From Candidatus Euphemobacter frigidus (GTDB lineage Bacteria; Auribacterota; Erginobacteria; Erginobacterales; Erginobacteraceae): a stretch of 64,000 bases of DNA. How positions within the stretch are numbered: position 1 is the stretch's first letter; every line of letters starts with the position of its first letter. The translations under genes were made by a program, and so were the position numbers. Shown here one piece after another: positions 1 to 64,000 of this stretch. The notes beneath the pieces were generated by a model. The model searched no databases and had not been told where the DNA came from. It saw nothing but the letters and a program-made list of their open reading frames with translations. Location of the stretch: NCBI GenBank assembly GCA_030765805.1, contig JAVCDH010000091.1, positions 19,047-83,046 on the forward strand. The letters run 5' to 3'.

Positions 1-132
1 TACTTCGCGATCGTTAAGATCTTCGGCGAGAAAGGGAAGAAGAAGAAAGCCGGAGTGATCGCGATGGAGAAGGCCCTGGCTCGGGAAGAACTGGAGTACG
101 AGGCCGAGGAGCACATGGCTGGAGATATGTAA
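1..132 (+). CDS. C-terminal fragment of an unidentified protein (partial, runs off window start)
   Basis: Open frame from position 1 to TAA at 130-132 (...AGVIAMEKALAREELEYEAEEHMAGDM*). No recognisable domain. A small perfect hairpin ccccgataaatcgggg follows at 157-172. Confidence 0.3.
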   Translation, partial: YFAIVKIFGEKGKKKKAGVIAMEKALAREELEYEAEEHMAGDM

Positions 133-207
133 TTCTAAATTTACGAGCTCCGATAAACCCCGATAAATCGGGGCGGAGGCTGGGCCGGTTAATTTAGAAG
201 TGGCTCC

Positions 208-1527
208 ATGGAGATATCCTCTATTGTTATTGCGACCCTCCTGGGGACAGTCCTGGGAGGGTTTTTATTCTGGATTCCGGGGATCAGGTTCTTGTCCATC
301 TTTGGAATCCTGCTCAGTCAGATATCTATCCCCCCTTTGACATGGACTAATCCTGAAGTAGTATTTGTCTTTTTCATGGCCCTGACGGTGAGCGCGTCCT
401 TCGCCGAGATTATCCCCGCCTTCTTCTTCGGAGCTCCCAGCGCATCAACGATTTTTCTAGTTGTTCCCGGGCGTAGATACCTCAAGCAAGGCTGCTCATA
501 CCAGGGGAGTATGACGGTGGGTCTGGGCAGCTTGATCGGCGTCTTCCTCCTGGTTGCCGCCACCCCTTTCTTCATTTACCTCTATACCCCCCTCTTCAAG
601 TTAATCAGAATGTATTACCGCTGGGTACCGGGTATTCTGGTGCTTTATATGGTAGGAGGAGAGTTCATCTTTCATCTCCGGCAAGTTCTTCGCTTCCACC
701 GGAAAGATGAATACCGGGCTCTCTTTATTGCTCCGGTAATATTTCTTCTTATCGGTCTCTTCGGAGTAATATCACTTCAATACCGGCAATTTGCCATCGT
801 TGACCACCAGGGGACATTCTCTTCCGCTTTTGCCGGACTCTTCCTCCTCCCTCCTCTCATCCGGCGTCTGATAAGACCGGTGGGGGGTAAGCTGGAAGAA
901 GATAATATACCAGTCTTTGGTGGTAGGAGAGCCGGCATCCTGGGAGGTATAGCCGGCGGGATCGGCGGTTTTCTAACCCTGCTACTGCCTGCTGTCTCAT
1001 CCGGGCTCGGGGCTCTCATAGCCGGTCACTTCATACCCCGGAGGAAAGAGAAAGCTTTCTTGATCTCCCAGGGGATGGTTAAGACTATCTATTCGGCAGG
1101 AGCTTTTCTCCTCTTCTTTATTCCCACCATTGCTTTTAAGCGGGGAAGCACTGCATCTATTCTAAAATCTCGCTACCATGCGGACCGAAATTTACAGTCT
1201 TTTCTTTTAATAGTCGCAGTAGTGCTCATCAGCGGGTGTCTTTCTTATTATATCCTTGGGTTAACCTCCCGTCTGGCCCGGCGGATCGTCAGGAAGGTCA
1301 CCTCCAAGATTTTATCTAGCGTGATTATCGGCCTCGTTACAGCGATTATCTTCTTCCGCTATGGCCCGGAGTATATGCTGATCTTATTTACAGCCGCCTG
1401 TCTGGGCAGTCTTCCGCTGGTCTTCGGCTGTCGCCGCAGCAATACCTTCTCCGTCATCCTTGTCCCGATTCTATTATTTATGATGGGATGGTATCAGACG
1501 GTAATTAATTTCCTGGGCTTTTTTTAA
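208..1527 (+). CDS. polytopic integral membrane protein, possibly TctA/DUF112-like permease
   Basis: ATG start, 439 aa. At least 10 hydrophobic helices and a Gly-rich loop AGILGGIAGGIGGFLTLL. Family assignment tentative. A palindromic hairpin (aaatttccc tcg gggaaattt) at 1526-1547 lies just downstream. Confidence 0.5.
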   Translation: MEISSIVIATLLGTVLGGFLFWIPGIRFLSIFGILLSQISIPPLTWTNPEVVFVFFMALTVSASFAEIIPAFFFGAPSASTIFLVVPGRRYLKQGCSYQGSMTVGLGSLIGVFLLVAATPFFIYLYTPLFKLIRMYYRWVPGILVLYMVGGEFIFHLRQVLRFHRKDEYRALFIAPVIFLLIGLFGVISLQYRQFAIVDHQGTFSSAFAGLFLLPPLIRRLIRPVGGKLEEDNIPVFGGRRAGILGGIAGGIGGFLTLLLPAVSSGLGALIAGHFIPRRKEKAFLISQGMVKTIYSAGAFLLFFIPTIAFKRGSTASILKSRYHADRNLQSFLLIVAVVLISGCLSYYILGLTSRLARRIVRKVTSKILSSVIIGLVTAIIFFRYGPEYMLILFTAACLGSLPLVFGCRRSNTFSVILVPILLFMMGWYQTVINFLGFF

Positions 1528-1673
1528 ATTTCCCTCGGGGGAAATTTAAAAAAACTTTCTTGTCACTCCGTCTTCCATATTCTGACCTCCGACTTTCGAT
1601 CGATGATTGACAATTGGGCAAGGGATTTTTTAAGATAGCGGAGTATCATCGAAATTGGGAGAAGAAAGAAAAA

Positions 1674-2723
1674 ATGCCGGAGGGAGACAGAAGCCGCGTC
1701 TCCCCGGAGGTCTTCGGGCTTCCGGTGGAGGAGATCAAGGCCGGGTTATATTCGGATAAGTACTTCGTCCGTTCCGGGGAGATCCTGAAGAGAGAAGGCC
1801 ATCATCCCCGGGTGTTGATGCAGGTCTTCGCCCGTAAACGGGGGATCATCTGCGGGATGGATGAGGCAATCGCAGTCTTGAAACTCTGCGCGGAGAAGCC
1901 GGAGGAGCTCGTCATCCACGCTCACTTCGACGGCGATCCTTTTGAGCCGATGGAGACGGTGATGACGATTGAGGGGGATTACTCCACCTTTGCCTACCTG
2001 GAGACGGTCTACCTGGGGATAATCGCCCGGGGTTCGGCGGTGGCCACCGCGGTCCGGGAAGTGGTGGAGGCGGCGGAGGACAAACCCATCCTCTTCTTCC
2101 CGGCCCGGTTTGACGGGTACGGTGCCCAGCCCCGGGACGGGTATGCCGCTCATATCGGCGGAGCCTTCGGGGTCTCCACCGACGCTCAGGCCGGGTGGTG
2201 GGGCGGCAGCGGCCTGGGAACCGTTCCCCACGGACTGATTGCCGCGTATGGGGGAGATACGGTCAAGGCCACCCTCGCCTTCGACCGGCAGATGCCGGAA
2301 GAGATTAAACGGATTGCCCTGGTTGATTTCGAGAACGACTCCGTCCGTACCTCATTGGAAGTGGCCCGGGCCCTGGGAGAACGCCTCTTCGCGGTCCGGC
2401 TTGATACCGCCTCCGATCTCCGGGACGTTTCGGTGGTTTCCGATTCAGAAGATTCTTACGGGGTCTGTCCGGAGCTGGTATGGAATGTCCGCCGGGCTCT
2501 CGATGAGAACGGTTTTAATCATGTCAAGATCGTTATCAGCGGGGGTTTCACAGCGGAGAAGATCCGGCGGTTCAGTAAATTACAGGTCCCCTTCGATATA
2601 GTTGGAGTCGGCTCAGCGCTTCTCCAGACCCAGATTGATTTTACAGCTGACGTAGTAATGGTCGATGGCAAACCCTGCGCCAAAGTCGGTCGAGAAGTTA
2701 GATTTCACAAGGATCAGAATTGA
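1674..2723 (+). CDS. pncB: nicotinate phosphoribosyltransferase (archaeal/Thermus-type NAPRTase family)
   Basis: The tool ORF starts at a TTG at 1614; ATG at 1674 (MPEGDRS...) is more likely. Motifs match archaeal-type NAPRT: EEIKAGLYSDKYFVRS, IEGDYSTFAYLETVYLGIIARGSAVATA, FAVRLDTASD, ISGG, DVVMVDGKPCAKVGR. Confidence 0.8.
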   Translation: MPEGDRSRVSPEVFGLPVEEIKAGLYSDKYFVRSGEILKREGHHPRVLMQVFARKRGIICGMDEAIAVLKLCAEKPEELVIHAHFDGDPFEPMETVMTIEGDYSTFAYLETVYLGIIARGSAVATAVREVVEAAEDKPILFFPARFDGYGAQPRDGYAAHIGGAFGVSTDAQAGWWGGSGLGTVPHGLIAAYGGDTVKATLAFDRQMPEEIKRIALVDFENDSVRTSLEVARALGERLFAVRLDTASDLRDVSVVSDSEDSYGVCPELVWNVRRALDENGFNHVKIVISGGFTAEKIRRFSKLQVPFDIVGVGSALLQTQIDFTADVVMVDGKPCAKVGREVRFHKDQN

Positions 2724-2747
2724 CAAACTCGGGCCGAATTGAACGCG

Positions 2748-3350
2748 ATGAGCGATAATGAGTCTAAAAAATTGGCTGATAAAAAGGATGATTTTGAGCT
2801 GGTCCGCGCGACCCGAAAAGGCGACAGGGAAGCATTCGGAGAACTGGTGCGGAAGTACCAGGGGAAGATCTACTCGCTTGCCTACGGTATGGTCGGCAAT
2901 CCAGCCGCCGCCGACGATCTGGCCCAGGAGATCTTCCTGAAGACCTACCGGAATATCAAGAAGTTCCGGTTTAAGTCGAGTTTCTACACCTGGCTCTATC
3001 GGATTGCCCTCAACACGGTTATTACGCGCCGGAAGAAACTTCGGGAAGATAAGCATCTGGAACTTAAGCCTCAGATCCTGGATATCCAGGGGAGCCCGTA
3101 TCTCCCGGCCCGGCTCCAGGGGGAGAAGGGGGACCGGGCGATGACCCGAAAGGAGCTGAGACGTGATATCCGCCAGGCGTTGGAGACACTCTCCGATAAG
3201 CACAAGGCGGTTGTGGTCATGCACGATATTGAAGGTATTCCTCATAATGATATCGCCGGGATTATCTCCTGTTCGGAAGGTACCGTCAGGTCGCGACTTC
3301 ATTACGCGCGCCGCCGACTCCGCGAGCAACTGGCCAACTGGCTGGAGTAG
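2748..3350 (+). CDS. RNA polymerase ECF sigma factor (sigma-70 family, sigma-E-like)
   Basis: Region 2 motif LAQEIFLKTYRNIKKF..FYTWLYRIALNTVI and region 4 HTH DIAGIISCSEGTVRSRLHYARRRLREQL. The tool start is a TTG at 2739; ATG at 2748 preferred. Confidence 0.85.
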   Translation: MSDNESKKLADKKDDFELVRATRKGDREAFGELVRKYQGKIYSLAYGMVGNPAAADDLAQEIFLKTYRNIKKFRFKSSFYTWLYRIALNTVITRRKKLREDKHLELKPQILDIQGSPYLPARLQGEKGDRAMTRKELRRDIRQALETLSDKHKAVVVMHDIEGIPHNDIAGIISCSEGTVRSRLHYARRRLREQLANWLE

Positions 3351-3371
3351 AGATATAAATGATGTGACGCT

Positions 3372-3923
3372 ATGCTCTGCAAGCAATTTAAAAAAAATGT
3401 CTGGGATTTTTTAGACGGTCGGCTGGCCGGTCGACCGGCTGATTTATACTCCGCCCATCTTAAAGACTGCCCCCGGTGCCGGGATACTCTGGCTCGGGCC
3501 CGGAGGCTGCTTGAGCTTTTGAAGGACGAATCGGTTCCGTTGCCTCCAGCCGCTTATCGGGATTCATTCTGGCCGCGACTGAGAGAGAGAATATCCGCCG
3601 AAGGCCGGCCCGCCCGCCCCCGATTCGTGCTTCGGTTCAACCCTCTTTCTTATGCCGCCATAGGGGCCGCGGCCGCGGCTCTCGTTCTCTGGATCTCGCT
3701 CCGGGAGTCTCCATCACCTTTTTTCCGGCCAATGGAGGGGAGAAGGGCCGGTCGTCCAGCGAATTTTGCCATGGCTATTGCCGGCCCGACCGCCGGGAAG
3801 GACGCACCGGAGGTTGATTACATCTCCGGGCGGTCCGGAAGCGTTGGAGGAAGAGAAAGAGCCGGTACTGATTATATCCTTCCCGGTGCCACCGGGAGTT
3901 GTGGCGGCCGGTTTGAAGTGTAG
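3372..3923 (+). CDS. putative zinc-finger anti-sigma factor (membrane-anchored)
   Basis: Immediately downstream of the ECF sigma gene. N-terminal HxxxCxxC-like motif (HLKDCPRCRD) typical of zf-HC2 anti-sigma factors, followed by one TM helix (YAAIGAAAAALVLWISL) and an extracytoplasmic tail. Confidence 0.55.
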   Translation: MLCKQFKKNVWDFLDGRLAGRPADLYSAHLKDCPRCRDTLARARRLLELLKDESVPLPPAAYRDSFWPRLRERISAEGRPARPRFVLRFNPLSYAAIGAAAAALVLWISLRESPSPFFRPMEGRRAGRPANFAMAIAGPTAGKDAPEVDYISGRSGSVGGRERAGTDYILPGATGSCGGRFEV

Positions 3924-4082
3924 GCCTTCATTAACTCTCCCGTCTCTGACGGGGGAGTTTTGCTTCTGTCGACCTTCCTTCGGCTTTGCTCAGGATCTTC
4001 GAAAAGGTTGATAGCTACGGCATTTTTGTACTATATTTTTGTAGTTGCCCCGTTGGACCGGGCTAATTTATGAGGAGGTTGA

Positions 4083-5249
4083 ATGAATAAGACACTGATA
4101 GTGACTTCCGCGGCACTCTTGCTCCTGGGCCCGATTTTCATACGACCCGGAATAACCCAAGAGAGATCGTTAATCTCCCAACTGGAAAAGGAGACAGTAG
4201 AGATCGTGCGTCGTTGCGGGCCGGCGGTGGTATCGGTGACCACGGAGCCGGTCTATCCCCACTGGTGGGATAACCTGAAAGGAGAAGAACTGCCGGCCTG
4301 GATTGAAGAGTTTTTAAAGAGTGATCTCGGGAGTCGCAAACGACGCTCCACCGGGGCCGGTTTTCTTATCAGTTCCGATGGGAAGATTTTAACCACGGAG
4401 AGTGTGATAGGCCGGGCCCGCCAGATTACGGTTGCTCTGGAAGACGGCCGGGTTCTCCCGGCCCGGGTGTTGGGAAAGTCCCCGGACTTCAATATCGCGT
4501 TACTGAAAGTTGATGGGAAGGACTTACCCTGTCTCTCCCTGGGTAACTCGTCCGCGGCGCAGGGCGGCTCCTGGGTGATCGCCCTGGGCCGGCCGTTTGG
4601 TCTGGCTACCAGCGCCTCCTGGGGGATTGTCAGTGGGTTGGGACGCGCGGGCTTGGGGATCGCTCCCTACGAGAAACTTATGCAGATCACCGCGCCGATT
4701 AACCCGGGCGACAGCGGCGGGCCGATCCTGAACTCCCGGGGGGAGGTGATCGGGATTATTGCGGCCAGTTTTTCCGGGTACCGCGAGTTTGAATTTGACT
4801 GGGACTTTATTCGCCGCTTTCACCGCGCTTTTCCTGATTCCCCGGGAATATCTCCGGGGTCATTCTTCCAGAACAGCCAGGCCTATGGGGTGGGCTTTGC
4901 CATCCCGATTGATCTGGCCAGGGAAGTTATCGCCCACCTTTCGAAAAACAAAGGTTTCAGCCGGGGTTGGATCGGTGTTTACCCGAAGGCTCTAACTGGA
5001 AAAAAGGGGGTGGCGGTTACTGAACTCTCCCCGGATGGTCCGGGCGCCCGGGCCGGCCTACGGGGAGGAGATATCATTAGCAGCGTGAACGGCCAACCGG
5101 TCGATTCGCCGCGGAGCCTTCAGAAGATGATTCTCTTCTTGCCGGCCGGGGAGACGATTGACATGAAGATAATGAGGGAAGGGGAGATCATGACGTTCCC
5201 GGTTGTGGTTGGAGAGAAGTCCGAAGGTGGTAAGGGAGAACGTCCGTGA
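4083..5249 (+). CDS. htrA: HtrA/DegP-family periplasmic serine endoprotease with C-terminal PDZ domain
   Basis: Strong SD (gaggagg) 7 nt upstream of the ATG, signal peptide, catalytic-serine motif GDSGGPILNSRGEVIGI, PDZ-like C-terminus (GVAVTELSPDGPGARAGLRGGDIISSVNG). Confidence 0.85.
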   Translation: MNKTLIVTSAALLLLGPIFIRPGITQERSLISQLEKETVEIVRRCGPAVVSVTTEPVYPHWWDNLKGEELPAWIEEFLKSDLGSRKRRSTGAGFLISSDGKILTTESVIGRARQITVALEDGRVLPARVLGKSPDFNIALLKVDGKDLPCLSLGNSSAAQGGSWVIALGRPFGLATSASWGIVSGLGRAGLGIAPYEKLMQITAPINPGDSGGPILNSRGEVIGIIAASFSGYREFEFDWDFIRRFHRAFPDSPGISPGSFFQNSQAYGVGFAIPIDLAREVIAHLSKNKGFSRGWIGVYPKALTGKKGVAVTELSPDGPGARAGLRGGDIISSVNGQPVDSPRSLQKMILFLPAGETIDMKIMREGEIMTFPVVVGEKSEGGKGERP

Positions 5250-6175
5250 AGAGAAGAGGATTTTCCATGTTAGGGTTGGCCGGCTTGCTTTTCTTCGTCA
5301 TCATCGGTCCGGCCGCAGCCCGCACTATTCCCCGGATTACGGCCACGCTCGATAAAGACCGGGTAGCAGTCGGAGACACCATTCTCCTCACGATATCCGC
5401 CGCCTGGGCCGGTGAGGCCTCCGAGTTTGTATTTCTCCCTCCCCAGCCTCCGGAGTTCCGGGGTCTGGAAATGACCGGCTCCGCCCAGAAAAGCGTGGTC
5501 TATCGAACCGATGGGAAGCTGCACCAGGTTTGGGAATACCTCTTTACCCTTAAAGGGGAAGATAAGGGCACCGCCCGGGTAGGGGTGGTACGGATTCTCT
5601 ACCACCGTCACGGAGAGGAAGAGGTACACTCGTTAACTACCGAACCACTGGAGGTAACGATCTTCTCGGGAGGAGTGGCCTTCTTCTCATCGATCGGTAG
5701 TGCTCTTCTCACGATCGGAGTGGTAATGGTGGCAGTTATCATCATCGTTGTCTATGTGAGGTGGACCATCCGACGCTATAAAAATAAATCGAACGAAGTC
5801 ATCGCGGATTACGTTAAAAATCTGGAAGCGGAGAGTCTCAAGGAATTAGACCACCTCCGGAAGCTTAAAGTCCAGGGGAATATCGACGGATATCTGGAGG
5901 GGATCTGGAAGATACTGGCCGACTACCTGGAGAAGAAATATACCATAACCATCTCGCCCGAAAGCTTTCGTGAGGTGCTGGAGGGAGAGAGGGCATCGGC
6001 CCTCTCGGAAGAAGCGGCAGCGGAACTGGCCCGGATTCTGAAGGTGTTGGAAGAAAGCCGGTTTGGAAGCTACCGGGCGGAGAACCGGGGACCGGATGAT
6101 ATCTTAAAACGAGTCTATTCATTCATTGAATCACAACAATCGCAAACCAAAGGAGAACGGAATTATGAGCATTGA
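5246..6175 (+). CDS. membrane protein with BatD-like N-terminal domain and DUF4381-like C-terminal domain (Bat-cluster accessory paralogue)
   Basis: Signal peptide, beta-rich N-domain resembling the BatD N-terminus (RITATLDKDRVAVGDTILLTISA), one TM helix, cytoplasmic helical C-domain. Same architecture as the gene at 8703-9647. GTG start overlaps the htrA stop (GTGA). Confidence 0.5.
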   Translation: MKRRGFSMLGLAGLLFFVIIGPAAARTIPRITATLDKDRVAVGDTILLTISAAWAGEASEFVFLPPQPPEFRGLEMTGSAQKSVVYRTDGKLHQVWEYLFTLKGEDKGTARVGVVRILYHRHGEEEVHSLTTEPLEVTIFSGGVAFFSSIGSALLTIGVVMVAVIIIVVYVRWTIRRYKNKSNEVIADYVKNLEAESLKELDHLRKLKVQGNIDGYLEGIWKILADYLEKKYTITISPESFREVLEGERASALSEEAAAELARILKVLEESRFGSYRAENRGPDDILKRVYSFIESQQSQTKGERNYEH

Positions 6176-7154
6176 CATTCAGGAGATCAACGAGAGAGTT
6201 AAGGTTGCCGGCGAGTTTGTTGAGAAGATTCGGGCGGAGATCGGCAAGGTCATCGTAGGACAGACTTACCTGGTCGACCGGCTCTTGCTGGGTTTACTGG
6301 CCAACGGGCATATTCTAATTGAAGGTGTTCCCGGTCTGGCCAAGAGCATGTCGGTCCGGGTCCTGGCCCGGGCCATCAATACCTCTTATCAGAGGATCCA
6401 ATTCACGCCCGATCTTCTGCCGGCAGACCTCCTCGGCACCCTGGTCTACAACCCGAAGACCGGCGAGTTCACCACCAAGAAAGGCCCGATCTTTTCTAAT
6501 ATCATTCTGGCCGATGAGATCAATCGGGCCCCGGCCAAGGTCCAGTCGGCGCTGCTGGAAGCGATGCAGGAACGCCAGGTCACTATCGGCCGGGAGACCT
6601 TTCCCCTCTCCGAGCCGTTCATGGTCATGGCTACCCAGAACCCGATCGAGCAGGAAGGGACCTATCCACTCCCGGAGGCTCAGGTGGACCGCTTCATGCT
6701 GAAGCTGGTTCTGGATTACCCTGATAAGAAGGAAGAGAAGGCGATCATGGACCGGATGGCGGTAACCAACTATGAACTCCAGGTTCAGCCGGTTGTCGAA
6801 CCGGAGGAGATTATCAAGGCCCGCTCGGTCGTGGACATGATCTATATCGACGAAAAAGTCAAAGATTACATCCTCGATCTGGTCTTCGCCTCCCGGGAGC
6901 CGGAACAGTACGGGCTTAAGATAGGGGATTTTATCCAGTACGGGGCTTCCCCCCGGGCTACCATCTATCTAACAGTTGCTTCCAAGGCCTACGCTTTTAT
7001 CAAAGGTAGAGGGTATGTAACTCCCCAGGATGTCAAGACGATCGGTCAGGATGTCCTCCGGCACCGGGTGATCGTCAGCTACGAGGCGGAAGCGGAAGAT
7101 CTCACCTCCGAGGACCTGATCCGGAAGATCTTTGATCAGGTGGAAGTGCCTTGA
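6165..7154 (+). CDS. moxR: MoxR-family AAA+ ATPase
   Basis: Walker A GHILIEGVPGLAKS, and VLARAINTSYQRIQFTPDLLPADLLG, ILADEINRAPAKVQSALLEAMQE. SD aaggag upstream of the ATG at 6165 (the tool start at 6126 is a TTG). Confidence 0.9.
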   Translation: MSIDIQEINERVKVAGEFVEKIRAEIGKVIVGQTYLVDRLLLGLLANGHILIEGVPGLAKSMSVRVLARAINTSYQRIQFTPDLLPADLLGTLVYNPKTGEFTTKKGPIFSNIILADEINRAPAKVQSALLEAMQERQVTIGRETFPLSEPFMVMATQNPIEQEGTYPLPEAQVDRFMLKLVLDYPDKKEEKAIMDRMAVTNYELQVQPVVEPEEIIKARSVVDMIYIDEKVKDYILDLVFASREPEQYGLKIGDFIQYGASPRATIYLTVASKAYAFIKGRGYVTPQDVKTIGQDVLRHRVIVSYEAEAEDLTSEDLIRKIFDQVEVP

Positions 7155-7155
7155 T

Positions 7156-7311
7156 GGTGACTGGGGACTGGTGACTGGTGACTGGGGATTGGTGACTGGG
7201 GACTGGGGACTGGTGACTGGGGACTGGGGATTGGTGACTGGGGACTGGGGACTGGTGACTGGGGACTGGGGATTGGTGACTGGGGACTGGGGATTGGTGA
7301 CTGGGGACTGG
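7156..7311. repeat. tandem heptamer array (units GTGACTG / GGGACTG / GGGATTG, about 22 copies)
   Basis: Directly visible periodicity of 7 nt. It begins 2 nt after the moxR stop codon. In one frame it reads as the repeated peptide GDWGLVT (tool ORF 7132-7329), which is not a real gene. Confidence 0.9.
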
Positions 7312-7368
7312 ATAGCAAAGTTATACTAGTTTTTGACTAGTCGGATACAAAAGCAAAGGAAAACCTAA

Positions 7369-7734
7369 GTGGTTGGTATGAGGTCACATGAGGATTTAGA
7401 GGTTTGGAAGAGATCAATTGATTTAACTGTTCGAATTTATCGAATTACCGCCGGATTTCCTGATTCAGAAAAATTTGGTTTATCTTCTCAACTGCGGAGA
7501 GCAACAGTCTCTGTCAGCAGCAATATCGCAGAAGGAGCAGCGCAAGGAACTACAAAATCTTTTATAAATTTTCTGTATATTTCTCGAGGATCTATATCTG
7601 AAGTAGGCACCCAAGTTGAGATAGCAAGGAGATTACGGCTCATTGATACCGAAGTACATAAAGAATTGAAGGGAGAGATTATTATTATTGGAAAGATGCT
7701 TACTAATTTAATCAAACGTTTGAAACAAAGTTGA
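7369..7734 (+). CDS. four-helix-bundle protein (23S rRNA intervening-sequence protein / Avd-like family)
   Basis: 121 aa. Family-typical motifs EDLEVWKRSIDLTVRIYRIT, FGLSSQLRRATVSVSSNIAEG, FLYISRGSISEV. The local sequence is markedly AT-rich compared with its flanks. Confidence 0.8.
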   Translation: MVGMRSHEDLEVWKRSIDLTVRIYRITAGFPDSEKFGLSSQLRRATVSVSSNIAEGAAQGTTKSFINFLYISRGSISEVGTQVEIARRLRLIDTEVHKELKGEIIIIGKMLTNLIKRLKQS

Positions 7735-7780
7735 TATCTAAGATTTTGCGAATAAGTTGATTTATACTTTTTGTTGAGAA

Positions 7781-7818
7781 ACCAGTCCCCAGTCACCAAT
7801 CACCAGTCCCCAGTCACT
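7781..7818. repeat. heptamer array, reverse-complement orientation of the 7156-7311 array (CCCCAGT / CACCAGT / CACCAAT units)
   Basis: accagtccccagtcaccaatcaccagtccccagtcact. Together with 7156-7311 it forms an inverted pair bracketing the four-helix-bundle gene. Confidence 0.85.
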
Positions 7819-7827
7819 ATACATACC

Positions 7828-8706
7828 ATGCTTCCCAAAGAAATAATCAAGAAGATCCAGCGGATCCGGATCCGGACCAACCGGATAGTCAGCGATGTCT
7901 TCTCTGGAGAGTACCAGAGCGTCTTTAAAGGGCGGGGGATGGAGTTTGACGAGGTGCGGGAGTACCAGCCCGGCGACGAGGTTCGGGATATCGACTGGAA
8001 CGTGACCGCCCGCTATGGGCGCCCGTTTATAAAGAAGTATGTGGAAGAGCGGGAACTCACCGTTATGCTTCTGGTGGACGCCAGCGCGAGCAGCCGGTTC
8101 GGAACCCGACAAGAGTTCAAAAGTGAACTGGCGGCGGAGCTCTGCGCGGTCCTGGCCTTCTCCGCGATCCGGAACAAGGACAAGGTGGGGTTGATTATCT
8201 TCACCGACCGGATCGAGAAGTTTGTCCCCCCGGCCAAGGGAAGCCGCCATGTCCTGCGGGTGATCAGGGAGCTTCTCTACTTCAAACCGGAGGGCGAGGG
8301 AACCGATATCGAGCTGGCCCTCGGCTACCTGAACCGGGTCACCCACCGCCGGACCGTCACCTTCCTGGTCTCGGATTTCAAGACCGCCGGCTACGACAAA
8401 GCCCTGAAGATCGCCAATAAACGCCATGATATTATCTCAGTCATGATCAGCGATCCCCGGGAGATGGAACTGCCCCCGGTCGGGCTGATCCGTCTCCGGG
8501 ACGCGGAGAGCGGGGAAGAGATCCTGGTTGACAGCCGGGATGAGAGGACCCGTCACCTTTACCGGGAAAGAGGCCGGGAAGTAGAAGATGAGATTCTCAG
8601 GATCTTCCGATCAACCGACGTGGATTGCATTCGGGTCAGCACCGATCGCCCATACGTACAGGCCCTGATGCGGTTCTTCCACCGCCGGGAGCGGAGGATG
8701 CATTGA
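7828..8706 (+). CDS. DUF58 domain protein (MoxR-partner, vWA-like)
   Basis: Classic DUF58 motifs GEYQSVFKGRGMEFDEVREYQPGDEVRDIDWNVTAR and MLLVDASASSRFG. ATG at 7828 preferred; the tool start at 7771 is a TTG and would translate the heptamer array. Confidence 0.85.
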   Translation: MLPKEIIKKIQRIRIRTNRIVSDVFSGEYQSVFKGRGMEFDEVREYQPGDEVRDIDWNVTARYGRPFIKKYVEERELTVMLLVDASASSRFGTRQEFKSELAAELCAVLAFSAIRNKDKVGLIIFTDRIEKFVPPAKGSRHVLRVIRELLYFKPEGEGTDIELALGYLNRVTHRRTVTFLVSDFKTAGYDKALKIANKRHDIISVMISDPREMELPPVGLIRLRDAESGEEILVDSRDERTRHLYRERGREVEDEILRIFRSTDVDCIRVSTDRPYVQALMRFFHRRERRMH

Positions 8707-9647
8707 AGAAATTTATTATATTGATTGTGTTTTTATTCTTCGGGTTTGGTCTGCCCATTGGCCGGGCGGAGGAAGTTCCCCGTCTGGAGAGTTTTCTGGA
8801 CCGGGATGTCGTAACGGTCGGGGATCTGATCCGCTACACGCTGAAAGTGGTGGCGGAGAAGCCCGTGGAAGTTATCTTCCCTCTTTATGATGATGGGATG
8901 ATCGGCGATTTTGAGATCGGGGAGGCCGGCGGGGGGGAGAGGAAGGGGGAGAATGAGAAGATTTGGGAGAGGCGGTACCTCCTCCAGGGGTTCGAGACAG
9001 GCGACTTCACGCTCCCCGGAGCAGAAGTTACATTACGGTTCCCCGATGGGGAGGAGGAGAAGCTGCAGAGTCCCCCCCTGGGAATTACCGTCAAGAGCCT
9101 GCTCGAACCTTCGAAGGCCGAAGCGGATATCAGAGCCATCAAGCCTCCGGTCGCCCTGCCGGTCTCTTACCGGTGGGTGTTGTACGCTACAGCCGCCCTT
9201 CTTATCATTATCGCCCTGACTTTTTTTTTGATAAAGAAGGTTTTTATCAGGAAGGAGAAAATTATCCCGCCGCCGCCTCCCCGTCCCGCCCATGAGATCG
9301 CCTATGAACAGTTGAACCGGATCAAGGATGATAACCTCCCCGCCCGGGGATTGATCAAGGAATATTATACCCGGATCTCTGACACGGCTCGTCATTACCT
9401 GGAGAACCGCTTTGGATTGCGGGCGCCGGAGCGGACTACCGAGGAGTTTCTGAATGATATGGCTTCGACTGATTACCTCTCAATTAGGCAGCAGGACCTG
9501 GTAGGTGACTTCCTGGCCGAGTGCGACCAGGTTAAGTTCGCCCGTTACGGCCCCACCGAGAAGCAGATAGAGGATGTTTATGAAGCTGCCATCCGGCTCG
9601 TGGATGAGACTAAAATTTTTTCGGAGAAAAATATTAATGGGGTTTAG
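8703..9647 (+). CDS. DUF4381-like membrane protein of the Bat cluster (with BatD-N-like domain)
   Basis: Probable TTG start at 8703 overlapping the DUF58 stop (TTGA), with GGAGG 8 nt upstream. Signal peptide KKFIILIVFLFFGFGLPIGRA, TM helix, Pro-rich linker PPPPPRPAHEIAYEQLNRI and helical C-domain. Start uncertain. Confidence 0.5.
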   Translation: MKKFIILIVFLFFGFGLPIGRAEEVPRLESFLDRDVVTVGDLIRYTLKVVAEKPVEVIFPLYDDGMIGDFEIGEAGGGERKGENEKIWERRYLLQGFETGDFTLPGAEVTLRFPDGEEEKLQSPPLGITVKSLLEPSKAEADIRAIKPPVALPVSYRWVLYATAALLIIIALTFFLIKKVFIRKEKIIPPPPPRPAHEIAYEQLNRIKDDNLPARGLIKEYYTRISDTARHYLENRFGLRAPERTTEEFLNDMASTDYLSIRQQDLVGDFLAECDQVKFARYGPTEKQIEDVYEAAIRLVDETKIFSEKNINGV

Positions 9648-10641
9648 CTTTCACAATCCGGCTTTATTGTTTCTCTTGTTCCTGGTTCCGATTTATCTAT
9701 TCTTTTACTGGCGGCAGCAGAAAGGAGTGGCGATCCGATTCAGCTCGATCCGAACTCTGAAAGAGATCGGTCCCTCACCGACGGTGGTCTTCCGCCATAG
9801 CGTGGCCGTATTTCGGAGCCTGGCCATCATCTTTCTGGTCCTGGCCCTGGGCCGCCCCCAGAAAGGCGTGCGGGAGACCCGGATCACCACGGAGGGGATA
9901 GATATTGTACTGACCGTGGATGTCTCAACCAGCATGCTGGCCGAGGATTTCACCTGGGGGGGGAAACGCTATAACCGCCTGGAAGTGGCCAAGCGAGTGA
10001 TCGCGGATTTTATCCGCGAGAGGAGCGGGGACCGGATCGGAATGGTGGTCTTCGCCGGCCAGGCCTATAGCCAGTGCCCCCTGACGGTTGATTACGGCGT
10101 TTTGCTGGAGCTCCTCGACAAGGTGCGAATCGGGATGATCGAGGATAGGACCGCCATCGGGACCGCTATCGCCACCAGCCTGAACCGGCTCCGGGAGTCG
10201 GAAGCTAAGAGCAAGATCATAATCCTTCTGACCGACGGTGAGAACAATGCCGGGAAGATCGATCCTCAGACCGCGGCTAAGATGGCCGAGACATTGGAGA
10301 TCAAGATCTACACGATCGGGATCGGGAGCAAGGGTCCGGTCCCCTATCCGGTCCGTGATCCCTGGACCGGGCAGTTTGTCTATAAGCAAGTCGTGATTCC
10401 GCTCAACGACGCGAGTCTCCAGGAGATCGCTCGGACTACGAAAGGCGAATATTTTCTGGCTTCGAACACGAAGATGCTGGAGAGAATCTTCGCTACTATC
10501 GATGAACTGGAGAAGACCACCGGAGAGACGGTCATCTATACGGAATATAACGAATTATTCCCTTATCTCATCGCTCTGGGGGTGCTCTCTCTTCTGGTCG
10601 ACATCACGCTCAGAAAGACCCGTTTCCGGAGGCTTCCATGA
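9637..10641 (+). CDS. batA: von Willebrand factor A domain protein BatA-like
   Basis: Two N-terminal TM helices, then vWA MIDAS motif DIVLTVDVSTSM, LLTDGENNAG, IYTIGIGS, and a C-terminal TM helix. ATG at 9637 with GGAG upstream. Confidence 0.85.
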   Translation: MGFSFHNPALLFLLFLVPIYLFFYWRQQKGVAIRFSSIRTLKEIGPSPTVVFRHSVAVFRSLAIIFLVLALGRPQKGVRETRITTEGIDIVLTVDVSTSMLAEDFTWGGKRYNRLEVAKRVIADFIRERSGDRIGMVVFAGQAYSQCPLTVDYGVLLELLDKVRIGMIEDRTAIGTAIATSLNRLRESEAKSKIIILLTDGENNAGKIDPQTAAKMAETLEIKIYTIGIGSKGPVPYPVRDPWTGQFVYKQVVIPLNDASLQEIARTTKGEYFLASNTKMLERIFATIDELEKTTGETVIYTEYNELFPYLIALGVLSLLVDITLRKTRFRRLP

Positions 10642-11672
10642 GGTTCGGCGCTCTTAACCTGATCTGGCTCTTCCTGCTCCTCCCGATCTTGGCTATTCTC
10701 TTCCGTTGTGCATGGCTTCGCAAACGGCAGGCCGAGAATCTGTTCGCCGATCGTCCCCTCTGGGAACGGTTGAGGATCGGGGTGAGTGACTTCAAGGTCA
10801 GCGCCCGGCCGGTCTTGATCCTGGCGGTTACGGCGCTTCTGCTCTTCTCCCTTCTCCAGCCCCGGTGGGGCTACCACTGGGAGGACGTTACCAGGCTCGG
10901 AATCGACCTGATTGTCGCGGTGGATACTTCCAGGAGTATGCTGGCTGATGACGTCAAACCGAACCGCCTGGCCCTGGCCCGACGTGAAATTGAGGACCTG
11001 GCCCACCTTTTGAAAGGGGACCGGATCGGCTTGATCGCCTTCTCCGGGAGCGCATTTACGCTTTGTCCCCTCACCCTCGATTACGGCGCTTTCCGGATGT
11101 TTGTTAACGATCTTTCCGTAACCACCATCCCCCGGGGAGGGACCGATATTTCCGCGGCCATCTTGAAGGCGATAGAGGCCTTTGGCGAGGGCCCGGGCAA
11201 GCACAAGGCACTCCTGATTATATCCGACGGCGAGAACCTGGCGGGCGATTACCAGGCGGCCGCCGAGGAGGCGAAGAAGAAAGGGGTAAAGATCTTCACG
11301 ATCGGGATCGGGAGTCCCGAGGGGATACCGATAAAGCTGACCACCCCGGAAGGGACGTCATATCTCAAGGACCGGGAAGGGAATATCGTGGTCAGCAAGC
11401 TGGACGAAGCGGTACTTCAGAAGATCGCGGTGGAGACCGGGGGGGCCTATCACCGGGCGACCACCTCCGGCCTGGAGCTCGAGTTGATATATCGGGACCG
11501 GATTGCCAGGATGGACAAGAAAGAACTGGAAAGCACCCGGAAGAAGGTATATGAGCACCGTTTCCAGTGGCCCCTGGCCGTTGCCCTCCTTCTCCTGGTG
11601 CTGGAATCGATTATGGGGGAGAGAAAGTGGAAGGGGTTGAGATGGTGGTTTTTATTGAGGGAAAAAGAATGA
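10638..11672 (+). CDS. batB: von Willebrand factor A domain protein BatB-like
   Basis: ATGA overlap with batA. vWA motifs DLIVAVDTSRSM, LIISDGENLAG, IFTIGIGS; C-terminal TM helix. Confidence 0.85.
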   Translation: MRFGALNLIWLFLLLPILAILFRCAWLRKRQAENLFADRPLWERLRIGVSDFKVSARPVLILAVTALLLFSLLQPRWGYHWEDVTRLGIDLIVAVDTSRSMLADDVKPNRLALARREIEDLAHLLKGDRIGLIAFSGSAFTLCPLTLDYGAFRMFVNDLSVTTIPRGGTDISAAILKAIEAFGEGPGKHKALLIISDGENLAGDYQAAAEEAKKKGVKIFTIGIGSPEGIPIKLTTPEGTSYLKDREGNIVVSKLDEAVLQKIAVETGGAYHRATTSGLELELIYRDRIARMDKKELESTRKKVYEHRFQWPLAVALLLLVLESIMGERKWKGLRWWFLLREKE

Positions 11673-12466
11673 ACGTCCAACGTCCAACGATTTTGAACAT
11701 CGAACGTCGAACATCCAACATCCAACATCGAACCCTATATCTTCTGATTGCCGCTCTTGTGCTGGTTAATCTCGGCCTGGGGAATCCGGGGGGTTCCCTG
11801 GTTAAAGAGGGAAATCGGCTTTTCAAGGAGGGAAAGTATGACCAGGCCCTGACCAAGTATAACGAGGCCCAGTTAGAGCTTCCCGATTCGTCCGATATTT
11901 ATTACAATATAGGTGATGTTCAGTACAAGAAGAGTGACTATGAAAAAGCGGCTTCGCTCTTCCAGAAAGCGATAGAATCCAAAAATCGTACGCTTAACGC
12001 CCGGTCCGGATACAACCTTGGCAATACTCTCTTCCGGGAGGGAAACTTTGATGGTGCCGCCTCTGCCTATAAGGCATCTCTTAAACTGAACCCGGAGGAT
12101 TCGGACGCGAAGTATAACTACGAACTTGCCCGCTGGAAACAGAAAGAACAGGAACAACAACAGCAGCAGGAACAGAAGCAGGAACAGAAGCAGAAGGATC
12201 AGAAGGAGAAAGAGAAAGAGGAACAGGAGCAGGAAGATAAAGATCAGAAGGACCAACAGCAGGAACGGAAGGAAGAAGAGGAGCAGCAGCCTCAACAGCA
12301 AGATCAGGAACAGAATCAAGAGCAGCAGCAGCAGCAGCCCCAGGAGATGAACCAGGAAGACGTGGAGAGACTCCTTGACGCCATGCTCTCCGAAGAAGAG
12401 GATCAACGGGGGGAGATGATGGAACAGAGGGAGGGGGAGACGCCGGAGGTTATCAAGGACTGGTAA
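11669..12466 (+). CDS. batC: TPR-repeat protein BatC-like with Gln/Glu/Lys-rich low-complexity C-terminal region
   Basis: ATGA overlap with batB. TPR units (GNRLFKEGKYDQALTKYNEAQ...), followed by a long QEQKQEQK tract. The N-terminal 21 codons are encoded by a heptamer repeat array. Confidence 0.7.
   Translation: MNVQRPTILNIERRTSNIQHRTLYLLIAALVLVNLGLGNPGGSLVKEGNRLFKEGKYDQALTKYNEAQLELPDSSDIYYNIGDVQYKKSDYEKAASLFQKAIESKNRTLNARSGYNLGNTLFREGNFDGAASAYKASLKLNPEDSDAKYNYELARWKQKEQEQQQQQEQKQEQKQKDQKEKEKEEQEQEDKDQKDQQQERKEEEEQQPQQQDQEQNQEQQQQQPQEMNQEDVERLLDAMLSEEEDQRGEMMEQREGETPEVIKDW
11672..11742. repeat. heptamer tandem array (GAACGTC / CAACGTC / ATCGAAC / ATCCAAC units) inside the 5' end of batC
   Basis: aacgtccaacgtccaacgattttgaacatcgaacgtcgaacatccaacatccaacatcgaacc. 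It is in frame, with a total length that is a multiple of 3, directly after the batC ATG. Confidence 0.8.
12120..12400. repeat. low-complexity CAG/GAA/AAG-rich coding tract (QEQKQ... in BatC)
   Basis: Visible triplet-repeat-like composition (cagcagcag, gaacagaag) that generates spurious antisense ORFs. Confidence 0.6.
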
Positions 12467-12467
12467 T

Positions 12468-12500
12468 ACAATTTTTTCTTCAAAAAATTGTAGTTTTAAA
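12468..12500 (+). terminator. palindromic hairpin between batC and batD (possible attenuator or weak terminator)
   Basis: acaatttttt ctt c aaaaaattgt is a perfect 10-bp stem. The T/A runs lie inside the stem rather than after it, so function is uncertain. Confidence 0.25.
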
Positions 12501-12501
12501 G

Positions 12502-14364
12502 ATGAACCACAGATTACTATATTTTTTAATCGTATTCTTTATCTTAACTTCCGCGGTTAGTCGGGCTGATGAGGTCTCTTTTTCGGCGGCGGTTAACCGG
12601 AATAAGATCTCCCTTTCGGACCAACTTATCTATACACTGACTATCGAAGGAGCGCGTGATGGCCAACCGGTCCTCCCCGATATCCCGGATTTCAAGTTCC
12701 TTGGTAGATCGGTCAGCACCCAGTTCTCTTTAATCAACAATCAGACCCGGGTCAGTAAGAGTATTGACTATACCCTGATGCCTATCTCGGCGGGAACATT
12801 CACCATCCCTTCCGCGCGTCTGGCGCACGGGGGTAAGAGCTATACCACCCGTCCGATCAAGGTCATAGTCGTAAAGAGCTCCTTGCCGCCCTCGGCGATT
12901 GCCGTCTCCCGGCCGCAGGATCAAACCACAGATAGTTCCGGCCGGAGAAAGGAGGCGAGCCCTCCGCCGGAATCAGGCAGTCCACTCTTCGTCAGGACAG
13001 AGGTTGATAAGAAAGAAGCCTATGTTAATGAACAGATAACATTGACCTTCAAGCTCTTTTTTCGGGGACTGCGGATCGCTAACCTTAAATATTCACCGCC
13101 GCCCACGATCGGGTTCGTGGAAGAGAACCTTGACGATCAGAAGAGTTACAGCAAGGTTGTGGGAGGGGTGCGGTATGATGTGGTGGAGCTGTCGAAAGCG
13201 ATCTTCCCCATAAGTTCGGGAGAAGTGACGATCGGCCCGGCGGAACTCAGAGGCGATATTATCGTACCCCGTCGCTCCCGAAGTGGGAGTCTATTTGATG
13301 ACTTCTTCAGAGATCCCTTTGGTGAGCGGCAGCCGTTCGCTCTTCGTTCAAAGCCGATCCAATTGATAATTAAACCCCTCTCGCGGGAAGGCAGGCCCGG
13401 TGATTTTAAGGGGGCGGTAGGTGAATTCGGATTTGAGCTCTCCGCCAAACCGACCATTGTCAAGGTTGGCGAGCCGATCACAGTCACGATGAAGGTCACC
13501 GGGGCGGGCAATCTGGATACGGTCACCATCCCGGAGATCCCCTGCGGGGAGGAATTCAAGACATATGTGCCCGAGGTGGAGACGAGAAGAAAAGTTATTG
13601 GCGCGCGGGTAGGCGGAGAGAAGATCTTCAAGCAGGTTATTATCCCGCTCTCGGTCGATCCGAAGGAGATACCCCCTGTATCATTCAGCTACTTCAATCC
13701 CGCGTCCGGCGCGTATCGGACGATAACGGCTAAGACGATCCCGATCACGGTTGAGGCCGCGCCGGATCAGGGGCCGCTCTCTCTGGTGGAAAGTATGGCC
13801 TCCGGTGCCGGGAGGGAGCGGATCCGAATTCTAAAGAAGGACATTCTATATATTAAGGATAATCCCGGGCACCTGACACCTGCCGGCCGATTCTATTATC
13901 AGAGGCCCCTGTACTGGACGTTTCCGGTGATCTTCCTGGCGCTTCTCATTTCAGTCTGGGGTGTCCAGTCACGCAGAGAGAAACTCCGGTCCGACGTCGC
14001 CTACGCCCGGCAGGTGGGCGCCTCCCGGTCCGCGCGCAAGCGGTTCAAAACAGCCCGGGCTCATCTCAGGGCCGGCGACGCGGAGAAATATTACGGTGAA
14101 ATTCACCGGGCGTTTAACCGCTATCTGGGGGATAAGTTCGGCCTTCCGTCCGGAGCGGTCTCAAGCATGGTGGTGAGCGAAAAGTTATCGGCGGCGGACG
14201 TGGGATCGGAGATGATAAATGAGATTGAGTCCTGTTTCGCGGCTTTTGACCTGGCTCGCTTTGCCGGGTCCTCGGCGGATAAAAAGGAGATGGAATCTTT
14301 TCTCCGCCGGGTGGAGAAACTGATCGGCGATCTGGAGAAGGTTAAAATAAAATACGATGAATAA
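12502..14364 (+). CDS. batD: BatD-like oxygen-tolerance protein
   Basis: 620 aa, signal peptide, repeated beta-rich domains, TM helix near residue 470 (YWTFPVIFLALLISVWGV), cytoplasmic helical tail. Conserved position in Bat operon order. Confidence 0.8.
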   Translation: MNHRLLYFLIVFFILTSAVSRADEVSFSAAVNRNKISLSDQLIYTLTIEGARDGQPVLPDIPDFKFLGRSVSTQFSLINNQTRVSKSIDYTLMPISAGTFTIPSARLAHGGKSYTTRPIKVIVVKSSLPPSAIAVSRPQDQTTDSSGRRKEASPPPESGSPLFVRTEVDKKEAYVNEQITLTFKLFFRGLRIANLKYSPPPTIGFVEENLDDQKSYSKVVGGVRYDVVELSKAIFPISSGEVTIGPAELRGDIIVPRRSRSGSLFDDFFRDPFGERQPFALRSKPIQLIIKPLSREGRPGDFKGAVGEFGFELSAKPTIVKVGEPITVTMKVTGAGNLDTVTIPEIPCGEEFKTYVPEVETRRKVIGARVGGEKIFKQVIIPLSVDPKEIPPVSFSYFNPASGAYRTITAKTIPITVEAAPDQGPLSLVESMASGAGRERIRILKKDILYIKDNPGHLTPAGRFYYQRPLYWTFPVIFLALLISVWGVQSRREKLRSDVAYARQVGASRSARKRFKTARAHLRAGDAEKYYGEIHRAFNRYLGDKFGLPSGAVSSMVVSEKLSAADVGSEMINEIESCFAAFDLARFAGSSADKKEMESFLRRVEKLIGDLEKVKIKYDE

Positions 14365-15121
14365 GAACGTCCTGACAGCTGTCGCTATATTCTTGAGTTT
14401 CATTCCCGCGGCACGGGGGGATAGCTCGGAAGAGGAAGTCCCCTCGCTCTTCCGCCAGGCCAATGCCCTTTATGCACAGGGGAGATACACGGAAGCGGCT
14501 GACGAGTACCGCCGGATTCTCCGGGAAGGCTGGGAGAGCGGCCCGCTTTATTACAACCTGGCCAATGCCTACTTCAAAACCGGCAACCTGGGCCGGGCGA
14601 TACTGAACTACCGGAAGGCCTGGAATCTCTCGCCTCAAGATCCCGAGATCAACAAAAACCTGGAGTACGCCCGGGAAGCCCTCCGGGATGATATCGCCGC
14701 CCTTCCTCTTTCTTTATGGACCCGGGTCAAGCGGGCGGTGATCCTTCAGTTTCCTATCGGGGTCTGGATCGGGATCAGTTCGGCCTTTTATTTCCTGACC
14801 GTGCTCTGGCTGATCGCGGTACTGATGATTAAACCCTTGAAGAAGATATCGCCCCCGGTCTGGAAGACGCTCGGGTTCCTCCTGGCGCTCAGTGTCATTG
14901 TGAGCGTGGTCGCTTATAATTACTACCATACCCCCCGGGCGATCATCCTCGACCCCACGGCTACCATCCGTTATGGACCAAAAGAGACTGACGCGGCCGC
15001 TTTCGAGCTTCACGAGGGGACGGAAGTAAGAGTTGTCCGGAAGAAGGATGGCTGGCTTCAGATCTCGCTTCCGGACGGCAAGTCCGGCTGGCTCCCCGCC
15101 GAATCCCTGGGAATCATCTGA
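14357..15121 (+). CDS. batE: TPR plus SH3b-like domain protein BatE-like
   Basis: Overlaps the batD stop. TPR (NALYAQGRYTEAADEYRRIL...YYNLANAYFKTGNLGRAILNYRKA), two TM helices, and a C-terminal SH3-like motif (GTEVRVVRKKDGWLQISLPDGKSGWLP). Confidence 0.65.
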   Translation: MNKNVLTAVAIFLSFIPAARGDSSEEEVPSLFRQANALYAQGRYTEAADEYRRILREGWESGPLYYNLANAYFKTGNLGRAILNYRKAWNLSPQDPEINKNLEYAREALRDDIAALPLSLWTRVKRAVILQFPIGVWIGISSAFYFLTVLWLIAVLMIKPLKKISPPVWKTLGFLLALSVIVSVVAYNYYHTPRAIILDPTATIRYGPKETDAAAFELHEGTEVRVVRKKDGWLQISLPDGKSGWLPAESLGII

Positions 15122-15159
15122 GGGGTCAGTATAATAAGGTTGGAACTGGTCTAAAGAGA

Positions 15160-17055
15160 TTACTTCTTAAGCGACCGGGCCTTTTTGAAGAAGGCGTCGG
15201 CTTTTTCCATCTCCCCCCGGCCTTTGTAGAGCCGGGCCAGGAGGGTGTAGAACCGGGGATCTTCCGGCCAGATGGAAAGACCCCGCTGCAGGAACTCCTC
15301 CGCCCGGATGTACTCGGCGTGAGCCGCCGCTTCTTTCTCACGCGCTTTTTCTTCTCTTTTTACCGAGCGGAGCGACCTTGCTTCCCGCGAGTAGAGATCT
15401 CCCAGGTTGATGTAGCAGGCTCCCAGGTTGTAGTAGGCGAGAAGATTTTTCGGGTCCAGCTCCAGCGCTTTTTCAAAGTTCTTGATCGCCGCCCGGAGCC
15501 GGTGGTTGTTGAGATGGATCACCCCCCGGTTGACATAACCGGCCGGGTAATCAGGGAATAAAGCCAGGGAAGCCGCAATGTATTTTTCGGCGATCCGATA
15601 ATCCTTGAGATGGTCGATATAGATGACGGCCAGGTTGTTATAGGCGGAGGTGAAGGTGGGATCGATCTCGATCAGGGTTCTGAACTCGCTTGCCGCCCGC
15701 TCATAACGTCCCCGGTCGAGATAGGCCTTCCCCAGATTGCCGTGGACCCGGGCGCGGCCCGGCGCCTTCAGAACATTATCCTCCCAGAGTGTGACCGGAT
15801 TCCTCCAGACTTGGTTTCGGTGGTAGGTGAGCCAGCTGAAGAAAAATATGATCGCGGCGACGAGGAGAAAGCGGGCTCTCCGGAGCCGGGAGAGGGTGCG
15901 GTAGAAGGAAGCGAAGACCAGGACCGCCCCGAAGAGCGGGAGGTAGAGCCGGTGCTCGACGACAACATCGATGATCGGAATTATACTCGATTCCGGCAGA
16001 AGGATGATGATGAACCACCAGATGCCGAAGCCGGCCACAATAAGATTTTTTCTCTTACAGCAGTACAGAGCGATAATGACAAGAGAGATAATCGTTGCCA
16101 GATAAACAACAACTCCCGGTTCAAAGAGAGAATAAATCTTAGGATAGTCGTAATCGACCTGCTGGTTAACAGGGAGGACCAGAAGGCGGAGGTAGGTGAT
16201 GAAGACCCGGGACTGGGTGAGGAGGTAGAGGCGGGGCGACTCCCCGTGCCCGGGGGCGGTCTCATTCATGAGCCCCGCTTCCCTCAGCCATTCAACCTGC
16301 CCCGAGTCGTTGAAATGGGGGTTGTCGCTGTTTAACCGGATAACGGCCGGGATGACCAGAAGAGCGATCAGAAACGGCAGGAGCCGGATAATCCGCCCCG
16401 GCCTCAGCGTTGGAATATCACGTAAGAGCAGATACTCGACCAGAACCAGCGTCAGGGGGATGGTGATCGTGAACTCCTTAGTAAACATGGCGCAGACCGC
16501 GAACAGCAGAGAAAGGAGGTAGAAGATGAAGTAAAAATGATTATCATTCGTTGGATTCTTTGCGTCATGCTCAACGTTATTCTTTTTTTTCTGAAAGCAT
16601 TTTAGATAAAAAAGAATCGAGAGCAGGTAGAAACCGGCGGCGAGTGAGGTAGTCCGCTGGATGACATAGGTCACGGCCTGGGTTTGGAGGGGATGGGAGA
16701 GAAAGATCAGAGCGCCGATCAGGGCCGCACCTCGGTCGCCTTTCCCCAGCAATCGGCGAAGGAGGAAGTAAACCACCAGGGCGTTAAAGAGGTGAAGGAC
16801 GATATTACTCAGGTGATAGGCAAAGGGTTTGAGGGCGGAAAAATGGAAGTTTGCCGCCAGACTCAAGTAGGTAAAAAAACGGGTCGGCCAGTAGTTGAAG
16901 ATGGCTTCAGGGTCGAGACGGCGGAGAACGACGTTGTCGCGGATGGAAGGTCCGTCATCAAGATGAAATGAGGCCGAGAAAGCGTACCGATAAATGATCG
17001 CCCCGATCAGGACGAGCAGAAGGAGATGGACGGCTGTGCGAACTGCTGATTTCAT
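15160..17055 (-). CDS. membrane protein with PMT/DUF1736-type glycosyltransferase-like N-terminal TM region and C-terminal TPR repeats
   Basis: 631 aa, ATG at 17055, about 11 TM helices, then TPR units (GNLGKAYLDRGRYERAASEFRTLIEIDP, YNNLAVIY, YYNLGACYINLGD). Resembles TMTC/O-mannosyltransferase-like TPR membrane proteins. Confidence 0.65.
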   Translation of the reverse strand: MKSAVRTAVHLLLLVLIGAIIYRYAFSASFHLDDGPSIRDNVVLRRLDPEAIFNYWPTRFFTYLSLAANFHFSALKPFAYHLSNIVLHLFNALVVYFLLRRLLGKGDRGAALIGALIFLSHPLQTQAVTYVIQRTTSLAAGFYLLSILFYLKCFQKKKNNVEHDAKNPTNDNHFYFIFYLLSLLFAVCAMFTKEFTITIPLTLVLVEYLLLRDIPTLRPGRIIRLLPFLIALLVIPAVIRLNSDNPHFNDSGQVEWLREAGLMNETAPGHGESPRLYLLTQSRVFITYLRLLVLPVNQQVDYDYPKIYSLFEPGVVVYLATIISLVIIALYCCKRKNLIVAGFGIWWFIIILLPESSIIPIIDVVVEHRLYLPLFGAVLVFASFYRTLSRLRRARFLLVAAIIFFFSWLTYHRNQVWRNPVTLWEDNVLKAPGRARVHGNLGKAYLDRGRYERAASEFRTLIEIDPTFTSAYNNLAVIYIDHLKDYRIAEKYIAASLALFPDYPAGYVNRGVIHLNNHRLRAAIKNFEKALELDPKNLLAYYNLGACYINLGDLYSREARSLRSVKREEKAREKEAAAHAEYIRAEEFLQRGLSIWPEDPRFYTLLARLYKGRGEMEKADAFFKKARSLKK

Positions 17056-17152
17056 GTTAAAATTTTTTCACCGCCACGACTATCAGGGTTCACAAAACTT
17101 TAGGATATAATGAGACGGCCTGAACCACAAAGCTTTATTTTCGGATTGATAC

Positions 17153-17181
17153 TTGACGTCGTACTGGCAATATACTATCTT
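17153..17181 (+). promoter_or_regulatory. putative sigma-70 promoter for tRNA-fMet
   Basis: TTGACG (17153-17158), a 17-nt spacer, then TATCTT (17176-17181), about 11 nt upstream of the tRNA 5' end. Confidence 0.4.
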
Positions 17182-17192
17182 ATATCACACGA

Positions 17193-17266
<74 letters not shown>

Positions 17267-17273
17267 CTAAAAA

Positions 17274-17303
17274 AGGCCAGGGTCACGACCCGGGCCTTTT
17301 TTT
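17274..17303 (+). terminator. rho-independent terminator after tRNA-fMet
   Basis: GC-rich hairpin ggccagggtc acg acccgggcc followed by ttttttt. Confidence 0.7.
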
Positions 17304-17348
17304 ATAGCTGAAGGACCCACTTAAGCATAAAGTGAATCATACCAATGC

Positions 17349-17379
17349 TTGACGTTTTACATTTTTCAATGATATAATA
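17349..17379 (+). promoter_or_regulatory. putative sigma-70 promoter for the 17438 gene
   Basis: TTGACG (17349-17354), a roughly 19-nt spacer, then TATAAT (17374-17379). Two short inverted repeats follow: agtagag...ctctact, and tgttttttc gca gaaaaaaca right before the ATG. Confidence 0.4.
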
Positions 17380-17437
17380 TAAAGTAGAGACTGAAGATCT
17401 CTACTTTATAGCTCTTGTTTTTTCGCAGAAAAAACAG

Positions 17438-18409
17438 ATGGCGCAGTTAATTTCAATCCGACAGTTAAATCCGGACCGGGTCCCGGTCACCATCAAGGCG
17501 CGGGTTATCTCGCTCCGTCCGTCCCCCCGCGAACTGGTTGCCCGGGAAGGAAGGCTGGAAGATGAGACAGGGATTATTCAGTTCACGCTCTGGACCTCCT
17601 CCGGCATTAAAGATCTGGAGAAAGGCCAGCAGTATATCTTTCATCGGGCGGGATTGGGTAAGCTGGAGGGGGAGCTCAGGATTCAACTGGAGGAGAGCAG
17701 CTGGGCGTATCCGGTAAATGAAGAGACCGATACCTACCGGATCATGATCAAGATTGCCCAGCAGGAGCAGGCGGAGAGGAGAAGGCTGATGAAGGGGGCC
17801 AAGATAACCAGGGCCGACTGGAGCCGTCCGAAAAGAACTAAATTCAGCATCGCCATCGCCGCGGGGTTCGTTATCTGGGGTCTGGTTATGGTCCTGGTCT
17901 TTACGGACTTGATCACCGAGGAAAAGATACGGCACTTCTTCCAGGGCCGGAGGGCTTCTCGCCGGGCGGAGACCGCCCGGAAGGCCGCCACCGTCTCCCG
18001 GGAGGGTGAGGTGAAGGAAGTCCTGGAAGGCGGGATAATTACGGTGAAGGTGGGGGAGGAGCTGTGGACGATCCACTACCTGGGCTTGGATGTTCCCCGG
18101 TTACCGTCCCGGAAGGGAGGCCCGATCGATCCACTGGCGTTGCAGGCCCTGAACTTCAACAAGTTTTTGGCCCGGAATAAGACAGTCCGCCTGGAGTTTG
18201 AAGAGTGGCTACCCCCGGAAGACGGCGAGGCCCGGGCCTATGTCTTTGACGGGGAGAAGATGCTGAATATCGCCTTGCTCGAGCGGGGGCTGGCTCGCCT
18301 CCGGAAAGAAGCCGGCGAGCTGTCCTACTCTGAACGTCTCTCCCGGGCCGAGGAGTCGGCCCGGTCTGCCCGGAAGGGGATCTGGCGAAAGAGCGCTTTG
18401 GCGAAATAG
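17438..18409 (+). CDS. OB-fold / TM / staphylococcal-nuclease (SNase, thermonuclease)-like domain protein
   Basis: N-terminal OB-like segment, one TM helix (FSIAIAAGFVIWGLVMVLVF), C-terminal SNase-like region (GGIITVKVGEELWTIHYLGLDVPRLPS ... ARAYVFDGEKMLNIALLERGLARL). Confidence 0.6.
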   Translation: MAQLISIRQLNPDRVPVTIKARVISLRPSPRELVAREGRLEDETGIIQFTLWTSSGIKDLEKGQQYIFHRAGLGKLEGELRIQLEESSWAYPVNEETDTYRIMIKIAQQEQAERRRLMKGAKITRADWSRPKRTKFSIAIAAGFVIWGLVMVLVFTDLITEEKIRHFFQGRRASRRAETARKAATVSREGEVKEVLEGGIITVKVGEELWTIHYLGLDVPRLPSRKGGPIDPLALQALNFNKFLARNKTVRLEFEEWLPPEDGEARAYVFDGEKMLNIALLERGLARLRKEAGELSYSERLSRAEESARSARKGIWRKSALAK

Positions 18410-18468
18410 GTTGAGGGACTTGCCGCTTCTGAATCTTGGTAAGCTTTAAGTGAACTCATATCTGCGGT

Positions 18469-18933
18469 TCAAATAATGGGCCGGGGTGGCAGAGAGAGAA
18501 GTTCATCAAGAATCCGGAGGGCGCTCTCTGCGTTGGATGCCGGGCGCATCCCCCGAATATCCCAGGTCTGGATGCCGATCACCGGTTTGCCGAAATTGAG
18601 AGCGTACGCGATCTCGGTCAGCGTCCCGTGACTGCCGTCAATGGCAATGACGGCTTCTCCCGCCAGCGCTACGATCGCATTCCGGGCCAGGCCGATCCCG
18701 GTGGGGATGGGGATATCCACGTGAGCATTGGCCGCCTCCGCCCTGCTTCCCGGGAGGATGCCCACGGTACAGCCCCCGGCGGTCTTGGCGCCACGGCAGA
18801 CCGCCTCCATAACCCCACCCAGTCCACCGCAGACCACCGTCAGCCCGCGCCGGGCCAGACCGCGGCCGAGTTCCTCGGCCTCCCGCAGCATCTCACGCGA
18901 GGCTCGGTTGCCGCCGATTACGCTGATCAGCAT
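18469..18933 (-). CDS. TIGR00725/LOG-family Rossmann-fold protein (possible lysine-decarboxylase-like / cytokinin-riboside-phosphate hydrolase family)
   Basis: ATG at 18931-18933 (MLISVIGG...). Motifs GLTVVCGGLGGVMEAVCRGA and IAIDGSHGTLTEIAYA. The tool ORF extends upstream through non-conserved sequence. Confidence 0.7.
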   Translation of the reverse strand: MLISVIGGNRASREMLREAEELGRGLARRGLTVVCGGLGGVMEAVCRGAKTAGGCTVGILPGSRAEAANAHVDIPIPTGIGLARNAIVALAGEAVIAIDGSHGTLTEIAYALNFGKPVIGIQTWDIRGMRPASNAESALRILDELLSLPPRPII

Positions 18934-18935
18934 CT

Positions 18936-19739
18936 TTAATCGTTGTCGGACTCGATGGTTGAGGTGATAACTTCCAGCCGCTCGGTCTTGATCTTCTCTT
19001 CCCGGGAACCATCGGTGGTGGGGATGTTTATGATCGAAGTCCCATCCGGGTTGGTCTCCTTGACCACGCCCACCCGGATTTTGCTGCCGGTCTTCCACCG
19101 GACCAGGTCACCTACTTTAATCTCACTCATCTCTTCTTTCTCCTTTTTTCTCTCCCTCTGCGGGGTGAGTTTTTTTGATGATTTAAATGACTGCCCGATA
19201 TTGAATGAATAGATTATATCGCCCTCGCTCTGAATCCGACGTCCGAACTCCAGGCGAACCTCGTCGTTAGGCCGAACAAACGCCGCTATCATCTGTCCGG
19301 CCGGTTGGTAAACTATCGCCTCCTCTTCGCCCTCTGAATTCAGGATAATGGTTGGGGAGAGATTATTCTTCCGGATCTCCCCCAGGGTTTCGTTTGTCGG
19401 CTCGATCCCCCGCTCTCCATCAGGGGAGTTGAGAAGGATGACGTTAAAGGGGTTCGAGGAAGAATGATATCCCATGCTCTTCTCCCTCTTCAAAAACTGA
19501 AAGTTTCCGTCATTCTTCTCTCCCCGGTCACGGTTGAATACCGCGACCATGATCACATCAGCCTGCCGGTTTCTGACCGCCCCGAAGGTATAATAGCCGG
19601 GAGCGATCAGGTGATCGTTTTGGGCCAGGTATTTTTGTGCTTCATCTCCTCTCAGCAGTGCGGTGGAGCGAGCACAGGCGCAAGTAATGATCGCCGGGAT
19701 GATTATAAGACAGAACTTACTGAATATGATTCTAATCAT
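18936..19739 (-). CDS. lipoprotein with C-terminal DUF2945-like (Tudor-like) small domain
   Basis: Lipobox-like IITCAC after a hydrophobic signal. C-terminal KVGDLVRWKTGSKIRVGVVKE resembles the DUF2945 / hypervirulence-associated Tudor motif. Start ATG at 19739 (MIRIIF) preferred over the GTG at 19778. Confidence 0.4.
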   Translation of the reverse strand: MIRIIFSKFCLIIIPAIITCACARSTALLRGDEAQKYLAQNDHLIAPGYYTFGAVRNRQADVIMVAVFNRDRGEKNDGNFQFLKREKSMGYHSSSNPFNVILLNSPDGERGIEPTNETLGEIRKNNLSPTIILNSEGEEEAIVYQPAGQMIAAFVRPNDEVRLEFGRRIQSEGDIIYSFNIGQSFKSSKKLTPQRERKKEKEEMSEIKVGDLVRWKTGSKIRVGVVKETNPDGTSIINIPTTDGSREEKIKTERLEVITSTIESDND

Positions 19740-19796
19740 ATTTAATTTTTTCCCGGTATTTTCTTCGACTGACCACACTGAATGACGGAGAACCGC

Positions 19797-20786
19797 TTAC
19801 TTAAGCCAGCTCATCATCGACCGTAGCTTTTCTCCCACCTGTTCGATCAGGTGATTCTTCTGGCTCCGGGCCAGAGCGTTGAAGACCGGGCGACCGGCCC
19901 GGTTCTCTAAAATCCACTCCCGGGCGAACTCACCGGACTGGATCTCGGCCAGCATCTTCTTCATCTCCTTTCGGGTCTCTTCATTGATGATCCGTTTTCC
20001 GCGGGTGAGGTCGCCATACTCCGCGGTATTACTGATCGAGTACCGCATGCCCGCAATCCCATTCTTGTTCATCAGGTCGGTGATCAGTTTGAGTTCATGA
20101 AGACACTCGAAATAAGCGATCTCCGGCTGATAACCGGCCTCAACCAGGGTCTCAAACCCGGCCCGGACCAGTTCGGTCAGACCTCCACAGAGTACCGCCT
20201 GCTCGCCGAAGAGATCGGTCTCGGTCTCTTCGGCGAAGGTGGTCTCGATGACACCGGCGCGGGTTCCGCCGATTCCCCGAGCGTGGGCCAGAGCCAGGTC
20301 TTTAGTTCGGCCGCTGATGTCTTGATAGATCGCGATCAAGCACGGAACTCCGCTTCCTTCAACAAATGTCTCCCTTACCAAGTGGCCCGGTCCCTTGGGG
20401 GCGACCATGTAAACATCTACTTCCGGGGGGGGGACGATCTGCCCGAAGTGGATGTTAAAGCCGTGTGAGAAGGCCAGGGCTTTCCCTTTTTTCATCTCCG
20501 GGGCGATGCAGGAACGGTAGATAGCGGCCTGGACCTCATCCGGGACCAGCATATGGATGATATCGGCTTCTTTAGCCGCATCTTCGGCCAGCCGGGGTTC
20601 AAACCCGTTCTTTACGGCCAGATCGTAATTCTCAGTCCCCGGCAGTTCGGAGACGATAACGTCAACGCCGCTGTCCCGCAGATTCTGGGCCTGGGCGTGC
20701 CCCTGACTCCCGTAACCGATGACCGCGATCTTCTTTCCTTTGAAGATCTCCAGGTCTGCGTCCTTATCATAATACATCTTAACCAT
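19797..20786 (-). CDS. ilvC: ketol-acid reductoisomerase
   Basis: [43 protein letters not shown], and C-terminal knotted-domain motifs ([19 protein letters not shown]). Confidence 0.95.
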
Positions 20787-20954
20787 TTTGCTGCCTCCTT
20801 CTTAACATTTTTGCTTTTCCGATTGTATTGGCGCGGAAAGCAAAATCTTTTCATTGTGCGCCAAAGGCGGAACTCCTCAGGCTGAAAATTCTGGAGCAGG
20901 AAGTTATCAAAGGTATAACGATCAGGCAAGGAAGAAGTGTTAAACCCGTTACAA

Positions 20955-21461
20955 TTAAAATTCAATCCCCTTTCGAGCCTGTATTCCTTCCTGATAGGGA
21001 TGTTTAACCTCTCTGATCTCGCTGACATAATCGGCCAAAGAACTGATCTCGGGAGGACAGCCTCTTCCGGTCAGGACCAGCTCGATCTCTGTTGGGCAGA
21101 TCGCGATCAGATCCCGGACCCGGTCGATACTGAGCAGATTCATGTCGAGCGCGACATTGATCTCGTCCAGGATAATCAGATCGGCGGCTTTTTCGTGGAT
21201 TGCCTCCTCCGCCCAGGAAAGACCTTCTTCGGCCCTCTTTCGATCGCTTGCTTTAGCGGTCTCCCGGGTTATGAACTCGTGGGAACCGAATTGCCGCAAT
21301 TGGCAGTTCTCAAAACGGGCTAAAGCGACCAATTCCCCGGAAGGGCTCTGTTTTAGAAACTGGATCAGGCGAACTCGCTTTCCCCATCCCAGGACCCGGA
21401 GAGCGAGACCGATGGCTGCTGTGGTCTTTCCTTTTCCGTTACCGGTGTAAATATGAATCAT
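20955..21461 (-). CDS. cobO: cob(I)yrinic acid a,c-diamide (corrinoid) adenosyltransferase, CobO/BtuR family
   Basis: MIHIYTGNGKGKTTAAIGLALRVLGWGKRVRLIQFLK ... LIILDEINVALDMNLL ... LVLTGRGCPPEI. Confidence 0.85.
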   Translation of the reverse strand: MIHIYTGNGKGKTTAAIGLALRVLGWGKRVRLIQFLKQSPSGELVALARFENCQLRQFGSHEFITRETAKASDRKRAEEGLSWAEEAIHEKAADLIILDEINVALDMNLLSIDRVRDLIAICPTEIELVLTGRGCPPEISSLADYVSEIREVKHPYQEGIQARKGIEF

Positions 21462-21467
21462 ATAAAT

Positions 21468-21570
21468 TAGCTCCGCCCCTGGCGGGGCAAATTTGGGTAA
21501 TAGGGATTAGGTAATAGGGATTGGTTTACCTAATTCCTATAAAATGTTGCCTATTCAATAGTTTTATTTA
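21468..21570. repeat. ~100-nt dispersed element, copy A (GC hairpin + GGGATTAGG/GGGAATAGG short repeats + conserved tail)
   Basis: aattagctccg cccctggcgggg caaatttggg taatagggattagg taatagggattgg tttacctaattcctataaa atgttgcctattcaatagtttt. About 85% identical to the reverse complement of 37921-38020. Confidence 0.8.
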
Positions 21571-21609
21571 AATTCCGATACAGGAACTTAGCTCCCTCCT
21601 GTCGCAAAT

Positions 21610-22164
21610 TTATATTCTGTATTTTTCCACGCCTTCCCGGTAAAGATCACGACCCCGGCAGTCGATTGCCACGATCACCGGGAAGTCTTCCACTTCCAGT
21701 CGGAGGACCGCTTCCGGACCCAGATCTTCATAAGCGCCTATCTCCGCTTTTTTTATCTGTCGGGAAAGAAGAACCGCGGTCCCACCGGTTGCGGCAAAGT
21801 AAACGGCACTGTACTTCTCTATTGCCTTAATAATAGACTTTCCCCGGGGGCCTTTCCCGATCATTCCTTTCAAGCCGGCCTGGAGCAGCGGAACTGTATA
21901 AGGGTCCATCCGATATGAAGTGGTCGGTCCGGCCGGCCCGATCACCTCCCCCGGCCGGGCCGGAGCGGGCCCGGTATAGTAAATAATCTGACCCCGGAGA
22001 TCGATTGGCAGTTCTCTCCTGGCTTGAAGAAGATTCATGAAGCGCTTGTGGGCCGCATCTCGGGCGGCGTAGATTGTACCCTGGAGCAAGACTGAGTCCC
22101 CGATTCGCAGTGAGGCAATGTCGGATTCAGAGAGCGGCGTTGAGATGATAATGGGAGCGGACAT
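21610..22164 (-). CDS. class I (Fe-S) fumarate hydratase beta subunit / L(+)-tartrate dehydratase beta-like
   Basis: 184 aa, GTIYAARDAAHKRF...IYYTGPAPARPGEVIGPAGPTTSYRMDPY...GMIGKGPRG, typical FumB C-terminal catalytic domain. Confidence 0.85.
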   Translation of the reverse strand: MSAPIIISTPLSESDIASLRIGDSVLLQGTIYAARDAAHKRFMNLLQARRELPIDLRGQIIYYTGPAPARPGEVIGPAGPTTSYRMDPYTVPLLQAGLKGMIGKGPRGKSIIKAIEKYSAVYFAATGGTAVLLSRQIKKAEIGAYEDLGPEAVLRLEVEDFPVIVAIDCRGRDLYREGVEKYRI

Positions 22165-22353
22165 TATTATCTGATCTATTCTTTTTCTTCGTGTTAAAGA
22201 TCAAGATCAAAGATTTAGATATCCTGAATATAGTCGTAGGGGCCGGCCGGGTCAAGATTGAAAACAAGGGTGCACTTCCGGATCTTCATGTTAAACTGGT
22301 AAATTCGGGATTTAATCACTTTAGAATATTTTAGCTCACTCTCGATAACGCCC

Positions 22354-23499
22354 ATGCCTATAATAGTATATATAGTTCTTGCACTCTACACCCTGGCTAA
22401 TATCTACCTTTATTTACGGTTTCGGCTCGTGTTTCCGAAGGGCCGCGGCTATCGGGGCGCGCTCGCGGTTGTCTTCTTAATCCTCTATTTCAGTTACCTG
22501 GGGGCAGAACTCAGCAAACCCATTCTCACCCCCGGACTGGTAGCGGCACTCCACTGGACCGGCTCGTGGTGGATCGGCTTTTTATTCTATACGACGATTA
22601 TCCTGCTCCTGATCGATCTGGTCCGGCTGGCGGCCCGTCTTCTTCATCTCTTTCCTGCCGGTCGCCACCATCTACCCCGATCAATCCGTCGGTATGGGCC
22701 GGTGATAGTGGCGGTAGGGGTAATCATCCTGCTATGGGCCGGCTACTTGAATGCCCGGGATCTCCAGGTGACGACGCTGCGTCTGCGGTTAAGACAATCC
22801 TGCGGAAACATGAAAAGATTGAACCTGGTATTCCTCTCCGATCTTCACCTGGGGGTGACGGTGAACAGTGCGTTTTTAAAGCGAGCCATCTTTCAAGTAA
22901 ACAGTCTGAAACCCGATCTGGTACTGCTGGTCGGTGATATCGTGGATATGGATATCCGGGAGATAGATGAGATGGGGTGCGGGAGGTTACTTTCCCGGAT
23001 CCGGGCTCCCCTCGGAGTCTATGCGGTCACCGGCAATCATGAGTATATTACCGGGGAGGAGGAGTCGGTGTCTTATCTTTCGGGAGTCGGCATTACTTTT
23101 CTTCGGGACCGGGTAATCAAGATAAACAATAGTTTCTATTTGGCCGGGAGGGAGGACCTCAGTAGCATTCGAAGAGGCGGGGAAAAGAGAAGTCTCCGTT
23201 CTGTTTTGCGCGGGTTGGATCCCGGCTGTCCCATAATTCTAATGGACCATCGGCCGGCCCGGATCGATGAAGCGGTGGAGGAAGGGGTCGATCTCCTCCT
23301 CTGCGGCCACACGCATCACGGCCAGCTCTTCCCACTCAATCTGCTCACAGGCATCTTTTACCCGGTGAGTTGGGGATATGTACGCCAGGGAGAGACCCAG
23401 GTCTATGTCTCCAGCGGCGCGGGGACCTGGGGCCCCCCCGTCCGGATCGGCAATATTCCGGAGATCGTGGAGATAAAAATCGAATTTGGAGGAACTTAA
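22354..23499 (+). CDS. membrane-anchored metallophosphoesterase (calcineurin-like)
   Basis: Four N-terminal TM helices, then phosphoesterase motifs LVFLSDLHLG, VLLVGDIVDMD, VTGNHE, CGHTHHGQ. Confidence 0.8.
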   Translation: MPIIVYIVLALYTLANIYLYLRFRLVFPKGRGYRGALAVVFLILYFSYLGAELSKPILTPGLVAALHWTGSWWIGFLFYTTIILLLIDLVRLAARLLHLFPAGRHHLPRSIRRYGPVIVAVGVIILLWAGYLNARDLQVTTLRLRLRQSCGNMKRLNLVFLSDLHLGVTVNSAFLKRAIFQVNSLKPDLVLLVGDIVDMDIREIDEMGCGRLLSRIRAPLGVYAVTGNHEYITGEEESVSYLSGVGITFLRDRVIKINNSFYLAGREDLSSIRRGGEKRSLRSVLRGLDPGCPIILMDHRPARIDEAVEEGVDLLLCGHTHHGQLFPLNLLTGIFYPVSWGYVRQGETQVYVSSGAGTWGPPVRIGNIPEIVEIKIEFGGT

Positions 23500-23525
23500 C
23501 TTCGGGAGTTTTACACCGTGGCAAC

Positions 23526-23909
23526 TTAGCGGTAATGGCCCGGGATCCATCTTCCCTTGGGGCTGTAATGACCGGGGGCCCACTTCCCCTTTCCGTGGGG
23601 GGCCCAGCGTCCGGTGTGCCATTTCCCGTCCCTCCAGTTTCCTTTAACCCAGATCTTGCCCACTGGAGTGGATCCGACCGGATTCCAGTACCCCGGAACC
23701 CACAAGGCCCCGTCCAGCCGCCCGGCGACCCAGACGAAACCGGGTTTTCTGGCCGGGCGCCAATGTCCCGGAATGACCGTAGCGTTGGCCAGTGTGTGTT
23801 CCGGCACCCAGACCCGGTCCGCCGCATCGGCACTGCCAGGCCCGTAGAAGAGAGCCGCCGCGGCGCAGACCGTCACCGCGGCGATCATGCAGATAAATGT
23901 CGTTTTCAT
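23526..23909 (-). CDS. small secreted protein with Trp/Gly/His-rich YxWxPGHW-type repeats
   Basis: SD ggaagg, signal peptide, repeats WVPEH / VIPGHWRP / FVWVAGR / LWVPGYWNP / IWVKGNWRDGKWHTGRWAPHGKGKWAPGHY / RWIPGHY. Resembles YXWGXW-repeat proteins. Confidence 0.5.
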   Translation of the reverse strand: MKTTFICMIAAVTVCAAAALFYGPGSADAADRVWVPEHTLANATVIPGHWRPARKPGFVWVAGRLDGALWVPGYWNPVGSTPVGKIWVKGNWRDGKWHTGRWAPHGKGKWAPGHYSPKGRWIPGHYR

Positions 23910-24259
23910 TTTCGTCTTCCTTCCCTATAATTTAAGTCCGCCCGTTTTACGGGCAGTTAACTGACTGCTTCGGAATTTTCCCGAAATAATCGGAATCCCG
24001 ATTTCATTATCTTCTAAAATAATTAAGATATCGGGACAATAAACCGCGGATTAAATGCCAGTCCGGCAGAGCCGCCTGGTCTGACGGAGATTATTTTTTC
24101 TTTAAATCAGCATAATCCGCTAAATCCGCGGTTAAATAAGTTGCCCGAAGTGAGGGCTAAGTTCTTGTGAACAAGTTAAAGTAATCAGTAATGGCCGAAT
24201 AAAGATTGGGATATTATGTTATTATACCTGAAACGTTATAAGGAGAAAAAGGTTTAACA

Positions 24260-25351
24260 ATGAAAGATAGACGACAAGTAAGATTGGCCCGGATCCTGGT
24301 GGATTATTCAGCGGAAGTGAAGAAAGGTGATATCGTGCTGGTGGAATATTCCGACGGTACGCCGCTGGAGTTCATCCGTGAGATACAGACTGCCTGTCTG
24401 GAGCGCGGAGCGAAATATGTGAAGTTAAACTATGCGAACTCCGACCTTGCTTTTAACTTTTATCGTCGGGCTCACCCTCAGCAACTGCACTATTTCCCCG
24501 TCCATGAGCTTCAATTCATGAAGTCGGTGAACGCCTATATCGGGGTCGGGTCCCCCTGGAACAACAAGACCCTGAGCGCGATCCCCGGGGAGATCCTGAG
24601 TGCCCGTCAGCGGCTGCTTAAACCGATTCAAGCCCGGCGGGTTGACCACACCCGGTGGGTGATCACCCGGTATCCCACTCATAGCCAGGCTCAGGACGCC
24701 GGGATGAGCTTTGAGGATTTCGAAGATTTTTACTTCCGGGCCTGCAATATCGACTGGAGGAAGGAATCGAGCCGACAGCAGAAGTTAAAGCTGCTGCTGG
24801 GCAGAACCAAAACCGTCCGGCTGGTCGCTCCCGATACCGATATAACCCTCTCCATCGTCGGGATGCCTGCTATCAAGTGTGACGGCAAAAGGAACATGCC
24901 CGACGGAGAGGTCTTCACCGCTCCGCTCCTCCATTCCGCGGAGGGGCATATACGTTATAATGTTCCTTCCCTCTACCAGGGGAAGTTTTTCTCCGGCGTC
25001 TACTTTGAGTTCAAGAAGGGTAAGATTGTTGCGGCTCGCGCTGACCAGGGGGAGGAGCACCTGGAGACCCTGTTAAATACGGACCGGGGAGCCCGATTTA
25101 TCGGGGAGTTCGCCTTCGGCTTGAACAAGAAGATCCGCCGCCCGATCCTCTCCACCCTCTTCGATGAGAAGATCGCCGGCTCCATTCACCTCACCCCGGG
25201 GAAGGCATACCGGGAGTGTGATAACGGGAACAGCTCCGCCATCCACTGGGATCTGGTCCGGATCATGAAGGACGGAGAGATCTATCTGGACGGCAAGCTC
25301 GTCCAGAAGGGGGGGAAGTTTGTCCTCCCCGAACTCAAGCCGCTGAACTAA
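24260..25351 (+). CDS. aminopeptidase, M29 (AmpS/PepS thermophilic metalloprotease) family
   Basis: SD aaggag. LARILVDYSAEVKKGDIVLVEY...AYIGVGSPWNNKTLSAIPGE...GEFAFGLN...IHWDLV, typical M29 organisation. Confidence 0.8.
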   Translation: MKDRRQVRLARILVDYSAEVKKGDIVLVEYSDGTPLEFIREIQTACLERGAKYVKLNYANSDLAFNFYRRAHPQQLHYFPVHELQFMKSVNAYIGVGSPWNNKTLSAIPGEILSARQRLLKPIQARRVDHTRWVITRYPTHSQAQDAGMSFEDFEDFYFRACNIDWRKESSRQQKLKLLLGRTKTVRLVAPDTDITLSIVGMPAIKCDGKRNMPDGEVFTAPLLHSAEGHIRYNVPSLYQGKFFSGVYFEFKKGKIVAARADQGEEHLETLLNTDRGARFIGEFAFGLNKKIRRPILSTLFDEKIAGSIHLTPGKAYRECDNGNSSAIHWDLVRIMKDGEIYLDGKLVQKGGKFVLPELKPLN

Positions 25352-25668
25352 CTCACCACGGCGCCCGGTGCGATCGCCCGGTCCATCACCAGGACGGAGA
25401 GTGTCTCTCCATACTGGGCAGCCAGGATCATACCCCGGCTCTCCACCCCGCGGATGGTGGCGGGCTCCAGGTTCTCCACCACCACCAGCTGCTTCCCTTC
25501 CAGTTCTTCCGGCCGGTAATATTTTTTGATTCCGGCAACCAGTGTCCGCTCTTCTCTTCCGAGATCAACCGTGAGGAGATAAAGGCGGTCCGCTTCAGGG
25601 TGAACCTCAACGCGTCTGACCGTTGCCACAACCAGATTAAGTTTTTTAAAGTCATCGATGGTAACCAT
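25348..25668 (-). CDS. csaA: tRNA-binding protein (CsaA / Myf / EMAP-like OB domain)
   Basis: 106 aa, FKKLNLVVATVRRVEVHPEADRLYLLTVDLGREERTLVAGIKKYYRPEELEGKQLVVVENLEPATIRGVESRGMIL. Confidence 0.8.
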   Translation of the reverse strand: MVTIDDFKKLNLVVATVRRVEVHPEADRLYLLTVDLGREERTLVAGIKKYYRPEELEGKQLVVVENLEPATIRGVESRGMILAAQYGETLSVLVMDRAIAPGAVVS

Positions 25669-25780
25669 GATCTTCTCCTGTTATAATATTATTACCTGTT
25701 CATTCCCGATCCGAATTTCGGGCGACGGATCGGGAGGATCCCCTTAAAAAAATACCGCCTCGGAGTATAGTTATTAAACC

Positions 25781-26569
25781 ATGAAGACGGAAGCGGGGAC
25801 AACCGATAATACCTTTCTGGAGACGGCGCTGAGTGCGGTTCGCTCCGCCGGGAGAATTGTTCGTGAAAATATTGACACCGTCTTCCGGGTGGACCATAAG
25901 GGGGCGACCGATCTGGTCACGGAGGTTGATCTGGCCGCGGAGAAGGAGATTATCGCGCAGCTTTCCCGGGCCTTTCCAGAGCACCGGATTGCGGCGGAAG
26001 AGAGCGGCAGGAAAAAAGGGGAGTCGGATTATGTCTGGTGGATTGATCCGATCGACGGCACCACCAACTTTGTCCATGGATATCCCTGTTATTCAATCTC
26101 AGTGGCCCTGGAGTGTCAATCTGAGATCATCCTGGGGATCGTCTACGATCCAACCCGGGATGAATTATTCCAGGCTGTCCGGGGAGAAGGGGCACAACTG
26201 AATGGATGCCCCATCACGGTCTCATCGGTGGAGACACTCTCCGAATCACTCCTGGCAACCGGTTTTCCTTATGACCGGGCTTTACGGGGCCGGGCCCTCT
26301 CGCTCGCGGCCCGGCTTCTTCCCCGGGTTCAAGGGATCCGGCGGGATGGTTCTGCGGCCCGGGACCTGGCCTATGTCGCGGCGGGGCGCCTGGATGGCTT
26401 TTGGGAGTTCGGATTGAAGCCATGGGATACCGCCGCCGGTCGGTTGCTGGTGGAAGAAGCGGGCGGAAGCGTGAGCGACTTTAAGGGAGAAGCGTTCGAT
26501 ATCCACCAGGGAGCGGTCGTGGCCACCAACCGCAGGATTCATGCTGAATTGGTTGCGCTATTGAACTAA
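25781..26569 (+). CDS. suhB: inositol monophosphatase family protein
   Basis: Motifs AAEESG, WWIDPIDGTTNFVHGYPCYSISVAL, WDTAAG. Confidence 0.9.
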   Translation: MKTEAGTTDNTFLETALSAVRSAGRIVRENIDTVFRVDHKGATDLVTEVDLAAEKEIIAQLSRAFPEHRIAAEESGRKKGESDYVWWIDPIDGTTNFVHGYPCYSISVALECQSEIILGIVYDPTRDELFQAVRGEGAQLNGCPITVSSVETLSESLLATGFPYDRALRGRALSLAARLLPRVQGIRRDGSAARDLAYVAAGRLDGFWEFGLKPWDTAAGRLLVEEAGGSVSDFKGEAFDIHQGAVVATNRRIHAELVALLN

Positions 26570-26632
26570 TTACGGCATTATACGTATTAATTACATGAAT
26601 TTAAAGTATGCTATGCAGGAGAAACGTGTTCC

Positions 26633-27013
26633 ATGAAAAAGAAAGTTCTCGCCTGGAAGGTTCTATTTGCCTTGATGGTTTTCTCTCCCCTGGCCCTCTT
26701 TCCCGCCCCGAGCCGGGCGGCATTGCTGACATCACGGACCTGCTGTCCCGACCGGGACAGCAAGGCGATAAGACTCCACGCCATCGACAACCTGATGACA
26801 AAGGGGATTACCCGGAGACACGCCGAAGAGATCCTAAATTTCCTATTTCCACCGGAAGTTGAGCGGGTGGCTTTATCAGCACCCGGTTGCTTCTACGCCG
26901 GGGGGAGAGAAGGGATCACCGAGTCGTTGGAGTCGAACGAGACGGTGGCGATCGTGATTACGTTGATTATGCTGGCCGTGATAATCGGGGCCGTGGAAGT
27001 GAGCCGGCATTGA
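26633..27013 (+). CDS. hypothetical secreted/membrane protein
   Basis: Signal peptide (MKKKVLAWKVLFALMVFSPLALFPAPSRA), C-terminal TM helix. No recognisable domain. Confidence 0.35.
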   Translation: MKKKVLAWKVLFALMVFSPLALFPAPSRAALLTSRTCCPDRDSKAIRLHAIDNLMTKGITRRHAEEILNFLFPPEVERVALSAPGCFYAGGREGITESLESNETVAIVITLIMLAVIIGAVEVSRH

Positions 27014-27015
27014 CA

Positions 27016-27060
27016 AGACTGTTATTACCCATTTCAGGTATTACCTGAAATGGGTAATAA
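27016..27060. terminator. bidirectional hairpin terminator between convergent genes
   Basis: Near-perfect inverted repeat ttattacccatttcaggta / tacctgaaatgggtaataa between the + gene ending at 27013 and the - gene ending at 27081. Confidence 0.6.
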
Positions 27061-27080
27061 GCAGCACCACACTATACGGA

Positions 27081-27692
27081 TTACTGATCATCAATAACAT
27101 CTGGCGAACTGCCACCCGGGCCGGCTTTTAGTTCAGCTTTGCGGGCCAGGAGGTGCTTCACATAGACGGAAGTGTCGCCGCCCATCTTCAGCCGGGAGCG
27201 GGCCAGCTTCTTCTCGACTTCCTGGAGGGACATCAGGCGAATCTTCTTGTTCGGCGTGGCTTCCGGCTCCTCTTCCACCTCTTCTCCACCTTCCTCGGAC
27301 GGAGCAACTTCCTCTTCTCCTGCTGCCACGGCAGTTGTTTCTGCCGCTGGGGCTGCTTCTTCCTTCGCCGGAGCTGCTTCTTCCTTCGCCGGGGCCGCTT
27401 CTTCCTTCGCTGGGGCTGTTTCTTCCCCCGCCGGGGCCGTTTCTTCTTCCGCCGGGGCCGTTTCTTCTTCCGCCGGGGCCGCTTCTTCCTTCGCCGGGGC
27501 CGCTTCTTCTTCCGCCCGGGTTGCTTCTTCCTTCGCCGGGGCTTCTTCTTCCTTCGCCGGGGCTTCTTCTTCCTTCGCCGGGGCTTCTTCTTCCTTCGGG
27601 GCTGCTTCTTCAACTACTGGAGCTTCTTTATCAGTCGGCGTAGTTTGAGTTTGATCAGTGGTCTCTTCCATCTCTTTCTTTTCTTTGGTCAT
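27081..27692 (-). CDS. acidic Ala/Pro/Glu-rich repeat protein with conserved C-terminal domain
   Basis: GGAG SD 8 nt upstream of the ATG. About 14 tandem heptad repeats (EEAPAKE / EEAAPAK), then the C-terminal segment KKIRLMSLQEVEKKLARSRLKMGGDTSVYVKHLLARKAELKAG. The antisense frames (RRGRFF..., AGAASSF...) are rejected. Confidence 0.5.
   Translation of the reverse strand: MTKEKKEMEETTDQTQTTPTDKEAPVVEEAAPKEEEAPAKEEEAPAKEEEAPAKEEATRAEEEAAPAKEEAAPAEEETAPAEEETAPAGEETAPAKEEAAPAKEEAAPAKEEAAPAAETTAVAAGEEEVAPSEEGGEEVEEEPEATPNKKIRLMSLQEVEKKLARSRLKMGGDTSVYVKHLLARKAELKAGPGGSSPDVIDDQ
27290..27620. repeat. 21-bp tandem repeat array (coding, (EEAAPAK)n)
   Basis: Repeating unit ttcttccttcgccggggccgc and variants are directly visible. 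Confidence 0.85.
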
Positions 27693-27784
27693 TGCTGTTT
27701 CTCCTCTATGTAATCCTGTTTTTATGTTTGAAGGTTATCCCGGTTTTTTCAGAGGCTCTGATATAATCAGAATAAAGAAGGTTT

Positions 27785-29410
27785 TTAAAGTGAATTATTT
27801 CCACTGTGTTTGCGTGGTAACTTGAGGATGGTATCTCTGCGGAAGTGACGGTCGTCCTTTTCGGGATAATCAAGGCTGTAATGAAGCCCCCGGCTTTCTT
27901 TTCGCTTTGAGGCGGAGTAAATAATCAACTCGGCGACGGTGGCGATATTCCTCAGTTCAATCAAGTCGGCCGTGATAATGAAGTCCCAGTAGTACTGGTT
28001 AATTTCCTTCTTCAGGTTGCGGATCCGTCGCTTCGCCCGGGCCAGACGTTTGTCGGAGCGGACGATTCCCACGTAGTTCCACATCAGCCGCCGGATCTCG
28101 TCCCAGTTATGGGCCACCATGACCGCCTCGTGGGCGTCGACCGCGTGGCCGATCTTCCAGGAGGGAAGTTGGGGAATGGACAAGGGGGGGGGGCTCTCGG
28201 AACAGACCAGTTCCGCCGCCCGGTCGGCGAAGACCAGTGCTTCCAGTAGAGAGTTGCTCGCCAGGCGGTTCGCTCCGTGAAGTCCGGTGTGGGCGACCTC
28301 GCCGATCGCCAGGAGGCCCGGTATGGTGGTGCGGCCCCGGTCGTCGGTCTGTACTCCCCCGCAGGAGTAATGGGCGGCCGGGACGACCGGGATCGGAATC
28401 CTGGTCATATCAAAACCGAACTGCCGGCACTCCCGGTAGATGTGGGGGAAACGTTTCTTGATAAACGCGGCGGGCTGGTGGGTGATATCCAGCAGGACGT
28501 AATCATCTCCGCTCTTTTTCATCTCGGTGTCGATCGCCCGGGCGGTGATATCCCGGGGGGCCAGGCTCTTCATCCGGTGGTAACGGTGCATGAAAGGGCG
28601 CCCGGCGGCGGTCTTGAGAATGCCGCCCTCTCCCCGGACAGCTTCCGAGATCAAGAATGATTTTGCTTCCGGGTGAAAAAGGCAGGTGGGATGGAACTGC
28701 ATGAACTCCATATTGGCGATTCTCGCCCCCGCGCGGTAAGCCATGGCAACCCCATCGCCGGCGGTGGTATCCGGGTTGCTGGTATAGAGATAAACCTTGG
28801 CGGCCCCGCCGGTGGCGAGGATGGTGGTATGAGCCAGGAATGTCTTTACCCGCCCGCTCTTGCTGTCCAGGACATATGCGCCCCAGCATCTTATCTTCCG
28901 GTCGGAAGGATTGATAGTGGTAATGAGGTTGACCGCGATATGATTCTCGTAAACCTTGATCCGGCGGTCGCTTCGGACGGCGTTGACCAGACATTTTTCT
29001 ATCTCCGCGCCGGTCTGATCGGCGGCGTGGAGTACCCTCCGCCGGGAGTGCCCTCCCTCGCGGCCCAAATCGTACTCCTTTCGGTTCTGCCGGCTCTTAG
29101 TAAAGCTGACCCCCAGATCGATCAGTTCCCGGATCCGGTCCGGGGCGCTGTTGACCACCATCTCGACCACCTCCGGACGGCAAAGGCCGTCTCCGGTCCG
29201 CAGGGTATCCCGGATATGGTCCTGGAACGAATCTTCCCGGTCGGTAACCGCGGCGATACCGCCCTGAGCGTAACGGCTGCTGGATTCGGCGATATCCTGT
29301 TTGGTTACCAGCGCGATCGACCCGGCGCCGATCGCCTTCAGAGAGAAACTCAACCCGGCCAGTCCGCTCCCGATGACTAAAAAATCGGTTGTTATCCGGT
29401 CGGCTTTCAT
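27785..29410 (-). CDS. nadB: L-aspartate oxidase (FAD-dependent; succinate dehydrogenase/fumarate reductase flavoprotein superfamily)
   Basis: FAD-binding [16 protein letters not shown]...[10 protein letters not shown], and [24 protein letters not shown]. Length and C-terminal region fit NadB better than SdhA/FrdA. ATG at 29410 (the tool start at 29413 is a TTG). Confidence 0.75.
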
Positions 29411-29420
29411 CAATAGAGTC

Positions 29421-30263
29421 TCACAACACCGCGGTCTTGTGACGGGTCACCGGGCAGTCGAGGTTGATCGCGACCGGGAGACTGGCAATATGGCAGGGAG
29501 AGGTAAGGATATGGCAGTCGAGACAGGTGGCTCTCCCACCCAGGCCCCCGGGACCGATCCCGGTTTGATTGAGCCGGTCGATGATAGCCACTTCCATTTC
29601 GGCGTAGAACGGATCGGGGTTGCGGGAGCCGATGGGGAGGAGGAGCGATTTCTTGGCCCGGAGGGGCGCTTCCTCGAAATTTCCGCCCAGTCCGACGCCG
29701 ACAATAACCGGGGGACATGAGTTGGCTCCGGCTCCTTCCACCCATTCGACCACGAATTCCGTTATCTCCTCCGGTTCGGTGCCCGGGATCATCATCCTGA
29801 TCGTGGACATGTTCTCACTTCCGGCTCCTTTGGCGGCGACGGTTATCTTCAACCGGTCTCCGGGAACGATCTCGGTATGGACCAGGGGCGGGGTATTATC
29901 TCCGGTATTCTCCCGCCGCAATGGATCGGCCACGATTGAGGCGCGGAGGAAGCCCTCTCGGCATCCTTGCCGGATACCTTCATCAATAGCCTTTTGCAGG
30001 TCCCCCCCCGTGATATGGAGGTCCTGACCCAACTCCAGGAAGACGATGGCGACACCGGTATCCTGGCAGACCGGGACAGATTCAGCCCGGGCGGTTTTCG
30101 CGTTTTCTAAGAGTCGGCCGAGAATATCACGCCCGGTAACCGATTCTTCGTTGGATAGAGCCTCCTCAAGGGAGATGAGAAGATCGTCGTTCAGGACGTA
30201 ACTGGCTTCCAGATAGAGCTCTTTGACGGTCCGGGTTATCTCGCCTGTTTTTATCTCTCGCAT
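29421..30263 (-). CDS. class I (Fe-S) fumarate hydratase alpha subunit
   Basis: 280 aa. [33 protein letters not shown] (Cys ligands), typical FumA N-terminal domain. Confidence 0.85.
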
Positions 30264-30291
30264 AAAATATTCCCATAGGAACCTGTTTTAT

Positions 30292-31626
30292 TTATAAATC
30301 GGGCTCTTGAATAAATCCCTCACGCACCAGCATCTCGGCTTCGGCGCGCGCCCGCTTGATTATTGTTTCGGCGGTTCGATAGAGGTCTTCCCGGGTGAAC
30401 TTCTTCAGAGCTACTCCCTCCTCGATCGCCCGCATACCGACCGCGGTCGCGATTCTGGGGTAGACCTCCCACTCCTCCATGGTGGGGATGAGGTGTTCCT
30501 CGCTCAGGCCCAGTTCTCTCGCGCAACGAGCCAGTTCGAGTGAAGCGGCGATGCACATCCCATCGGAGATCCCGGATGCCCTCACGTCGAGCGCTCCCCG
30601 GAATATTCCCGGAAAACCCAGGGAGTTGTTTATCTGGTTGGGAAAGTCGCTTCTTCCGGTCGCCACGATCCGCGCTCCCGCCTCTTTGGCCTCCCAGGGC
30701 CATATTTCCGGGACAGGGTTGGCGCAGGCGAAACAGATTGCGTTATGATTCATCCGGGAGATCCATTCTTTTCTTATTGTGTTCGGCCCGGGCCGGGAGA
30801 GGGCGATCATAACGTCAGCCCCCTCCATCGCTTCCGGAATCCCGCCGCTTACTCCCGCCCGGTTTGTTGTTTCGCACATCTCCCATTTGAGCCGGTGGGT
30901 TTTTCTCAGTTCGGCCCGTCCTTTGTGGAGCGTGCCTTTGCTGTCGCAGATGATGATATTGTCAGGGTTAGCCCCAAAGGCGATTATCAGCCGGGCGACC
31001 GAGAGGTTAGCCGCCCCGGCCCCGACCAGGGCTATCTTCACGAGTCCGATCTTCTTGCCCACGATCTCGAGGGCGTTGATCAGCCCGGCCAGGGTGACGG
31101 CCGCGGTTCCCTGCTGGTCATCGTGCCAGACCGGGATGCGGCACTCCCGCCGGAGGCGATCAAGGATGGTGAAACACTTGGGCTGGGCGATATCTTCCAG
31201 GTTGATTCCACCGAAAGATGGCTGGAGGATCTCGACGGTTCTGATCAGTTCTTCCGGATCATCCGTATCCAGGCAGATTGGGAAGGCATCGACGCCCCCC
31301 AGGTATTTAAAGAGAAGAGCCTTGCCTTCCATGGTGGGCAAAGCTGCCTCCGGGCCAATATTTCCCAGCCCGAGAACCCGTGATCCGTCGGAGACCACGG
31401 CGACCGTGTTCCATTTGTTGGTGTAGTCGTAGACCAGGGCGGGGTTTTGATGGATCTCGGAAGAGACGGCGGCGACCCCCGGAGTGTACCAGATCGCGAA
31501 ATCATCCGGAGAACTGACCCGGCATTTGGGAACGATCTCGATCTTCCCCCGGTAGAAAGGATGGAGTCTCAGAGCGTCCCGGCCGGGCTGATCAGCCTTC
31601 TCTAAAAGTTCTTCTTTGGTAGGCAT
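30292..31626 (-). CDS. maeB: NAD(P)-dependent malic enzyme (oxaloacetate-decarboxylating malate dehydrogenase)
   Basis: ATG at 31626 (MPTKEEL...). LRLHPFYRGKIEIVPKC...AIWYTPGVA...VVSDGSRVLGLGNIGPEAALPTMEGKALLFK...KIALVGAGAA. Confidence 0.9.
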   Translation of the reverse strand: MPTKEELLEKADQPGRDALRLHPFYRGKIEIVPKCRVSSPDDFAIWYTPGVAAVSSEIHQNPALVYDYTNKWNTVAVVSDGSRVLGLGNIGPEAALPTMEGKALLFKYLGGVDAFPICLDTDDPEELIRTVEILQPSFGGINLEDIAQPKCFTILDRLRRECRIPVWHDDQQGTAAVTLAGLINALEIVGKKIGLVKIALVGAGAANLSVARLIIAFGANPDNIIICDSKGTLHKGRAELRKTHRLKWEMCETTNRAGVSGGIPEAMEGADVMIALSRPGPNTIRKEWISRMNHNAICFACANPVPEIWPWEAKEAGARIVATGRSDFPNQINNSLGFPGIFRGALDVRASGISDGMCIAASLELARCARELGLSEEHLIPTMEEWEVYPRIATAVGMRAIEEGVALKKFTREDLYRTAETIIKRARAEAEMLVREGFIQEPDL

Positions 31627-31658
31627 TAAAATTTTTCTCCGAAAAATTTTAACGTAAT

Positions 31659-31724
31659 CAGTCACCAGTCACTATTCACCAGTCACTATTCACCAGTCCC
31701 CAGTCCCCAGTCACCAGTCACCAT
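31659..31724. repeat. heptamer array (CAGTCAC / CAGTCCC / TATTCAC units; same family as 7156-7311, reverse orientation)
   Basis: cagtcaccagtcactattcaccagtcactattcaccagtccccagtccccagtcaccagtcacca. The last unit contains the TGA stop (31718-31720) of the downstream dehydrogenase gene. Confidence 0.85.
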
Positions 31725-32914
31725 CTCCGCCACTTCTCTTCCAGCTCGGAATCGATCAGGGTCTCCAATAGATAATCGGTGATCTCCCGGGTGGTGGCGC
31801 CTCCCGGTCTTCCGGTGACCGTCAGTCTCTTCTCGTACTGGCCGCAGATATCCAGGGCCATCTCGAGCTTCTTGGCCCGGTCGGGATATCCTATCTGGGC
31901 CAGGAGCATCGCGGCCGCCCGGATCATGCTGAAGGGGTCCGCGAACCGTTCCCGCCCCTCTTTCACCATCCGGGGGGCGCTGCCGTGGATGGCTTCGAAC
32001 ATCGCGGAGCGTCGTCCGATATTGGCGCTCCCGGCGGTGCCGACCCCCCCCTGGATCTGGGCGGCTTCATCGGTGAGGATATCTCCATAAAGATTAGGGA
32101 GAACGAAGACCTGGAACCCGGCCCTCCGGTTGGGGTCGAGGAGTTTCGCGGTCATAATATCGATGTACCAGTCATCGGCCTCGATCTCCGGGTACTCGGC
32201 GGCGATTCGGAAGAAGGTGTCGAGGAAGAGGCCGTCCGTGGTCTTGATCACGTTAGCCTTGGAGACGGCGGTGATCCGTTGCCGGCGGTTTTTCCGGGCG
32301 TATTCAAAAGCCAGCCTGATGATCCGCTCGGATCCGGGACCGGTTATTACCTTAAAATCAAGAGCCAGGTCATCCGTTACTAGGAAGCCGTCGCTGCCCA
32401 GCATGTAGGCGCCTTCGGTATTCTCCCGGAAGAAGGTCCAGTCGATCCCGAGTTCAGGGACCCGGACCGGACGGACGTTGGCGAAGAGATCGAGTTCTTT
32501 GCGTAGGGCGACATTGGCACTTTCAATGTTGGGCTCGGGGTCGCCCTTACGGGGGGTGGTAGTAGGTCCTTTTAAAAGGACCGGGCATCTCTTTATCTCC
32601 TCCCGGACCTGATCCGGAATGGCCTGATGGACCGCGGCTCGGTTCTCGATGGTCAACCCTTCAATGAAACGGAACCGGACCGCGCCCTTCTCGAGTTCCG
32701 GTTTCAGAATCGTCTCCAGTACTCTCTGTGCCTCCCGGGTGATGACCGGGCCGATCCCATCCCCCCCGATAATCCCGATCCGGAGCGGTCGAAGACCACG
32801 GTAATCGATCCATTCGGGTGCTTCTTTCAGCCTCTCCACTCGACCGAGTTGCGCCTCCAGGATGCGCTCGAACCGCTTCCGGGCTTCTTTAACCGCTGCC
32901 CGGTCAATCTTCAT
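31718..32914 (-). CDS. isocitrate / 3-isopropylmalate / homoisocitrate dehydrogenase-family enzyme (NAD(P)-dependent beta-decarboxylating dehydrogenase)
   Basis: ATG at 32914 (MKIDRAAV...). IGIIGGDGIGPVITREA, NLYGDILTDEAAQIQGGVGTAGSANIG, AMFEAIHGSAPRMV. The start overlaps the upstream synthase gene by 11 nt. Confidence 0.8.
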   Translation of the reverse strand: MKIDRAAVKEARKRFERILEAQLGRVERLKEAPEWIDYRGLRPLRIGIIGGDGIGPVITREAQRVLETILKPELEKGAVRFRFIEGLTIENRAAVHQAIPDQVREEIKRCPVLLKGPTTTPRKGDPEPNIESANVALRKELDLFANVRPVRVPELGIDWTFFRENTEGAYMLGSDGFLVTDDLALDFKVITGPGSERIIRLAFEYARKNRRQRITAVSKANVIKTTDGLFLDTFFRIAAEYPEIEADDWYIDIMTAKLLDPNRRAGFQVFVLPNLYGDILTDEAAQIQGGVGTAGSANIGRRSAMFEAIHGSAPRMVKEGRERFADPFSMIRAAAMLLAQIGYPDRAKKLEMALDICGQYEKRLTVTGRPGGATTREITDYLLETLIDSELEEKWRRW

Positions 32915-34745
32915 GCGGATGCTGCTCCTCTTCCAGTTTGGCGGCGTCTTCAAAGCGGAAATCCGCCCCCAGGACGCCGGCAATCTCCTCCTGATCATCA
33001 CGGATCGGGGCGGAGACGGTTATGCAGAGTACCCCGTCGAAGCGGGAGATATAGAAGTCGGTCACGTAGGGAGAACCGTCCTTCATTGGATTGACGAACC
33101 AGTTCCGATCGGAGAAGTCCTGATGGAGGTCAAATTCTTTATCATACTTGGCCCGGTCGTAGGGATGAACCACATTCCGGGTTATTTTTATCCCCTTAAT
33201 ATCGGTAATGTAGAGGTATTTGATAAAAGGATCTTTCACGATGTATTCTTCCAGAACCGGCTCCATGCGTCCGGGAACCATGGAGCGGATCTCCGGGTTT
33301 TTGACCATTGCCTTCACCAGATCAATTGCGATCGCGGCCACCCGATCCTTGATCCGATCGAACTCGGACTTGAAGAGATGGGGAAGATGCTTCGTAACCT
33401 GTACCATCATCTCGGCCGAGGATATAGCTGTCGATCGTCCATCCCGGTATTGCTCGTTCACCCAGTGCCGGAGGTTGACCACACCGGGATGGTTCTTGTT
33501 GAGCTTCGCGGTCTCCAGGTCGGTCTGAGTCTGGATCCAGTAGATGATCCCCGCGATACCGGATTTATCGGTAACCGCGATCGAGGGGGGCCGGTTGAGA
33601 AGGGCCCCGGTATCGAAGATATTATAGATCTCCTCGTTTTTGATCGCCCCGTCGGCATGGATCCCGGCCCGGGTAATATTGAAATCGCGCCCCACCAGCG
33701 GCATATTGTAGGGGACCTTGAAGAGGATCTCCTTTTTAAAGTAATCCGCCAGTTTGGTAATTACCGAGAGATCCATCCCGTTGGCGCTCCCGGTGAGTTC
33801 GGCGTAGGTGATGCAGGCTATCTCGATCGGGGTATTGCCGGTCCGTTCCCCCAAACCGAGGACGGTGGCATTCAGGGCCGAACAGCCGAAGAGCCAGGCC
33901 GCGACCGCGTTGGGTGTGGCCAGGTAAAAATCATTATGCCCATGCCACTCCAGCCACTCTTTGGGGACACCGGCTTCCCGGGTCATCACCCGGACCAGCT
34001 TGGGGACGCTGCGGGGCAGGGCGGCCTGGGCCCAGGGGACTCCGTAGCCCATCGTGTCGCAGAGCCGGATCTTGATCGGGGTCTTCGCTTCTCGGGCCAG
34101 CTCCATTAGCTCCTGGGCGAAGGGGACGATAAAGCCGTAGATATCGGCCCGGGTGACGTCCTCCAGGTGACAGCGGGGTATAATTCCACTGGAGAGGGCG
34201 CCCTTCACCAGAGCCAGATATTTTTCAGCCGCTTTCTCCCGGGTTGACTTGAGTTTGAGGAAGATGTGATAATCGGAAGCGGATGTCAGGATCCCGGTCT
34301 CTTTCAGTCCCATCTCCTTTACCAGTTGAAAATCCTTCTTTACCGCCCGGATCCACCCGGTTACTTCAGGATACCGGTAACCCCGTTCCAGGCATTTTCG
34401 GACCGCTTCTCTGTCTTTATCGGAATAGAGAAAAAACTCACACTGACGGATTACTCCGTTGGGTCCCCCCAGCTTGTGGAGGAGATCATAGATATCCACA
34501 ATCTCGTCGACGCTATAAGGAGGACGAGCTTGCTGGCCGTCCCGGAAGGTGGTGCAGGTGATCGTCAACTCATCCGGGGGATCGACCGGAATGGCGACCC
34601 CATCGAAGGCGATCCGGGGGACCTCGCTATAGGAGAAGAGGTCCCGGAAGAGATTTGGCTTCTCGATCTTTGTGATCTTCAGCTTCTTTCCGGTCGGTTC
34701 TCTCCAGATGTTATCGGAGGGATAAGTTAATGAAAATTTGTTCAT
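32904..34745 (-). CDS. HMGL-like (DRE-TIM) 2-isopropylmalate / homocitrate / Re-citrate synthase-family enzyme with unusual C-terminal Cache/PAS-like domain
   Basis: ATG at 34745 (MNKFSLTY...). Catalytic motifs TTFRDGQQ, HGHND, FNITRAGIHADGAIKNEEIY. The C-terminal ~200 aa carries a Cache-like signature: FVNPMKDGSPYVTDFYISRFDGVLCITVSAPIRDDQEEIAGVLGADF. Confidence 0.75.
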   Translation of the reverse strand: MNKFSLTYPSDNIWREPTGKKLKITKIEKPNLFRDLFSYSEVPRIAFDGVAIPVDPPDELTITCTTFRDGQQARPPYSVDEIVDIYDLLHKLGGPNGVIRQCEFFLYSDKDREAVRKCLERGYRYPEVTGWIRAVKKDFQLVKEMGLKETGILTSASDYHIFLKLKSTREKAAEKYLALVKGALSSGIIPRCHLEDVTRADIYGFIVPFAQELMELAREAKTPIKIRLCDTMGYGVPWAQAALPRSVPKLVRVMTREAGVPKEWLEWHGHNDFYLATPNAVAAWLFGCSALNATVLGLGERTGNTPIEIACITYAELTGSANGMDLSVITKLADYFKKEILFKVPYNMPLVGRDFNITRAGIHADGAIKNEEIYNIFDTGALLNRPPSIAVTDKSGIAGIIYWIQTQTDLETAKLNKNHPGVVNLRHWVNEQYRDGRSTAISSAEMMVQVTKHLPHLFKSEFDRIKDRVAAIAIDLVKAMVKNPEIRSMVPGRMEPVLEEYIVKDPFIKYLYITDIKGIKITRNVVHPYDRAKYDKEFDLHQDFSDRNWFVNPMKDGSPYVTDFYISRFDGVLCITVSAPIRDDQEEIAGVLGADFRFEDAAKLEEEQHPHED

Positions 34746-34793
34746 CTTTTGTAGGTTATAGTGAAATGACAGGAAAAGAAAAGAAAAAAATGA

Positions 34794-34909
34794 GGATGGG
34801 GAATGGGGAATAGGGAATGGGGAATAGGGAATGGGGAATAGGAATGGAGAATGGGGAATAGATAACGAGGTTTCCCCCCATTCCCTACTCCCTATTCCCC
34901 ATTCCCCAA
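34794..34909. repeat. palindromic heptamer array (GGGAATG / GGGAATA units and their reverse complement CCCTATT / CCCCATT)
   Basis: Left arm 34794-34860, 14-nt loop, right arm 34875-34909. The right arm encodes the last codons (LGNGE) and the TAG stop of the TPR lipoprotein gene. Confidence 0.85.
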
Positions 34910-35605
34910 TTTCGCTCGTTCCGGGGAGGGATAAAGCTCGAGACTCTTCTTGAGATGGTCGGCGGCCGCCTCTTCCTCTCCTCGTTCGTGGTAGATCAGG
35001 CTTAGATGGTAATGGGCCTCCCCCCGCAGATAGTTCTCTGCTAGGGGGGTCTCCTCCAGCGCGGATTTGAGGGTGGAGATGGCTTCCTCTTCCCGCCCTT
35101 TCCGGTAGAGGGCCCATCCGAGACTGTCCAGGTAGAGGTAGCGGTTCTCACGATCAGCCTTGATAGCCCGTTCCAGAAGCCCGATCGCGGCCGGGAGGTT
35201 CTTCCGGCGGATGATATAAACCCAGGCCAGGTTGTTGAGCGCCTGAGGCTGCTCCGGCTCCCGCTCCAGAGCCTGGAGGTAGAGTTCTTCCGCCTGGCCC
35301 AACTGATTGAGCTTGATATAGACGTTACCGGCGTTGATATAGGCCCGGGTCAGAGTGGGGTCCTTCCGCCGGGCGAGCCGGTACTGTTTCAGAGCTCCGT
35401 CCAGATCCCCCTCTTTCTCCAGCAGGACGCCGCGGTCGTTATGATAAGCGCCCTCCCGTTTCATAGTCCGAGAGTCCATTGGGGCCGTTTGACTCGGCAT
35501 GAAATGGTCGAGATCGACACCCTGAACGAACACCCGGTAGTTGGAGCATCCGGCCAGAGAGAGAAGAAAGACCAGGAGAGGGAATACGGTTCTACGGCAA
35601 TTCAT
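34892..35605 (-). CDS. TPR-repeat lipoprotein
   Basis: Signal + lipobox (LLSLAGCSNY), TPR units (AYINAGNVYIKLNQLGQAEELYLQALEREPEQPQALNNLAWVY). Confidence 0.6.
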   Translation of the reverse strand: MNCRRTVFPLLVFLLSLAGCSNYRVFVQGVDLDHFMPSQTAPMDSRTMKREGAYHNDRGVLLEKEGDLDGALKQYRLARRKDPTLTRAYINAGNVYIKLNQLGQAEELYLQALEREPEQPQALNNLAWVYIIRRKNLPAAIGLLERAIKADRENRYLYLDSLGWALYRKGREEEAISTLKSALEETPLAENYLRGEAHYHLSLIYHERGEEEAAADHLKKSLELYPSPERAKLGNGE

Positions 35606-36153
35606 GGTTTAAAATTTTGTTTCTGCTCCACCACCAGCATCCAGTTTCCAGTCGGCTCCCACACCCGGATGAGTTCCGGATACGCGATGGTTCCCGCCCG
35701 GGTCCTCCCGGAGTGAATATGAAAGATATTTTTTTCGTCGTCATAGCCGTGGACAACCATGAAGTGATTCCGGCCGGGGCTCCCGCTCGCGCCTACGAGG
35801 ACAATGACCGGGACATTCCGAGCGATATATTCTTTCACCAGCCGGATTGATCCTTCAAATGCCCGGGCATCAAAGCCATGTCTCCGGGCTGAGACCAGCA
35901 TGTCAAGATTGAGGGAGCCGGAGAGATTCTCCCGGAAGATCTCCCCGGCCAATTCTTCCGGGGGAATCCGGACATTATAATATTCGAAGACCATTGCCAG
36001 GGTTGCCGGCCCGCAATGTTCTCTCTTTTGCCGGAGATAGGGAACATTCGCGATTTGATGGCGGCGGGGAAGAGAGGGCGGAGACAAGACAGTTGATGCC
36101 GGAGGGGAGAGAAGCAAAAGATTAAGGAGAGCAAACACCCCGGATAGCTTCAT
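35602..36153 (-). CDS. secreted papain-fold cysteine peptidase, C39-like (PA2778-like family)
   Basis: Signal peptide. Catalytic Cys context QKREHCGPATLAMVFEYY and His in NHFMVVHGYD. ATGA overlap with the TPR gene. Confidence 0.6.
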   Translation of the reverse strand: MKLSGVFALLNLLLLSPPASTVLSPPSLPRRHQIANVPYLRQKREHCGPATLAMVFEYYNVRIPPEELAGEIFRENLSGSLNLDMLVSARRHGFDARAFEGSIRLVKEYIARNVPVIVLVGASGSPGRNHFMVVHGYDDEKNIFHIHSGRTRAGTIAYPELIRVWEPTGNWMLVVEQKQNFKP

Positions 36154-36203
36154 AATGGGTGGACCGGGTCGGCCAGCCGGCCGGAGAAGTCAGCCCGGAT
36201 CTG

Positions 36204-36590
36204 TTATTTGTTGGCTTGGGAGAAGAGATAGACGCCGGTGATGGCGGCCAGTACGATGACAATAACCAGTCCCACCCCGAGGGCTCTTGCGCCCTGGTCT
36301 TCTTCGCCGCCGGCCATGATCTTCTCCACGGCGACCGCCAAATGATGGATTTCATCTTCCGAGAGAAGCGCCAACTTCTCTTCCGCTTCTTCGCGGCTCC
36401 AGCCCATCTTTTCTATGGAGATAGTGATAATCTCCTTCTCCAGTTCTATCCGGGAAGGTTCCGCTGTATCCGTTCCCCGGGCCCGGGAGAGAAGCAGACC
36501 CGCCGAGCCCGGAGACGAGAGGCAGAGCATCCCGGCTACGAAAAGGGCGACCGTCATCCATGGCCATCTGAGCATTGTATTTAAGAGCAT
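36204..36590 (-). CDS. small secreted protein with C-terminal membrane anchor (possible PA2779-like partner of the C39 peptidase)
   Basis: 128 aa, N-terminal signal, acidic helical middle (EEAEEKLALLSEDEIHHLAVAVEKI), C-terminal TM helix LGVGLVIVIVLAAITGVYLF. My nucleotide indexing here may be off by 1 relative to the tool coordinates. Confidence 0.4.
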   Translation of the reverse strand: MLLNTMLRWPWMTVALFVAGMLCLSSPGSAGLLLSRARGTDTAEPSRIELEKEIITISIEKMGWSREEAEEKLALLSEDEIHHLAVAVEKIMAGGEEDQGARALGVGLVIVIVLAAITGVYLFSQANK

Positions 36591-36610
36591 GATATAATTC
36601 CCGGTTATCT

Positions 36611-37703
<1,093 letters not shown>

Positions 37704-37704
<1 letters not shown>

Positions 37705-37883
37705 CAGCTGATCCCCAGGCAGTCGAGGCAGAGAAAGCGGGCGTTTCTCTGGGTCTCCGCGTTCTCCTTGAGGGTAATTCCCCAGATAATCATCGCGATC
37801 GCCAGCAGAAGCAGCAGGATTGCCGGGTGGAATTGCTTTTTAAAGAGGAGGTAGTAAATTCGCGGTGTCCTATCGTTGCGCAT
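37704..37883 (-). CDS. small membrane protein (hypothetical), translationally coupled to the polyferredoxin gene
   Basis: ATG (MRNDRTPRIYY...), one TM helix, C-terminal CLDCLG. Start uncertain; the tool start at 37964 is a GTG. Confidence 0.3.
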
Positions 37884-37920
37884 AATGACATCTCCAGGTT
37901 TCCGCTTCGTAATTTGAATA

Positions 37921-38020
37921 AAACTATTGAATAGGCAACATCGTATAGAAATTAGGTGAACCACTCCCCATTCCCTAATCCCTATTCCCCAAATTAGCCC
38001 CGCCAGGGTCGGGCTAATTT
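37921..38020. repeat. ~100-nt dispersed element, copy B (inverted relative to copy A at 21468-21570)
   Basis: aaactattgaataggcaacat...ccactccccattccctaatccctattcccc aaattagccccgccagggtcgggctaa. The reverse complement aligns along its length with 21468-21570 (shared atgttgcctattcaatagttt, GGGATTAGG repeats, ccctggcgggg hairpin). Confidence 0.8.
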
Positions 38021-38547
38021 AACTTAAGCAGGGCTTTAATATCTGCCTCGAAGATATTCTTCGGTCGATAGCCGATGTACTTCCGGTAGATGTTGCCTTT
38101 CCGGTCGATAATGAAGGTGGTGGGGATTCCGAAGATGCCTCCGTAAGTTCTGTCTACCCGTCCATCGAAGAGCAGGATAGGGTAATTTATGTTATATTTT
38201 TTTACAAATGGTCGCAATACCTGCCCGGGATTCCGGTCCAGGCTGAGCCCCAGAATCATTAACCCCCGTCCGGAGTATTTTCTGTAGAGGTCAACGAAAT
38301 CCGGTATCTCCACCAGGCAGGGCGGACACCGGGTGGCCCAGAAATCAAGGATGATAACCTTCCCGCGGTAGTCGGAGAGTCTGACCCGGCCGCCGCCGAA
38401 TTTTTGCAGATCAAAGTCGGGAGCGGCCTGTAACCCCGCAACTTTCTTTTTAGTCACGGCCTTCTCTTTTGTCTCACAGCCATTCAGCCAGATAGCTGCG
38501 AAGAGAGATAGAATGATGATCGTGGCAAGGTTACGCGTCTTCTTCAT
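38014..38547 (-). CDS. TlpA/ResA-like thiol-disulfide oxidoreductase (thioredoxin fold) lipoprotein
   Basis: Signal + lipobox (WLNGCE), active site WATRCPPC, AhpC/TSA-like fold. Confidence 0.8.
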   Translation of the reverse strand: MKKTRNLATIIILSLFAAIWLNGCETKEKAVTKKKVAGLQAAPDFDLQKFGGGRVRLSDYRGKVIILDFWATRCPPCLVEIPDFVDLYRKYSGRGLMILGLSLDRNPGQVLRPFVKKYNINYPILLFDGRVDRTYGGIFGIPTTFIIDRKGNIYRKYIGYRPKNIFEADIKALLKLN

Positions 38548-38560
38548 GAATTATAATCAC

Positions 38561-40057
38561 CTAGAAATTAATATCTTCCGGGCGGTAGTTCAACTCATCC
38601 TTGAGGCGCAGCTCGTCGTCATAATGGAGGATCGGGCGGCGGATAGCCAGGACATCGTCGGTCCGGCGGATTCTGGTCCGATGGGGGGCATCCCGCAGCA
38701 ATTCCGGATTGCTCCGGGCCTCTTCCGAGATCTTGATCATCACCGCGATAAAATCATCGAGGACCTCTTTCCCCTCTGACTCGCAGGGCTCGACCATCAT
38801 CGTTTCTTCAGCGTACGGCTTAAAATGAGGGAAGTAGATGGTGGGAGGATAGTAGCCATAGTCCATCAGCCGCTTGGCGATATCCATGGTCTTTACCCCC
38901 AGCTTTTTGTAGTCGCGACCGGTCAGGACGCATTCATGGGCGCAGAACCGGTCATAGGAGGGGCGATAATAATCCTTCAACTTTACCAGAACGTAGTTGG
39001 CGTTGATGACACTCGCCTCCGATACCTCGCGCAATCCCTTCCCCCCCAGGGAGAGAATCCAGGCATAAGCTTTAATCAGGACGGAAAAGTTGCTCCAGAA
39101 GGCCCTCATCATCCCGATGCTCTTCTCTCCCGGATCACGGAGCCGGTAGTTCTCCCCGTTGAAGACGACTACCGGGGAAGGAAGATAAGGCGAGAGAAAC
39201 TTCTTCACCCCGACCGGACCGGCGCCGGGGCCTCCTCCGCCGTGGGGCGTCGCGAATGTCTTATGGAGGTTGAGATGAACTATGTCAAAGCCGGTATCCC
39301 CCGGCCGGAGTATCCCCAGGGTGGCGTTGAGATTTGCTCCGTCATAATAGAGGAGGCCGCCTTTACCATGCACGATCTTAGCTATCTCGTCGATCCGGCC
39401 ATCGAACAGCCCCACTGTATTGGGATTGGTAAGCATCATCCCGGCGGTGTCTTCGTCCATCAACCGTTCCAGTTCCCCGATATCGACGGTTCCCGATTTA
39501 TTTGATTTCAGCTCAACCACCTTGAACCCGGCCATCGCGGAAGAGGCGGGGTTGGTCCCGTGAGCGGAGTCCGGTACCAGCATCTTGCTCCTCTGTTCTC
39601 CCCGGTCCTCAAAATACTTCCGGATAATCAAGATCCCCGCCAGCTCCCCATGAGCTCCGGCGGCGGGGGCCAGGGTGTAGGCATCCATCCCGGTGATCCG
39701 GCAGAGTAGTACACTTAAGTCGTGCATCAACTTCAGACACCCCTGAACGGTATCCGCGGGAGCAAAGGGATGGGCGTTGGCAAAATTACCCAGCCCGGCC
39801 AGGTGCTCGTTCACCTTGGGGTTATACTTCATGGTGCAGGAGCCCAGCGGATAGAGGCCGTCCTCGATCCCGTAGTTGAACTTGGAAAGCTGGGTGAAAT
39901 GACGGACCACATCGACCTCCGAGGCCTCGATGAGGTCCTTTTTTCGGCCTCGCGCGTAAGGAGGGATGCAGTCCTCCACCCGAATCTCCTCGATCCGGTC
40001 CGCGGGCAGGGAGTACCCCACTCTTCCTTTTATACTCTTCTCAAATATTAACTTCAT
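38561..40057 (-). CDS. gcvPB: glycine dehydrogenase (decarboxylating) subunit 2 (P-protein C-terminal half)
   Basis: 498 aa, PLP-lysine region LHKTFATPHGGGGPG, and family motifs CTMKYNPK, DSAHGTNPASSAMAG. Confidence 0.9.
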   Translation of the reverse strand: MKLIFEKSIKGRVGYSLPADRIEEIRVEDCIPPYARGRKKDLIEASEVDVVRHFTQLSKFNYGIEDGLYPLGSCTMKYNPKVNEHLAGLGNFANAHPFAPADTVQGCLKLMHDLSVLLCRITGMDAYTLAPAAGAHGELAGILIIRKYFEDRGEQRSKMLVPDSAHGTNPASSAMAGFKVVELKSNKSGTVDIGELERLMDEDTAGMMLTNPNTVGLFDGRIDEIAKIVHGKGGLLYYDGANLNATLGILRPGDTGFDIVHLNLHKTFATPHGGGGPGAGPVGVKKFLSPYLPSPVVVFNGENYRLRDPGEKSIGMMRAFWSNFSVLIKAYAWILSLGGKGLREVSEASVINANYVLVKLKDYYRPSYDRFCAHECVLTGRDYKKLGVKTMDIAKRLMDYGYYPPTIYFPHFKPYAEETMMVEPCESEGKEVLDDFIAVMIKISEEARSNPELLRDAPHRTRIRRTDDVLAIRRPILHYDDELRLKDELNYRPEDINF

Positions 40058-40096
40058 CTTCTCTCCCTAACTACTACAGCTAAATATAACCGCGGA

Positions 40097-41440
40097 TTAT
40101 GTGGATAAGAGTTGGGTGACGCGATTGAGTTTTTCCCGGCTGAAGATCTCGGTCACGCAAAAAAGCGCGGTGTTCTCCAATGATTCGTCTCCAATAAATG
40201 CGCCCAGGGCCAGGGGGGGGAGGAAGCCGGCTTCAAGTAAGCTCGCCCTGATCCCGGGGAGCGGTTTTTTGCTTCTAAGCAGGAATTCATTAAAGAAAGG
40301 ATAGTCGAAGACCCGTTCAAACCCGCCTGAGGCGACCAGCCGTTCCTCCAGGTAATGAGCGGCCCGGGTATTGAGGAGGGCGGTCTGATAGAATCCTTCG
40401 GTCCCCAGGAGGGAGAGGTAGATATCGGAGGCGATGATATTAAGACCGTGGTTGGAGCAGATGCAGGAGGTCGCCTTCTCTCTCCGGATATCCTGCTCCC
40501 GGGCCCGGGATGTCATCACGAAAACACGCTTGCCGTCCCGGTCCACCGTCTCTCCCGCAATCCGGCCGGGGAGCTGCCGGAGATACTTCTTCCGGGCTCC
40601 GAGGTATCCGTTATAAGGGCCCCCGAAGCTGAGTTCCATTCCCAACGACTGAGCCTCCCCGGCCACGATATCGACGTCCATTTCACCGGGCGTCTTCAAC
40701 AACCCCAGGGAGATACTCTCCGCCACCACCTGGATAAACAACGCGGAGCGGGCATGAGCGAGCCCGGCTAATTCCGCGATCTTCTCGATCCCGCCGAAAA
40801 AATTCGGGCTCTGAACGATCACCGCCGCCGTATCATCAGTTAGTACTTTTTCCAATCTCGGTCCGGCGACCAGCCCATCCTGATAGGGCAGTTCGATTAT
40901 CTCCGTCCCATGGGGAGCGGTATAGGTCTCGACAACCGATCGGTAATGAGGATGGAGGGTAGAGGAGATGATGATCCTGTTCTTCCTGGTCAGGCGGAGA
41001 GACATCAAGGCTGCCTCCGCGGTGGCCGAGGCGCCGTCATACACCGAGGGGATGACGACCTCCATCCCGGTTAACCGGGCGAGGTAGGTCTGCAGCTCAA
41101 ACATCGCCTGGAGGGTGCCCTGGCTGAGTTCCGGTTGATAGGGGGTGTAGGAAGTGTAGAACTCTTCCCTCCCCAGCAGGGCCTGGATTGCCCGGGGGAG
41201 ATGGTGTTTATAGGCGCCGGCTCCAATCAGCGGTTTCAGGGAAGTGAAGTCGGCGTTTCGTTTGGCCAAGTCAGCGAACTCCTCCTCCAGCTCCGCCTCC
41301 GAGAGGGGTCCCGGGATATCCAACTCCCCTCTGAATCTCATCTCCTCGGGTATAGTCCCGATCAACTCTTCAAAAGATGAGACCCCGATCTCCTTCAGCA
41401 TCTCCCGCTTCTGCTGATCGGTATTGGCGATATAGCGCAT
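40097..41440 (-). CDS. gcvPA: glycine dehydrogenase (decarboxylating) subunit 1 (P-protein N-terminal half)
   Basis: MRYIANTDQQKREMLKEIG..., YTPYQPELSQGTLQAMFE. ATG at 41440 preferred over the tool start. Confidence 0.9.
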   Translation of the reverse strand: MRYIANTDQQKREMLKEIGVSSFEELIGTIPEEMRFRGELDIPGPLSEAELEEEFADLAKRNADFTSLKPLIGAGAYKHHLPRAIQALLGREEFYTSYTPYQPELSQGTLQAMFELQTYLARLTGMEVVIPSVYDGASATAEAALMSLRLTRKNRIIISSTLHPHYRSVVETYTAPHGTEIIELPYQDGLVAGPRLEKVLTDDTAAVIVQSPNFFGGIEKIAELAGLAHARSALFIQVVAESISLGLLKTPGEMDVDIVAGEAQSLGMELSFGGPYNGYLGARKKYLRQLPGRIAGETVDRDGKRVFVMTSRAREQDIRREKATSCICSNHGLNIIASDIYLSLLGTEGFYQTALLNTRAAHYLEERLVASGGFERVFDYPFFNEFLLRSKKPLPGIRASLLEAGFLPPLALGAFIGDESLENTALFCVTEIFSREKLNRVTQLLST

Positions 41441-41470
41441 GTAAATCAATCTCCGACCGCTCAATTTAGG

Positions 41471-41857
41471 TTATACTTCTTCTTCCTTCAGGTACTTCTC
41501 GTACGCGGCATAGTCCATCAATTCGTCGAGAGGGGCCGAATCAGAGATCTCAAGCTCGACCAGCCAGCCCTCGCCGTAGGGAGACTCGTTGATCTTCTGA
41601 GGATTATCCTCCAGATCGGAATTGACCGCGGTGATCTTTCCGGGTGCCGGAGCGTAGACGTCGGAGGTCGCCTTCACTGATTCCAGAGTCACCAGGCTTG
41701 CCCCTTTCTCCACTTCTGTTCCCGGCTCAGGAAGCTCCACATAGACAATATCGGTCAATTCCTTCTGCGCGTAATCGGAGATGCCGATACGGGCCGGCGA
41801 TTTGCCGCTTTCAATCCATTCATGGTCCTTGGTAAAAAGTAAGTCTTCCGGATTCAT
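41471..41857 (-). CDS. gcvH: glycine cleavage system H protein (lipoyl carrier)
   Basis: SD aaggagg. LFTKDHEWIE..., lipoyl-lysine motif LESVKATSDVYAP. Confidence 0.9.
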   Translation of the reverse strand: MNPEDLLFTKDHEWIESGKSPARIGISDYAQKELTDIVYVELPEPGTEVEKGASLVTLESVKATSDVYAPAPGKITAVNSDLEDNPQKINESPYGEGWLVELEISDSAPLDELMDYAAYEKYLKEEEV

Positions 41858-41908
41858 CAGGAGCCTCCTTATTTTATTACCGCGCGGAATCGCGCCGTTC
41901 GAATCGAT

Positions 41909-42199
41909 TCACCAGCTTTTTGAGGCATGGGCCCTCCGCCGGTGGGCTTGAGGATCGATGAACATCTGCTCTATCCCCTTTTCCTTCATCTCCAGAAAAT
42001 GTTTCCAGCGCTTGGGTCCGATCACCTTCTCGATGGTGCCCGGATCCAGCACCTGCGGCGGGAGACAGAACTCGAGTTTGATTGTGCAGGTCTCCAGCCG
42101 CTCTTCCCCTTCATCGGTGAGGGTCAGCTTAACGATAAAGACACCATTAATTGTGGGGCTCTCCAACTGATAGCCGCCTTCTATCCCTTTTGCGATCAT
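41909..42199 (-). CDS. hypothetical small protein in the gcv cluster
   Basis: ATG with ggagaaag SD, 96 aa, no recognisable domain (MIAKGIEGGYQLESPTINGVFIVKLTL...). Confidence 0.35.
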   Translation of the reverse strand: MIAKGIEGGYQLESPTINGVFIVKLTLTDEGEERLETCTIKLEFCLPPQVLDPGTIEKVIGPKRWKHFLEMKEKGIEQMFIDPQAHRRRAHASKSW

Positions 42200-42217
42200 A
42201 GTTCTTTCTCCCGGCTG

Positions 42218-43684
42218 TTATTGGTATTTCTTCAGAAGTCCGGTCTTATCATTGAAATCCTTGATTAATTCATCCCATTCTTCGTAGGCATGGAACTGCT
42301 TAGACCAGTAATCGTCGTCATACCACTGGGCGTTCAGTTCTTCCAGTTCCTTTCCCTGCTGCTCGATCCAGGTAAAATACTTGAGATTATGCATCCGTTT
42401 CTTATCCCAGTAAGTGAGTTCCTTCATCCAGTCGATGGTCTGGGCCATCAATGATCTTTCAAAATCCAGGATCGCTTTCATTTCAGTGTAGTCACCGTAC
42501 TCTTCCTGTTCTTCCACCAGACGCGATCCATACATATCCATCGAGTCGGTAGCCACGGTCATGATAATGGAATCGTCATTCATCTCGTAGTACTTCGCCA
42601 TCTTGATGCAGCCCAGAAGATTGGCAACCGATGATATCCCCAGCAGATTGAGCCGGTTCACCACCTCCGGGTCGATCCCTTTCTTCTTTAGATACGCCAG
42701 GCCGGCCGGCTCGTTAAAGAGACGGATCAGATCCATGCAGTCCTGATCATCGATATCGATCACCATATCCATGGTCTTGATGTTATGGATCCAGGGGACA
42801 TGCTTATCTCCGATTCCTTCGATCCGGTGACCGCCGTATCCATTGTAAAGCAAGGTCGGGCACTGGAGAGCTTCCGCGGCCCCCACCTTGATCTCAGGAA
42901 ATTTCTCTTTCAGGTACTCCGCGCTGCCCAGTGTACCGGCGGACCCCTGGGTGAGACAGAGGGCGCGCAATTTTTCTTTCCCTCTCCTCTTCGCGTGGTA
43001 GACCTCTTCCATCGCCCGGCCGGTGCAGACATAGTGCCAGATGGCGTTGCCGATCTGATCGAACTGGTTCAGAACCACGATCTCATCCGGCCGCTTCATC
43101 TTCAGTTCCTTGGTCTTATCGTAGACCTCCTTCACATTGCTCTCGCAGCCCGGGGTGGCAAAGATCTCGCATCCAACCTTCTTCAGCCAGTCAAACCGCT
43201 CCCGGGACATCCCCTCCGGAAGGACCGCGATTGAAGGACAGGCCAGGAGATACGCGTCATAGGCGCCCCCCCGGCAGTAATTCCCGGTTGAGGGCCAGAG
43301 AGCCTTCTGGCAGGTAGGATCGAACTCGCCCCGGACCAGTTTTTCGACCAGCGGGCCGAAGGTGGCCCCTACCTTGTGGGCTCCGGTGGGAAAGTACTTC
43401 CCGACCAACATTAATATTCGGGCCCGTACCCCGGTCAGTTCCCGGGGGATCTCCAGATAATTGACCTTCCCGAAACCACCGCCGACCTGCACCGGTTCAT
43501 TTTTCCAGGTGATCCGGAACATATTGCGGGGACTCAGGTCCCAGAGGCCGATACTTTTTAGTTCGTCTTTGATCCCGGCGGGGATCTTCCCGGGATCGGC
43601 CATCTGTTCATAAGTGGGGATGATGATATCCCTTTCCCGGCATCTTTTAATAGTGTTCTCGAGAACTTTTTCCTTATCTTTCAA
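42218..43684 (-). CDS. PLP-dependent fold-type II enzyme, TrpB-like (tryptophan-synthase-beta-related) with ~130-aa C-terminal extension; function unknown
   Basis: TTG start with strong aaggagg SD 9 nt upstream. PLP-lysine motif FPTGAHKVGATFGPL (TrpB-type GAHK), Gly-rich loop LTQGSAGTLGSAEY, 488 aa. Confidence 0.6.
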   Translation of the reverse strand: MKDKEKVLENTIKRCRERDIIIPTYEQMADPGKIPAGIKDELKSIGLWDLSPRNMFRITWKNEPVQVGGGFGKVNYLEIPRELTGVRARILMLVGKYFPTGAHKVGATFGPLVEKLVRGEFDPTCQKALWPSTGNYCRGGAYDAYLLACPSIAVLPEGMSRERFDWLKKVGCEIFATPGCESNVKEVYDKTKELKMKRPDEIVVLNQFDQIGNAIWHYVCTGRAMEEVYHAKRRGKEKLRALCLTQGSAGTLGSAEYLKEKFPEIKVGAAEALQCPTLLYNGYGGHRIEGIGDKHVPWIHNIKTMDMVIDIDDQDCMDLIRLFNEPAGLAYLKKKGIDPEVVNRLNLLGISSVANLLGCIKMAKYYEMNDDSIIMTVATDSMDMYGSRLVEEQEEYGDYTEMKAILDFERSLMAQTIDWMKELTYWDKKRMHNLKYFTWIEQQGKELEELNAQWYDDDYWSKQFHAYEEWDELIKDFNDKTGLLKKYQ

Positions 43685-43869
43685 TGCTGCTCAGCCTCCT
43701 TATTGTCTTATCGTGAAACTAAAATTTATAGGTCCCGTCCCGGAAAGATAGCGGGGACCATGGATCTTTTATTGAAATTACAACTTTAAAGATCAGCTCC
43801 GGGGAAGCAGGATACCGATTTAAATTGTCGTGCGCTCAAGACGCGCCCCAACTTCCTATGCCATATTTA

Positions 43870-45036
43870 TCAAAAGCCGCTTATGGAGTCAATCCGGTTT
43901 TGCCTCGAAAGCCCGGCCGCTTCACGGTAGACCTCCAGAGTTTTCCACGCGGTCTCCTCCCAGTTGAATTTTTCGGCGTGAATTCTACCGCGCGCGATCA
44001 ATCGACGACGGAGATCATCATTCGAAAGGCAATCCAGGAGAGTTCGGGTGATATCTTCCACGGAATAAGGGTTGAAGAGGCAGGCCGCCTCTCCCGCCAC
44101 CTCCGCCAGGGACGGAAGTTCTGAGCAGGCGACGGGAAGCCCGCACCGCATACTCTCCAGTATCGGTAGCCCGAATCCTTCCAGCAGAGAAGGAAAGACC
44201 AGCAGCCTTGCTTCGTTATAGATGCACTCTTTCTCCCGTTCGGGTATCCAACCGGTAAAGACAACTCTTCCCCGCAGATTCAATCGTTCCAGCATATTCA
44301 CCAGTTTCTGGTAGTAACGGTTGTGCTTTACTCCGACGATCACCAGTTGATAGCGTTTCTCTTCTTTCAGGAGTTGGTAATAAGCTTCCAGGAGCCGCAT
44401 TAGATTTTTGTGCGGATGGGCCGCGGCGACGGTCAGGATAAACGGTGGGACAATCCCCGCCTTATGTAATATCCGGTTTCTTTCTTCGCGGGGGATTTGA
44501 GGGGGCTTGTCCTCCCCGCCCCCCATATAGATCGCTTTAATCTTCCAGAAGGGGATATCGAGCGCCCAGAGGATCTCGTCCCGGGAATACCGGGAGAGAG
44601 CGATGATGGCCCGGGCGCGCCGGGCCGAATGCCTCACCAGAAACCGCATCCACGTTCGGGCCGCGAAAGGGAAGGTCTCCGGGAATTCAAGATAGATCAG
44701 GTCGAGGATAGTTATTACCGAAGGGCAGGGAGAGAAGAGAGGGGCGACGAAACCGGGAGAATGGAGAACATTCAGGTTGTGTTGCCGGGCCCGGTATGGA
44801 AGGACGAGTTGTTCCCAGGCGATCCGGTGGGGACGGATCAGGGCCCGGACCGGGCAGTGGTGCTCCCGGAAGTTATCGCCCAGATCGAAGGAGCCGCTGT
44901 TCTCCCGGTTGGTGAAGACGATATACTCATTCTCCCGGTCGATTCGGGAGAGAGCCGAGATCAGCCGCCGGAGATAGATCTCGCTCCCCCCGACCCGTCC
45001 AGGGATAAGATATAAAGCGTTGATACCGATCTTCAT
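43870..45036 (-). CDS. glycosyltransferase family 4 (GT-B, retaining)
   Basis: N-terminal GGSEIYLRRLISAL, C-terminal EX7E region FPSLLEGFGLPILESMRCGLPVACS. Confidence 0.8.
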   Translation of the reverse strand: MKIGINALYLIPGRVGGSEIYLRRLISALSRIDRENEYIVFTNRENSGSFDLGDNFREHHCPVRALIRPHRIAWEQLVLPYRARQHNLNVLHSPGFVAPLFSPCPSVITILDLIYLEFPETFPFAARTWMRFLVRHSARRARAIIALSRYSRDEILWALDIPFWKIKAIYMGGGEDKPPQIPREERNRILHKAGIVPPFILTVAAAHPHKNLMRLLEAYYQLLKEEKRYQLVIVGVKHNRYYQKLVNMLERLNLRGRVVFTGWIPEREKECIYNEARLLVFPSLLEGFGLPILESMRCGLPVACSELPSLAEVAGEAACLFNPYSVEDITRTLLDCLSNDDLRRRLIARGRIHAEKFNWEETAWKTLEVYREAAGLSRQNRIDSISGF

Positions 45037-45110
45037 TATTTTTTATCTTATAGAAATTTGTATTTTTTGACAGGATTTACAGGATAAAATGAAAAAAATT
45101 CGTAACTGCT

Positions 45111-45256
45111 CAGGTTGTCAGGTTCACGGTTCACGGTTTGTTGCCTTGCGCACTTCATGTGCCAATTGCCAAACCTCAATATCTTCAGACCGTTCAATCT
45201 TTATCACTCTCTAACCGTGAACCTTTGAACCGTGAACCCCTGAACCCCTGAACCGG
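45111..45256. repeat. inverted heptamer arrays (GGTTCAC units / GTGAACC units) flanking a ~70-nt core
   Basis: Left arm caggttgtcaggttcacggttcacggttt, right arm aaccgtgaacctttgaaccgtgaacccctgaacccctgaaccgg. Lies between the GT4 start and the GT2 stop. Confidence 0.8.
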
Positions 45257-45264
45257 AGTAGTTA

Positions 45265-46284
45265 CTACTCTTTTAAAGCGAGTTCCCGGGCGGAGAGAGC
45301 AAATCGTTTGAACCAGCTGTAGAACTCACGGTTGCTCACTTTCTTCCGGCGTTTGATCATCAAACGTTTCCGCCACATTCGGGGAATGCCGGCCAGAGCG
45401 GCCAGGTGGGCCTTGATCAATATCTTCAGCAGTGAGAACGCCGAGTACTTCCGGGCATACTCGCCCGCCGCCCCCTTCCCGGCCAGGACTCCGTAGACCT
45501 GAAGCAGAAGTCGAAAAGCCGCGTAGGCCGGCGCCAGCATTAAGGCCCCGGGAGGAAAGTATTTAATCGTCAGCCAGATCCGGTTCCGTTCTACCAGGAA
45601 CGCTTTAAAAGGCGAATAGGCCCCGGTAGTCGCCGAGTATTTATGATAAACGACGGCCGAGGGGACATAGATGACCTTCCAGCCCGCCAGCCTAATCCTC
45701 AGCGAGAGCTCGGCGTCATCGCCATAGATGAAGAATTCTTCGTCAAAGAACCCCACTTCATCCAACGCTTCCTTCCGGATCAGGAATGCGCAGCCACTGG
45801 GGGAGAGAACCTCTTCTTCTCTGTCATATTGTCCCCGATCAACCTCCAGACGACCCCGGCCCCGGAAAGTACCATCCCGATAAAATATATGTCCGACATT
45901 ATCAATTATCTCCGGCCGGTAATAGGAAAGAATCTTACATGCGGCCAGGCCATAACCGGGCCGGTCTCTCAAGGCCTCGACCATCGCCTCCAGCCAGCTC
46001 GGGTCGACTCGGGTATCGTCATTAAGCAGGGCGATATACTCTCCCCGGGCGTCTCTCAGCCCGGCGTTATTGCCCCCGGTATAACCGATATTCTCGGGAA
46101 GTTCGATAATCCGGGCGAAATCTCCGAAGCGCTCCCGAACGAATTCCGCTGAGCCGTCCTCCGACCCGTTGATCACCAGGATCACTTCCCGGCGGGGATA
46201 GGTCTGCGCCTTGAGAGCGTTCAAACACTCTTCCAGATGTTCCCGGCCATTGCAGGTCAGGACGATGACAGAAACTAGTTCCAT
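45265..46284 (-). CDS. glycosyltransferase family 2 (GT-A)
   Basis: MELVSVIVLTCNGREHLEECLNALKAQTYP, then DxD region LLNDDTRVDP. Confidence 0.8.
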   Translation of the reverse strand: MELVSVIVLTCNGREHLEECLNALKAQTYPRREVILVINGSEDGSAEFVRERFGDFARIIELPENIGYTGGNNAGLRDARGEYIALLNDDTRVDPSWLEAMVEALRDRPGYGLAACKILSYYRPEIIDNVGHIFYRDGTFRGRGRLEVDRGQYDREEEVLSPSGCAFLIRKEALDEVGFFDEEFFIYGDDAELSLRIRLAGWKVIYVPSAVVYHKYSATTGAYSPFKAFLVERNRIWLTIKYFPPGALMLAPAYAAFRLLLQVYGVLAGKGAAGEYARKYSAFSLLKILIKAHLAALAGIPRMWRKRLMIKRRKKVSNREFYSWFKRFALSARELALKE

Positions 46285-46306
46285 GATGGCTGTATCGGTG
46301 ATCGGG

Positions 46307-47728
46307 TTAAAACGCTCCCTCCCCCCGGATAACCACCCATATCGTCCTCAGGATGATCTTGATGTCCAGCCAGAAGGACCAGTTCTCGATATAGAAGAGG
46401 TCAAGCTTCATCCACTCTCGGAAAGAGAGGTTGCTCCGCCCCCTGACCTGCCAGAGGCAGGTCAGCCCCGGCCGGATCTCCAGCCGCTTGAGCTGCCAGT
46501 TGGCATACTGCTCCACCTCGTTGGGAGTGGGAGGCCGGGGCCCGACCAGACTCATGTCTCCTTTCAGAACGTTCCAGAGCTGGGGAAGTTCGTCCAGACT
46601 GTAGCGCCGGAGGAATCTCCCCACCCGGCTTATGCGGGGATCGTTCTTGACCTTGAATATCGGACCGTCGGTCTCATCCAGATGCCGGAGCATTTCCAGC
46701 ATCTTGTCGGCGTCCTTGACCATCGTTCGGTACTTATAGAAGTTGAAGATTTTCCCCTTCTTCCCGTTGCGCTTCGATATATAAAAGATCGGACCCGGAG
46801 AGTCCATCTTGATGGACAGTGCTATCCCGAGCATGAGGGGGGTGAGTACGATCAGGGATAGAGCCGAGACCACGATATCGAATGCCCTCTTCAGGAGCAG
46901 GTCGGCGCCGTGGAGCCCCTTGTTGTAGTATTCCAACAACGGGATCATTCCCAGGTGACCGGCCCGGATCCCCTCCATCCCCAGGCTCAAAAGGTCCGGG
47001 ACCACCCGGATACTCTTCTCCAGCTTCCGGGCGGAGAGAATCAGGCGGGCGACCAAACGCCGTTCGGAGGGGATAGAGATCAGTATATCGTCCACGAACT
47101 CTCTCCGGACCACCTCTTCAAAATCGCCGCACGGGCCCAGGATCTGATGACCATCCACCTCCCCGGTCAGCTGATCGTCCAGAAAACCAACCACCTCCAA
47201 CCCCAGGTACCGGTTTCGCGCTATCTCCCGGGCCAGGGCCCGACCGACCTTACCCGCCCCGATGATCAGAACGTGCTGGTTGTTAAACCCCCGGGCGACC
47301 CGTCGCCGGACCAGATACCGCTTCAAAGTCCTCCAACCAGCCAGTATAATAAATAAGGAAACAGCCTGAATAATAAAAACTTCCCGGGAGAATATTTTCA
47401 CTTGAAAGAAAAATACCGCACCGGCCGCCGGGAGAATGGCGAGAATTAGTGCTTTAGCAATTAAAACCGCCTCATCAAGATAAGCTATTGTACGGTCAGT
47501 GGTATAAAGGCCGTATATTTTGAAGACAAGAAGAATAAGTACCCCCCAGAAAAGAAAAACCAGAGAGTGGTACCCCAGTTCAGGCAGAAAAATCGCTTCC
47601 TTGCTTCCCGTCTGGAAGAGGCGGCAGAAAACGCCGTGGTTATACTTGAGGAGATAAGGAATATAGAGACAACCGATGATTAGAATGACATCGATCAACA
47701 TATATAATATCTGAACTCTAGATTTCAA
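46307..47728 (-). CDS. undecaprenyl-phosphate hexose-1-phosphate transferase (WbaP/PssY-type polyprenyl glycosylphosphotransferase, initiating enzyme)
   Basis: N-terminal TM helices plus Rossmann-like region, C-terminal bacterial sugar-transferase domain (RAFDIVVSALSLIVLTPLMLGIALSIKMDSPGPIFY, DELPQLWNVLKGDMSLVGPRP). Start is either the TTG at 47728 or the ATG at 47701. Confidence 0.85.
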   Translation of the reverse strand: MKSRVQILYMLIDVILIIGCLYIPYLLKYNHGVFCRLFQTGSKEAIFLPELGYHSLVFLFWGVLILLVFKIYGLYTTDRTIAYLDEAVLIAKALILAILPAAGAVFFFQVKIFSREVFIIQAVSLFIILAGWRTLKRYLVRRRVARGFNNQHVLIIGAGKVGRALAREIARNRYLGLEVVGFLDDQLTGEVDGHQILGPCGDFEEVVRREFVDDILISIPSERRLVARLILSARKLEKSIRVVPDLLSLGMEGIRAGHLGMIPLLEYYNKGLHGADLLLKRAFDIVVSALSLIVLTPLMLGIALSIKMDSPGPIFYISKRNGKKGKIFNFYKYRTMVKDADKMLEMLRHLDETDGPIFKVKNDPRISRVGRFLRRYSLDELPQLWNVLKGDMSLVGPRPPTPNEVEQYANWQLKRLEIRPGLTCLWQVRGRSNLSFREWMKLDLFYIENWSFWLDIKIILRTIWVVIRGEGAF

Positions 47729-47757
47729 GGCTTCCTTCCCCGGGCCAAAGCATTCTT

Positions 47758-49449
47758 TTACTTACAAAATGACGGCAGTTCTTCCTTAGCTTTCAAAAAC
47801 ACAAATGAATCAATATATAAACTTCCTCCATGCGGATAAACATATTTAAACTTGACTGATTTAGGTCTGATCAAACCAGGAAACTGAAAACAAGAAAAAT
47901 AACGGCAAGCATTATAACTGTCCCCCTGATATTGTATAACCCGTTTATCAAATATCGAGGCCGCATGATGGTGCCGCTGCTCTTCCGGAACAACCTCCAG
48001 ATGTTGATCGGAAGTGTCTAAACCCGCCTTCAGGGAGAAGACGTACCTATCACCGGATACAGAATCTACCTGAATTTCGGCTACTGATTCTCCCTGGAAA
48101 AAGGAAAGCCCATAACGAGTATAGGAAACAATTCCCAAACCCGAGGCTATAATGGAATCCTCCACATCTATTGTTAACTCGGCGTTCCCGGCCAGGACAA
48201 ACTGTTTATTTATGGCTAAAATATTTTCTCCGAAAATAGTGGTTAACCGATCACTTTGAGTAAATCCTTCTCTTACCCGAGACTTGATTTGGATTGATTG
48301 AATATTTAACCAACAATCCTTGGAACCGATGATTCTCAAAAGCCGATTGTCAGATCTCGAAAAAGCTACCTGGAGATTGTACTTGGTGGGATGCATATCC
48401 CAGGGCAGATCGCGGCAAATTTTCAATTTAACCACTTCGCCCAGGCCTACCTGATCCGGCAAGTTTATTTCTTCCATGATGCTATGGCCGGAGGAAGAAA
48501 TCAATCTTATCATTGCTTTAATCTGGTTGTCTTGAGTAGTGGACCTGGTTGAATATAGCGTAACCCTGAATTGACTATCTTCCGTCCAATTGTTTCTGAC
48601 AAGATCATACCCTCGCAATGATATTTCATTGCTGAAATTGACCGAAGTTTTATACCGCGGGATCAAAGCTCCGGCCTTAACCCGGGCCTGATTTGCTCTG
48701 GATATAGCACCTTTTTGAAGGTATATTCTTTCCAGAGCTTGCCAGCCTCCCAGATGAACCGGTGATTCTTCCACCAGTTTCTCGTAATATGCCTGGGCCC
48801 GCACCAGTTCCCCCAATTTTTCACAGGCCCGGGCTAAATAAAACCGGGTATCTAATCGCGGAGAGTTGTTTTGCAGTGCCTTTTGCAACCGGGATTCAGC
48901 CTCATTATACTTCCCCAGTTGATAGAGGGCTCTCCCCCACCAATAATAGGCCTGGTCCGGGTTTTTTCCTTCCCTCGCTAAATCCTCCGCGATTACAGCT
49001 ACTTTTGACCATTCGTTCCAGTTCTGAAAATATTGAAGCAACTCCTGGCCCAATCTCTGATCACAGCCCGATTTCAGATATGCATTGAATAAAACACGGC
49101 TTACTTGACTTCTGAAACCCAATTTTTCGAGCTCTTTCCCAACTCGAAACAAGTCCCCGGGATCCAGATTAAACCATACCCGGTAATAATTGGGTCGATG
49201 CCAGGCAGCCAGAGCTAATTCATGCTGAGAGGCTTCCAGTTGATCATTTTGCTCTAAATAAACTGATTTGGTGTAATGCCAACCAAATCCGAAATAATCA
49301 TAGATAAACTCAAAAGGATGGGGTAAACCGGTCCTTAGTAACGGTGGTTGGTATGTCAAATAACTGATAAGAAGAATTGCTCCTAGGGCGACAATCAACA
49401 GGAAAAAAATATATCTTCTCCTACCCAGCTTTTTTTCCCGTGATTTCAT
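47758..49449 (-). CDS. membrane-anchored TPR-like protein (hypothetical), first gene of the low-GC island
   Basis: Probable start MKSREKKLG... (ATG near 49449) with an N-terminal TM anchor. TPR-like stretch AYYWWGRALYQLGKYNEAESRLQKAL...FYLARACEKLGELVRAQAYYEKL. Beta-rich C-terminal half. Confidence 0.45.
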   Translation of the reverse strand: MKSREKKLGRRRYIFFLLIVALGAILLISYLTYQPPLLRTGLPHPFEFIYDYFGFGWHYTKSVYLEQNDQLEASQHELALAAWHRPNYYRVWFNLDPGDLFRVGKELEKLGFRSQVSRVLFNAYLKSGCDQRLGQELLQYFQNWNEWSKVAVIAEDLAREGKNPDQAYYWWGRALYQLGKYNEAESRLQKALQNNSPRLDTRFYLARACEKLGELVRAQAYYEKLVEESPVHLGGWQALERIYLQKGAISRANQARVKAGALIPRYKTSVNFSNEISLRGYDLVRNNWTEDSQFRVTLYSTRSTTQDNQIKAMIRLISSSGHSIMEEINLPDQVGLGEVVKLKICRDLPWDMHPTKYNLQVAFSRSDNRLLRIIGSKDCWLNIQSIQIKSRVREGFTQSDRLTTIFGENILAINKQFVLAGNAELTIDVEDSIIASGLGIVSYTRYGLSFFQGESVAEIQVDSVSGDRYVFSLKAGLDTSDQHLEVVPEEQRHHHAASIFDKRVIQYQGDSYNACRYFSCFQFPGLIRPKSVKFKYVYPHGGSLYIDSFVFLKAKEELPSFCK

Positions 49450-50470
49450 ATCGCCCTTCAGAACATATATTGCAAATAGAAATACTTCTCCTGTTTTTTC
49501 TGATTTGTTTCCTGAACATTTGATACTTATTATTTTTCCATATAGAACCCAAGTTCTCTTCAAACACATTGCCCATAATATAACGGGAATAAAGGTCGTA
49601 GCAGCAGGGAATGACACTCCCATCTGAATTGATTACTGTCCGCTGATATACCCATTTGCAATAGTTCTTGATTTTTCCTTTGAGAGTATAGGTTCCATCC
49701 GGCTTCAACCGGTAACGACTCAAGGATAAATCAGTTGGCAAAAATTTTTCCGCCTGTTTCTGAAATTCAGGATCATTGGCATCGATACCCGCTGTTTTTT
49801 CGGAGTATATATCTATCCCTAATTGGTGGGATAAATTTTTTATATGACTTCGCTGATGCTCATTCTGTTTCATTATTATAAACTGCAACTCAAGAACCGG
49901 GGTTTTTGTCTTTAATTTCCGCTTAGCTGCAACTATCAATTGTATGCCCTTGATAATCTTCTCAAAATTGCTATTCTTCCTGTAAATGCTTAATGTCTCT
50001 TGATCAGCCCCATCCAGACAAATAATCAAGTGATGAAGTCCACTCTTAACAACCCTGATTGCGAAATCTGAAGAATCAAAGAACTCACCGTTGGTGCTGG
50101 TTACTACATATATCCCAGAAGAAGTGGCGTATTTTATCATTCTCAGACACTCGGGGTTGATAAAAGGTTCCCCATAATTCCAGAGTACAATATTTTCAAT
50201 GTATTTACGGGATTGATCAACTATATGTTTAAACTCCTGAAATTTCAATAAACGGGGAGGACGGTTAAGTTTGCCCGCTCCGGTTGGACAGGTGGGACAT
50301 TGCAAATTGCAAATATTGGCGGGCTCTATCATTAAAGATATGGGAAACGGAGGAAGAAGATGCTTGAATCCCGCTATTCTCAATAACTGATATAATACCA
50401 CCATAATCTTACCTTGCTTGATCTGGCTCAAGGCTCTTTTAAATAATAATAATTTGATCCTTTTAGACAT
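49421..50470 (-). CDS. radical SAM enzyme with C-terminal SPASM/twitch-like Cys cluster
   Basis: CxxxCxxC = CNLQCPTCP near the N-terminus. C-terminal CCYDLY...CNICSEG. ATG at 50470 or 50494. Confidence 0.8.
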   Translation of the reverse strand: MSKRIKLLLFKRALSQIKQGKIMVVLYQLLRIAGFKHLLPPFPISLMIEPANICNLQCPTCPTGAGKLNRPPRLLKFQEFKHIVDQSRKYIENIVLWNYGEPFINPECLRMIKYATSSGIYVVTSTNGEFFDSSDFAIRVVKSGLHHLIICLDGADQETLSIYRKNSNFEKIIKGIQLIVAAKRKLKTKTPVLELQFIIMKQNEHQRSHIKNLSHQLGIDIYSEKTAGIDANDPEFQKQAEKFLPTDLSLSRYRLKPDGTYTLKGKIKNYCKWVYQRTVINSDGSVIPCCYDLYSRYIMGNVFEENLGSIWKNNKYQMFRKQIRKNRRSISICNICSEGRYEITGKKAG

Positions 50471-51551
50471 TTTTAAATAGCCTTTCGTAGGCATCAGTTA
50501 CCTTATCCCAGGTATAATATTTCGCGATTCTTTCCTTGGCTTTTTCTCCATATTCTTTAACTATAGAAGGGTTATCAATAAGATATTGCAACTTTGTTTT
50601 CAGGTCATTTTTATCTTTTAACCGGAACAGCATGCAAGCAGAACCGGCAGTCTCCCGGTTCTGCGGATTATCGCTGACCAACACGCATTTCCCATAGCCC
50701 ATTGCCTCCAATAATGCTGGATGAGTTCCTCCTACCTCACTGGCGCGAACACTGAAATAGCAGTCGTCAAGAAGCTGGCGGTAATCTTCCCCATAGATAG
50801 CCCCTAAGAACAAAATCCGATTATCCTGGATCTCTTTCAATTTATCTATATACTTTTTCCCATACGGCGCATCCCCAAGAAAAACTAGTTTAAGATCGGT
50901 TTTCAAATTGATAAATGCTTTCTGAACCAGGTGCGCGTTATTTTCCGGTTCCAGGCGTCCAACAAAAAGTATATATCGATTTTTTTCCAGCTTGTATTTG
51001 TTTACTTTACCATCCCGGACCACTTCTCCCAGATCGCCTCCGTAAGCGATGTATGTTGATGCTTTGTTGTACCGGTCTCGGTAATACTTCTGAATGAATA
51101 AAGAATCGGAAACAATAGCATCAGGTAAAAAAGTGACCAACCATTCCGATATCATATATACCAATTTGCCCAGTCGATTCCATTTTTTTCGCTGCCTCTC
51201 CAGACCATCCACGTTTATAATCACTTTCTGTCCTCGTAATCTGGGAATAAAACTGCACAAAGCATTTACTCCATTACAAATTAAAACAATCTGATAATCA
51301 TGAAACAGACAATGAAATATTGAAATAAATGTATGAACGACCGTATCCAGATATTTATGCTTGATCGTAGGAAGAACTATTAACCGAACTCCCTTATATT
51401 CCTTGAGACGGCTGGAGATATAATGAGAACGGCAATAAACAGTGACCTGATGCCCCCGATCTACCAGCCGAACAGCCAGCTGTTCGGCGAAAGTTTCAAA
51501 TCCCCCATAATTAGACGGGATTCCTCTAGTTCCCAGAATTGCTATTTTCAT
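50463..51551 (-). CDS. glycosyltransferase family 4 (DUF1972-type N-terminus)
   Basis: MKIAILGTRGIPSNYGGFETFAEQLAVRLVDRGHQVTVYCRS; C-terminal LEAMGYGKCVLVSD. Confidence 0.8.
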   Translation of the reverse strand: MKIAILGTRGIPSNYGGFETFAEQLAVRLVDRGHQVTVYCRSHYISSRLKEYKGVRLIVLPTIKHKYLDTVVHTFISIFHCLFHDYQIVLICNGVNALCSFIPRLRGQKVIINVDGLERQRKKWNRLGKLVYMISEWLVTFLPDAIVSDSLFIQKYYRDRYNKASTYIAYGGDLGEVVRDGKVNKYKLEKNRYILFVGRLEPENNAHLVQKAFINLKTDLKLVFLGDAPYGKKYIDKLKEIQDNRILFLGAIYGEDYRQLLDDCYFSVRASEVGGTHPALLEAMGYGKCVLVSDNPQNRETAGSACMLFRLKDKNDLKTKLQYLIDNPSIVKEYGEKAKERIAKYYTWDKVTDAYERLFKNV

Positions 51552-52764
51552 CTTTTTTTAATGCACCGAAAATAAGATCTATCATTAACTCCGCCTTGTT
51601 TTTCCAAGAGCAGTTCTCCGGCAGTTGTTCTCTTAATCTGTCAGGCGATAATCTTTTGGTTTCAATCAGTTGCAGATATTTTTTGATTCCAGCTAAAAAT
51701 TTTTCGGAATCGGAAGCTATCTGTATAACATCTTGGAATTTTTTTGCCCCGGTAATATTACTGGTAACCACCGGCTTTCCGGCAGCCAGATACTCATACA
51801 TTTTTAAAGAATCCCCTTTAATAACATATTTATCTTCATAATGAGGTATAATTCCAATATCGAAATTAGCCAGATAGAAAGGCAATAAACTATATGGTTT
51901 ATCGCCCAAATAATAAAAATTGGGTAATTTAAATAGTGGAACTATCCATTTTTGATTAATTGCCTGCCCAATAAAAACGAAACTAACGTGCTTTAATTTG
52001 CGGCAAAGAAAGGAAATTAATTCGATATTAAGCCGTTTGCTCATTTTTCCCACATAACCAACAACCGGTTTTTTAATAGCTTTCATATCTTCCGGCAATG
52101 GGGAAGAATCAAGCTGGAAAAAGTCTTTATCTACACCGTTGTTAATTAGGACCGGCTTATCTTTATTCCGGGTTAAGAAATCTTTCATCGGTTCCGAATT
52201 TACAAAGATTAAATCAGCCCGTTCTTTGATTGTTGTATAACCTTTTTTTATAAACTCTCGCCGATCTCTGATTTCCGGGTGAAGAAGCCAATTATCAATG
52301 GCGTCGAAAACAATTAATTTTTCCCCTAATTGTCCGATCACCGGTGTTGCCATCGGGGTCCATAGGAACAGGATTGGAGATACCATATCCAGTTCTTTCA
52401 TAGCTCTTTTTGCTATAGAAAGAATTGACTTGCGGGTAAAGATAAAATGCCACCAATCCCTTCCCATAAAAACAGGTGATAATATACGGGGTGAAAATAT
52501 ATCCAGAACATAGGTTTTTGTAGCGACTTTCCCCAATCTAGAAAAGAAACCAATTTTCCTGGAACTAAGAACGTTCTTCACTTTCCAAGATTTTTTTTTC
52601 AATACCATTTCCGGCAAACTAGTGGGACGGTTAATTACTAATATTTTACCTGTCCGGGCACTCTTCTCAAATGCCTTCATCAGGTGACCATCCCGAGTTC
52701 GAAAGCTTTCTTCCTCACCTTTCTTCCAATCATGCATGGGAAAAATAATAAGATCGATCTTCAC
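51526..52764 (-). CDS. glycosyltransferase (GT-B, family 1/4-like)
   Basis: C-terminal EX7E-like MYEYLAAGKPVVTSN. GTG start at 52764, with an alternative ATG at 52737. Confidence 0.65.
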   Translation of the reverse strand: MKIDLIIFPMHDWKKGEEESFRTRDGHLMKAFEKSARTGKILVINRPTSLPEMVLKKKSWKVKNVLSSRKIGFFSRLGKVATKTYVLDIFSPRILSPVFMGRDWWHFIFTRKSILSIAKRAMKELDMVSPILFLWTPMATPVIGQLGEKLIVFDAIDNWLLHPEIRDRREFIKKGYTTIKERADLIFVNSEPMKDFLTRNKDKPVLINNGVDKDFFQLDSSPLPEDMKAIKKPVVGYVGKMSKRLNIELISFLCRKLKHVSFVFIGQAINQKWIVPLFKLPNFYYLGDKPYSLLPFYLANFDIGIIPHYEDKYVIKGDSLKMYEYLAAGKPVVTSNITGAKKFQDVIQIASDSEKFLAGIKKYLQLIETKRLSPDRLREQLPENCSWKNKAELMIDLIFGALKKDENSNSGN

Positions 52765-52784
52765 AATAAAACTATCCTTTATCC

Positions 52785-54230
52785 TTATATTCCTGTGCCG
52801 GCCCTATCTTGAGATGTGGAATAAATCCTAATGAAAGCACCCATAAAAAACCAGATAATAAAGCTGATGGGGAAAGCCTCTATAGCAGATCCAACCATTC
52901 CGTTAATTAGAATTACTCCCACCATGGATATGGAGAGGGCTGATAAATTTTGGATACGGATTTCCCGAAAGTGCAAGGCGCGATAGGCTATTCCCAGCCA
53001 GCCGAAAAAAAACACACAATAAAAAAATAATCCCGGAATACCTGTTTCCATTAAAATTTTTAGGGCTAAATTATGACTGGTATAATGCAATGGAAAATCA
53101 TAGATATACTGTAATGTATCGCCCGCGCTCCCCATACCATAACCTCTAATTGGTTGCTTTTGAACAGCCTGTATAATACCTTGCCATCCCTCAATCCGAT
53201 TTAAGAACCTCCGATCTTCTTTTAGGGCAACCAATGAAGTTATTGATCGGGATAGAGGCTTGAGATTACTAGCGGAAATTACAATAACTATTGCAACTAA
53301 CAGGATAAACATCGCACTGTACTTAAATAATTTCTTTTTACTGTAACCCTTTCCGTAAGCAAGGTACAAAAACATAAAAACAACAACTGAGCCAACTAAA
53401 GCCACCAGATTTGTTCTACTCATAGCTAGTAGGGAACCCATTACCGGAAGAGGAATTAGAAAGATATAGTATCTTTTCTGAGTTTCCAAAAACAAATAAA
53501 TGAAGCATAAGACTATAAGAATACAGAGCATTGCATAGTGAAACGGCCCGGAAAAAAGACCTATTGGGCGGTTCCAGCCATAGATTGTATAGGTCCAAAT
53601 ATTGCTCCAGTTCAGATCAACCATTCGCTGATCAAACAGAGACATATGGAAAGCCTGCTTTATGCCGTAAAGAATGATGGGGAGCGAAAACCAGGTAAAA
53701 ATTTTAATCGCTTTTTGGAATTGTTCTGTAGTACGAATATAATGAAGGCCGATAAATACCCCTATCATATAAAATGATGTTTTTCTGAATCCTTCCAGGC
53801 CGGCGGTAAAGACCGGAACATTAGGATTAAATAATTGGAGTAAACTTATCCCAAGGAAAATCAATAGAGATGATTCTATTATCAAAGAATAAATGGGTAA
53901 TTTGCGTTTGATACAAGCTTCGATATAAATCTTCAAAAAGAGAAGCAAGATAAACAAATCTATACCCATCAATACATATCTGTTCCCGGTAAGGTACTTG
54001 AGTAGATTTCCGTAAAGAATAATTATAAAAAGGGGGAGAACCGGTGGATATCGGAATGGGCGAGAAAAAATAATGGTCATTAATAGTATTCCGGCAATCA
54101 GACCTATATTTACAATCGGCAAAAGAAAGCATGAAATTACTCCCACCGCAACCAGAACAGAAAAACATATTAAGGTATTCCGGTTTAAAAAAAGATTCTT
54201 TTGTTGTCTGGAATTTAGCATTGCCGACAT
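52785..54230 (-). CDS. O-antigen polymerase / ligase-family membrane protein (Wzy-like)
   Basis: At least 10 TM helices and Wzy_C-like loop GYGMGSAGD...HYTSHNLALKILMETGIPGLFFY. ATG at 54230 preferred over the TTG at 54251. Confidence 0.65.
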   Translation of the reverse strand: MSAMLNSRQQKNLFLNRNTLICFSVLVAVGVISCFLLPIVNIGLIAGILLMTIIFSRPFRYPPVLPLFIIILYGNLLKYLTGNRYVLMGIDLFILLLFLKIYIEACIKRKLPIYSLIIESSLLIFLGISLLQLFNPNVPVFTAGLEGFRKTSFYMIGVFIGLHYIRTTEQFQKAIKIFTWFSLPIILYGIKQAFHMSLFDQRMVDLNWSNIWTYTIYGWNRPIGLFSGPFHYAMLCILIVLCFIYLFLETQKRYYIFLIPLPVMGSLLAMSRTNLVALVGSVVVFMFLYLAYGKGYSKKKLFKYSAMFILLVAIVIVISASNLKPLSRSITSLVALKEDRRFLNRIEGWQGIIQAVQKQPIRGYGMGSAGDTLQYIYDFPLHYTSHNLALKILMETGIPGLFFYCVFFFGWLGIAYRALHFREIRIQNLSALSISMVGVILINGMVGSAIEAFPISFIIWFFMGAFIRIYSTSQDRAGTGI

Positions 54231-54916
54231 AGAAAAATAAACTGATAGCAATAGTATAATGGCAAAAAATGATCGATCAAGTTAAGCCCTATGGCCTTAG
54301 CCGTTTGTACGGGAGAAAGAGATAAAAACTTTCTTTCTTTTCCTTTATTAAACCAATTTTCCGAGTGAATCGCAGTAATCACCAGGCCTTCTTTTCTCAG
54401 GAGTTGTTTCCATTCCTCAAGAGAAAGCAGATGTTCATTGATTTCCTGTTGTTCAGTCCCGGAGAATCTTCTTAACTTAAAATATAAGAAGTTTCGATTG
54501 GGAACCATAATAAAGAAAAGAGCATCCTGTGCGGCCACGCGCTTTATATCCTGGAGACTTTTTTCCATATTGAGAAAATGTTCCAGCGTGCCGAGACAAA
54601 AAATATAATCGAAGTAATTATCCTTAAAAGGAAGATTCTCCCCCTGGCTAACTAAAAATACTGTTTCTGGGGAAACCACCTGAGCGATCTTGATTGCTTC
54701 TAATGATATATCAATCCCAAAAGTTATAAGCTTTCTCTGAATCGAAGCTTTAGCCATATGCCCGGTGCCACAGCCGATATCCAAGAGTTTCTGGCCGGGC
54801 TTTACCGGTAAATAATTAAGAAAATGCGGATAAGTGTGGTAAGGACGAAAAAGATCTTCTCCTGAGGTACGGTACTTATGATTATACCAATCTTTAATTT
54901 GTTTCACTGTTGTCAT
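54215..54916 (-). CDS. class I SAM-dependent methyltransferase
   Basis: Motif I LLDIGCGTGHMA; 233 aa. Confidence 0.8.
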   Translation of the reverse strand: MTTVKQIKDWYNHKYRTSGEDLFRPYHTYPHFLNYLPVKPGQKLLDIGCGTGHMAKASIQRKLITFGIDISLEAIKIAQVVSPETVFLVSQGENLPFKDNYFDYIFCLGTLEHFLNMEKSLQDIKRVAAQDALFFIMVPNRNFLYFKLRRFSGTEQQEINEHLLSLEEWKQLLRKEGLVITAIHSENWFNKGKERKFLSLSPVQTAKAIGLNLIDHFLPLYYCYQFIFLCRQC

Positions 54917-55004
54917 AATAAGAAGATTGCATTAACAACAAATTTAAGCTGTAATAATCTCATCCTCTACAAGCATTTTCATATATTAAATCGAGAATAC
55001 TAAT

Positions 55005-56564
55005 ATGCAAGCAGAAAAAAATCAGTCGGATAGTACTCAACTGCCAATTGAAACCCTGAGTAAAGTTGCTAAAAACGCAGGGAGCGGCGCCGGCGGGAAG
55101 CTTTTATTTTATTTATTCAACTACCTGGCAATCCTTCTCATCACCAGAGCAATAGGGGCTTCTAATTATGGATTGGTGGTCCTGGCTTATAGTATGGTTG
55201 TTGTGGTGGCAATGGCGGGTTCTCTTGGTTTAAATGAAGGAATTGTCCGTTATGGATCTTTTTACTATGGAAAAAGAGAACTAAAAAAAGTTAAAGGGAC
55301 TTTGATTAGTAGTCTCAGAGTAACTACATTAAGTAGCTTAATTCTAACAGTTTCCCTATTTTTTACCGCAAAATTCTGGGCAGTAAAACTATTTTCGAAA
55401 CCCGAACTCACTCCACTTCTAAAAATTTTTGCCTTAGCAATTATCCCCCTTGTTCTGGAAAGAGTTTTAACAGCCGGGTTGCAGGCCATCCAGCTGATCA
55501 AGTTCAGAATATTTATTGAATACATTATTCGCCCACTACTACTTTTTGTTTCTATCCTGATCCTGGTAGTAATATTTCCTTTGGGAATCAACGGAGTAAT
55601 CTCTTCTTATTTAATATCTATTTATCTAGGCTTCTTTTTAGCCATATATTATGCAATTAAATTCCTTCATTCTCTTTCAGAGCAGTCTTATTCTCCCATA
55701 CGGGAATATAGAAAGTTAATGTCCTTCTCCCTTCCCCTTATGGGGGTTGGTTTTTTAACACTTGTAATCGAGCGGATAGATATTTTCATGCTGGGTTATT
55801 TCAAATCAACCGGAGTAGTAGGCATTTACGGAGCAGCAGCTCGAGCAGCCTTTCTCGTCCTTTTACCATTCAACTCTTTTGCCATTATATTCCTTCCCCT
55901 TGTAGCTGCCTACCACGGACAGCAAAGAGATAAAAAAATTATTCTGCTTTTTAAAACAGTCACAAAAGAAATTACCACTTTCAGTCTGCCTCTCTGGCTA
56001 TTTTTTTGTCTTTTCTCACAAGAAATAATGATGTTTTTTGGGCGCGGATTTTCAACTGGTAGTTTATGCTTGTTAATTCTTTCATCAGGATGGATGTTCC
56101 AAAATTTTACCGGACCGGCAAACGGATTAATAATGATGACCGGCCATTCCCGAATCAATCTGATTAACTATATTATAATAATTGTCTTCAATTTTGTATT
56201 AAACTTATTCCTGATACCTAAATACGGCATTACCGGAGCTGCTTTAGCTACCGCCTGTTCAATGTTCCTAATAGGCCTGGTCAGAACAATTGAAGTATAC
56301 TTAATTTTCAAGACCCATGCTTACCGGAGAGATAGCTATAAACCTTTTCTGGCAATTATAATTGTCGGCATCATAATCTTTTTTCTCAAAGCGGGACTCG
56401 TAATGCTAAAAACCTCCATCTGGTTACAACTAATCTGCTGTTCTTTCGGATTGCTGACGGTTTACTTCAGCCTCTTGTTTCTCTTAAAATTGTCTTATGA
56501 TGATTTAATTATTATAGGCTTAATCAAGAAAAAAATTTCATCTCTCATTCCCGGTCATCGTTAG
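55005..56564 (+). CDS. polysaccharide/oligosaccharide flippase (Wzx, MOP superfamily)
   Basis: 519 aa, about 14 TM helices, typical MOP flippase topology. Confidence 0.75.
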   Translation: MQAEKNQSDSTQLPIETLSKVAKNAGSGAGGKLLFYLFNYLAILLITRAIGASNYGLVVLAYSMVVVVAMAGSLGLNEGIVRYGSFYYGKRELKKVKGTLISSLRVTTLSSLILTVSLFFTAKFWAVKLFSKPELTPLLKIFALAIIPLVLERVLTAGLQAIQLIKFRIFIEYIIRPLLLFVSILILVVIFPLGINGVISSYLISIYLGFFLAIYYAIKFLHSLSEQSYSPIREYRKLMSFSLPLMGVGFLTLVIERIDIFMLGYFKSTGVVGIYGAAARAAFLVLLPFNSFAIIFLPLVAAYHGQQRDKKIILLFKTVTKEITTFSLPLWLFFCLFSQEIMMFFGRGFSTGSLCLLILSSGWMFQNFTGPANGLIMMTGHSRINLINYIIIIVFNFVLNLFLIPKYGITGAALATACSMFLIGLVRTIEVYLIFKTHAYRRDSYKPFLAIIIVGIIIFFLKAGLVMLKTSIWLQLICCSFGLLTVYFSLLFLLKLSYDDLIIIGLIKKKISSLIPGHR

Positions 56565-56674
56565 CCTTTAATAATTTGTCTTCCCAAAAAATTTGACAAA
56601 TTATAAGCATTGTACTATTATTACCCGTTGATTATGATTAATTAAAATAATGTCGCATCAAGGTGAGTAAAATT

Positions 56675-57646
56675 ATGAATGATAACGTGCCCGATCTAAA
56701 AACATATCTTAGAATCATAGTACGCTACAAAAGATTTATCATCTGGGGTTCAATAATCTGCGCCCTGGCAGCGGGAATAGTTAGTTTTATAATGCCTCAG
56801 ACTTACCAATCATCATTGCTTCTGGAGATTGGGAAAATTTATCTTCCGCCCAGGGATATGACCAAACAGGAAACGGAATTTATAGAAGAACCGAAATCGG
56901 CCGCACATGTTATCGAGAGTGAAGCAGTACTAAACAAAGTTTCGGCTGAGTTAAATTTGGATATTCCTTTAAGAAAACTCCGGAAAAAAATCGAAGTGGA
57001 AACTTTTAACGATGTTATGTCCACCTCCCAAAAAGAGGGGTCTCCCCTTGTGAAAATTATCTGTGAAGCCTCGGAGCCCCAGGAAACAGTCGATGTTTTA
57101 ACTCTTCTGGCATCTACTATCGTTGATCAGCATAAGATGCGTTATCAATCCAATCAGCAGTCTTTAAAAAATCTGGTTATGATTTATAATGAAAAAATAG
57201 CTTCAATGCAAAAAGTTGTTTCAACACAACAGAAATATCGTCAACAAATTCAATTAAATATAGATAAGACCGATAAAACCGCGGATAAATTCAGCATCGA
57301 TTTAAGCGAATTGGATTCATCCAAGATTTCTCCAATTGAGTTTCTTTTCTTACAGTCATCTTCCTCCGCTCAGAGGAAGAGCGTTAATGATTTGAGGGAA
57401 ATTATTGCTGAATTAGATACCTTAATTGGAGAAAACCAGGAAAAAATCGGAGATTACAAGGATGAAATAGTGAATCTTGAAAGCCTGAATAAGCTATCTA
57501 CTCCAACGAGGATCCGAAGTCCGGCAATACTGCCGGACCATGCAACCAGCCCGAATAAGTTACTAAACATAATAATCGCCGGGCTCCTGGGATTAATCCT
57601 TACTATTTTGATCTCCTTTTTCCACGTGTACTGGACAGGCGAGTAG
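56675..57646 (+). CDS. Wzz-like polysaccharide chain-length determinant protein (PCP family, no kinase domain)
   Basis: N-terminal TM (FIIWGSIICALAAGIVSFIM), long coiled-coil periplasmic region, C-terminal TM (LLNIIIAGLLGLILTILISFF). SD aaggtga upstream of the ATG at 56675. Confidence 0.55.
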   Translation: MNDNVPDLKTYLRIIVRYKRFIIWGSIICALAAGIVSFIMPQTYQSSLLLEIGKIYLPPRDMTKQETEFIEEPKSAAHVIESEAVLNKVSAELNLDIPLRKLRKKIEVETFNDVMSTSQKEGSPLVKIICEASEPQETVDVLTLLASTIVDQHKMRYQSNQQSLKNLVMIYNEKIASMQKVVSTQQKYRQQIQLNIDKTDKTADKFSIDLSELDSSKISPIEFLFLQSSSSAQRKSVNDLREIIAELDTLIGENQEKIGDYKDEIVNLESLNKLSTPTRIRSPAILPDHATSPNKLLNIIIAGLLGLILTILISFFHVYWTGE

Positions 57647-58799
57647 CGTGGTAATAAAATCGCTCTGTTTTTGCCGGCCATATCTCCATTAGTGCCTTTT
57701 GCCGACCACCCTCTCCAAGTTTTTTTACCAGCTCATCGTCGTCGAGCAGAGATAAAATAGCCTCAGTTAATGCGTGGGGATTATCGGGTTCGACCATCAA
57801 ACCGGTAACCCCATCTTCAACCGCGTCACTGACACCCCCTCCCTTGGCTGCAATAACAGGCTTGGAAAAGAAACCCGCTTCCAGATAGACTATCCCAAAT
57901 CCTTCGATATCACCTATCTTGCTTTCACTTGGCATTACCATCAAACGGCAACGTTGATAACAAGCGTTCAGTAGATATTGACTGACCTGGCCGGTGAAAG
58001 TAACATGGGATTCTATCCTCAGATCATGTACTATTTTTTCAAGATTCTGTCGATAAGGACCATCTCCTACTATTAAATAATGCAATTCAGGATATCTATT
58101 AAGCAGTTTGGGCATAACCTTAATGACCTTTTGATGACCTTTCCTTGCCACCAGACGGCCAGCGGAAAGTAACACCTGCTTCCCGTGCAGACTAAATCTT
58201 CTGTCTAGAATGTCTTTTTCAAGTCTATCTGAAACCAGTAAAGATTGATCTACACCGGGATATATAATCTCAATCCGTTCGCGCGCAACGCCTTTCTTTA
58301 ATAATACATTACCGGTAAAATGTGAAATGGCTATCACCAGATTTGCCCGGCGGAGAACCGGATATAAAACCAGCTCCTTCCAGAGGCTGGCTCTTCCTCG
58401 AGACATAATATCTTTACCATAAGTAATTACTACAAAAGGAACTTTTAGGAAACAAGAGAGACAATGGGCGGCCGGGGAAGAATCAGCGCTACCAGATACT
58501 ACAACAAAGTCACCACCTTTTCGAATTATTTTCCAGGCAATAAAAAATAATATGATGTTGAGAGGTATAAGCATAATTCTGAATAATGTTTTGGAAAGCA
58601 ATAAATAACTTATATCCAAGGCTCCCCGAGTGACCTTTAATAAATTTTTACGATCAAAATCTTCCCAACCGGAGACACGGAATGTAACAACCTCAACTTG
58701 ATCTGCGATCGGTGAGATCAGGCCGTGGATATATCTTTCTATTCCTCCTTCAGTAGGAGGGAAATGAAGGGTTAAAATTAATAATTTTTTTTCTTTCAT
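57603..58799 (-). CDS. glycosyltransferase family 4
   Basis: GGIERYIHGL, C-terminal MPSESKIGDIEGFGIVYLEAGFFSKPVIAAKGGGVSDAVEDGVTG. Confidence 0.8.
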   Translation of the reverse strand: MKEKKLLILTLHFPPTEGGIERYIHGLISPIADQVEVVTFRVSGWEDFDRKNLLKVTRGALDISYLLLSKTLFRIMLIPLNIILFFIAWKIIRKGGDFVVVSGSADSSPAAHCLSCFLKVPFVVITYGKDIMSRGRASLWKELVLYPVLRRANLVIAISHFTGNVLLKKGVARERIEIIYPGVDQSLLVSDRLEKDILDRRFSLHGKQVLLSAGRLVARKGHQKVIKVMPKLLNRYPELHYLIVGDGPYRQNLEKIVHDLRIESHVTFTGQVSQYLLNACYQRCRLMVMPSESKIGDIEGFGIVYLEAGFFSKPVIAAKGGGVSDAVEDGVTGLMVEPDNPHALTEAILSLLDDDELVKKLGEGGRQKALMEIWPAKTERFYYHATRLSSTRGKRRSK

Positions 58800-58958
58800 G
58801 ATAATATTATATAGCTTCTTCTTGCCTACTTGTATCACAAAATATTAAAAAATTTGTATTGATTTTTAAAATAAACAATTCTACATTGCAAATAGAGCTA
58901 ATTTTATACTTCTTTCAAGATCTATTCTAAACAGGCCTAATCCCTTAAATAAACCCTT

Positions 58959-61004
58959 ATGCGACAAATTTTGGAGATAATTTCTTATCAGTCAATGATC
59001 CGGTCAAAAAAAATAATATTGATATTGCTATTTATTTTCGCCGTGGGATGTTTTCTCCGGCTCTATCAACTCGGGAAAAATAGCCTCTGGCTCGATGAAC
59101 TGATGCAGGTTCAACGGGCATCCCTGCCTATAAATGAATGCGTCCGGGCCGTCTTAAATGACGCCGACCAGATGCCCCTCTCTTATCTGACCCTGCACTT
59201 TACGCTGCAATTCGGAAAATCCGACTTCCTGGTGCGCCTCCCTGAAGCAATATTCGGCTCTCTCTCCATCCTGCTGATCTTTCAGCTGGGAAGAATGCTG
59301 TTCGGGACCCGGGCCGGCCTGATGGCTGCTTTTTTACTTGCCTGTTCCCCCTTTCATATCAATTACAGCCAGGAAAGCCGTTTCTACGCGAGCATGATCT
59401 TTTTCATCCTCCTCTTTAATATTGCTTTCTTCCATGCCATGAGAAAAGAGAAGTTGAAAGCTGTTTCATTCCTGTTCCTGGTAGTAGCCGGGATACTCTC
59501 TTTATACACTCATATTTTCACCCTCTTGAATATTGCCTTAATGCTTGGCGTAGTCCTGATTGGAATTATAATTAAGAAGAGTAGAACGGACGGAAATAAT
59601 CTATCTTCCTGGCTCATTATCCTGGCTTTGCTCTCCGTGTGCGCGACCTATATACCTTACTATCTTTTTACCGGCAGCCTGGTCGAACCCATGGAATCTT
59701 CGGAAACAATCGCTTCGGGATGGCGGGAAGCCTGGATTTCGTGGGTAATGTTTACCAACGGCTACCCCGGCAAAGCAATCGGTGAAAAGGCATTTTATAT
59801 TGTGATGCTGGGATCATTTCTATTCGGCCTGTGGAAGACACAGATCCGTTCCCGATGGCTGGGATTTTATCTTCTGTTAATCACCATTCTGATTCCTGTA
59901 ATTATAGTAACTGGTGAAATGAAATTTGGAAAATTTTTTGCGCCGCGGCACATATCTATTGCTTTTCCTTTTGTGATTATTTTAATTGCGAGGGGGGTCT
60001 GCGGATTATCCCGGTGGCTGCAGAGGAGTTACCGGCCAACTGCCGCCACTCTCTTCTGGATCTTGTTTCTCGGTTATTCCACGTTCACCTACGCGCGGAG
60101 CTACTGGGGGTATGAACGATTCCGCTGGAAAGATGATTACCGGAGCGCCGGGCTGTTTATTGCCCGTAACATTGGTAGCGATGACTACGTTATCGCTCCC
60201 GGGTTTTTCCCCTACATCAAACATTACCTCCGTGGAGTTAGTGAAGACAATCTCATTCCCACTTTCTGGAACCTTTATGAGGAGGAAGAGGAGATGCTCC
60301 ACAGCGGCCGGAGGATCTGGATCTTTAAAAGTAAATATTTAAAGGTCCCGAAAGTCAGAAAAATCGTGGAGGAATGTGAGCGTTTGCCCGGGGCGAAACT
60401 GAAATTCTATTTTCCCGACAACCATTACGTTATAGTAATTGATCCCCAAAAATCCGAGGAAGAATTGATTGGTGATTTCTATGAAGCGAGCTTTCCTTCA
60501 CCTTCTCCGATGGTAAGTCTGGCCAATATATTGATAAAAAATGGTGAATATAAAAGAGCCCGACGGCTTCTAGAAAAGAAGACTGTTTACAATTCAAGAA
60601 TAGACCGGGCCTACCGATATTACACAATCGGAAAGATATTGATGAAGCAACATGAACGAAAACATGACCGCTGTAAGGTTAATGAAGCGAGTGAGTATTA
60701 CCGAAAGGCATATGAAACTTGGCCGAGTTTCTGGAATCTGGAAAATCTGGTGGGAGCTTATTATAATACAGGTAATGACACTGCGTTTAAAAAGTACGCC
60801 CTGAAAGCAATTAAAAGATTCCGGGGAGGACCTTACCCGCTCTGGCGCATACACCGGAGACTGGCCCGATATTTCTTAAAAAGCGGGAATTACAATCAAG
60901 CCGAATATTACGCCCGGGAATGTATCAGAGGTTGCCAGGATCCGGAACTCGTTGATGAGATGGATAAGATATTGACTTATGATCGCCACCGGGAAGAGAT
61001 CTGA
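58959..61004 (+). CDS. GT39/ArnT/PMT-like membrane glycosyltransferase with C-terminal TPR-like domain
   Basis: About 11 TM helices in the N-terminal ~400 aa, then a soluble helical TPR-like C-terminus (YYRKAYETWPSFWNLENLVGAYYNTGN...). Confidence 0.6.
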   Translation: MRQILEIISYQSMIRSKKIILILLFIFAVGCFLRLYQLGKNSLWLDELMQVQRASLPINECVRAVLNDADQMPLSYLTLHFTLQFGKSDFLVRLPEAIFGSLSILLIFQLGRMLFGTRAGLMAAFLLACSPFHINYSQESRFYASMIFFILLFNIAFFHAMRKEKLKAVSFLFLVVAGILSLYTHIFTLLNIALMLGVVLIGIIIKKSRTDGNNLSSWLIILALLSVCATYIPYYLFTGSLVEPMESSETIASGWREAWISWVMFTNGYPGKAIGEKAFYIVMLGSFLFGLWKTQIRSRWLGFYLLLITILIPVIIVTGEMKFGKFFAPRHISIAFPFVIILIARGVCGLSRWLQRSYRPTAATLFWILFLGYSTFTYARSYWGYERFRWKDDYRSAGLFIARNIGSDDYVIAPGFFPYIKHYLRGVSEDNLIPTFWNLYEEEEEMLHSGRRIWIFKSKYLKVPKVRKIVEECERLPGAKLKFYFPDNHYVIVIDPQKSEEELIGDFYEASFPSPSPMVSLANILIKNGEYKRARRLLEKKTVYNSRIDRAYRYYTIGKILMKQHERKHDRCKVNEASEYYRKAYETWPSFWNLENLVGAYYNTGNDTAFKKYALKAIKRFRGGPYPLWRIHRRLARYFLKSGNYNQAEYYARECIRGCQDPELVDEMDKILTYDRHREEI

Positions 61005-62036
61005 GGTAGTCATATATCCGGTGGGCTATCAACTCATGTCCGACCGGGGTTGGATGTCCATCTCCGAGAATATAAAGATTGTCCCTGCCGGAAAAGTTGG
61101 GGAGTATTTCGATTACATCAATTCCGTTCCGCCGCCCATGATTTATCAGTGCCTCCAATTCATAATTATACCCCTTATCCAATTCGGGCTTTTTCGGGAT
61201 AACCGCTATGACGAATTCAGCACCATATTGCCGGCAGAGATCACGCATGGCCAAAATTATTTTTTCCGATATTAATATGCTCTCCTCTCCATAAGGTCCA
61301 CAAATGACTCGGCCGGCTTTGGTCGATCCCAATCTCTTCATGATGAAATCCATAAAATAACTTTTATAATGATCGAAGAAGATATTTCTCCAACGCCGAT
61401 ACTCTTCACCAACTTCTATTTTTTCCGGAACCGGCACATTAGTAAGTTTGAGCCGGTTGAAGTAGATCTTAAAACGCGGACGCCCGTATCCGCTGGCCCA
61501 TTGATAAAGGCCTACCCGCCGGATAACATCATTGATTAAACCCAGAATAACAATATTCGGCCGGATGCGAGGGATTTCTTCCTTGAGCCAGAGGTACATC
61601 TGATCGAGACCATATCCACAGGCCCCCATATTTATCACTCTCCATTCCTTATTTCTGAGTTTCTCTTCCAGTTCTCTTCAGCGGCCATCCGGTGACCGAA
61701 TGTAAAAGAATCCCCTAAAGCAATTATTGTTTTTTTATGGGGGAGAGTACTGGAAATCCGATTTTCCCGTCCGGATCCAACTCGAAATCCGTGGGAATTA
61801 ATAATAACTGATTTATTTCCCCACTTATCCGGTAAAATTTTTCCCGGGATATGCTTCCAGCCTAAAGTAGAATTGTACTCGTTCCAGATGTCTTCGGGGA
61901 TCGGGATAGTCTGAAAAATTTCGCTGGTAAAAACGGCATAAATCCGAGAAGCAATTTCACCTGTAACCAGAAACAAAATTACACTGATCGTCAAAATGGA
62001 TAGGTTGATAAGAGATCGTTGAAATTTATTCGGCAT
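60925..62036 (-). pseudogene. SGNH/GDSL hydrolase split by a frameshift (N-part 61635-62036, C-part 60925-61638)
   Basis: The N-part has a TM helix plus GDSFTFG (block I). The C-part has NMGACGYGLDQ (block II) and GDGHPT (DxxH block V). The two frames abut at 61635-61638 (TGA overlapping GTG). The intact paralogue at 62274-63548 is colinear across the junction. Confidence 0.5.
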
Positions 62037-62273
62037 CGGTTATATCCCAATCCGGTTTCCACAGGTTTAAAATTTTATTCTACTTGTCCTTCTGATAATC
62101 ACCAGTTATATTTAGCCTGATTCACTGTTTCGGAATTATTAAAGTAATCTCCAGTATTGCCTTAATATAACCATAATGGTCGTTTTCAAAACATAAAAGT
62201 AGCGGCCCCGATTTCTTCGGGGTAGACTACGCCGCTATTTTTATATCCGCTTAAATAAAGCAAAAGCTATCCC

Positions 62274-63548
62274 ATGTTTATCAAAAGACAAATCAAAAAT
62301 AAATTTGTTTTTAATATTGTCGGTAAGTTAGCGACCTTATTTCTTTCTGTATTTATTTTCTCATTAATCTTAGATTGGACGTTAGGCCTTTTCGGTTTTC
62401 CATCAAAGGGAAAAGTTTGTTACAGTCATCCTCCTAATCGTTGCGAAATAAGAAAGAATATTGAATTTCAGTACCGATTCGAGAGTAATAGCCGCGGTCT
62501 GCGGTACCGGGAGATTCCCGAGGAAAAACCAGATGGAAGCTATCGGATTTGGGTGGCGGGAGATTCCTTCGTCGAAGGATTGGGGGTAGACGCGGAGGAT
62601 CGGTTTACAGAGTATCTGGAACGATCGTTTAGCCACTCTGAACAGCCGGCTTATTTCATCAACGGAGGTCTGGTAGGAACCGGTCCGCTGGAGTACGGAA
62701 GGCTTTTTCTGAAAATTGGTCTGGATTACAATCCGGATGGATTACTTATCTGCCTTTACGCTAACGACTTAATAAATACACAAGCAAATGTCATTCCCGG
62801 AGACTTATATTATCAGGAGAAGCAACAACATGGAATTGAAAAATTATTCAGGAATCTCTGGCCGAGAATGTTTCTGCTGGTTAAAAAATTTCAGAGCCAA
62901 CACCACCAAAAGAAAACAGCATCTCCTTCGGATTTCTTCAGCATAGTCTCCCAGAAAGCTCTCCGAGACGGAATCCCCCAAGAGAGAATTGCCGAGTGGA
63001 AAGAAGGACTTTCTCCGGAATTGGTGGAAGCCACTAACAAAAAATTATTCTATGGTAATGTATTTAGTAGAGGTTTACTTTATCCCCATTGCTGGATTTC
63101 AACCCTGGATATTAAAGGAGCTAAAGCAGAAGCAAGTTGGAAAGCAATGTCTGGATTACTGGAAGAGATTATAAAACAGGCCCGATCTCACTCTATTAAA
63201 GTTGGACTAATCTTTATTCCATCACGATTTCAATATAATCCTGAAAGTCATAAAGAGTCTAATCCCTGGATCCAAGGGGGAGCCGAAGTTCGGGCCGCGT
63301 GGCTCAATGAAGAGACCGAGATTCAAAGGCGGCTGGCGCTCCTGGCGAAGCAACTTGATCTCCCTTTCCTTGACATGACCACGGATCTTCGCCGGGCTAT
63401 GGAGAGAGGAGCGAAGTTGAACTGGGAATTTGACGATCACTGGACATCAAAAGGACATAAGGTGGCGGGAGAGATTATTCGAGAGTGGATAGACAGAGAA
63501 CAAGTTTTTTCCTTTCTACCCAAATCAATAACGGAAAAAGTGGAATAA
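62274..63548 (+). CDS. SGNH/GDSL hydrolase-family protein with N-terminal TM anchor
   Basis: VAGDSFVEGLGV (block I), GGLVGTGPLEY (block II), DDHWTSKGH (DxxH). Confidence 0.7.
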   Translation: MFIKRQIKNKFVFNIVGKLATLFLSVFIFSLILDWTLGLFGFPSKGKVCYSHPPNRCEIRKNIEFQYRFESNSRGLRYREIPEEKPDGSYRIWVAGDSFVEGLGVDAEDRFTEYLERSFSHSEQPAYFINGGLVGTGPLEYGRLFLKIGLDYNPDGLLICLYANDLINTQANVIPGDLYYQEKQQHGIEKLFRNLWPRMFLLVKKFQSQHHQKKTASPSDFFSIVSQKALRDGIPQERIAEWKEGLSPELVEATNKKLFYGNVFSRGLLYPHCWISTLDIKGAKAEASWKAMSGLLEEIIKQARSHSIKVGLIFIPSRFQYNPESHKESNPWIQGGAEVRAAWLNEETEIQRRLALLAKQLDLPFLDMTTDLRRAMERGAKLNWEFDDHWTSKGHKVAGEIIREWIDREQVFSFLPKSITEKVE

Positions 63549-63599
63549 TATACGAATTTAATTCAAACTAAAGTTGAATAGTAAATAGTAGAATTGTTT

Positions 63600-64000
63600 G
63601 TGAGAAAATTTGTTATTCTATATATTGCTCTTTGCCTAGTAATTATTATCGGATTTGCGGAGTTGATCTGCAGGTTTATCCAACCCCCGGGGTCTTTCAC
63701 AACATTATCATACGATCCCGATGTCGGATGGCGTTATAGAGCGAATATTAACCTTAAGATAGGTGACAGTCGATTTATCACCAATTCTTGCGGTTTTCGG
63801 GGCCGGAATTATTCTAAAAATAAACCTGATGATACAGAGAGGATTGTTTTTTTAGGCGATTCTTACGCCGCTGGTATCGGCTTTGAACCCTATCCCGCTT
63901 TACTGGAAAAAAACTTAAATTCTTTAATAAATAGTGGTTGGAAATATGAAGTAATAAATGCCAGCGTAAGCGCATGGGCAACCGATCAGCAATATATTTA
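63600..64000 (+). CDS. SGNH/GDSL hydrolase paralogue (partial, runs off window end)
   Basis: GTG start at 63600 (VRKFVILYIALCL... TM helix), then IVFLGDSYAAGIGF (block I) and NASVSAWATDQ (block II). Open to the end of the window. Confidence 0.6.
   Translation, partial: MRKFVILYIALCLVIIIGFAELICRFIQPPGSFTTLSYDPDVGWRYRANINLKIGDSRFITNSCGFRGRNYSKNKPDDTERIVFLGDSYAAGIGFEPYPALLEKNLNSLINSGWKYEVINASVSAWATDQQYI

Follow-up and report, generated by a model that had tools for sequence, protein, structure and literature searches.

A four-helix-bundle gene between inverted heptamer arrays at the moxR-DUF58 junction of Candidatus Euphemobacter frigidus: a putative selfish cassette resembling rRNA intervening sequences

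The window analysed here is a stretch of 64,000 nucleotides from a Candidatus Euphemobacter frigidus contig, in which moxR and DUF58 of a Bat operon are separated by a small cassette; all features of this locus lie on the plus strand. The upstream host gene, moxR (6165–7154), encodes an AAA_3 ATPase (Pfam AAA_3, E=6e-65) identical in sequence to a protein assigned by NCBI to this species, and its TGA stop codon (7152–7154) abuts the 5′ arm of the cassette (7155–7311), a tandem array of about 22 heptamers of the types GGTGACT, GGGGACT and GGGGATT with a 21-nt super-period (repeat family D2; Tandem Repeats Finder score 279; 7.5 copies of period 21, or 22.4 heptamers). This arm is G/T-rich and contains TGA within its GGTGACT units. 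An AT-rich unique leader (7312–7377) precedes the cargo, a four-helix-bundle (4HB) gene (7378–7734), which is followed by an AT-rich unique 3′ spacer (7735–7780) that is identical in loci L001 and L002. The 3′ arm (7781–7818) was detected by Tandem Repeats Finder and as the inverted pairs I1–I12, and is composed of five heptamers (5.3 units), AGTCCCC, AGTCACC and AATCACC, the reverse complements of the 5′ arm units. Nine nucleotides separate its end from the ATG (7828) of the downstream host gene, DUF58 (vWA-like, 7828–8706; Pfam DUF58, E=2.6e-82). The two-unit pattern GGKGAYTGGKGAYT matches the window 30 times, compared with 0.44 matches expected from shuffles.

Array, AT-rich 4HB gene and reverse-complement array are the three parts that a preliminary description had recognised in the insert, and all three lie where it had placed them. 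The distance between moxR and DUF58, put there at about 670 bp, is 673 nt, compared with 23–25 nt in relatives. The compositional break that it had pointed to is also present, the cargo having a GC content of 0.37 and a GC3 of 0.26 against 0.55–0.59 and 0.72–0.77 in the flanking genes. Its count of about 22 upstream heptamers holds for this assembly, but further assemblies of the same species have 7, 10, 13 or 16 units, and the number is unreliable because the length of the array equals that of assembly k-mers or reads. A search of positions 6900–8100 against Rfam gave no family match, and PADLOC matched no defence family.

The ORF at 7369–7734 matches the 23S_rRNA_IVP family PF05635 (E=4.5e-37, 127 bits against a cut-off of 33.8) and TIGR02436 (E=1.1e-36, 125.3 bits against a cut-off of 24). 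Translation from GTG 7369 gives the 121-aa protein of the preliminary description; this ORF exists, but comparison with homologues indicates that ATG 7378, giving 118 aa, is the more likely start. The segment QLRRATVSVSSNIAEG retains the R, S, N and E of the conserved family motif GxxRxxxSxxxNxxE (PMC3936711), with the first G replaced by Q. The residues that are invariant across alignment A1 are present in the cassette protein, and the family has many invariant polar residues (E31, Q38, R41, S45, S48, N49, E52, E75 and Q79). The model of the protein is an up-down four-helix bundle like those of XCC0516 (PDB 2GSC), the closest solved homologue, and BT_0352 (2RLD); the 2GSC crystal contains a pentameric assembly, whereas the cassette protein was modelled only as a monomer. 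Structure comparison of the model returned no HEPN-like, nuclease or recombinase fold, and only generic helical bundles rank after the Avd-like ones. The 23S_rRNA_IVP/TIGR02436 family comprises 21,340 clusters at 50% identity. We know of no function for it outside diversity-generating retroelements (DGRs), and the one functional precedent for the fold known to us is Avd, which binds reverse transcriptase and its RNA.

The moxR-DUF58 junction is uninterrupted in four related loci (L044, L045, L046 and L051), whose MoxR proteins are 94, 93, 93 and 88% identical to the one encoded here. In these empty junctions the 23–25 nt spacer contains GGAGG inside a small hairpin ahead of the DUF58 ATG; in the occupied state no Shine-Dalgarno sequence is found upstream of DUF58. 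The empty junctions are free of heptamers, and the arrays seen here therefore arrived with or after the cassette. The cassette is an insertion, in the Ca. Euphemobacter frigidus lineage, and the native spacer has been replaced by it and not merely interrupted.

Three further relatives (L047, L049 and L050) have different 4HB cassettes with different heptamer units in the same junction. Their 4HB proteins are 53–61% identical among themselves, compared with 79–96% for MoxR, and the similarities among the junction cassettes do not track those among the hosts. We regard this as repeated occupation of one junction. The units of the four junction cassettes are one step apart (TGGGGAC/G/A, TGGGGGA), which makes a single old insertion followed by rapid divergence a less likely alternative. 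The cassette of the window also occurs in a second context, locus L001, where 481 nt are 100% identical, including, in unchanged order, the five inner units of the 3′ arm, before the sequence passes into an unrelated, rlmN-like gene (best database match 56%). This locus may represent another copy, in the same genome or in a different organism, or else an assembly chimera. Exact-protein look-ups placed the cassette protein in the moxR context and in L001 only, and a 38-mer scan of JGI metagenome contigs gave no further copies of the exact cassette. Empty sites, compositional break and recurrence (L001, the junctions of the three relatives and about 100 family members) all favour the foreign insertion cassette proposed in the preliminary description.

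Between the downstream arm and the upstream array, complementarity is 87–97% in no fewer than 12 registers. The best predicted RNA duplex of the two arms has 37 bp with one mismatch (−80.4 kcal/mol), and in the predicted minimum free energy fold the arm stem, of 37–40 bp with 93–97% complementarity, encloses the entire insert (z=−4.1). The upstream array has four times the length that this stem requires. Across the family, arm complementarity was scored by the sharing of 7-mers, a permutation test based on duplex folding being confounded by GC content; the two arms of a cassette have 13.6 inverted 7-mers in common compared with 3.6 by chance, and its own partner is the best match in 22 of 48 cases. 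Additionally, the arms co-vary between orthologues: in L023/L026 and L022/L027/L028, the proteins are 72–74% identical and the neighbours are shared, while the arm units differ and each is complementary to its own partner. Templated correction of quasi-palindromes at the DNA level could maintain this complementarity in place of selection on RNA.

GC skew is positive in 24 of 28 5′ arms and negative in 28 of 31 3′ arms. A stop triplet is present in 23 of the 31 5′ arm units against 17.6 expected, a weak excess in hand-picked units (P about 0.02). Shine-Dalgarno mimicry by the G-rich arm was considered and rejected, hybridisation to the 16S 3′ tail being no better for arm units (−4.9 kcal/mol) than for shuffled units (−4.6 kcal/mol), with P≤0.1 in 4 of 34. 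The idea that the protein recognises the unit of its own cassette is not supported: outside orthologues, unit sharing is independent of protein similarity.

The cassette shares its parts with the intervening sequences (IVSs) of bacterial 23S rRNA. The IVS of Coxiella burnetii contains an S23p ORF together with GACAGAT heptamers of variable number, is bounded by a terminal stem of 28 bp and is excised by RNase III, with a cut at the first repeat (PMC4990558). The cargo here belongs to the same S23p/23S_rRNA_IVP family as that of the Coxiella burnetii and Leptospira IVSs, and it likewise lies between terminal inverted repeats predicted to form a long stem around the ORF, with tandem heptamers of variable number in the arms (22 and 5 here; 7–22 upstream across assemblies). 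Both kinds of element measure about 430–700 nt, are patchy among relatives and lie in the sense orientation of the host transcript, which we infer for the cassette (PMC4990558). The two differ in location, the IVSs being found in helix 25 or 45 of 23S rRNA and the cassette between two protein-coding cistrons, and in their arms, which are multi-unit arrays here in place of a 28-bp stem with two to four heptamers. RNase III processing has been demonstrated for the rRNA IVS, whereas for the cassette it would follow by analogy.

The same layout is found across the family. In about 100 cassettes, which come from many phyla, the 4HB gene is surrounded by inverted arrays whose repeats are of short period, in most cases 7 nt. 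Among 33 GTDB loci, arrays were found on both sides in 19, on one side in 12 and on neither in 2; among 54 IMG/VR cassettes the corresponding numbers are 35, 16 and 3. Cassettes in which an array is detectable on one side only make up roughly a third to a half. The cassettes on viral contigs were found by an alignment-based scan, a scan with a single-protein query having given none. Arrays cover 14.3% of the 4HB flanks compared with 1.2% elsewhere, and 9.2% compared with 1.8% in a second set, a density 5–12 times that elsewhere. In annotated plasmids they span the interval from stop codon to start codon between cas6 and cas4, between cmr2 and cmr3 and between RNR genes, and family members are also wedged in the accB operon. 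Between co-directional genes, the 4HB gene lies in the sense orientation in 32 cases and antisense in 4. The standing of this architecture as the standard for the whole family, the equivalence to the rRNA IVS and the repeated occupation of one junction go beyond the preliminary description.

The reading that we favour, with moderate confidence, is that the insert is a selfish cassette of the IVS type, with the 4HB "IVS protein" encoded by its sole gene and inverted 7-nt repeat arrays as its arms, co-transcribed with the operon and made tolerable by the RNA stem that the arms form. The insertion, in the lineage of Ca. Euphemobacter frigidus, put the cassette between moxR and DUF58 of the Bat operon in place of the native spacer of 23–25 nt. 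The cassette would be transcribed by read-through from the operon and have no promoter of its own; a scan of the leader (7312–7377) gave no consensus promoter, and promoter and terminator scans of the whole insert gave neither. In the RNA, the 3′ arm would zip to any of many registers on the longer 5′ arm, and because the arm is built of repeats this pairing would survive slippage. The stem of 37–40 bp is predicted to loop out the cargo and to bring the moxR stop codon and the DUF58 start codon together at the base of the helix. RNase III, by analogy to the Coxiella 23S rRNA IVS, would then cut the stem, which would free a panhandle 4HB mRNA and leave both host messages usable, and it is because they remain usable that the insertion would be tolerated. 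Points against this reading are the surplus length of the upstream arm, the cassettes with an array on a single side, the replacement of the native spacer together with the lack of a target-site duplication, the possible maintenance of arm complementarity at the DNA level, the possibility that L001 is a chimera and the closely related units of the four junction cassettes.

A second reading, rather unlikely in our judgement, places the system at the level of DNA, as for REP/RAYT: heptamer hairpins would propagate, the 4HB protein would bind, maintain or spread them in trans, and the part played by the arms in replication or recombination would be that of hairpins or cruciforms in the DNA. The likeness to REP/REPIN-RAYT systems and MITEs is that a single gene lies between hairpin-forming repeats that are also scattered intergenically, with truncated and cargo-less derivatives. 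In about 465 kb we found 117 orphan arrays, many of them short-loop inverted pairs, and cargo-less hairpins with the unit of the local cassette are common in genomes that have 4HB cassettes, the window itself having five further heptamer sites; the many invariant polar residues of the 4HB family would suit a specific binding or catalytic site, and the arms have a strand polarity that belongs to the DNA, on both strands. However, the unit is independent of the protein, being held in common by L003 and L013 at 34% protein identity and by L050 and L058 at 45%, and structural matches to the fold are confined to Avd-like bundles and include no nuclease or recombinase. The sense bias within operons would also be unexpected for a purely DNA-level element. 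Unlike REP/REPIN-RAYT systems and MITEs, the cassettes have no HUH/Y1 transposase or recognisable recombinase, the only ORF of the present one being the 118-aa 4HB protein, and their arms are tandem arrays in place of a fixed palindrome. A target-site duplication is absent from 30 of 31 cassettes, flanking direct repeats being found in one, and substrings common to the two element ends have a mean maximum length of 5.5 nt, as in the control.

A third reading, which we consider improbable, takes the arrays for slippage-prone simple sequence repeats (SSRs) of the kind found in any intergenic spacer, neither functional nor part of a cassette, with the 4HB gene acquired separately and landing in them or preferring them. 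Heptamers are the most abundant intergenic tandem repeats of prokaryotes and no function is assigned to them in the literature (PMC4692102), a 2018 survey having found "no clear clue" to it (bioRxiv 10.1101/309039). The units GGGGACT and GGGGATT, present here as an intergenic tandem together with GGTGACT, are those of the Nostoc PCC 7120 repeat described by Rehm et al. (PMC4692102). The cyanobacterial STRR, the Xanthomonas GGGAATC repeat and the Beggiatoaceae TAACTGA repeat are also intergenic and of strain-variable length, and convergent inverted pairs number 70 in X. campestris; within the searchable text of these papers, the repeats are treated as free-standing SSRs or G-quadruplex motifs and are not linked to 4HB genes (PMC4692102; PMC4679880). 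In contrast to such free-standing repeats, the arrays here constitute both arms of a gene cassette. The Rehm et al. supplement lists a GGGAATC array (no. 15) at a distance of 6 nt from bccP (XCC0517) that extends over the start of XCC0516 (PMC4692102); since XCC0516 is the 4HB gene of structure 2GSC, this is an independent data point for the cassette layout. Arrays without a 4HB gene in the window and the variable copy number among assemblies would suit ordinary SSRs, but heptamer-free empty junctions, the conserved order of the inner five 3′ arm units in L001, the enrichment of arrays beside 4HB genes and the inverted arms, complementary far above chance and co-varying between orthologues, all argue against them. 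The consistent polarity, G/T on the 5′ side and A/C on the 3′ side, would also be unexpected under random slippage.

We consider it very unlikely that the 4HB gene has a genuine function within the Bat/MoxR operon, such as regulating MoxR-DUF58 or serving as its adaptor, with the arrays as regulatory sequence. The junction is occupied in four related lineages and the 4HB ORF is intact in all of them, but L051 and the closest relatives, with MoxR identities of 94 and 93%, lack the gene, its product has diverged far more than MoxR among the occupied loci, its codon composition is foreign and the same family is found in the unrelated cas6-cas4, cmr2-cmr3, RNR and accB operons. That the locus is the remnant of a DGR with the Avd gene as sole survivor is scarcely credible, as the preliminary description had also held: a PHROG annotated "Avd protein of DGR" does match (E=3.4e-9), but Avd models score below their curated cut-offs (NF033474, 26.2 against 80; PF22296, 24.6 against 40), identity to bAvd in the structural alignment is 10%, no reverse transcriptase is found among the genes up to about 3 kb to either side in L036/L037 (sigma-70, zf-HC2, Trypsin-PDZ, MoxR, DUF58 and BatA/VWA), no template/variable repeat pair is found within 16 kb, the long direct repeats of positions 1–16000 being only the array, a low-complexity coding tract and a vWA paralogue pair, and the empty site is clean, so that the insertion never comprised more than about 670 nt.

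Five further heptamer sites are found in the window. On the minus strand, between two minus-strand genes, a miniature cassette (45119–45255) has inverted GGTTCAC-type arms around a probable N-terminal 4HB remnant (IERSEDIEVWQLAHEV), which gives a weak tblastn match and a local HMM match to profile positions 4–19 (E=0.018 in a search of three sequences). An intercistronic cargo-less hairpin (34796–34908, minus strand, Tandem Repeats Finder) consists of about nine GGGGAAT units and about five inverted ones around a 16-nt loop; the minus-strand ORF upstream of it has its stop codon inside the array, and the unit of the hairpin is the arm unit of the L049 cassette. A solo arm (31659–31723, minus strand), found by Tandem Repeats Finder and by pattern search, has the main-cassette units GGTGACT, GGGGACT and GGTGAAT, the first of which provides the TGA stop of the upstream minus-strand gene, and is followed by an AT hairpin with GGAG and then an ATG. 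These three are decay products: a truncated cassette, a cargo-less hairpin and a solo arm. Tandem Repeats Finder also detected an A/C-rich array of AACGTCC and GAACATC (11672–11733, plus strand), beginning at the stop codon of the vWA gene at 10638–11672, and a short hairpin of GGTAATA/GGGATTA with an inverted copy (21496–21545, no strand assigned). The suspicion that the arrays are ubiquitous filler unrelated to 4HB genes is thus right as to their being common, with five further sites in 64 kb, but not as to their being unrelated, given the 5–12 times enrichment and a probable 4HB remnant at one array-only site.

More tentatively, we suggest that 4HB cassettes and their cargo-less derivatives may form one ubiquitous, unrecognised class of selfish intercistronic elements, of which the rRNA IVS would be the special case residing in rRNA, and that the excess of heptamers (cyanobacterial STRR, Xanthomonas GGGAATC) may largely consist of arms and their remnants. 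The 4HB protein might act on the arm RNA, as Avd does on RNA, perhaps recruiting a polymerase or reverse transcriptase, or protecting the panhandle, for propagation or maintenance. To our knowledge, the questions of where rRNA IVSs come from and what their conserved ORF does have stood since the early 1990s; the rRNA IVS, the 23S_rRNA_IVP/TIGR02436 family and the heptamer excess are three loose ends that may be one phenomenon. The present locus offers a clean natural experiment, a small clade providing the site both empty and occupied, as well as alternative occupants and decay products. 4HB genes within cas, RNR or Bat operons are not to be taken as functional partners there. The cassettes also disrupt short-read assemblies, and many 4HB homologues lie on contigs of 0.5–2 kb.

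The moxR-DUF58 junction of the Bat operon in the window holds a cassette in which a four-helix-bundle (4HB) gene, the cargo, is enclosed by two inverted heptamer arrays. The moxR ORF (AAA_3, E=6e-65) ends in a TGA stop codon (7152-7154), and the 5' arm (7155-7311) is composed of ~22 tandem heptamers (GGTGACT/GGGGACT/GGGGATT) with a 21-nt super-period (TRF score 279); the two-unit heptamer pattern has 30 matches in the whole window vs 0.44 expected. An AT-rich leader of unique sequence (7312-7377) leads into the cargo ORF, which spans 7369-7734 from a GTG or 7378-7734 from an ATG, the ATG being the more likely start by comparison with homologues. A unique 46-nt 3' spacer separates the cargo from the 3' arm (7781-7818), five heptamers that are the reverse complement of the 5' units, and 9 nt separate this arm from the DUF58 ATG (7828). 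The 3' arm can pair with the 5' array in 12 or more registers, at 87-97% complementarity; the strongest duplex is 37 bp long and has a single mismatch (-80.4 kcal/mol), and in the MFE fold of 7140-7840 the arm stem encloses the entire insert (z=-4.1). The preliminary description of the insert is accurate, since ORF calls, TRF, composition and pairing recovered its parts, coordinates, GC contrast and arm complementarity; the compositional break is evident in the cargo GC of 0.37 and GC3 of 0.26, compared with a GC3 of 0.72-0.77 in the flanking genes. In the same fold, the last moxR codons (GGAAGU, 7140-7148) pair with DUF58 codons 2-3 (GCUUCC, 7829-7835) just outside the arm stem, which could be a translational-coupling helix or chance. 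Assemblies of the window's species (L036-L043) carry 7, 10, 13, 16 or 22 upstream heptamers, the sole difference between them, with counts that change by multiples of three units (21 nt), reflecting either true length variation or short-read repeat collapse.

The cassette is an insertion of foreign origin, as had been proposed from the sequence. The window MoxR is identical to an NCBI protein from Candidatus Euphemobacter frigidus (Auribacterota, PVC group), and, going by the identity of MoxR and DUF58, its nearest genomes are those with an empty junction. Uninterrupted junctions are found in the relatives L044 (MoxR 94% identical to the window), L045 and L046 (93%) and L051 (88%), where TTTTTTCCGGAGGAAAAAATTAA separates the moxR TAA from the DUF58 ATG. 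This spacer, an AT hairpin of 23-25 nt, has a Shine-Dalgarno sequence in the loop (GGAGG; GAAGG in L045 and L046), and no heptamers were found in it at any of the four sites. In the window this native spacer is missing and 673 nt stand in its place, with no target-site duplication and no transposase in the cassette. Intercistronic spacers of the lineage are small AT-rich hairpins with a Shine-Dalgarno sequence (GGAG/GGAGG) in the loop, directly before the ATG (L044 3991-4015; window 31628-31657, minus strand, and 9616-9632); one such spacer was replaced by the cassette and another adjoins a solo heptamer arm.

Three more relatives, L050 (MoxR 89% identical to the window), L049 (86%) and L047 (83%), hold different cassettes with 4HB genes at the exact moxR-DUF58 junction. 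In every occupied junction the array begins 0-2 nt past the moxR stop codon, and 0-10 nt separate its end from the DUF58 ATG; all four junctions have TGA or TAG as the stop and lack a Shine-Dalgarno sequence, and the GC3 of the 4HB gene is below that of its flanks. The 4HB proteins of these relatives and the window are only 53-61% identical to one another, their similarities do not track those of the hosts, and the arm units (TGGGGAG/TAGGCAG, GGGGAAT and TAGAGGG/TGGGGGA) all differ from those of the window. We read this as a favoured junction that was repeatedly inserted into, or in which the cassette was replaced. The four arm units are one-step neighbours of one another, so an old polymorphism followed by fast divergence could instead, though less probably, underlie these cassettes.

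The array-cargo-array structure recurs beyond this junction. A contig of 990 nt from a different sample (L001) matches window 7336-7816 with 100% identity, covering part of the leader, the 4HB gene, the 3' spacer and nearly the whole 3' arm, and then runs into an rlmN-like gene absent from the window. This is likely a second genomic context for the cassette; the contig may instead be an assembly chimera, and the closest database relative of its rlmN-like gene is distant (best 56%). The GTDB set comprises 33 loci spread over Bacteroidota, Planctomycetota, Kiritimatiellota, Gemmatimonadota, Proteobacteria, Marinimicrobia and other groups: 19 have arrays flanking the 4HB gene on both sides, 12 have them on a single side and 2 have none, and several apparently distant arrays were found to flank additional 4HB genes. 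An independent set of 54 unique IMG/VR cassettes has arrays on both sides (35/54), one side (16/54) or neither (3/54). Array coverage is 14.3% in the 300-nt 4HB flanks vs 1.2% of remaining sequence in the GTDB set, and 9.2% vs 1.8% in IMG/VR, with a period of mostly 7 but also 8, 9 and 15.

Own-arm inverted 7-mers number 13.6 per cassette vs 3.6 expected, and in 22 of 48 cassettes the own arms outscore those of every other cassette. G and T predominate in the 5' arm (GC skew positive in 24/28), A and C in the 3' arm (negative in 28/31), and the 4HB gene is biased to the sense strand among co-directional neighbours (32 sense, 4 antisense, by crude ORF calls). The arm units differ between orthologous cassettes with the same neighbours and 72-74% identical proteins (L023/L026 and L022/L027/L028), and every one complements its own partner, a pattern of compensatory change and co-variation of the arms. 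No target-site duplication was found at the element ends in 31 cassettes, with one exception, the second 4HB cassette of a Pirellulaceae MAG (L005 330-1430), which has very long arms (~200 and ~350 nt) and a flanking direct repeat of ~27 nt (CCCACAGGMACGAAGTCCGCGCT..CGA) that could be att-like or a target duplication.

Five more heptamer sites are present in the window, all intergenic (5/5), and include decay products of the element. The three oriented sites each separate genes on the minus strand, and transcription meets their G-rich arm first. At 45119-45255, inverted GGTTCAC-type arms surround what is probably a 16-residue N-terminal 4HB remnant, a weak match (E=0.018) that is correctly placed. 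At 34796-34908, GGGGAAT units form a hairpin around a loop of 16 nt. A solo arm at 31659-31723 has the units of the main cassette, and its first unit provides the upstream gene's stop codon; further sites are at 11672-11733 and 21496-21545. Given these five sites and the many short-loop inverted pairs in related loci, built from the unit of the local cassette, heptamer arrays are common in these genomes. The alternative of ubiquitous filler unrelated to 4HB genes therefore holds as to abundance and fails as to relation, the arrays being enriched beside 4HB genes; they resemble arms and leftovers from a 4HB element class.

Earlier surveys described such repeats, among them GGGGA(C/T)T in Nostoc PCC 7120, a unit found in the window cassette, GGGAATC in Xanthomonas (186 sites in X. 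campestris, with 70 convergent pairs) and TAACTGA in Beggiatoaceae, for which no function is known and no connection with 4HB genes was made (PMC4692102, PMC4679880). A 2018 survey ranked tandem heptamers first in abundance among intergenic repeats and reported "no clear clue" as to function (bioRxiv 10.1101/309039). In the Xanthomonas supplementary table (PMC4692102), array no. 15 lies six nt from bccP (XCC0517) and overlaps the start of XCC0516, the crystallised 4HB protein closest to the cargo (X. campestris, 2GSC, E=6.4e-28). In open-access literature text we found no account of array-gene-array organisation as a general feature of the 4HB family. On annotated plasmids of cyanobacteria and Riemerella, 4HB genes lie between cas6/cas4, cmr2/cmr3, two RNR subunit genes and others, and the inverted arrays often span stop codon to start codon; the cas6/cas4 and cmr2/cmr3 cassettes of three cyanobacterial plasmids (L057, L059, L062) look like insertions, not Cas components. 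Zhang and Ye considered a functional link for 18 such genes within cas loci (PMC3936711), for which we favour selfish insertion.

The cargo scores 127 bits against PF05635 (23S_rRNA_IVP; cut-off 33.8) and 125 bits against TIGR02436 (cut-off 24), in a family of 21,340 clusters at 50% identity (E<=0.001), and matched no defence-system model searched. To our knowledge the sole precedent for the 4HB fold is Avd, a binder of reverse transcriptase and RNA. The cargo scores below the cut-offs of Avd-specific models, and the cassette is not a diversity-generating retroelement, as the preliminary description held; membership of the Bat system was also rejected.

The cassette is best read as an IVS-type element outside rRNA. 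The 23S rRNA intervening sequence of Coxiella burnetii (428-444 nt) has an ORF of the 4HB family, terminal inverted repeats forming a 28-bp stem, 2-3 full tandem GACAGAT heptamers in strain-dependent number, and RNase III cleavage at the first repeat (PMC4990558). The same parts make up the window element, which instead sits between two mRNA cistrons; Rfam families gave no match to it. In its most likely mode of working, the operon promoter would read through the cassette, in which no promoter or terminator consensus was found, and the arms would zip together as a long RNA stem, repeat-built arms keeping their complementarity after slippage. The stem would loop out the cargo, so that the moxR stop and DUF58 start meet at the base of one helix. 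By analogy with rRNA IVSs, RNase III may then cleave the stem, which would leave the host genes expressible and set the 4HB message free.

Elsewhere in the window, GC drops from ~0.54 to ~0.40 over the last 16 kb (47500-64000), perhaps marking a genomic island or another genomic compartment. At 27345-27611, 12.9 tandem copies of a 21-nt unit (CGCCGGGGCTGCTTCTTCCTT, TRF score 345) probably represent a 7-residue repeat within a coding region, and a Q/E/K-rich low-complexity stretch (12137-12370) lies inside the TPR (BatC-like) ORF at 11567-12466.

Follow-up and report, generated by a model that had tools for sequence, protein, structure and literature searches.

A probable intervening-sequence-type cassette, a PF05635 gene between inverted heptamer arrays, among the STRR-like repeats of a non-cyanobacterial genome

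Introduction

Why does a long row of G-rich heptamers begin at the very base that follows the stop codon of a moxR gene, and is it of one kind with the other heptamer arrays in the window, that is, in the whole stretch of 64,000 nucleotides of DNA that was analysed? STRR heptamers were first described in cyanobacteria, and to our knowledge no function of STRR-type heptamers has become known since 1990. We also know of no function for the 23S rRNA intervening sequence protein (IVP) family, the structures of which have been solved, and of no mobility mechanism for rRNA intervening sequences (IVSs). These three orphans overlap physically.

Heptamers of this type have been published from several groups, namely GGGAATC from Xanthomonas, GGGGA(C/T)T from Nostoc and TAACTGA from Beggiatoaceae (Rehm et al., 2015, PMC4692102; MacGregor, 2015, PMC4679880), the cyanobacterial STRR1 unit being CCCCA(A/G)T (PMC4692102; PMC4679880). 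An S23p ORF is preceded in the IVS of Coxiella by 2–3 tandem heptamers (GACAGAT) of strain-variable copy number (Warrier et al., 2016, PMC4990558), and that element has a terminal inverted-repeat stem of 28 bp, cut by RNase III at the first repeat (PMC4990558).

Results

Heptamer arrays of the window

The tandem heptamer arrays listed in an earlier note on this DNA were all found by TRF, with coordinates that were right to within a few bases, and they are genuine STRR-like repeats with locus-specific units. The window holds nine merged period-7 arrays and two more called at periods 14/21 and 8/15, where 40 second-order Markov simulations gave 1.68 on average, which makes about 11 mainly intergenic arrays vs 1.7 expected; periods 8–12 are at expectation, and 50 kb of E. 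coli K-12, used as a control, contain a single short period-7 row. Some units had been written as 8-letter strings and are in fact 7 nt long. The assignment of family A to the STRR1 unit is borne out, GGGGACT being the reverse complement of AGTCCCC, a rotation of CCCCAGT, and families B–D do not match STRR1. The host was rightly taken to be non-cyanobacterial: its relatives carry PVC-group or Candidatus Auribacterota annotations, and the nearest relatives of the flanking proteins come from the PVC group, Aureabacteria or Candidatus Auribacterota MAGs.

As in the published arrays of cyanobacteria (STRRs), Xanthomonas, Nostoc and Beggiatoaceae, the heptamers of the window are intergenic, lie near ORF ends and frequently form inverted pairs (Xanthomonas has 70–75 such convergent pairs; PMC4692102), their length varies among relatives, and downstream of ORFs the G-rich strand is the coding strand. 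Unlike cyanobacterial STRRs, which belong to (heterocystous) cyanobacteria, they reside in a non-cyanobacterial host, and unlike the published STRR-type arrays they comprise several unit families within 64 kb.

The arrays were also said to abut or overlap start and stop codons, and they do so at the moxR TGA, the DUF58 ATG, the IDH TGA, the TPR stop and the BatB/BatC-like ATGA. Over all loci compared, the starts of 493 arrays peak between −3 and +10 nt from ORF stop codons, at 7–9 per nt vs about 1 farther off, a peak that is partly trivial because G-rich units contain stop codons. We propose that arrays would be found at gene boundaries because they are tolerated only there, because they would grow until they reach constrained sequence, and because G-rich units with stop codons in all three frames would make ORFs stop at the array edge.

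An IVP gene between two family-A arrays

The upstream host gene, moxR (6165–7154, plus strand; AAA_3 ATPase by Pfam and by the gene call in the NCBI contig L001), belongs to a Bat-type operon and ends with TGA at 7152–7154; the base directly 3′ of it, 7155, is the first of the array. This array (7155–7311, plus strand; TRF) consists of 22.4 G-rich heptamers of family A with 95% matches and has a super-period of 21 nt, TGGGGAC-TGGGGAT-TGGTGAC. Between it and the start codon of an IVP gene lies a leader delimited by sequence (7312–7377, plus strand), which contains two ACTAGT palindromes and in which a promoter scan called no sigma-70-like promoter. The gene (7378–7734, plus strand) encodes a PF05635 protein of 118 aa, and a trailer likewise delimited (7735–7780, plus strand) leads from its stop codon to a second array (7781–7817, plus strand; TRF) of 5.3 C-rich heptamers, the reverse complement of the first. 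Ten nucleotides separate the end of this 3′ arm (7817) from the ATG (7828) of the downstream host gene, which encodes a DUF58/vWA protein (7828–8706, plus strand; Pfam and junction comparison). The two arms are 93–97% complementary over 36–40 nt (inverted-repeat pairs I1–I12), and in the MFE fold they pair with the IVP ORF enclosed (z = −4.1). That several arrays form inverted pairs had been noticed before; what had been overlooked is the IVP ORF between the family-A arrays 7155–7311 and 7781–7817.

The protein matches Pfam PF05635 (23S_rRNA_IVP) with E = 4.5e-37 (127 bits, cut-off 33.8; profile positions 1–105 of 106), NCBIfam TIGR02436 (four-helix-bundle protein) with E = 1e-36 (125.5 bits, cut-off 24) and PDB 2GSC (XCC0516) with E = 6e-28. 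It is a member of PF05635 and TIGR02436, lying above the curated cut-offs over its full length. PF05635 IVPs are also named S23p or four-helix-bundle protein. An identical IVP is encoded on five public contigs, and copies between 56% and 100% identity were found nowhere else, which counts against mobility via near-identical copies; phage homologs were searched for and none was found. Membership in a defence system was rejected, there being no PADLOC match. The IVP shares with the Avd protein of DGRs a homologous four-helix-bundle pentamer fold and is only distantly Avd-like, with weak matches to bAvd (Pfam) and DivGenRetAVD (NCBIfam). Unlike Avd, it is encoded with neither an RT nor a template or variable repeat in its vicinity, and DGR membership was rejected on a DivGenRetAVD score of 26.4 bits (cut-off 80) and on the neighbours, moxR and DUF58.

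The closest likeness is to the rRNA IVSs of Coxiella burnetii and Leptospira (PMC4990558), in which a PF05635/S23p ORF also lies in the loop of a long stem formed by terminal inverted repeats (28 bp in Coxiella, 36–40 bp here), variable-copy tandem heptamers adjoin the ORF, distribution is sporadic and the ORF may decay. The cassette, an S23p-family ORF inside terminal inverted repeats able to form a long stem, has this architecture. Unlike rRNA IVSs, which occupy helix 9, 25 or 45 of 23S rRNA, it lies in the mRNA spacer of an operon, between the protein genes moxR and DUF58 in a window that contains no rRNA; its arms are wholly tandem heptamers, up to 22 units; and its host is a PVC/Auribacterota-like MAG. 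An Rfam search of the cassette gave no match even at E ≤ 1. We consider it likely that 7155–7311 is the G-rich 5′ arm of an IVS-type cassette and that the other arrays of the window belong, without an ORF of their own, to the same STRR-like class. The cassette explains the inverted-pair geometry of 7155–7311 and 7781–7817.

Occupied and empty sites in relatives

The whole cassette (7155–7817, about 660 bp) stands in place of a 23-nt moxR|DUF58 spacer. In the related contigs L039, the MoxR of which is 94% identical, and L040, the junction is empty, with a spacer of 23–25 nt. It is occupied in the window, in L041/L042, by arrays and an IVP of 120 aa, and in L043–46, by arrays and an internally deleted IVP pseudogene, giving the sporadic presence and absence among close relatives that marks IVSs. 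The decaying cassette of L043–46 favours the idea that solo arrays are remnants. In every occupied allele the left junction is the same, CCTTGA|TGGGG, the moxR stop codon is TGA (TAA in empty alleles), and the DUF58 ATG is without the GGAGG spacer that is present at empty sites. The unit sequences vary by allele on both arms (GGGGACT vs GGGGAGT/GGGCAGT), and the complementarity of the arms is kept while the unit sequence drifts among lineages. Compared with close relatives, the IVP gene and both arms are jointly present or absent. As judged from these junctions, the cassette has been inserted or deleted as a unit with respect to its close relatives, and the phylogeny demands repeated loss or repeated gain at the single moxR|DUF58 site.

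Predicted pairing of the arms and possible change in array length

We put forward a mechanism for the cassette because its architecture is homologous to that of the 23S rRNA IVSs of Coxiella, Leptospira and Salmonella, in which an ORF of this family likewise lies between terminal inverted repeats. In the polycistronic transcript the arms would pair as a duplex of 36–40 bp, which would loop out the IVP ORF and bring the moxR stop codon beside the DUF58 start. By analogy with rRNA IVSs, this stem is probably a substrate for RNase III. The arrays would alter their length by slipped-strand or unequal exchange, in steps of 7 and 21 nt. It should be noted that arm mismatches on the IVP sense strand gave no signature of selection at the RNA level (16 G.U-compatible vs 17 A.C), and therefore gene conversion or hairpin repair, acting on the DNA alone, could maintain the symmetry of the arms. 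Stems without gaps reach a score of at least 16 at only 19 of 37 loci. Duplex energies have a median of −69 kcal/mol for matched arms vs −44.5 kcal/mol for mismatched arms, with a wide spread and 5 of 32 loci beyond the 1st percentile; this contrast was too noisy, and an enrichment test on gene ends (below) was used instead.

With respect to length, the 5′ arm has 22.4 units in the window and 7.4 in the otherwise identical contig L001, and contigs break inside the array. The two assemblies differ here in length by exactly 105 nt (15 units; 5 × 21), which may reflect slippage, or assembly collapse since the array exceeds short-read length. A phase-variable role, which the earlier note had implied, would make the arrays slipped-strand SSR contingency switches in which copy changes of 7 nt toggle the adjacent genes. 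Such switches would be in keeping with a unit length that is not a multiple of three, with the 105-nt difference, with the different copy numbers of relatives at homologous junctions and with the variation in heptamer copy number among Coxiella strains (PMC4990558). However, the difference in length may have arisen in assembly, and apart from family D the arrays, including the flagged one, follow stop codons or occupy untranslated spacers, where a change in their length shifts no reading frame; promoter scans placed no array between −35 and −10 elements; repeat-bearing regions of Xanthomonas are more, not less, conserved (Rehm et al., PMC4692102); and inverted pairing, handedness and the enclosed IVP gene are left unexplained. 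We regard switching as a highly improbable explanation of the arrays.

Family D provides the sole case inside an ORF. Its direct arrays (11672–11733, plus strand; TRF), AACGTCC ×2.6 at 11672–11689 and GAACATC/GAACGTC ×5.6 at 11695–11733, start at the BatB stop/BatC-like start (ATGA) and are translated as residues 2–22 of the BatC-like protein. The units carry a stop codon in no frame, and a change of ±1 unit at this 5′ end would shift the frame into a nearby TGA, a further point in favour of switching. The homologous junction of L040 also has a family-D array (14117–14156), but within a 3′ extension of BatB. From its position in the BatC-like ORF, the family-D array is the only one that might act as a phase switch.

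ORF-less arrays of the window

A solo family-A array of 9.3 units (31659–31723, minus strand; TRF), G-rich on the minus (coding) strand, is placed between the IDH ORF, the stop codon TGA of which is provided by a GGTGACT unit of the array, and the palindromic SD spacer of a malic-enzyme (ME) gene. In relatives the IDH|ME junction has arrays of family D (L174) or is free of arrays (L173, L175), and it contains an IVP gene in none. The idea that solo arrays in general are cassette remnants was rejected, as relatives show a different family or lack arrays at this junction and none of them has an IVP there.

Two further arrays are inverted pairs without an ORF. The family-B pair (34796–34908, unstranded; TRF and inverted-repeat pairs I13–I18) has arms at 34796–34859 and 34876–34908, with GGGGAAT/AGGGAAT ×9.3, a loop of 16 nt and the reverse complement ×4.7, the G-rich arm coming first. 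Its RNA fold is at −67.4 kcal/mol (z = −6.0), and on the minus strand it comes after a TPR gene, whose stop codon is located inside the 34876–34908 arm, and is followed by a T-rich run. The family-C pair (45111–45254, unstranded; TRF; arms at about 45121–45138 and at 45213–45254) consists of GGTTCAC ×2.6–4, a loop of about 75 nt and GTGAACC-type units ×4.8 (fold z = −3.0), and is located between the GT2 stop codon (45265) and a GT4 gene.

These hairpins could be stand-alone structural or regulatory RNA or DNA elements with no relation to the IVP, acting as intrinsic terminators, stabilisers of mRNA 3′ ends or operon insulators (REP/BIME- or Correia-like), with the G-rich arrays forming G-quadruplexes. 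The great stability of the 34796–34908 hairpin and the T-rich run that comes next on the coding strand argue for this, as do the site of 45111–45254 between a stop codon and a promoter-like region of the next gene, the four or more GGGG/GGG tracts with 3–4-nt loops in families A and B, and the G4 folding of similar units in vitro (Rehm et al., PMC4692102). Against it, G-tracts are absent from families C and D as well as from many IVP arms, a consensus terminator scan calls no hairpin of the window (in the simple terminator scan, the loop of 34796–34908 is above the scanner limit), and the arrays at about 70% of IVP gene ends would be left unexplained. On balance we think this account somewhat unlikely. 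The G-quadruplex was rejected as a common principle, many unit families being without G-tracts, and intrinsic termination, called for none of the hairpins, is retained only as a rival.

Family-B units also occur in an intergenic composite element of about 125 nt, for which Rfam returned only meaningless miRNA matches (E of 0.18 or higher). It has two copies, about 88% identical and in opposite orientation: copy 1 (21463–21590) contains four family-B-like heptamers at 21496–21522 (plus strand; TRF), and copy 2 (37890–38012) contains four family-B heptamers at 37963–37990 (minus strand; sequence comparison).

IVP genes and arrays in other phyla

The layout of the cassette, an IVP gene with inverted short-period arrays and the G-rich arm first, recurs across phyla. 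When short-period arrays were scored within 60 nt of gene ends, with neighbouring ORF ends as controls, an array was found at 44 of 63 IVP gene ends vs 12 of 78 neighbouring ends (odds ratio 12.7, p = 4e-11). Of 33 distant PF05635 loci, about 30 are flanked by arrays, with periods of 7, 8, 9 or 15; at IVP loci the unit on the downstream side is as a rule the upstream unit in reverse complement, and the G-rich arm is upstream at 20 of 22 loci (over all inverted pairs, 25 G-first vs 4 C-first, p = 1e-4). IVP genes bracketed by inverted arrays occur in Planctomycetota, Bacteroidota, Proteobacteria, Gemmatimonadota, Cyanobacteriota and this PVC-like genome, and another contig, L163, has a further cassette with family-A arms. 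The arm units at many of these loci are without G-tracts (ATAGTTG, AAAGCAT, GTGAATT, AAAAGCT). Arrays flank all six of the IVP genes that were checked on cyanobacterial plasmids of Nostocales type, as clean inverted pairs in four. In Xanthomonas, a GGGAATC array, repeat #15 in the table of Rehm et al. (PMC4692102), stands at the start of XCC0516; the papers on STRR-type arrays (PMC4692102; PMC4679880) drew no link to PF05635, although that table puts repeat #15 at this gene. Our literature search, the coverage of which is incomplete so that an earlier description is possible, returned no paper in which flanking tandem arrays are linked with PF05635 genes as a whole.

The association is one-way: the majority of arrays are not accompanied by an IVP gene, and solo arrays come and go among relatives. 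Specifically, a metagenome scan for GGTGACTGGGGACTGG returned 119 family-A-like loci, with an IVP gene beside one of them (none of the 119 matched the window as a same-species contig for a comparison of copy number), and array-rich contigs totalling more than 400 kb contain essentially no IVP gene. Since most arrays are IVP-free and those at IDH|ME turn over, the cassette does not account for how the array class arose.

Discussion

Two kinds of short intergenic repeat invite comparison. REPIN-RAYT systems (Bertels & Rainey, 2011) reportedly consist of many short intergenic palindromes, with the RAYT gene typically flanked by the same repeats. Correia/NEMIS hairpins (De Gregorio et al., 2002–2003) reportedly become RNase III substrates when co-transcribed. 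Like both, the arrays of the window are short intergenic palindromic elements at operon junctions. Unlike both, the cassette gave no evidence of transposition, neither a target-site duplication nor a recombinase having been found for it. Unlike REPIN-RAYT, its arms are tandem arrays in place of unique palindromes, and its protein has no transposase or nuclease fold: the flanked gene encodes a PF05635 four-helix bundle and not an IS200/IS605-like RAYT transposase, and the analogy is architectural only.

One could nevertheless imagine a two-component repeat system of the REPIN-RAYT kind, in which the IVP is a trans-acting factor that binds, maintains or spreads arrays, perhaps by way of a polymerase or reverse transcriptase acting as its partner, in the manner of Avd in DGRs. 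Cassettes would then be autonomous, and the ORF-less hairpins and solo arrays, which far outnumber them, would either derive from them as non-autonomous forms or be produced by the same activity. Consistent with this, IVP genes are nearly always embedded in the unit families of their own host genome, family A makes up the arms of the cassette and also a solo array 24 kb off, genomes with an IVP have a raised array background (15% of other ORF ends, vs almost none in the E. coli control), and among plasmid-borne IVPs 26 of 33 matches fall in the Nostocales, which are rich in STRRs. The strict G-first handedness would fit polar synthesis or insertion, and the IVP family shares homology with Avd, an RT cofactor that binds nucleic acids. 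Unit similarity also tracks IVP protein similarity across phyla (Spearman −0.28), but this value comes from non-independent pairs and may reflect a common preference for G-rich units. Moreover, the IVP has no enzymatic domain, no RT or recombinase lies beside the cassettes that were examined, the contigs of more than 400 kb are array-rich and essentially IVP-free, and S23p of Coxiella is apparently untranslated and decaying (PMC4990558). We hold a two-component system to be unlikely.

Beyond the preferred reading of 7155–7311 as the arm of an IVS-type cassette, PF05635 IVP genes and short-period inverted arrays might constitute one widespread, previously unconnected system. The IVP cassette would be its autonomous form, and cyanobacterial STRRs, the GGGAATC pairs of Xanthomonas, rRNA IVSs and the arrays of this genome would be its manifestations; a pentameric IVP would recognise, maintain or help to propagate the arrays, and the fixed polarity with the G-rich arm first would reflect the mechanism. 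This wider proposal is speculative and we give it a low probability. If true, it would explain both the 35-year-old puzzle of the STRRs and the orphan IVP family.

Loci of this kind are under-represented in MAGs because the arrays break short-read assemblies. Cassettes are found inside operons (bat, cas, acc, nrd) and can produce spurious links when function is assigned by association; the listing of “23S rRNA IVP” as a CRISPR-linked domain would be an example of such a link, since cassettes sit in operons.

Heptamer arrays at gene boundaries

Tandem Repeats Finder recovered every heptamer array listed in the earlier note: family A at 7155-7311 (22.4 heptamers, with a 21-nt super-period TGGGGAC-TGGGGAT-TGGTGAC), at 7781-7817 (the reverse complement of the first array) and at 31659-31723; family B at 34796-34859 and 34876-34908; family C at 45121-45138 and 45213-45254; family D at 11672-11733; and short heptamer runs at 21496-21522 and 37963-37990. 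After merging, the window holds nine period-7 arrays, plus two called at multiples of 7, against a chance mean of 1.68 in 40 second-order Markov simulations, and the number of arrays with periods 8-12 is at the level expected by chance. A control of 50 kb of E. coli K-12 gave one short period-7 row. The arrays are thus real and of the known STRR-like class (cyanobacterial-type heptamer repeats), here outside the cyanobacteria as the note had recognized, the nearest relatives of the flanking proteins being annotated as PVC group, Aureabacteria or Auribacterota.

That the arrays abut codons is also seen in the sequence, at moxR, DUF58, IDH and BatB/BatC-like. The TGA of moxR is followed directly by the family-A array, whose first base is 7155, and the DUF58 ATG lies 10 nt past the end (7817) of the 3' array; the IDH ORF stops at a TGA within a GGTGACT unit, and family D begins at the ATGA shared by the BatB stop and the start of the BatC-like ORF. 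In a set of 493 arrays, the starts cluster between -3 and +10 nt of ORF stops, which is partly trivial because units that bear a stop end any ORF reading into them; family D, with stop-free units, nonetheless begins exactly at TGA codons. The note had further suggested phase variation by changes in array length. This is not supported for the flagged array and most others, which touch neither a reading frame nor a promoter spacer, the sole candidate in the window being family D, which on translation would supply residues 2-22 of the BatC-like protein.

An IVP cassette between moxR and DUF58

The two inverted family-A arrays lie in a Bat-type operon (moxR, DUF58, BatA, BatB, a TPR BatC-like gene and BatD) and enclose a 118-aa ORF (7378-7734), overlooked in the earlier note, that is a full-length PF05635 “23S rRNA-intervening sequence protein” (IVP; E=4.5e-37). 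It also matches TIGR02436 “four helix bundle protein”, and its nearest solved structure is Xanthomonas campestris XCC0516 (PDB 2GSC, E=6e-28). Its likeness to Avd is weak, well under the DGR cut-off; no defence-system model matched it and no phage homologs were found. The arms are 93-97% complementary over 36-40 nt, and the fold predicted for 7140-7840 has them paired with each other, enclosing the ORF (z=-4.1). The 7155-7311 array is one arm of an intervening sequence (IVS)-type PF05635 cassette that sits in an operon spacer, not in rRNA.

We propose that the arms would pair in the operon transcript to form a duplex of 36 bp or more that RNase III would cleave by analogy with rRNA IVSs, and that array length would change by slippage. 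In the Coxiella 23S rRNA IVS, two to three tandem GACAGAT heptamers, differing in number among strains, lie just upstream of the S23p ORF, and the site of RNase III cleavage is the first of these repeats, part of a 28-bp stem of terminal inverted repeats (Warrier et al., PMC4990558). A sense-strand mismatch test for RNA-level selection on the arms gave no signal (16 G.U-compatible versus 17 A.C), so that homogenisation of the arms at the level of DNA fits the data equally well. The upstream array differs by 105 nt (5 x 21) between the window and an otherwise identical NCBI contig (L001), which fits slippage, with assembly collapse also possible: the array exceeds short-read length and four metagenome contigs break within it. 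Most IVP-bearing metagenome contigs, including L002-L005 and L042, are 1-2 kb long and have their start or end inside the flanking arrays. Because arrays break short-read assemblies, IVP loci would be under-represented or collapsed in MAGs.

Presence and absence in relatives

NCBI assembly GCA_030765385.1 matches the window, and we compared the moxR-DUF58 junction in the contigs L039, L040, L041/L042 and L043-46. In L039 (MoxR 94% and DUF58 89% identical) and L040 (88%/85%) the gap is 23-25 nt with no cassette, and the empty spacer, CCTTAA-TTTTTTTCCGGAGGAAAAAAATTAA-ATG, is a small palindrome with the Shine-Dalgarno (SD) sequence in its centre. In L041/L042 (81%/82%) an array of 18 units (TGGGGAG/TGGGCAG/TAGGCAG) and its reverse-complement array flank a 120-aa IVP gene, and L043-46 (88%/79%) carry arrays, a nested array hairpin and an IVP pseudogene with an internal deletion, its N- and C-terminal pieces both recognisable. 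Every occupied allele shares the left junction CCTTGA|TGGGG, lacks the SD spacer and any target-site duplication, and has a 3' arm that ends 0-12 nt from the ATG. Judged from these alleles, the cassette behaves as an insertion/deletion unit that replaces the SD spacer and does not split it. Alleles differ in their array units, with ACT in place of AGT/CAG at corresponding unit positions in either arm, and the arms of each allele are still complementary to each other. Repeated site-specific gain may have occurred at this junction. Since the L041 IVP is nearer to that of the window (59% identity) than any of 486 database matches (all 56% or less), we favor one old cassette that probably diverged faster than the genes of its host, followed by loss or by replacement of the allele.

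A palindromic operon spacer of the form TTAA-T(5-7)-C(C)GGAG(G)-A(5-7)-TTAA-ATG, whose loop carries the Shine-Dalgarno, recurs at tight gene junctions in this lineage (window 31627-31655; L039 2974-3000; L040 9976-10000) and is what the cassette replaces at moxR-DUF58.

IVP genes and inverted arrays across phyla

A one-genome-per-species scan gave 33 distant PF05635 loci that span Bacteroidota, Planctomycetota, Kiritimatiellota, Beta- and Gammaproteobacteria, Marinimicrobia, Gemmatimonadota and other groups. Short-period tandem arrays hug the IVP gene in about 30 of them, mostly with period 7 (8 in Flavobacterium, 9 in Steroidobacteraceae and one Chitinophaga, 15-16 in Gemmatimonadota), with the upstream unit typically recurring downstream in reverse complement. 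An array lies within 60 nt of 44/63 IVP gene ends versus 12/78 ends of other ORFs at the same loci, which served as the null (odds ratio 12.7, Fisher p=4e-11). In 72,556 plasmids there were 33 IVP matches, 26 of them cyanobacterial (Nostoc 15, Calothrix 4, Anabaena and others). Heptamer arrays flank all six of the cyanobacterial plasmid genes inspected, four with clean inverted pairs, as in Anabaena sp. 90 (GGTGACA/GGGAACA over 273 nt versus CTGTCAC), Calothrix (AGGGTGT versus CTACACC) and N. edaphicum (AGTAGGG versus TCCCTAC). In Xanthomonas, the GGGAATC repeat listed as #15 in a supplementary table is six nt away from bccP (XCC0517) and extends over the start of the IVP of solved structure, XCC0516 (Rehm et al., PMC4692102). 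The general link is absent from Rehm et al., Warrier et al. and the other literature found.

As a rival reading, a REPIN-RAYT-like two-component system, in which the IVP acts on the arrays, could account for the association: unit similarity tracks IVP similarity across phyla (Spearman -0.28, on non-independent pairs), although the IVP is without a catalytic fold and array-rich contigs are without an IVP.

Plasmid IVP genes also lie inside operons, between ribonucleotide reductase (RNR) subunit genes and, in type I-D CRISPR operons, between cas6 and cas4 (Anabaena sp. 90 pANA02, L167 1129-1971; Pseudanabaena pPg_01, L171 1264-1963). The latter may account for the listing of “23S rRNA IVP” as a CRISPR-linked domain (Altae-Tran et al. 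2023, PMC10910872); if so, the link is guilt by association from a cassette landing in operons. Cassettes can occur clustered, with paired IVP genes within 1.5 kb in a Chitinophaga MAG (L020 1171-1554 and 2394-2756) and an Aequorivita MAG (L027 2-325 and 1498-1851). L174 also encodes (1043-1828, minus strand) a 261-aa protein in which a faint PF05635 match is joined to a Zn_ribbon_Top1 domain, possibly a longer arrangement of the IVP domain within the lineage of the window.

Handedness of the arms

Read on the sense strand of the IVP gene, 20/22 loci have a G-rich upstream arm and 22/24 a C-rich downstream arm. Since each arm is the reverse complement of the other, a G-rich-first order looks the same from either strand and is an intrinsic chirality of the element, independent of gene direction. 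Over all loci gathered, and with ORF-less hairpins of 10-250-nt loops included, 25 adjacent inverted heptamer pairs are G-first versus 4 C-first (p=1e-4); the window's own hairpins have the G-rich arm first. Three accounts are possible. If a C-rich, G-poor arm were transcribed first, it would lie exposed as a rut site for as long as its partner was missing, so that the G-first order would avoid Rho. Alternatively, G/T/A-rich units would give stops in all three frames after the upstream ORF (17/24 upstream units contain a stop codon versus 10/24 downstream), and C-rich units would bring no spurious SD or start codons ahead of the next ORF. Finally, the mechanism of synthesis or insertion could itself be polar. 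The association of IVP with inverted short-period arrays across phyla and its handedness appear undescribed in the literature searched, and they make two old puzzles experimentally approachable.

Arrays without an IVP gene

The association is asymmetric. A metagenome scan with a family-A 16-mer gave 119 loci, with true heptamer arrays at the match in 52 of the first 80, and in several contigs nearly all intergenic regions hold arrays, which belong to many unit families and number up to 20 in 15 kb. An IVP HMM that recovered every known IVP gene found one among the 119 loci (L163, with GACTGGT...ACCAGTC arms). The IDH-malic enzyme junction holds a family-A array in the window, two family-D arrays, each right after a TGA, in the L040 genome, and none in two other relatives, with no IVP gene there in the window or any relative compared. 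Solo arrays thus turn over quickly and are in general no remnants of cassettes. The cassette accounts for the flagged locus, not for the origin of the array class.

At the same junction in the L040 genome (L174 5850-6010), the last ~45 nt of IDH and a family-D array are tandemly duplicated, which leaves two arrays separated by a mini-ORF of 15 codons and illustrates how arrays and gene ends duplicate together.

Individual hairpins could plausibly act as terminators, insulators or G-quadruplexes, and the family-B hairpin at 34796-34908 has a predicted fold of -67 kcal/mol (z=-6) followed by a T-run, but such roles leave the G-poor unit families and the IVP association unexplained.

Other repeats in the window

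Two copies of a ~125-nt composite intergenic element, ~88% identical to each other and oppositely oriented, lie at 21463-21590 (plus strand) and 37890-38012 (minus strand), without a meaningful Rfam match. Each copy has a GC hairpin (GCYCCGCCCCTGGCGGGGC), an A/T run, four family-B heptamers and, 3' of these, a conserved block that includes a sigma-70-like TTGCCT-N17-(T)AAATT; the second copy has the AhpC stop on one side and a 59-aa ORF with a GGAG RBS on the other. GC falls from ~0.55 to ~0.39 across the last 16 kb of the window (~48000-64000), which may be a horizontally acquired island and contains no heptamer array except one chance-level match (50299-50314). The ORF at 27081-27692 (minus strand), whose protein has no Pfam match, contains a 21-nt tandem repeat (x12.9, 27345-27611) that encodes a 7-aa repeat, and a comparable coding repeat (21-nt x11.4) is present in the relative L174 at 11501-11739.

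Follow-up and report, generated by a model that had tools for sequence, protein, structure and literature searches.

A dispersed intergenic repeat with a heptanucleotide core, apparently specific to Candidatus Euphemobacter frigidus

Introduction

Two look-alike stretches of ca. 100 nt lie in inverted orientation in a 64-kb segment of the genome of Candidatus Euphemobacter frigidus (below, "the window" is the whole of these 64,000 nt). The question raised by this locus is what the two stretches are, how they came to lie where they do, and whether they serve the genes next to them. A preliminary description of the same DNA proposed a REP/MITE-like mobile element, or else a family of small RNAs or regulatory sites. 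Here, we define the element, describe further copies of it in the same organism, and weigh the possible explanations of its origin and function.

Results

The existence of two similar inverted copies was confirmed, at 86-89% identity across 112-115 nt, which is well past chance. A repeat search of the window paired two arms, 21473-21587 and 37898-38012, as 115 ungapped nt that are 86% complementary. The two copies, referred to as A and B, could be aligned by MAFFT, and a blastn search of the window aligned them at 89.3% over 112 nt (E = 9e-30), a value that bears out the earlier statement that the similarity is not a product of chance. The copies have in common a 25-mer, ATGTTGCCTATTCAATAGTTTTATT, and a 21-mer, CCCTGGCGGGGCWAATTTGGG, for each of which the window contains exactly two occurrences, against 0-0.01 expected from shuffles; by these counts and by blastn, only two copies are present in the 64 kb. 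Their location had been given correctly and their ends had not, the units being in fact slightly longer: similarity begins at TAAATTAGC and fades past ...CAGGAAC, and the whole units occupy approximately 21462-21595 on the plus strand (copy A; nhmmer 21463-21584, E = 3e-36) and 37893-38024 on the minus strand (copy B; nhmmer 38024-37902, E = 2e-35). Loci A and B read identically in 10 or more metagenome contigs that were assembled independently; therefore, the copies are no assembly artefact.

A metagenome scan with an exact 19-mer from the tail of the element gave six true matches at five new loci, on other contigs of the same organism. The new copies (L036, L037, L040, L047 and L051) could be aligned over the length of the element (nhmmer, E = 1e-23 to 6e-38). 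The family thus comprises at least seven copies on five contigs, a lower bound, since only exact 19-mer matches were retrieved. Proteins encoded next to the new copies match exactly those of the NCBI Ca. Euphemobacter frigidus metagenome-assembled genome (MAG), and the CobO protein of the window is 100% identical to the CobO of that MAG. A mere local duplication, the outcome by which the preliminary description had said its own reading would fall, fails, as at least five more distinct copies are present elsewhere in the same genome. An nhmmer profile built from the seven copies revealed no further diverged copies in ca. 400 kb of retrieved sequence, where it gave weak, heptamer-only matches. 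A search of 185,579 species genomes with the 19-mer TTGCCTATTCAATAGTTTT gave nine matches, all of them single and with the rest of the element unrelated, as in chance matches. Viral contigs contained no match to AATTTGGGGAATAGGGATT and one match to a 17-mer, within a coding region and with no other features of the element; plasmid and phage collections contained no element match. In relatives (68-78% protein identity), the conserved tail is absent from the orthologous spacers. Judged by these comparisons, the element family is specific to Ca. Euphemobacter frigidus, an uncultured bacterium of an Antarctic lake (Auribacterota, Ace Lake).

The element is a non-coding unit of ca. 100-130 nt that consists of a GC hairpin (H1), AAATTT, two to four G-rich heptamers, an inverted heptamer arm, and a conserved tail of ca. 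60 nt, in this order. Outside the simple-repeat portion, the copies are 85-93% alike, conservation of the tail being partly forced by the 19-mer search word used to retrieve them. H1 is a hairpin of 5-8 bp flanked by AAATTAGC...GCTAATTT; it is present, with a stem sequence that varies among copies in three versions, in five copies out of seven, and the other two lack it. TTAG precedes H1 in A, B, L051 and L036, and GTAG in L037, so that one or the other is found in all five hairpin-bearing copies. The heptamer units GGGGAAT, AGGGATT and GGGTAAT (consensus RGGGAWT) align in register in every copy, two to four at a time, with four units in five of the seven. The modules are reassorted among copies, which have one of three H1 versions or none, two or four heptamers, and variable right ends.

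The GC hairpin claimed for each copy in the window was found in both upon folding. In copy A, H1 (GCTCCGCC-CCT-GGCGGGGC, plus strand) spans 21470-21488, with AAATTA and AAATTT as its flanks; on the minus strand, its 3' arm includes the cobO Shine-Dalgarno sequence GGAG. Repeats described earlier as "GGGATTAGG-type" are present, but they are in fact a tandem tract of period 7, GGGTAAT AGGGATT AGGTAAT AGGGATT GG, at 21495-21524 (plus strand); within it, at 21496-21522, Tandem Repeats Finder (TRF) resolved both 1.9 copies of a 14-nt period (at 100%) and 3.3 copies of a 7-nt period. The inverted heptamer arm CCTAATTCCTAT (21529-21540, plus strand) pairs with the G-rich tract to form hairpin H2, and the shared "ttacctaatt" landmark noted previously turned out to be this inverted partner. 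The conserved non-repetitive tail AAAATGTTGCCTATTCAATAGTTTTATTTAAATTCCGATACAGGAAC (21541-21587, plus strand) holds an AT hairpin, TCAATA/TATT(G)A, and a small hairpin, TTCC...GGAA. Copy B, on the minus strand, consists of H1 (AAATTAGCCC-GACCCTGGCG-GGGCTAATTT, 37991-38020), with the redoxin stop codon within its 5' arm; a heptamer tract, GGGGAAT AGGGATT AGGGAAT GGGGAGT GG (37961-37990), whose four G3+ runs make a canonical G-quadruplex motif; the inverted arm CCTAATTTCTAT (37945-37956), with H2 retained via G.U pairs; and the conserved tail ACGATGTTGCCTATTCAATAGTTTTATTCAAATTACGAAGCGGAAAC (37898-37944). No coding capacity was found in the element; its only reading frame, the five-codon ATG TTG CCT ATT CAA TAG, has no ribosome-binding site and is treated as coincidental. 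Hairpins of the H1 type without the element were seen at window positions 4046-4066 and 62195-62245, and a generic GC-hairpin scan of the window gave so many matches inside coding regions that it was of no use.

Both copies in the window lie, as had been stated, in short gaps 5' of minus-strand genes. Copy A takes up the space from the start codon of cobO (ATG 21461-21459, minus strand) to the stop codon of fumarase-C (21610), and is antisense to both genes. Copy B extends from the last codons and the stop codon (TAG 38016-38014) of a redoxin gene to near the ATG (37883) of a gene for a 59-aa protein, and is sense to the redoxin, small protein and polyferredoxin genes. The orientations of A and B relative to the genes downstream of them are opposite. 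All seven copies are located between co-directional genes (three sense, four antisense), nearly the whole spacer is occupied by the element in every case, and the G tract is always no more than 50 nt from the gene boundary on its 5' side. Downstream of the other copies lie ftsW and genes for dihydroorotase, a sulfatase, an AAA ATPase and a TPR protein.

The position of one copy 5' of a cobalamin-pathway gene, and the presence of just two copies in the 64-kb window, would be expected of a gene-specific cis-regulatory RNA, such as a cobalamin riboswitch for cobO, or of a chance or local duplication at two sites. We find this hardly credible: the element is antisense to cobO, other copies precede the assorted genes listed above, there are at least seven copies on five contigs, chance is excluded by the E-value of 9e-30, and no Rfam family was matched at the gathering threshold or at E <= 10. 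At the gathering threshold, Rfam identified only a tRNA in the window, and at E <= 10 there were only chance matches to eukaryotic miRNA and lncRNA families, far under threshold. A cobalamin riboswitch or another known RNA was thus rejected on the negative Rfam result and the wrong strand for cobO, and the explanation as a whole is refuted by copy number, strand, Rfam and E-value. We conclude that the element is not a switch specific to adjoining genes and that its neighbours (cobO, polyferredoxin) are not implicated. The suggestion that the copies represent a shared regulatory site or a small-RNA gene is unlikely as well, given both orientations, no Rfam match, no conserved upstream promoter and no sigma-70-type promoter in the scan of copies A and B.

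The layout of the sense copies, with H1 directly after a stop codon and the tail before the next start, raises the possibility of a portable terminator-plus-promoter cassette, in which H1 would end the upstream gene and the tail (TTGCCT-16-nAAATT) would promote the downstream gene. In the tail, 7-8 of 12 positions agree with a sigma-70 promoter, which is a weak match, and the C-rich strand of copy A, where H1 is followed by TAATTTAT, scored as terminator-like. However, this site, which ends 5 nt before the cobO ATG, is on the C-rich strand only; on the G-rich strand at copy A the stem is followed by AAAUUUGGG, and H1 has no U-run on that strand. A consensus scan revealed no sigma-70-type promoter in copy A or B; good promoters of this genome, as found on both sides of the tRNA, resemble TTGACG-17/18-TATAAT. 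There was no conserved upstream promoter and no terminator-like site at copy B. In addition, four copies out of seven have the inverted orientation, in which a promoter at this site would drive antisense transcription of the gene before it. With scans negative or inconsistent and four copies inverted, a sigma-70 promoter or intrinsic terminator cassette was rejected, and we consider it very improbable.

Standard pairs were found in 95.4% of pair cells across the seven copies, versus 36-52% in slid controls, these statistics being those of seven related sequences from which the structure itself was derived; 15 of 500 shuffles reached the observed percentage. A covariation check of the same copies revealed two H1 pairs with CG<->GC double changes, while in H2 five of nine pairs vary on one side, with pairing kept through G.U. 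Of the two strands, it is the G-rich one that gives the better fold in all seven copies, not the C-rich one. Substitutions that preserve G.U pairs are also present in antisense copies, whose G-rich strand is not operon mRNA; their retention there fits a role as single-stranded DNA or antisense RNA better than mRNA punctuation.

An element acting at the DNA level, through a G-quadruplex or i-motif of the four-unit tract, might serve as an RNA polymerase roadblock or an R-loop modulator at gene boundaries, functions that have been proposed for GGGNATC repeats. The prevalence of four heptamer units agrees with this, as do the canonical (G3+N1-7)3G3+ motif in three of the seven copies (B, L040 and L051) and the same positional rule and four-unit preference in repeats that form G-quadruplexes in vitro (PMC4692102). 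The absence of four G3 runs from A, L036, L037 and L047, the pairing of the tract with the inverted arm in predicted folds, and the conserved tail, which is left unexplained, make such a role rather improbable in our view.

Of the REP/MITE-like character ascribed to the element, the broadly REP/ERIC-like part, i.e., a dispersed structured non-coding family, was upheld; the hallmarks of a MITE are missing, there being no terminal inverted repeats and no consistent target-site duplications. End-to-end inverted alignments were no better than shuffles in any of the seven copies (p = 0.12-0.79). A check for target-site duplications yielded a flanking direct repeat only at copy A, where the 8-nt TTAGCTCC (p ~0.07), resembling such a duplication, is present at 21467-21474 on the left and 21588-21595 on the right (plus strand); at the six other copies, no flanking direct repeat exceeded chance (p = 0.19-0.98). 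No presence/absence polymorphism was seen, all assemblies of loci A and B being identical. Hairpins are predicted near both element ends, with the left one absent from two copies and the right ends ragged. Orthologous spacers exist in relatives and are too diverged (68-78% protein identity) for reconstruction of an empty site with set insertion boundaries. In a relative at 78% protein identity, the left half of locus B (stop codon, hairpin and four heptamers) is present and the tail is absent. A relative at 70% protein identity has a repeat of a different family (family 2) between fumarase and cobO, where it takes up the entire spacer from stop to start codon; family 2 recurs at 24040-24180 of the window. 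A strain rearrangement in L021, with a switch to diverged related sequence left of position 5087, has no element at its junction and was ruled out as an element-mediated breakpoint.

These data bear on whether the element is a non-autonomous transposon that is actively mobile (a MITE, or a palindrome-associated element derived from IS200/IS605), is mobilised in trans and inserts beside TTAG/AAATT sites at gene boundaries, possibly as single-stranded DNA with the G-rich-strand hairpins as recognised ends. Several dispersed copies in both orientations and a species-specific expansion are consistent with this, and the 8-nt direct repeat that brackets copy A is more readily explained by transposition than by gene conversion. 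Removal of the interval leaves a plausible short cobO leader with the GGAG Shine-Dalgarno sequence, and (T)TAG(C) recurs at both boundaries in several copies. Hairpins near both ends in the absence of terminal inverted repeats, strand-asymmetric pairing retained via G.T/G.U, and the occupation of the same spacer by different repeat families in two species also argue for transposition. However, a flanking repeat above chance is lacking at six of the seven copies and has a p of only ~0.07 at copy A, terminal inverted repeats are missing, the copies have ragged ends and reassorted modules, and no transposase was identified. H1-type hairpins occur without the element, and H1 may therefore pre-exist rather than being an element end; the left half of locus B without the tail in the relative at 78% protein identity also speaks against transposition. 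We consider a transposon unlikely.

Several further heptamer arrays occur within the window, and others in relatives. Exact GGGGACT/GGGGATT arrays are present at 7155-7311, and one assembly contains a two-unit length difference in a heptamer array. A gene for a 23S_rRNA_IVP four-helix-bundle protein (7381-7734), located between moxR and DUF58, is bracketed by inverted heptamer arrays.

Discussion

With moderate confidence, and from sequence comparison, we regard the element as a species-specific dispersed intergenic repeat that is derived from heptamers of the STRR type and probably serves as a structured intercistronic spacer. Its source would be the heptanucleotide tracts (STRR/GGGNATC type) that are strewn through the intergenic DNA of this lineage, and its spread within the species would be recent, by a copy-and-paste route from one such spacer to another. 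As the mechanism, ectopic recombination or gene conversion, anchored on hairpin and heptamer sequences that the copies share, appears likelier than classical cut-and-paste transposition, and the number of heptamers may alter by slippage. Because the element is presumably co-transcribed with the flanking cistrons, its effect is likely to be structural. It may fold into two to four stem-loops, possibly with a G-quadruplex in four-unit copies, and the stem-loops may punctuate polycistronic transcripts by attenuation, RNase processing or protection of mRNA ends; on this reading, the element would be no switch dedicated to particular genes.

The different repeat family in the fumarase-cobO spacer of a relative suggests that such spacers may serve as landing pads. 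A more speculative proposal, which we consider improbable, is that the element belongs to a larger, so far undescribed system found throughout the Auribacterota, of which it is just the family seen here. Hairpin-plus-heptamer modules would then be actively installed between cistrons, would take up spacers from stop to start codon, as family 2 does in a relative, and would be swapped between co-occurring species; their folded G-rich single strands would be bound by a dedicated protein, with 23S_rRNA_IVP as a candidate. If true, the module, mobile or regulatory, would be of a new, structure-specific kind and not passive simple-sequence DNA.

Heptanucleotide repeats are known from cyanobacteria, Xanthomonas, Geobacter and Beggiatoaceae. 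Repeats of this kind (STRR, GGGNATC, TAACTGA) have been known for more than 30 years, and to our knowledge they have no accepted origin or function. Time-series metagenomes exist for Ace Lake, the habitat of the organism, and such repeats are of practical concern when MAGs are assembled or strains typed from Ace Lake data.

The effect of ERIC and REP-BIME sequences on mRNA stability depends on their orientation; ERIC sequences have terminal inverted repeats and a TA target duplication, and neither ERIC nor REP sequences contain a heptamer SSR core. They are hairpin-forming, non-coding sequences of ~30-130 nt, found in transcribed operon spacers in either orientation (Hulton 1991; De Gregorio 2005). 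The present element is likewise short, non-coding, hairpin-forming, spacer-located and found in either orientation, and the TTAG/GTAG before its H1 recalls the GTAG before REP hairpins. Unlike both, it has a heptamer core, and unlike ERIC, it has no terminal inverted repeats. REPs, which are RAYT-linked, vary much less among themselves and occur in far higher numbers (Nunvar 2010; Messing 2012).

The heptamers of the element are SSR units of the cyanobacterial STRR/GGGNATC type. G-rich heptameric SSRs have been described in Xanthomonas (GGGAATC) and Nostoc PCC 7120 (GGGGA(C/T)T) (Rehm et al. 2015, PMC4692102). They prefer four units and aligned ORFs and lie no more than 50 bp after a stop codon (coding strand) or before a start codon (non-coding strand), and GGGNATC-type repeats form G-quadruplexes in vitro (PMC4692102). 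Like these, the element has head-to-tail 7-nt units (TRF period 7/14) with a run of three or four Gs followed by A/T, near the published consensus though not identical to it; the arrays of TGGGGAC/TGGGGAT outside the element in the window are exactly the Nostoc unit. The element is also intergenic, with aligned ORFs and with the 50-bp stop/start rule holding for all seven copies, favours four units, and is sometimes paired as inverted repeats. We take the Xanthomonas and Nostoc SSRs to correspond to cyanobacterial STRR1, CCCCA(A/G)T (Mazel et al. 1990). Unlike them, the element carries a conserved ~60-nt tail and an A/T-flanked GC hairpin, and it is the whole unit, not the heptamer alone, that is dispersed at 85-93% identity. 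As the tail and the hairpin flanks are conserved along with the tract, the element is more than an SSR. Its host also differs, being an Auribacterota (PVC-related) MAG; the species description of Ca. Euphemobacter frigidus (PMC9324843) does not mention such repeats.

In Geobacter metallireducens, there are multicopy elements with four tandem heptamers, GGGACCG/GGACCGG, in 49 copies, as well as class 3 elements with MTYCTGA x5; they are absent from G. sulfurreducens and were proposed, without a test, to be regulatory (Aklujkar et al. 2009, PMC2700814). The likeness is one of a BLAST-detectable, species-specific dispersed family with a core of four or five tandem heptamers, and the differences are that the Geobacter units have another sequence, that the Geobacter elements also occur inside genes, and that the text consulted describes no counterpart of the hairpin-plus-tail architecture of our element (PMC2700814).

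TAACTGA repeats have a patchy distribution in marine Beggiatoaceae, cyanobacteria and some Bacteroidetes (MacGregor 2015, PMC4679880). They occur as two to six units, mostly a few nt from the start codon, and a post-transcriptional role was proposed (PMC4679880). They share with the element intergenic heptamer direct repeats, but the TAACTGA unit is A/T-rich, lies mostly in the forward direction upstream of starts, and is not part of a hairpin/tail module (PMC4679880). At hmw of Haemophilus influenzae, an intergenic heptanucleotide SSR is combined with a 5'-UTR element targeted by RNase III, and there is experimental support for a change of downstream gene expression by the SSR and stem-loop (PMC12721329). 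The likeness is mechanistic only, hmw being a single contingency locus with long phase-variable arrays rather than a dispersed family (PMC12721329).

We conclude that the element is a new form of an already known, poorly understood type of bacterial repeat and involves no new biological principle. Here, the heptamer tract is caught inside a longer unit that is copied whole, with strict placement, reassorted modules and one-strand pairing, which provides a handle on how heptamer tracts disperse (conversion versus transposition), on the role of the G-rich strand (RNA versus single-stranded DNA), and on the influence of such tracts over operon expression.

Two inverted copies of an intergenic element

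The reverse complement of ~37893-38024 aligns with 21462-21595, which confirms, with slightly wider limits, the inverted two-copy element of the preliminary description. An inverted-repeat search showed that these copies, here called B (minus strand) and A (plus strand), form the longest inverted repeat of the window (arms 21473-21587 and 37898-38012, 115 nt ungapped, 86% complementary), and blastn matched them at 89.3% over 112 nt (E = 9e-30). The 25-mer ATGTTGCCTATTCAATAGTTTTATT and a 21-mer from the hairpin junction each occur exactly twice in the window, while shuffled sequence contained 0.00-0.01 matches. Since the A and B sequences, flanks included, were assembled independently in ten or more contigs of different samples, an assembly artefact is excluded.

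Copy A fills the 148-nt gap between the stop of a fumarase-C gene (21610-22164) and the start of cobO (20955-21461). Copy B occupies the spacer from a redoxin/TlpA-like gene (38014-38547) to the gene of a 59-aa protein (37704-37883), after which comes the polyferredoxin gene. The four genes bordering these two gaps are all minus-strand; copy A is therefore antisense, and copy B sense, to its operon. The first bases of the element at copy B include the last redoxin codons and stop (AAT TAG). At copy A, this same element end is 6 nt away from the cobO ATG, and the hairpin includes the GGAG ribosome-binding site of cobO.

Further copies in the same genome

CobO of the window matches a protein of "MAG: Candidatus Euphemobacter frigidus" at NCBI with 100% identity, and the nearest named relatives of the polyferredoxin are Candidatus Auribacterota, PVC group, and Ca. 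Erginobacter occultus. The samples are metagenomes of Ace Lake (Antarctica), the lake from which Ca. E. frigidus was described, with no mention of repeats in the description (PMC9324843).

An exact 19-mer from the conserved tail of the element gave just nine unrelated chance matches among 185,579 species (one genome each). In a metagenome collection, the same word matched 22 stretches, six of which carried the whole element, at five distinct loci: L036 and L037 (on one 84-kb contig), L040, L047, and L051, with L035 a duplicate of L037. Contigs equivalent to the window were absent from these matches, and the five copies are therefore additional to A and B. Proteins flanking L036, L037, L040, and L051 match Ca. 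E. frigidus MAG proteins exactly, and L037 bears a CCCCAGT/CCCCATT tract resembling tracts of the window. The genome of Ca. E. frigidus thus contains at least seven copies, a lower bound because copies differing in the 19-mer are missed, and the dispersed family suggested earlier extends beyond two copies alone. Searching ~400 kb of sequence by nhmmer with a profile of the seven copies revealed no additional full copy; plasmids, phages, and viral contigs gave no match to the element.

Modular anatomy and placement

The seven-copy consensus is (A/T)TAAATTAGC-[GC stem-loop]-GC(A/T)AATTT; GGGGAAT AGGGATT (AGGGAAT AGGGATT) GG; TTCA; CCTAATTCCTAT; AAnATGTTGCCTATTCAATAGTTTTATTGAAATTCCGAAGCAGGAA(n)(TTAG), i.e., a GC hairpin (H1), a G-rich heptamer tract, an inverted heptamer arm, and the tail. 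These modules vary independently. The H1 stem is GCCCC..GGGGC in A, B, and L051, GCGCC/GGCGC in L036, and GCGGC/GCCGC in L037, and is absent from L040 and L047. Four heptamers are present in A, B, L037, L040, and L051, and two in L036 and L047; L037 is without the inverted arm, and L036 and L047 are without the right-hand extension. Module combinations are reticulate (L036 has the hairpin class of L037 and the two-unit form of L047), a pattern suggestive of recombination among the copies or of recurrent indels.

Two co-directional genes flank every one of the seven copies, which are in the sense orientation in three cases (B, L037, L051) and antisense in four (A, L036, L040, L047). The upstream stop codon of sense copies is 0-8 nt from the left end of the element, and their G tract begins 23-28 nt past that stop. 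Each of the seven tails contains a 5-codon mini-ORF, ATG TTG CCT ATT CAA TAG (21544-21561 in copy A; 37941-37924, minus strand, in copy B). Its ATG is outside the search word and is not preceded by a ribosome-binding site; the mini-ORF is probably coincidental.

Predicted structure

The predicted folds of A and B (z = -3.8 and -1.7, respectively) consist of H1 and a long hairpin, H2, of the heptamer tract with the CCTAATTCCTAT arm. Across the seven copies, RNAalifold additionally predicted that a heptamer (TAGGGAAT) pairs with the tail (GTTGCCTA) as an outer helix, and that TCAATA-GTTT-TATTGA forms an AT hairpin. Standard pairs were found in 95.4% of pair cells, versus 36-52% with slid partners, in seven related sequences from which the structure itself was derived; the observed value was also reached in 15 of 500 shuffles. 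Two H1 pairs show CG<->GC double changes, and five of nine H2 pairs vary on one side only. These five remain paired, always via G.U on the G-rich strand, and that strand is consequently predicted to be stabler than its complement in all seven copies. Copies B, L040, and L051 contain a canonical G-quadruplex motif; A, L036, L037, and L047 do not.

Rfam contained no family matching the element, and scans of copies A and B reported no promoters; with copies in both orientations, the earlier label of a regulatory site does not fit. Strong promoters of this genome are TTGACG-17/18-TATAAT (e.g., around the tRNA at 17193-17266), and the closest that the tail comes to this is TTGCCT-16-nAAATT. The one terminator-like site detected lies at copy A on its C-rich strand and stops 5 nt short of the cobO ATG. 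Readings of the element as a promoter, a riboswitch, an sRNA gene, a local duplication, or a chance similarity are either weak or excluded.

Relatives and a second repeat family

Synteny is kept in Auribacterota relatives. In contig L054 (78% polyferredoxin identity), the spacer at locus B opens in the same way as the element: the stop TAG is followed by a GC hairpin (TGCCTTCGGCCC), then by TAATTT and a run of four G heptamers (AGGGAAT AGGGATT GGGGAAT GGGGAAT). Beyond these it is unrelated sequence with no tail. In L052 (74% identity), locus B contains a degenerate G-rich stretch alone. The tail-less left half at the same locus implies that the hairpin-plus-heptamer half is old or recurrent in the lineage; the tail-bearing family is specific to Ca. 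E. frigidus.

At locus A in contigs L056 and L057 (68-70% CobO identity), the fumarase-cobO adjacency is kept and the element is absent. The 94-nt L057 spacer is filled exactly, stop codon to start codon, by a different repeat (family 2), composed of GCGGATT-type units plus one inverted unit and a GCCC..GGGC hairpin with TAAGTTCT after it. It recurs in long identical blocks in the window; the family, TAAACCGCGGATTAA..TTTTTTCTTTAAATCAGCAT..CGCGGTTAAATAAGTTGCCCGAAGTGAGGGCTAAGTTCT (24040-24180 and L057 3895-4005), is a second dispersed one, shared between this genome and a relative with 70% protein identity, although the loci are not orthologous. Its architecture of units, inverted unit, and GC hairpin with TTAGC-like flanks parallels that of the element. 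One spacer thus hosts different repeat families in different species.

Other heptamer arrays

A G-rich array, (TGGGGAC/TGGTGAC/TGGGGAT)n, starts right at the moxR (AAA_3) stop (7155-7311), and its C-rich inverse ends 10 nt ahead of the DUF58 start (7781-7817). These arrays lie on both sides of a 23S_rRNA_IVP/bAvd-like four-helix-bundle gene (7381-7734; Pfam E = 4e-37). The interval 7155-7817 has the appearance of a cassette that entered the junction of moxR and DUF58, which is normally tight, and the arrays would form a long stem resembling a ribosomal intervening sequence.

The array (CAGTCAC/CAGTCCC/TATTCAC)n at 31654-31728 separates the isocitrate dehydrogenase stop (31732) from the malic enzyme start (31640), and its G-rich strand is the coding strand, directly past the isocitrate dehydrogenase stop. 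Inverted (GGGGAAT/AGGGAAT)n arrays, 16 nt apart, lie between a TPR gene, whose stop is within the array, and an HMGL/dCache gene (34790-34913), and would form a ~35-bp hairpin. Their junction, AAATTGGGGAAT, resembles AAATTTGGGGAAT of the element (nhmmer E = 8e-6). In one assembly, ENA k141_466282, this array is shorter by two heptamers (14 nt) than in eight others (L020 12973-13076 compared with L021-L029); the exact two-unit difference suggests slippage polymorphism. A 228-nt spacer of two minus-strand genes contains a further inverted pair of short-unit arrays, (GGTTCAC)n and, ~90 nt on, the inverse (GTGAACC/TGAACCCC)n (arrays at 45110-45260). Arrays with known gene ends are G-rich past stops on the coding strand and C-rich ahead of starts.

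Tandem tracts of another heptamer unit, GAACATC/AACGTCC, are shared by this genome and the relative at 78% identity (window 11672-11733, as (GAACATC)n; L054 13424-13463; L010 19728-19767). Relatives bear similar arrays, often as inverted pairs, such as (GAAACCC)n/(TTTCGGG)n and (GAATATC)n/(GATATTC)n in spacers (L052 12576-12724; L054 12329-12510 and 7360-7500), and heptamer arrays seem to be a lineage-wide trait of Auribacterota.

H1-like GC hairpins without heptamers occur just upstream of gene starts (4046-4066, 24141-24160, 62195-62245) and share the H1 flanks (TTGCCCC..GGGCTAATTTAT; AAAAGTAGCGGC..GCCGCTATTTTTAT), which suggests that H1 belongs to a hairpin type general to this genome and need not be an element end. 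The hairpin at 4046 is directly past a good TTGATA-18-TATATT promoter and would therefore be a 5'-terminal mRNA stem-loop.

Elsewhere in the window, a 21-nt unit is repeated 12.9 times (27345-27611, 87% matches) inside a minus-strand ORF (27081-27692) and would give a 7-residue protein repeat. G+C falls from ~54% to 38-43% over the last 16 kb (48000-64000), which may be a horizontally acquired island. Contig L021 (ERZ27315621 k141_218779) is identical to the window lineage right of position 5087; its positions 1-5087 are diverged and rearranged relative to L020, the switch lying inside a PALP gene and fatty-acid synthesis genes replacing glycosyltransferases. Either the strain is a recombinant, or the assembly joined two related Auribacterota into a chimera.

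Origin of the element and comparison with known repeats

We conclude that the element represents a genuine family of dispersed non-coding repeats, modular and restricted to one species, with an STRR-type heptamer tract as its base. Its copies occur solely where a spacer separates co-directional genes, irrespective of orientation, and pairing is kept on the G-rich strand. The main alternative for its spread would be a true non-autonomous transposon that may be recognised as ssDNA. The 8-nt direct repeat TTAGCTCC, which occurs four times in the window, stands on both sides of copy A (21467-21474 and 21588-21595), and deletion of the interval between these two occurrences yields a plausible short cobO leader. 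The strand-asymmetric pairing, antisense copies included, and the different repeat families in one spacer also favor a transposon. The search for target-site duplications gave this repeat alone, with nothing comparable flanking the other six copies; terminal inverted repeats were found in none of the seven, and the MITE label proposed earlier is not retained. (T)TAG(C) seems to be part of the element's own ends. Because the copies are mosaic, lack these transposon hallmarks as a family, and share their left half with the same locus of a relative, we infer spread by recombination or conversion between pre-existing hairpin-plus-heptamer spacers. Any action would be that of a structured intercistronic spacer, placing a stable stem-loop between stop and start in whichever orientation.

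ERIC and REP are classical hairpin-forming repeats of operon spacers, found in either orientation, and their effects on mRNA stability depend on orientation. The cyanobacterial STRR1 unit is reportedly CCCCA(A/G)T (Mazel 1990). Among the Geobacter metallireducens repeats presented by Aklujkar et al. 2009 are species-specific multicopy elements with four tandem heptanucleotides (PMC2700814), and TAACTGA repeats adjoin start codons (MacGregor 2015, PMC4679880). Experiments reported for H. influenzae hmw indicate that a heptanucleotide simple-sequence repeat with an RNase III-targeted stem-loop can set expression (PMC12721329). Rehm et al. 2015 described GGGAATC repeats in Xanthomonas and GGGGA(C/T)T repeats in Nostoc, which are intergenic, lie between aligned ORFs, comprise 2-26 units with a clear four-unit preference, at times form inverted pairs, fold into G4 in vitro, and are mostly transcribed, their function not being known (PMC4692102). 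We found no report of such repeats for the phylum Auribacterota. The element is best placed as a variant within this known heptamer-repeat class, its core matching the description of the Xanthomonas and Nostoc G-rich heptamer repeats.
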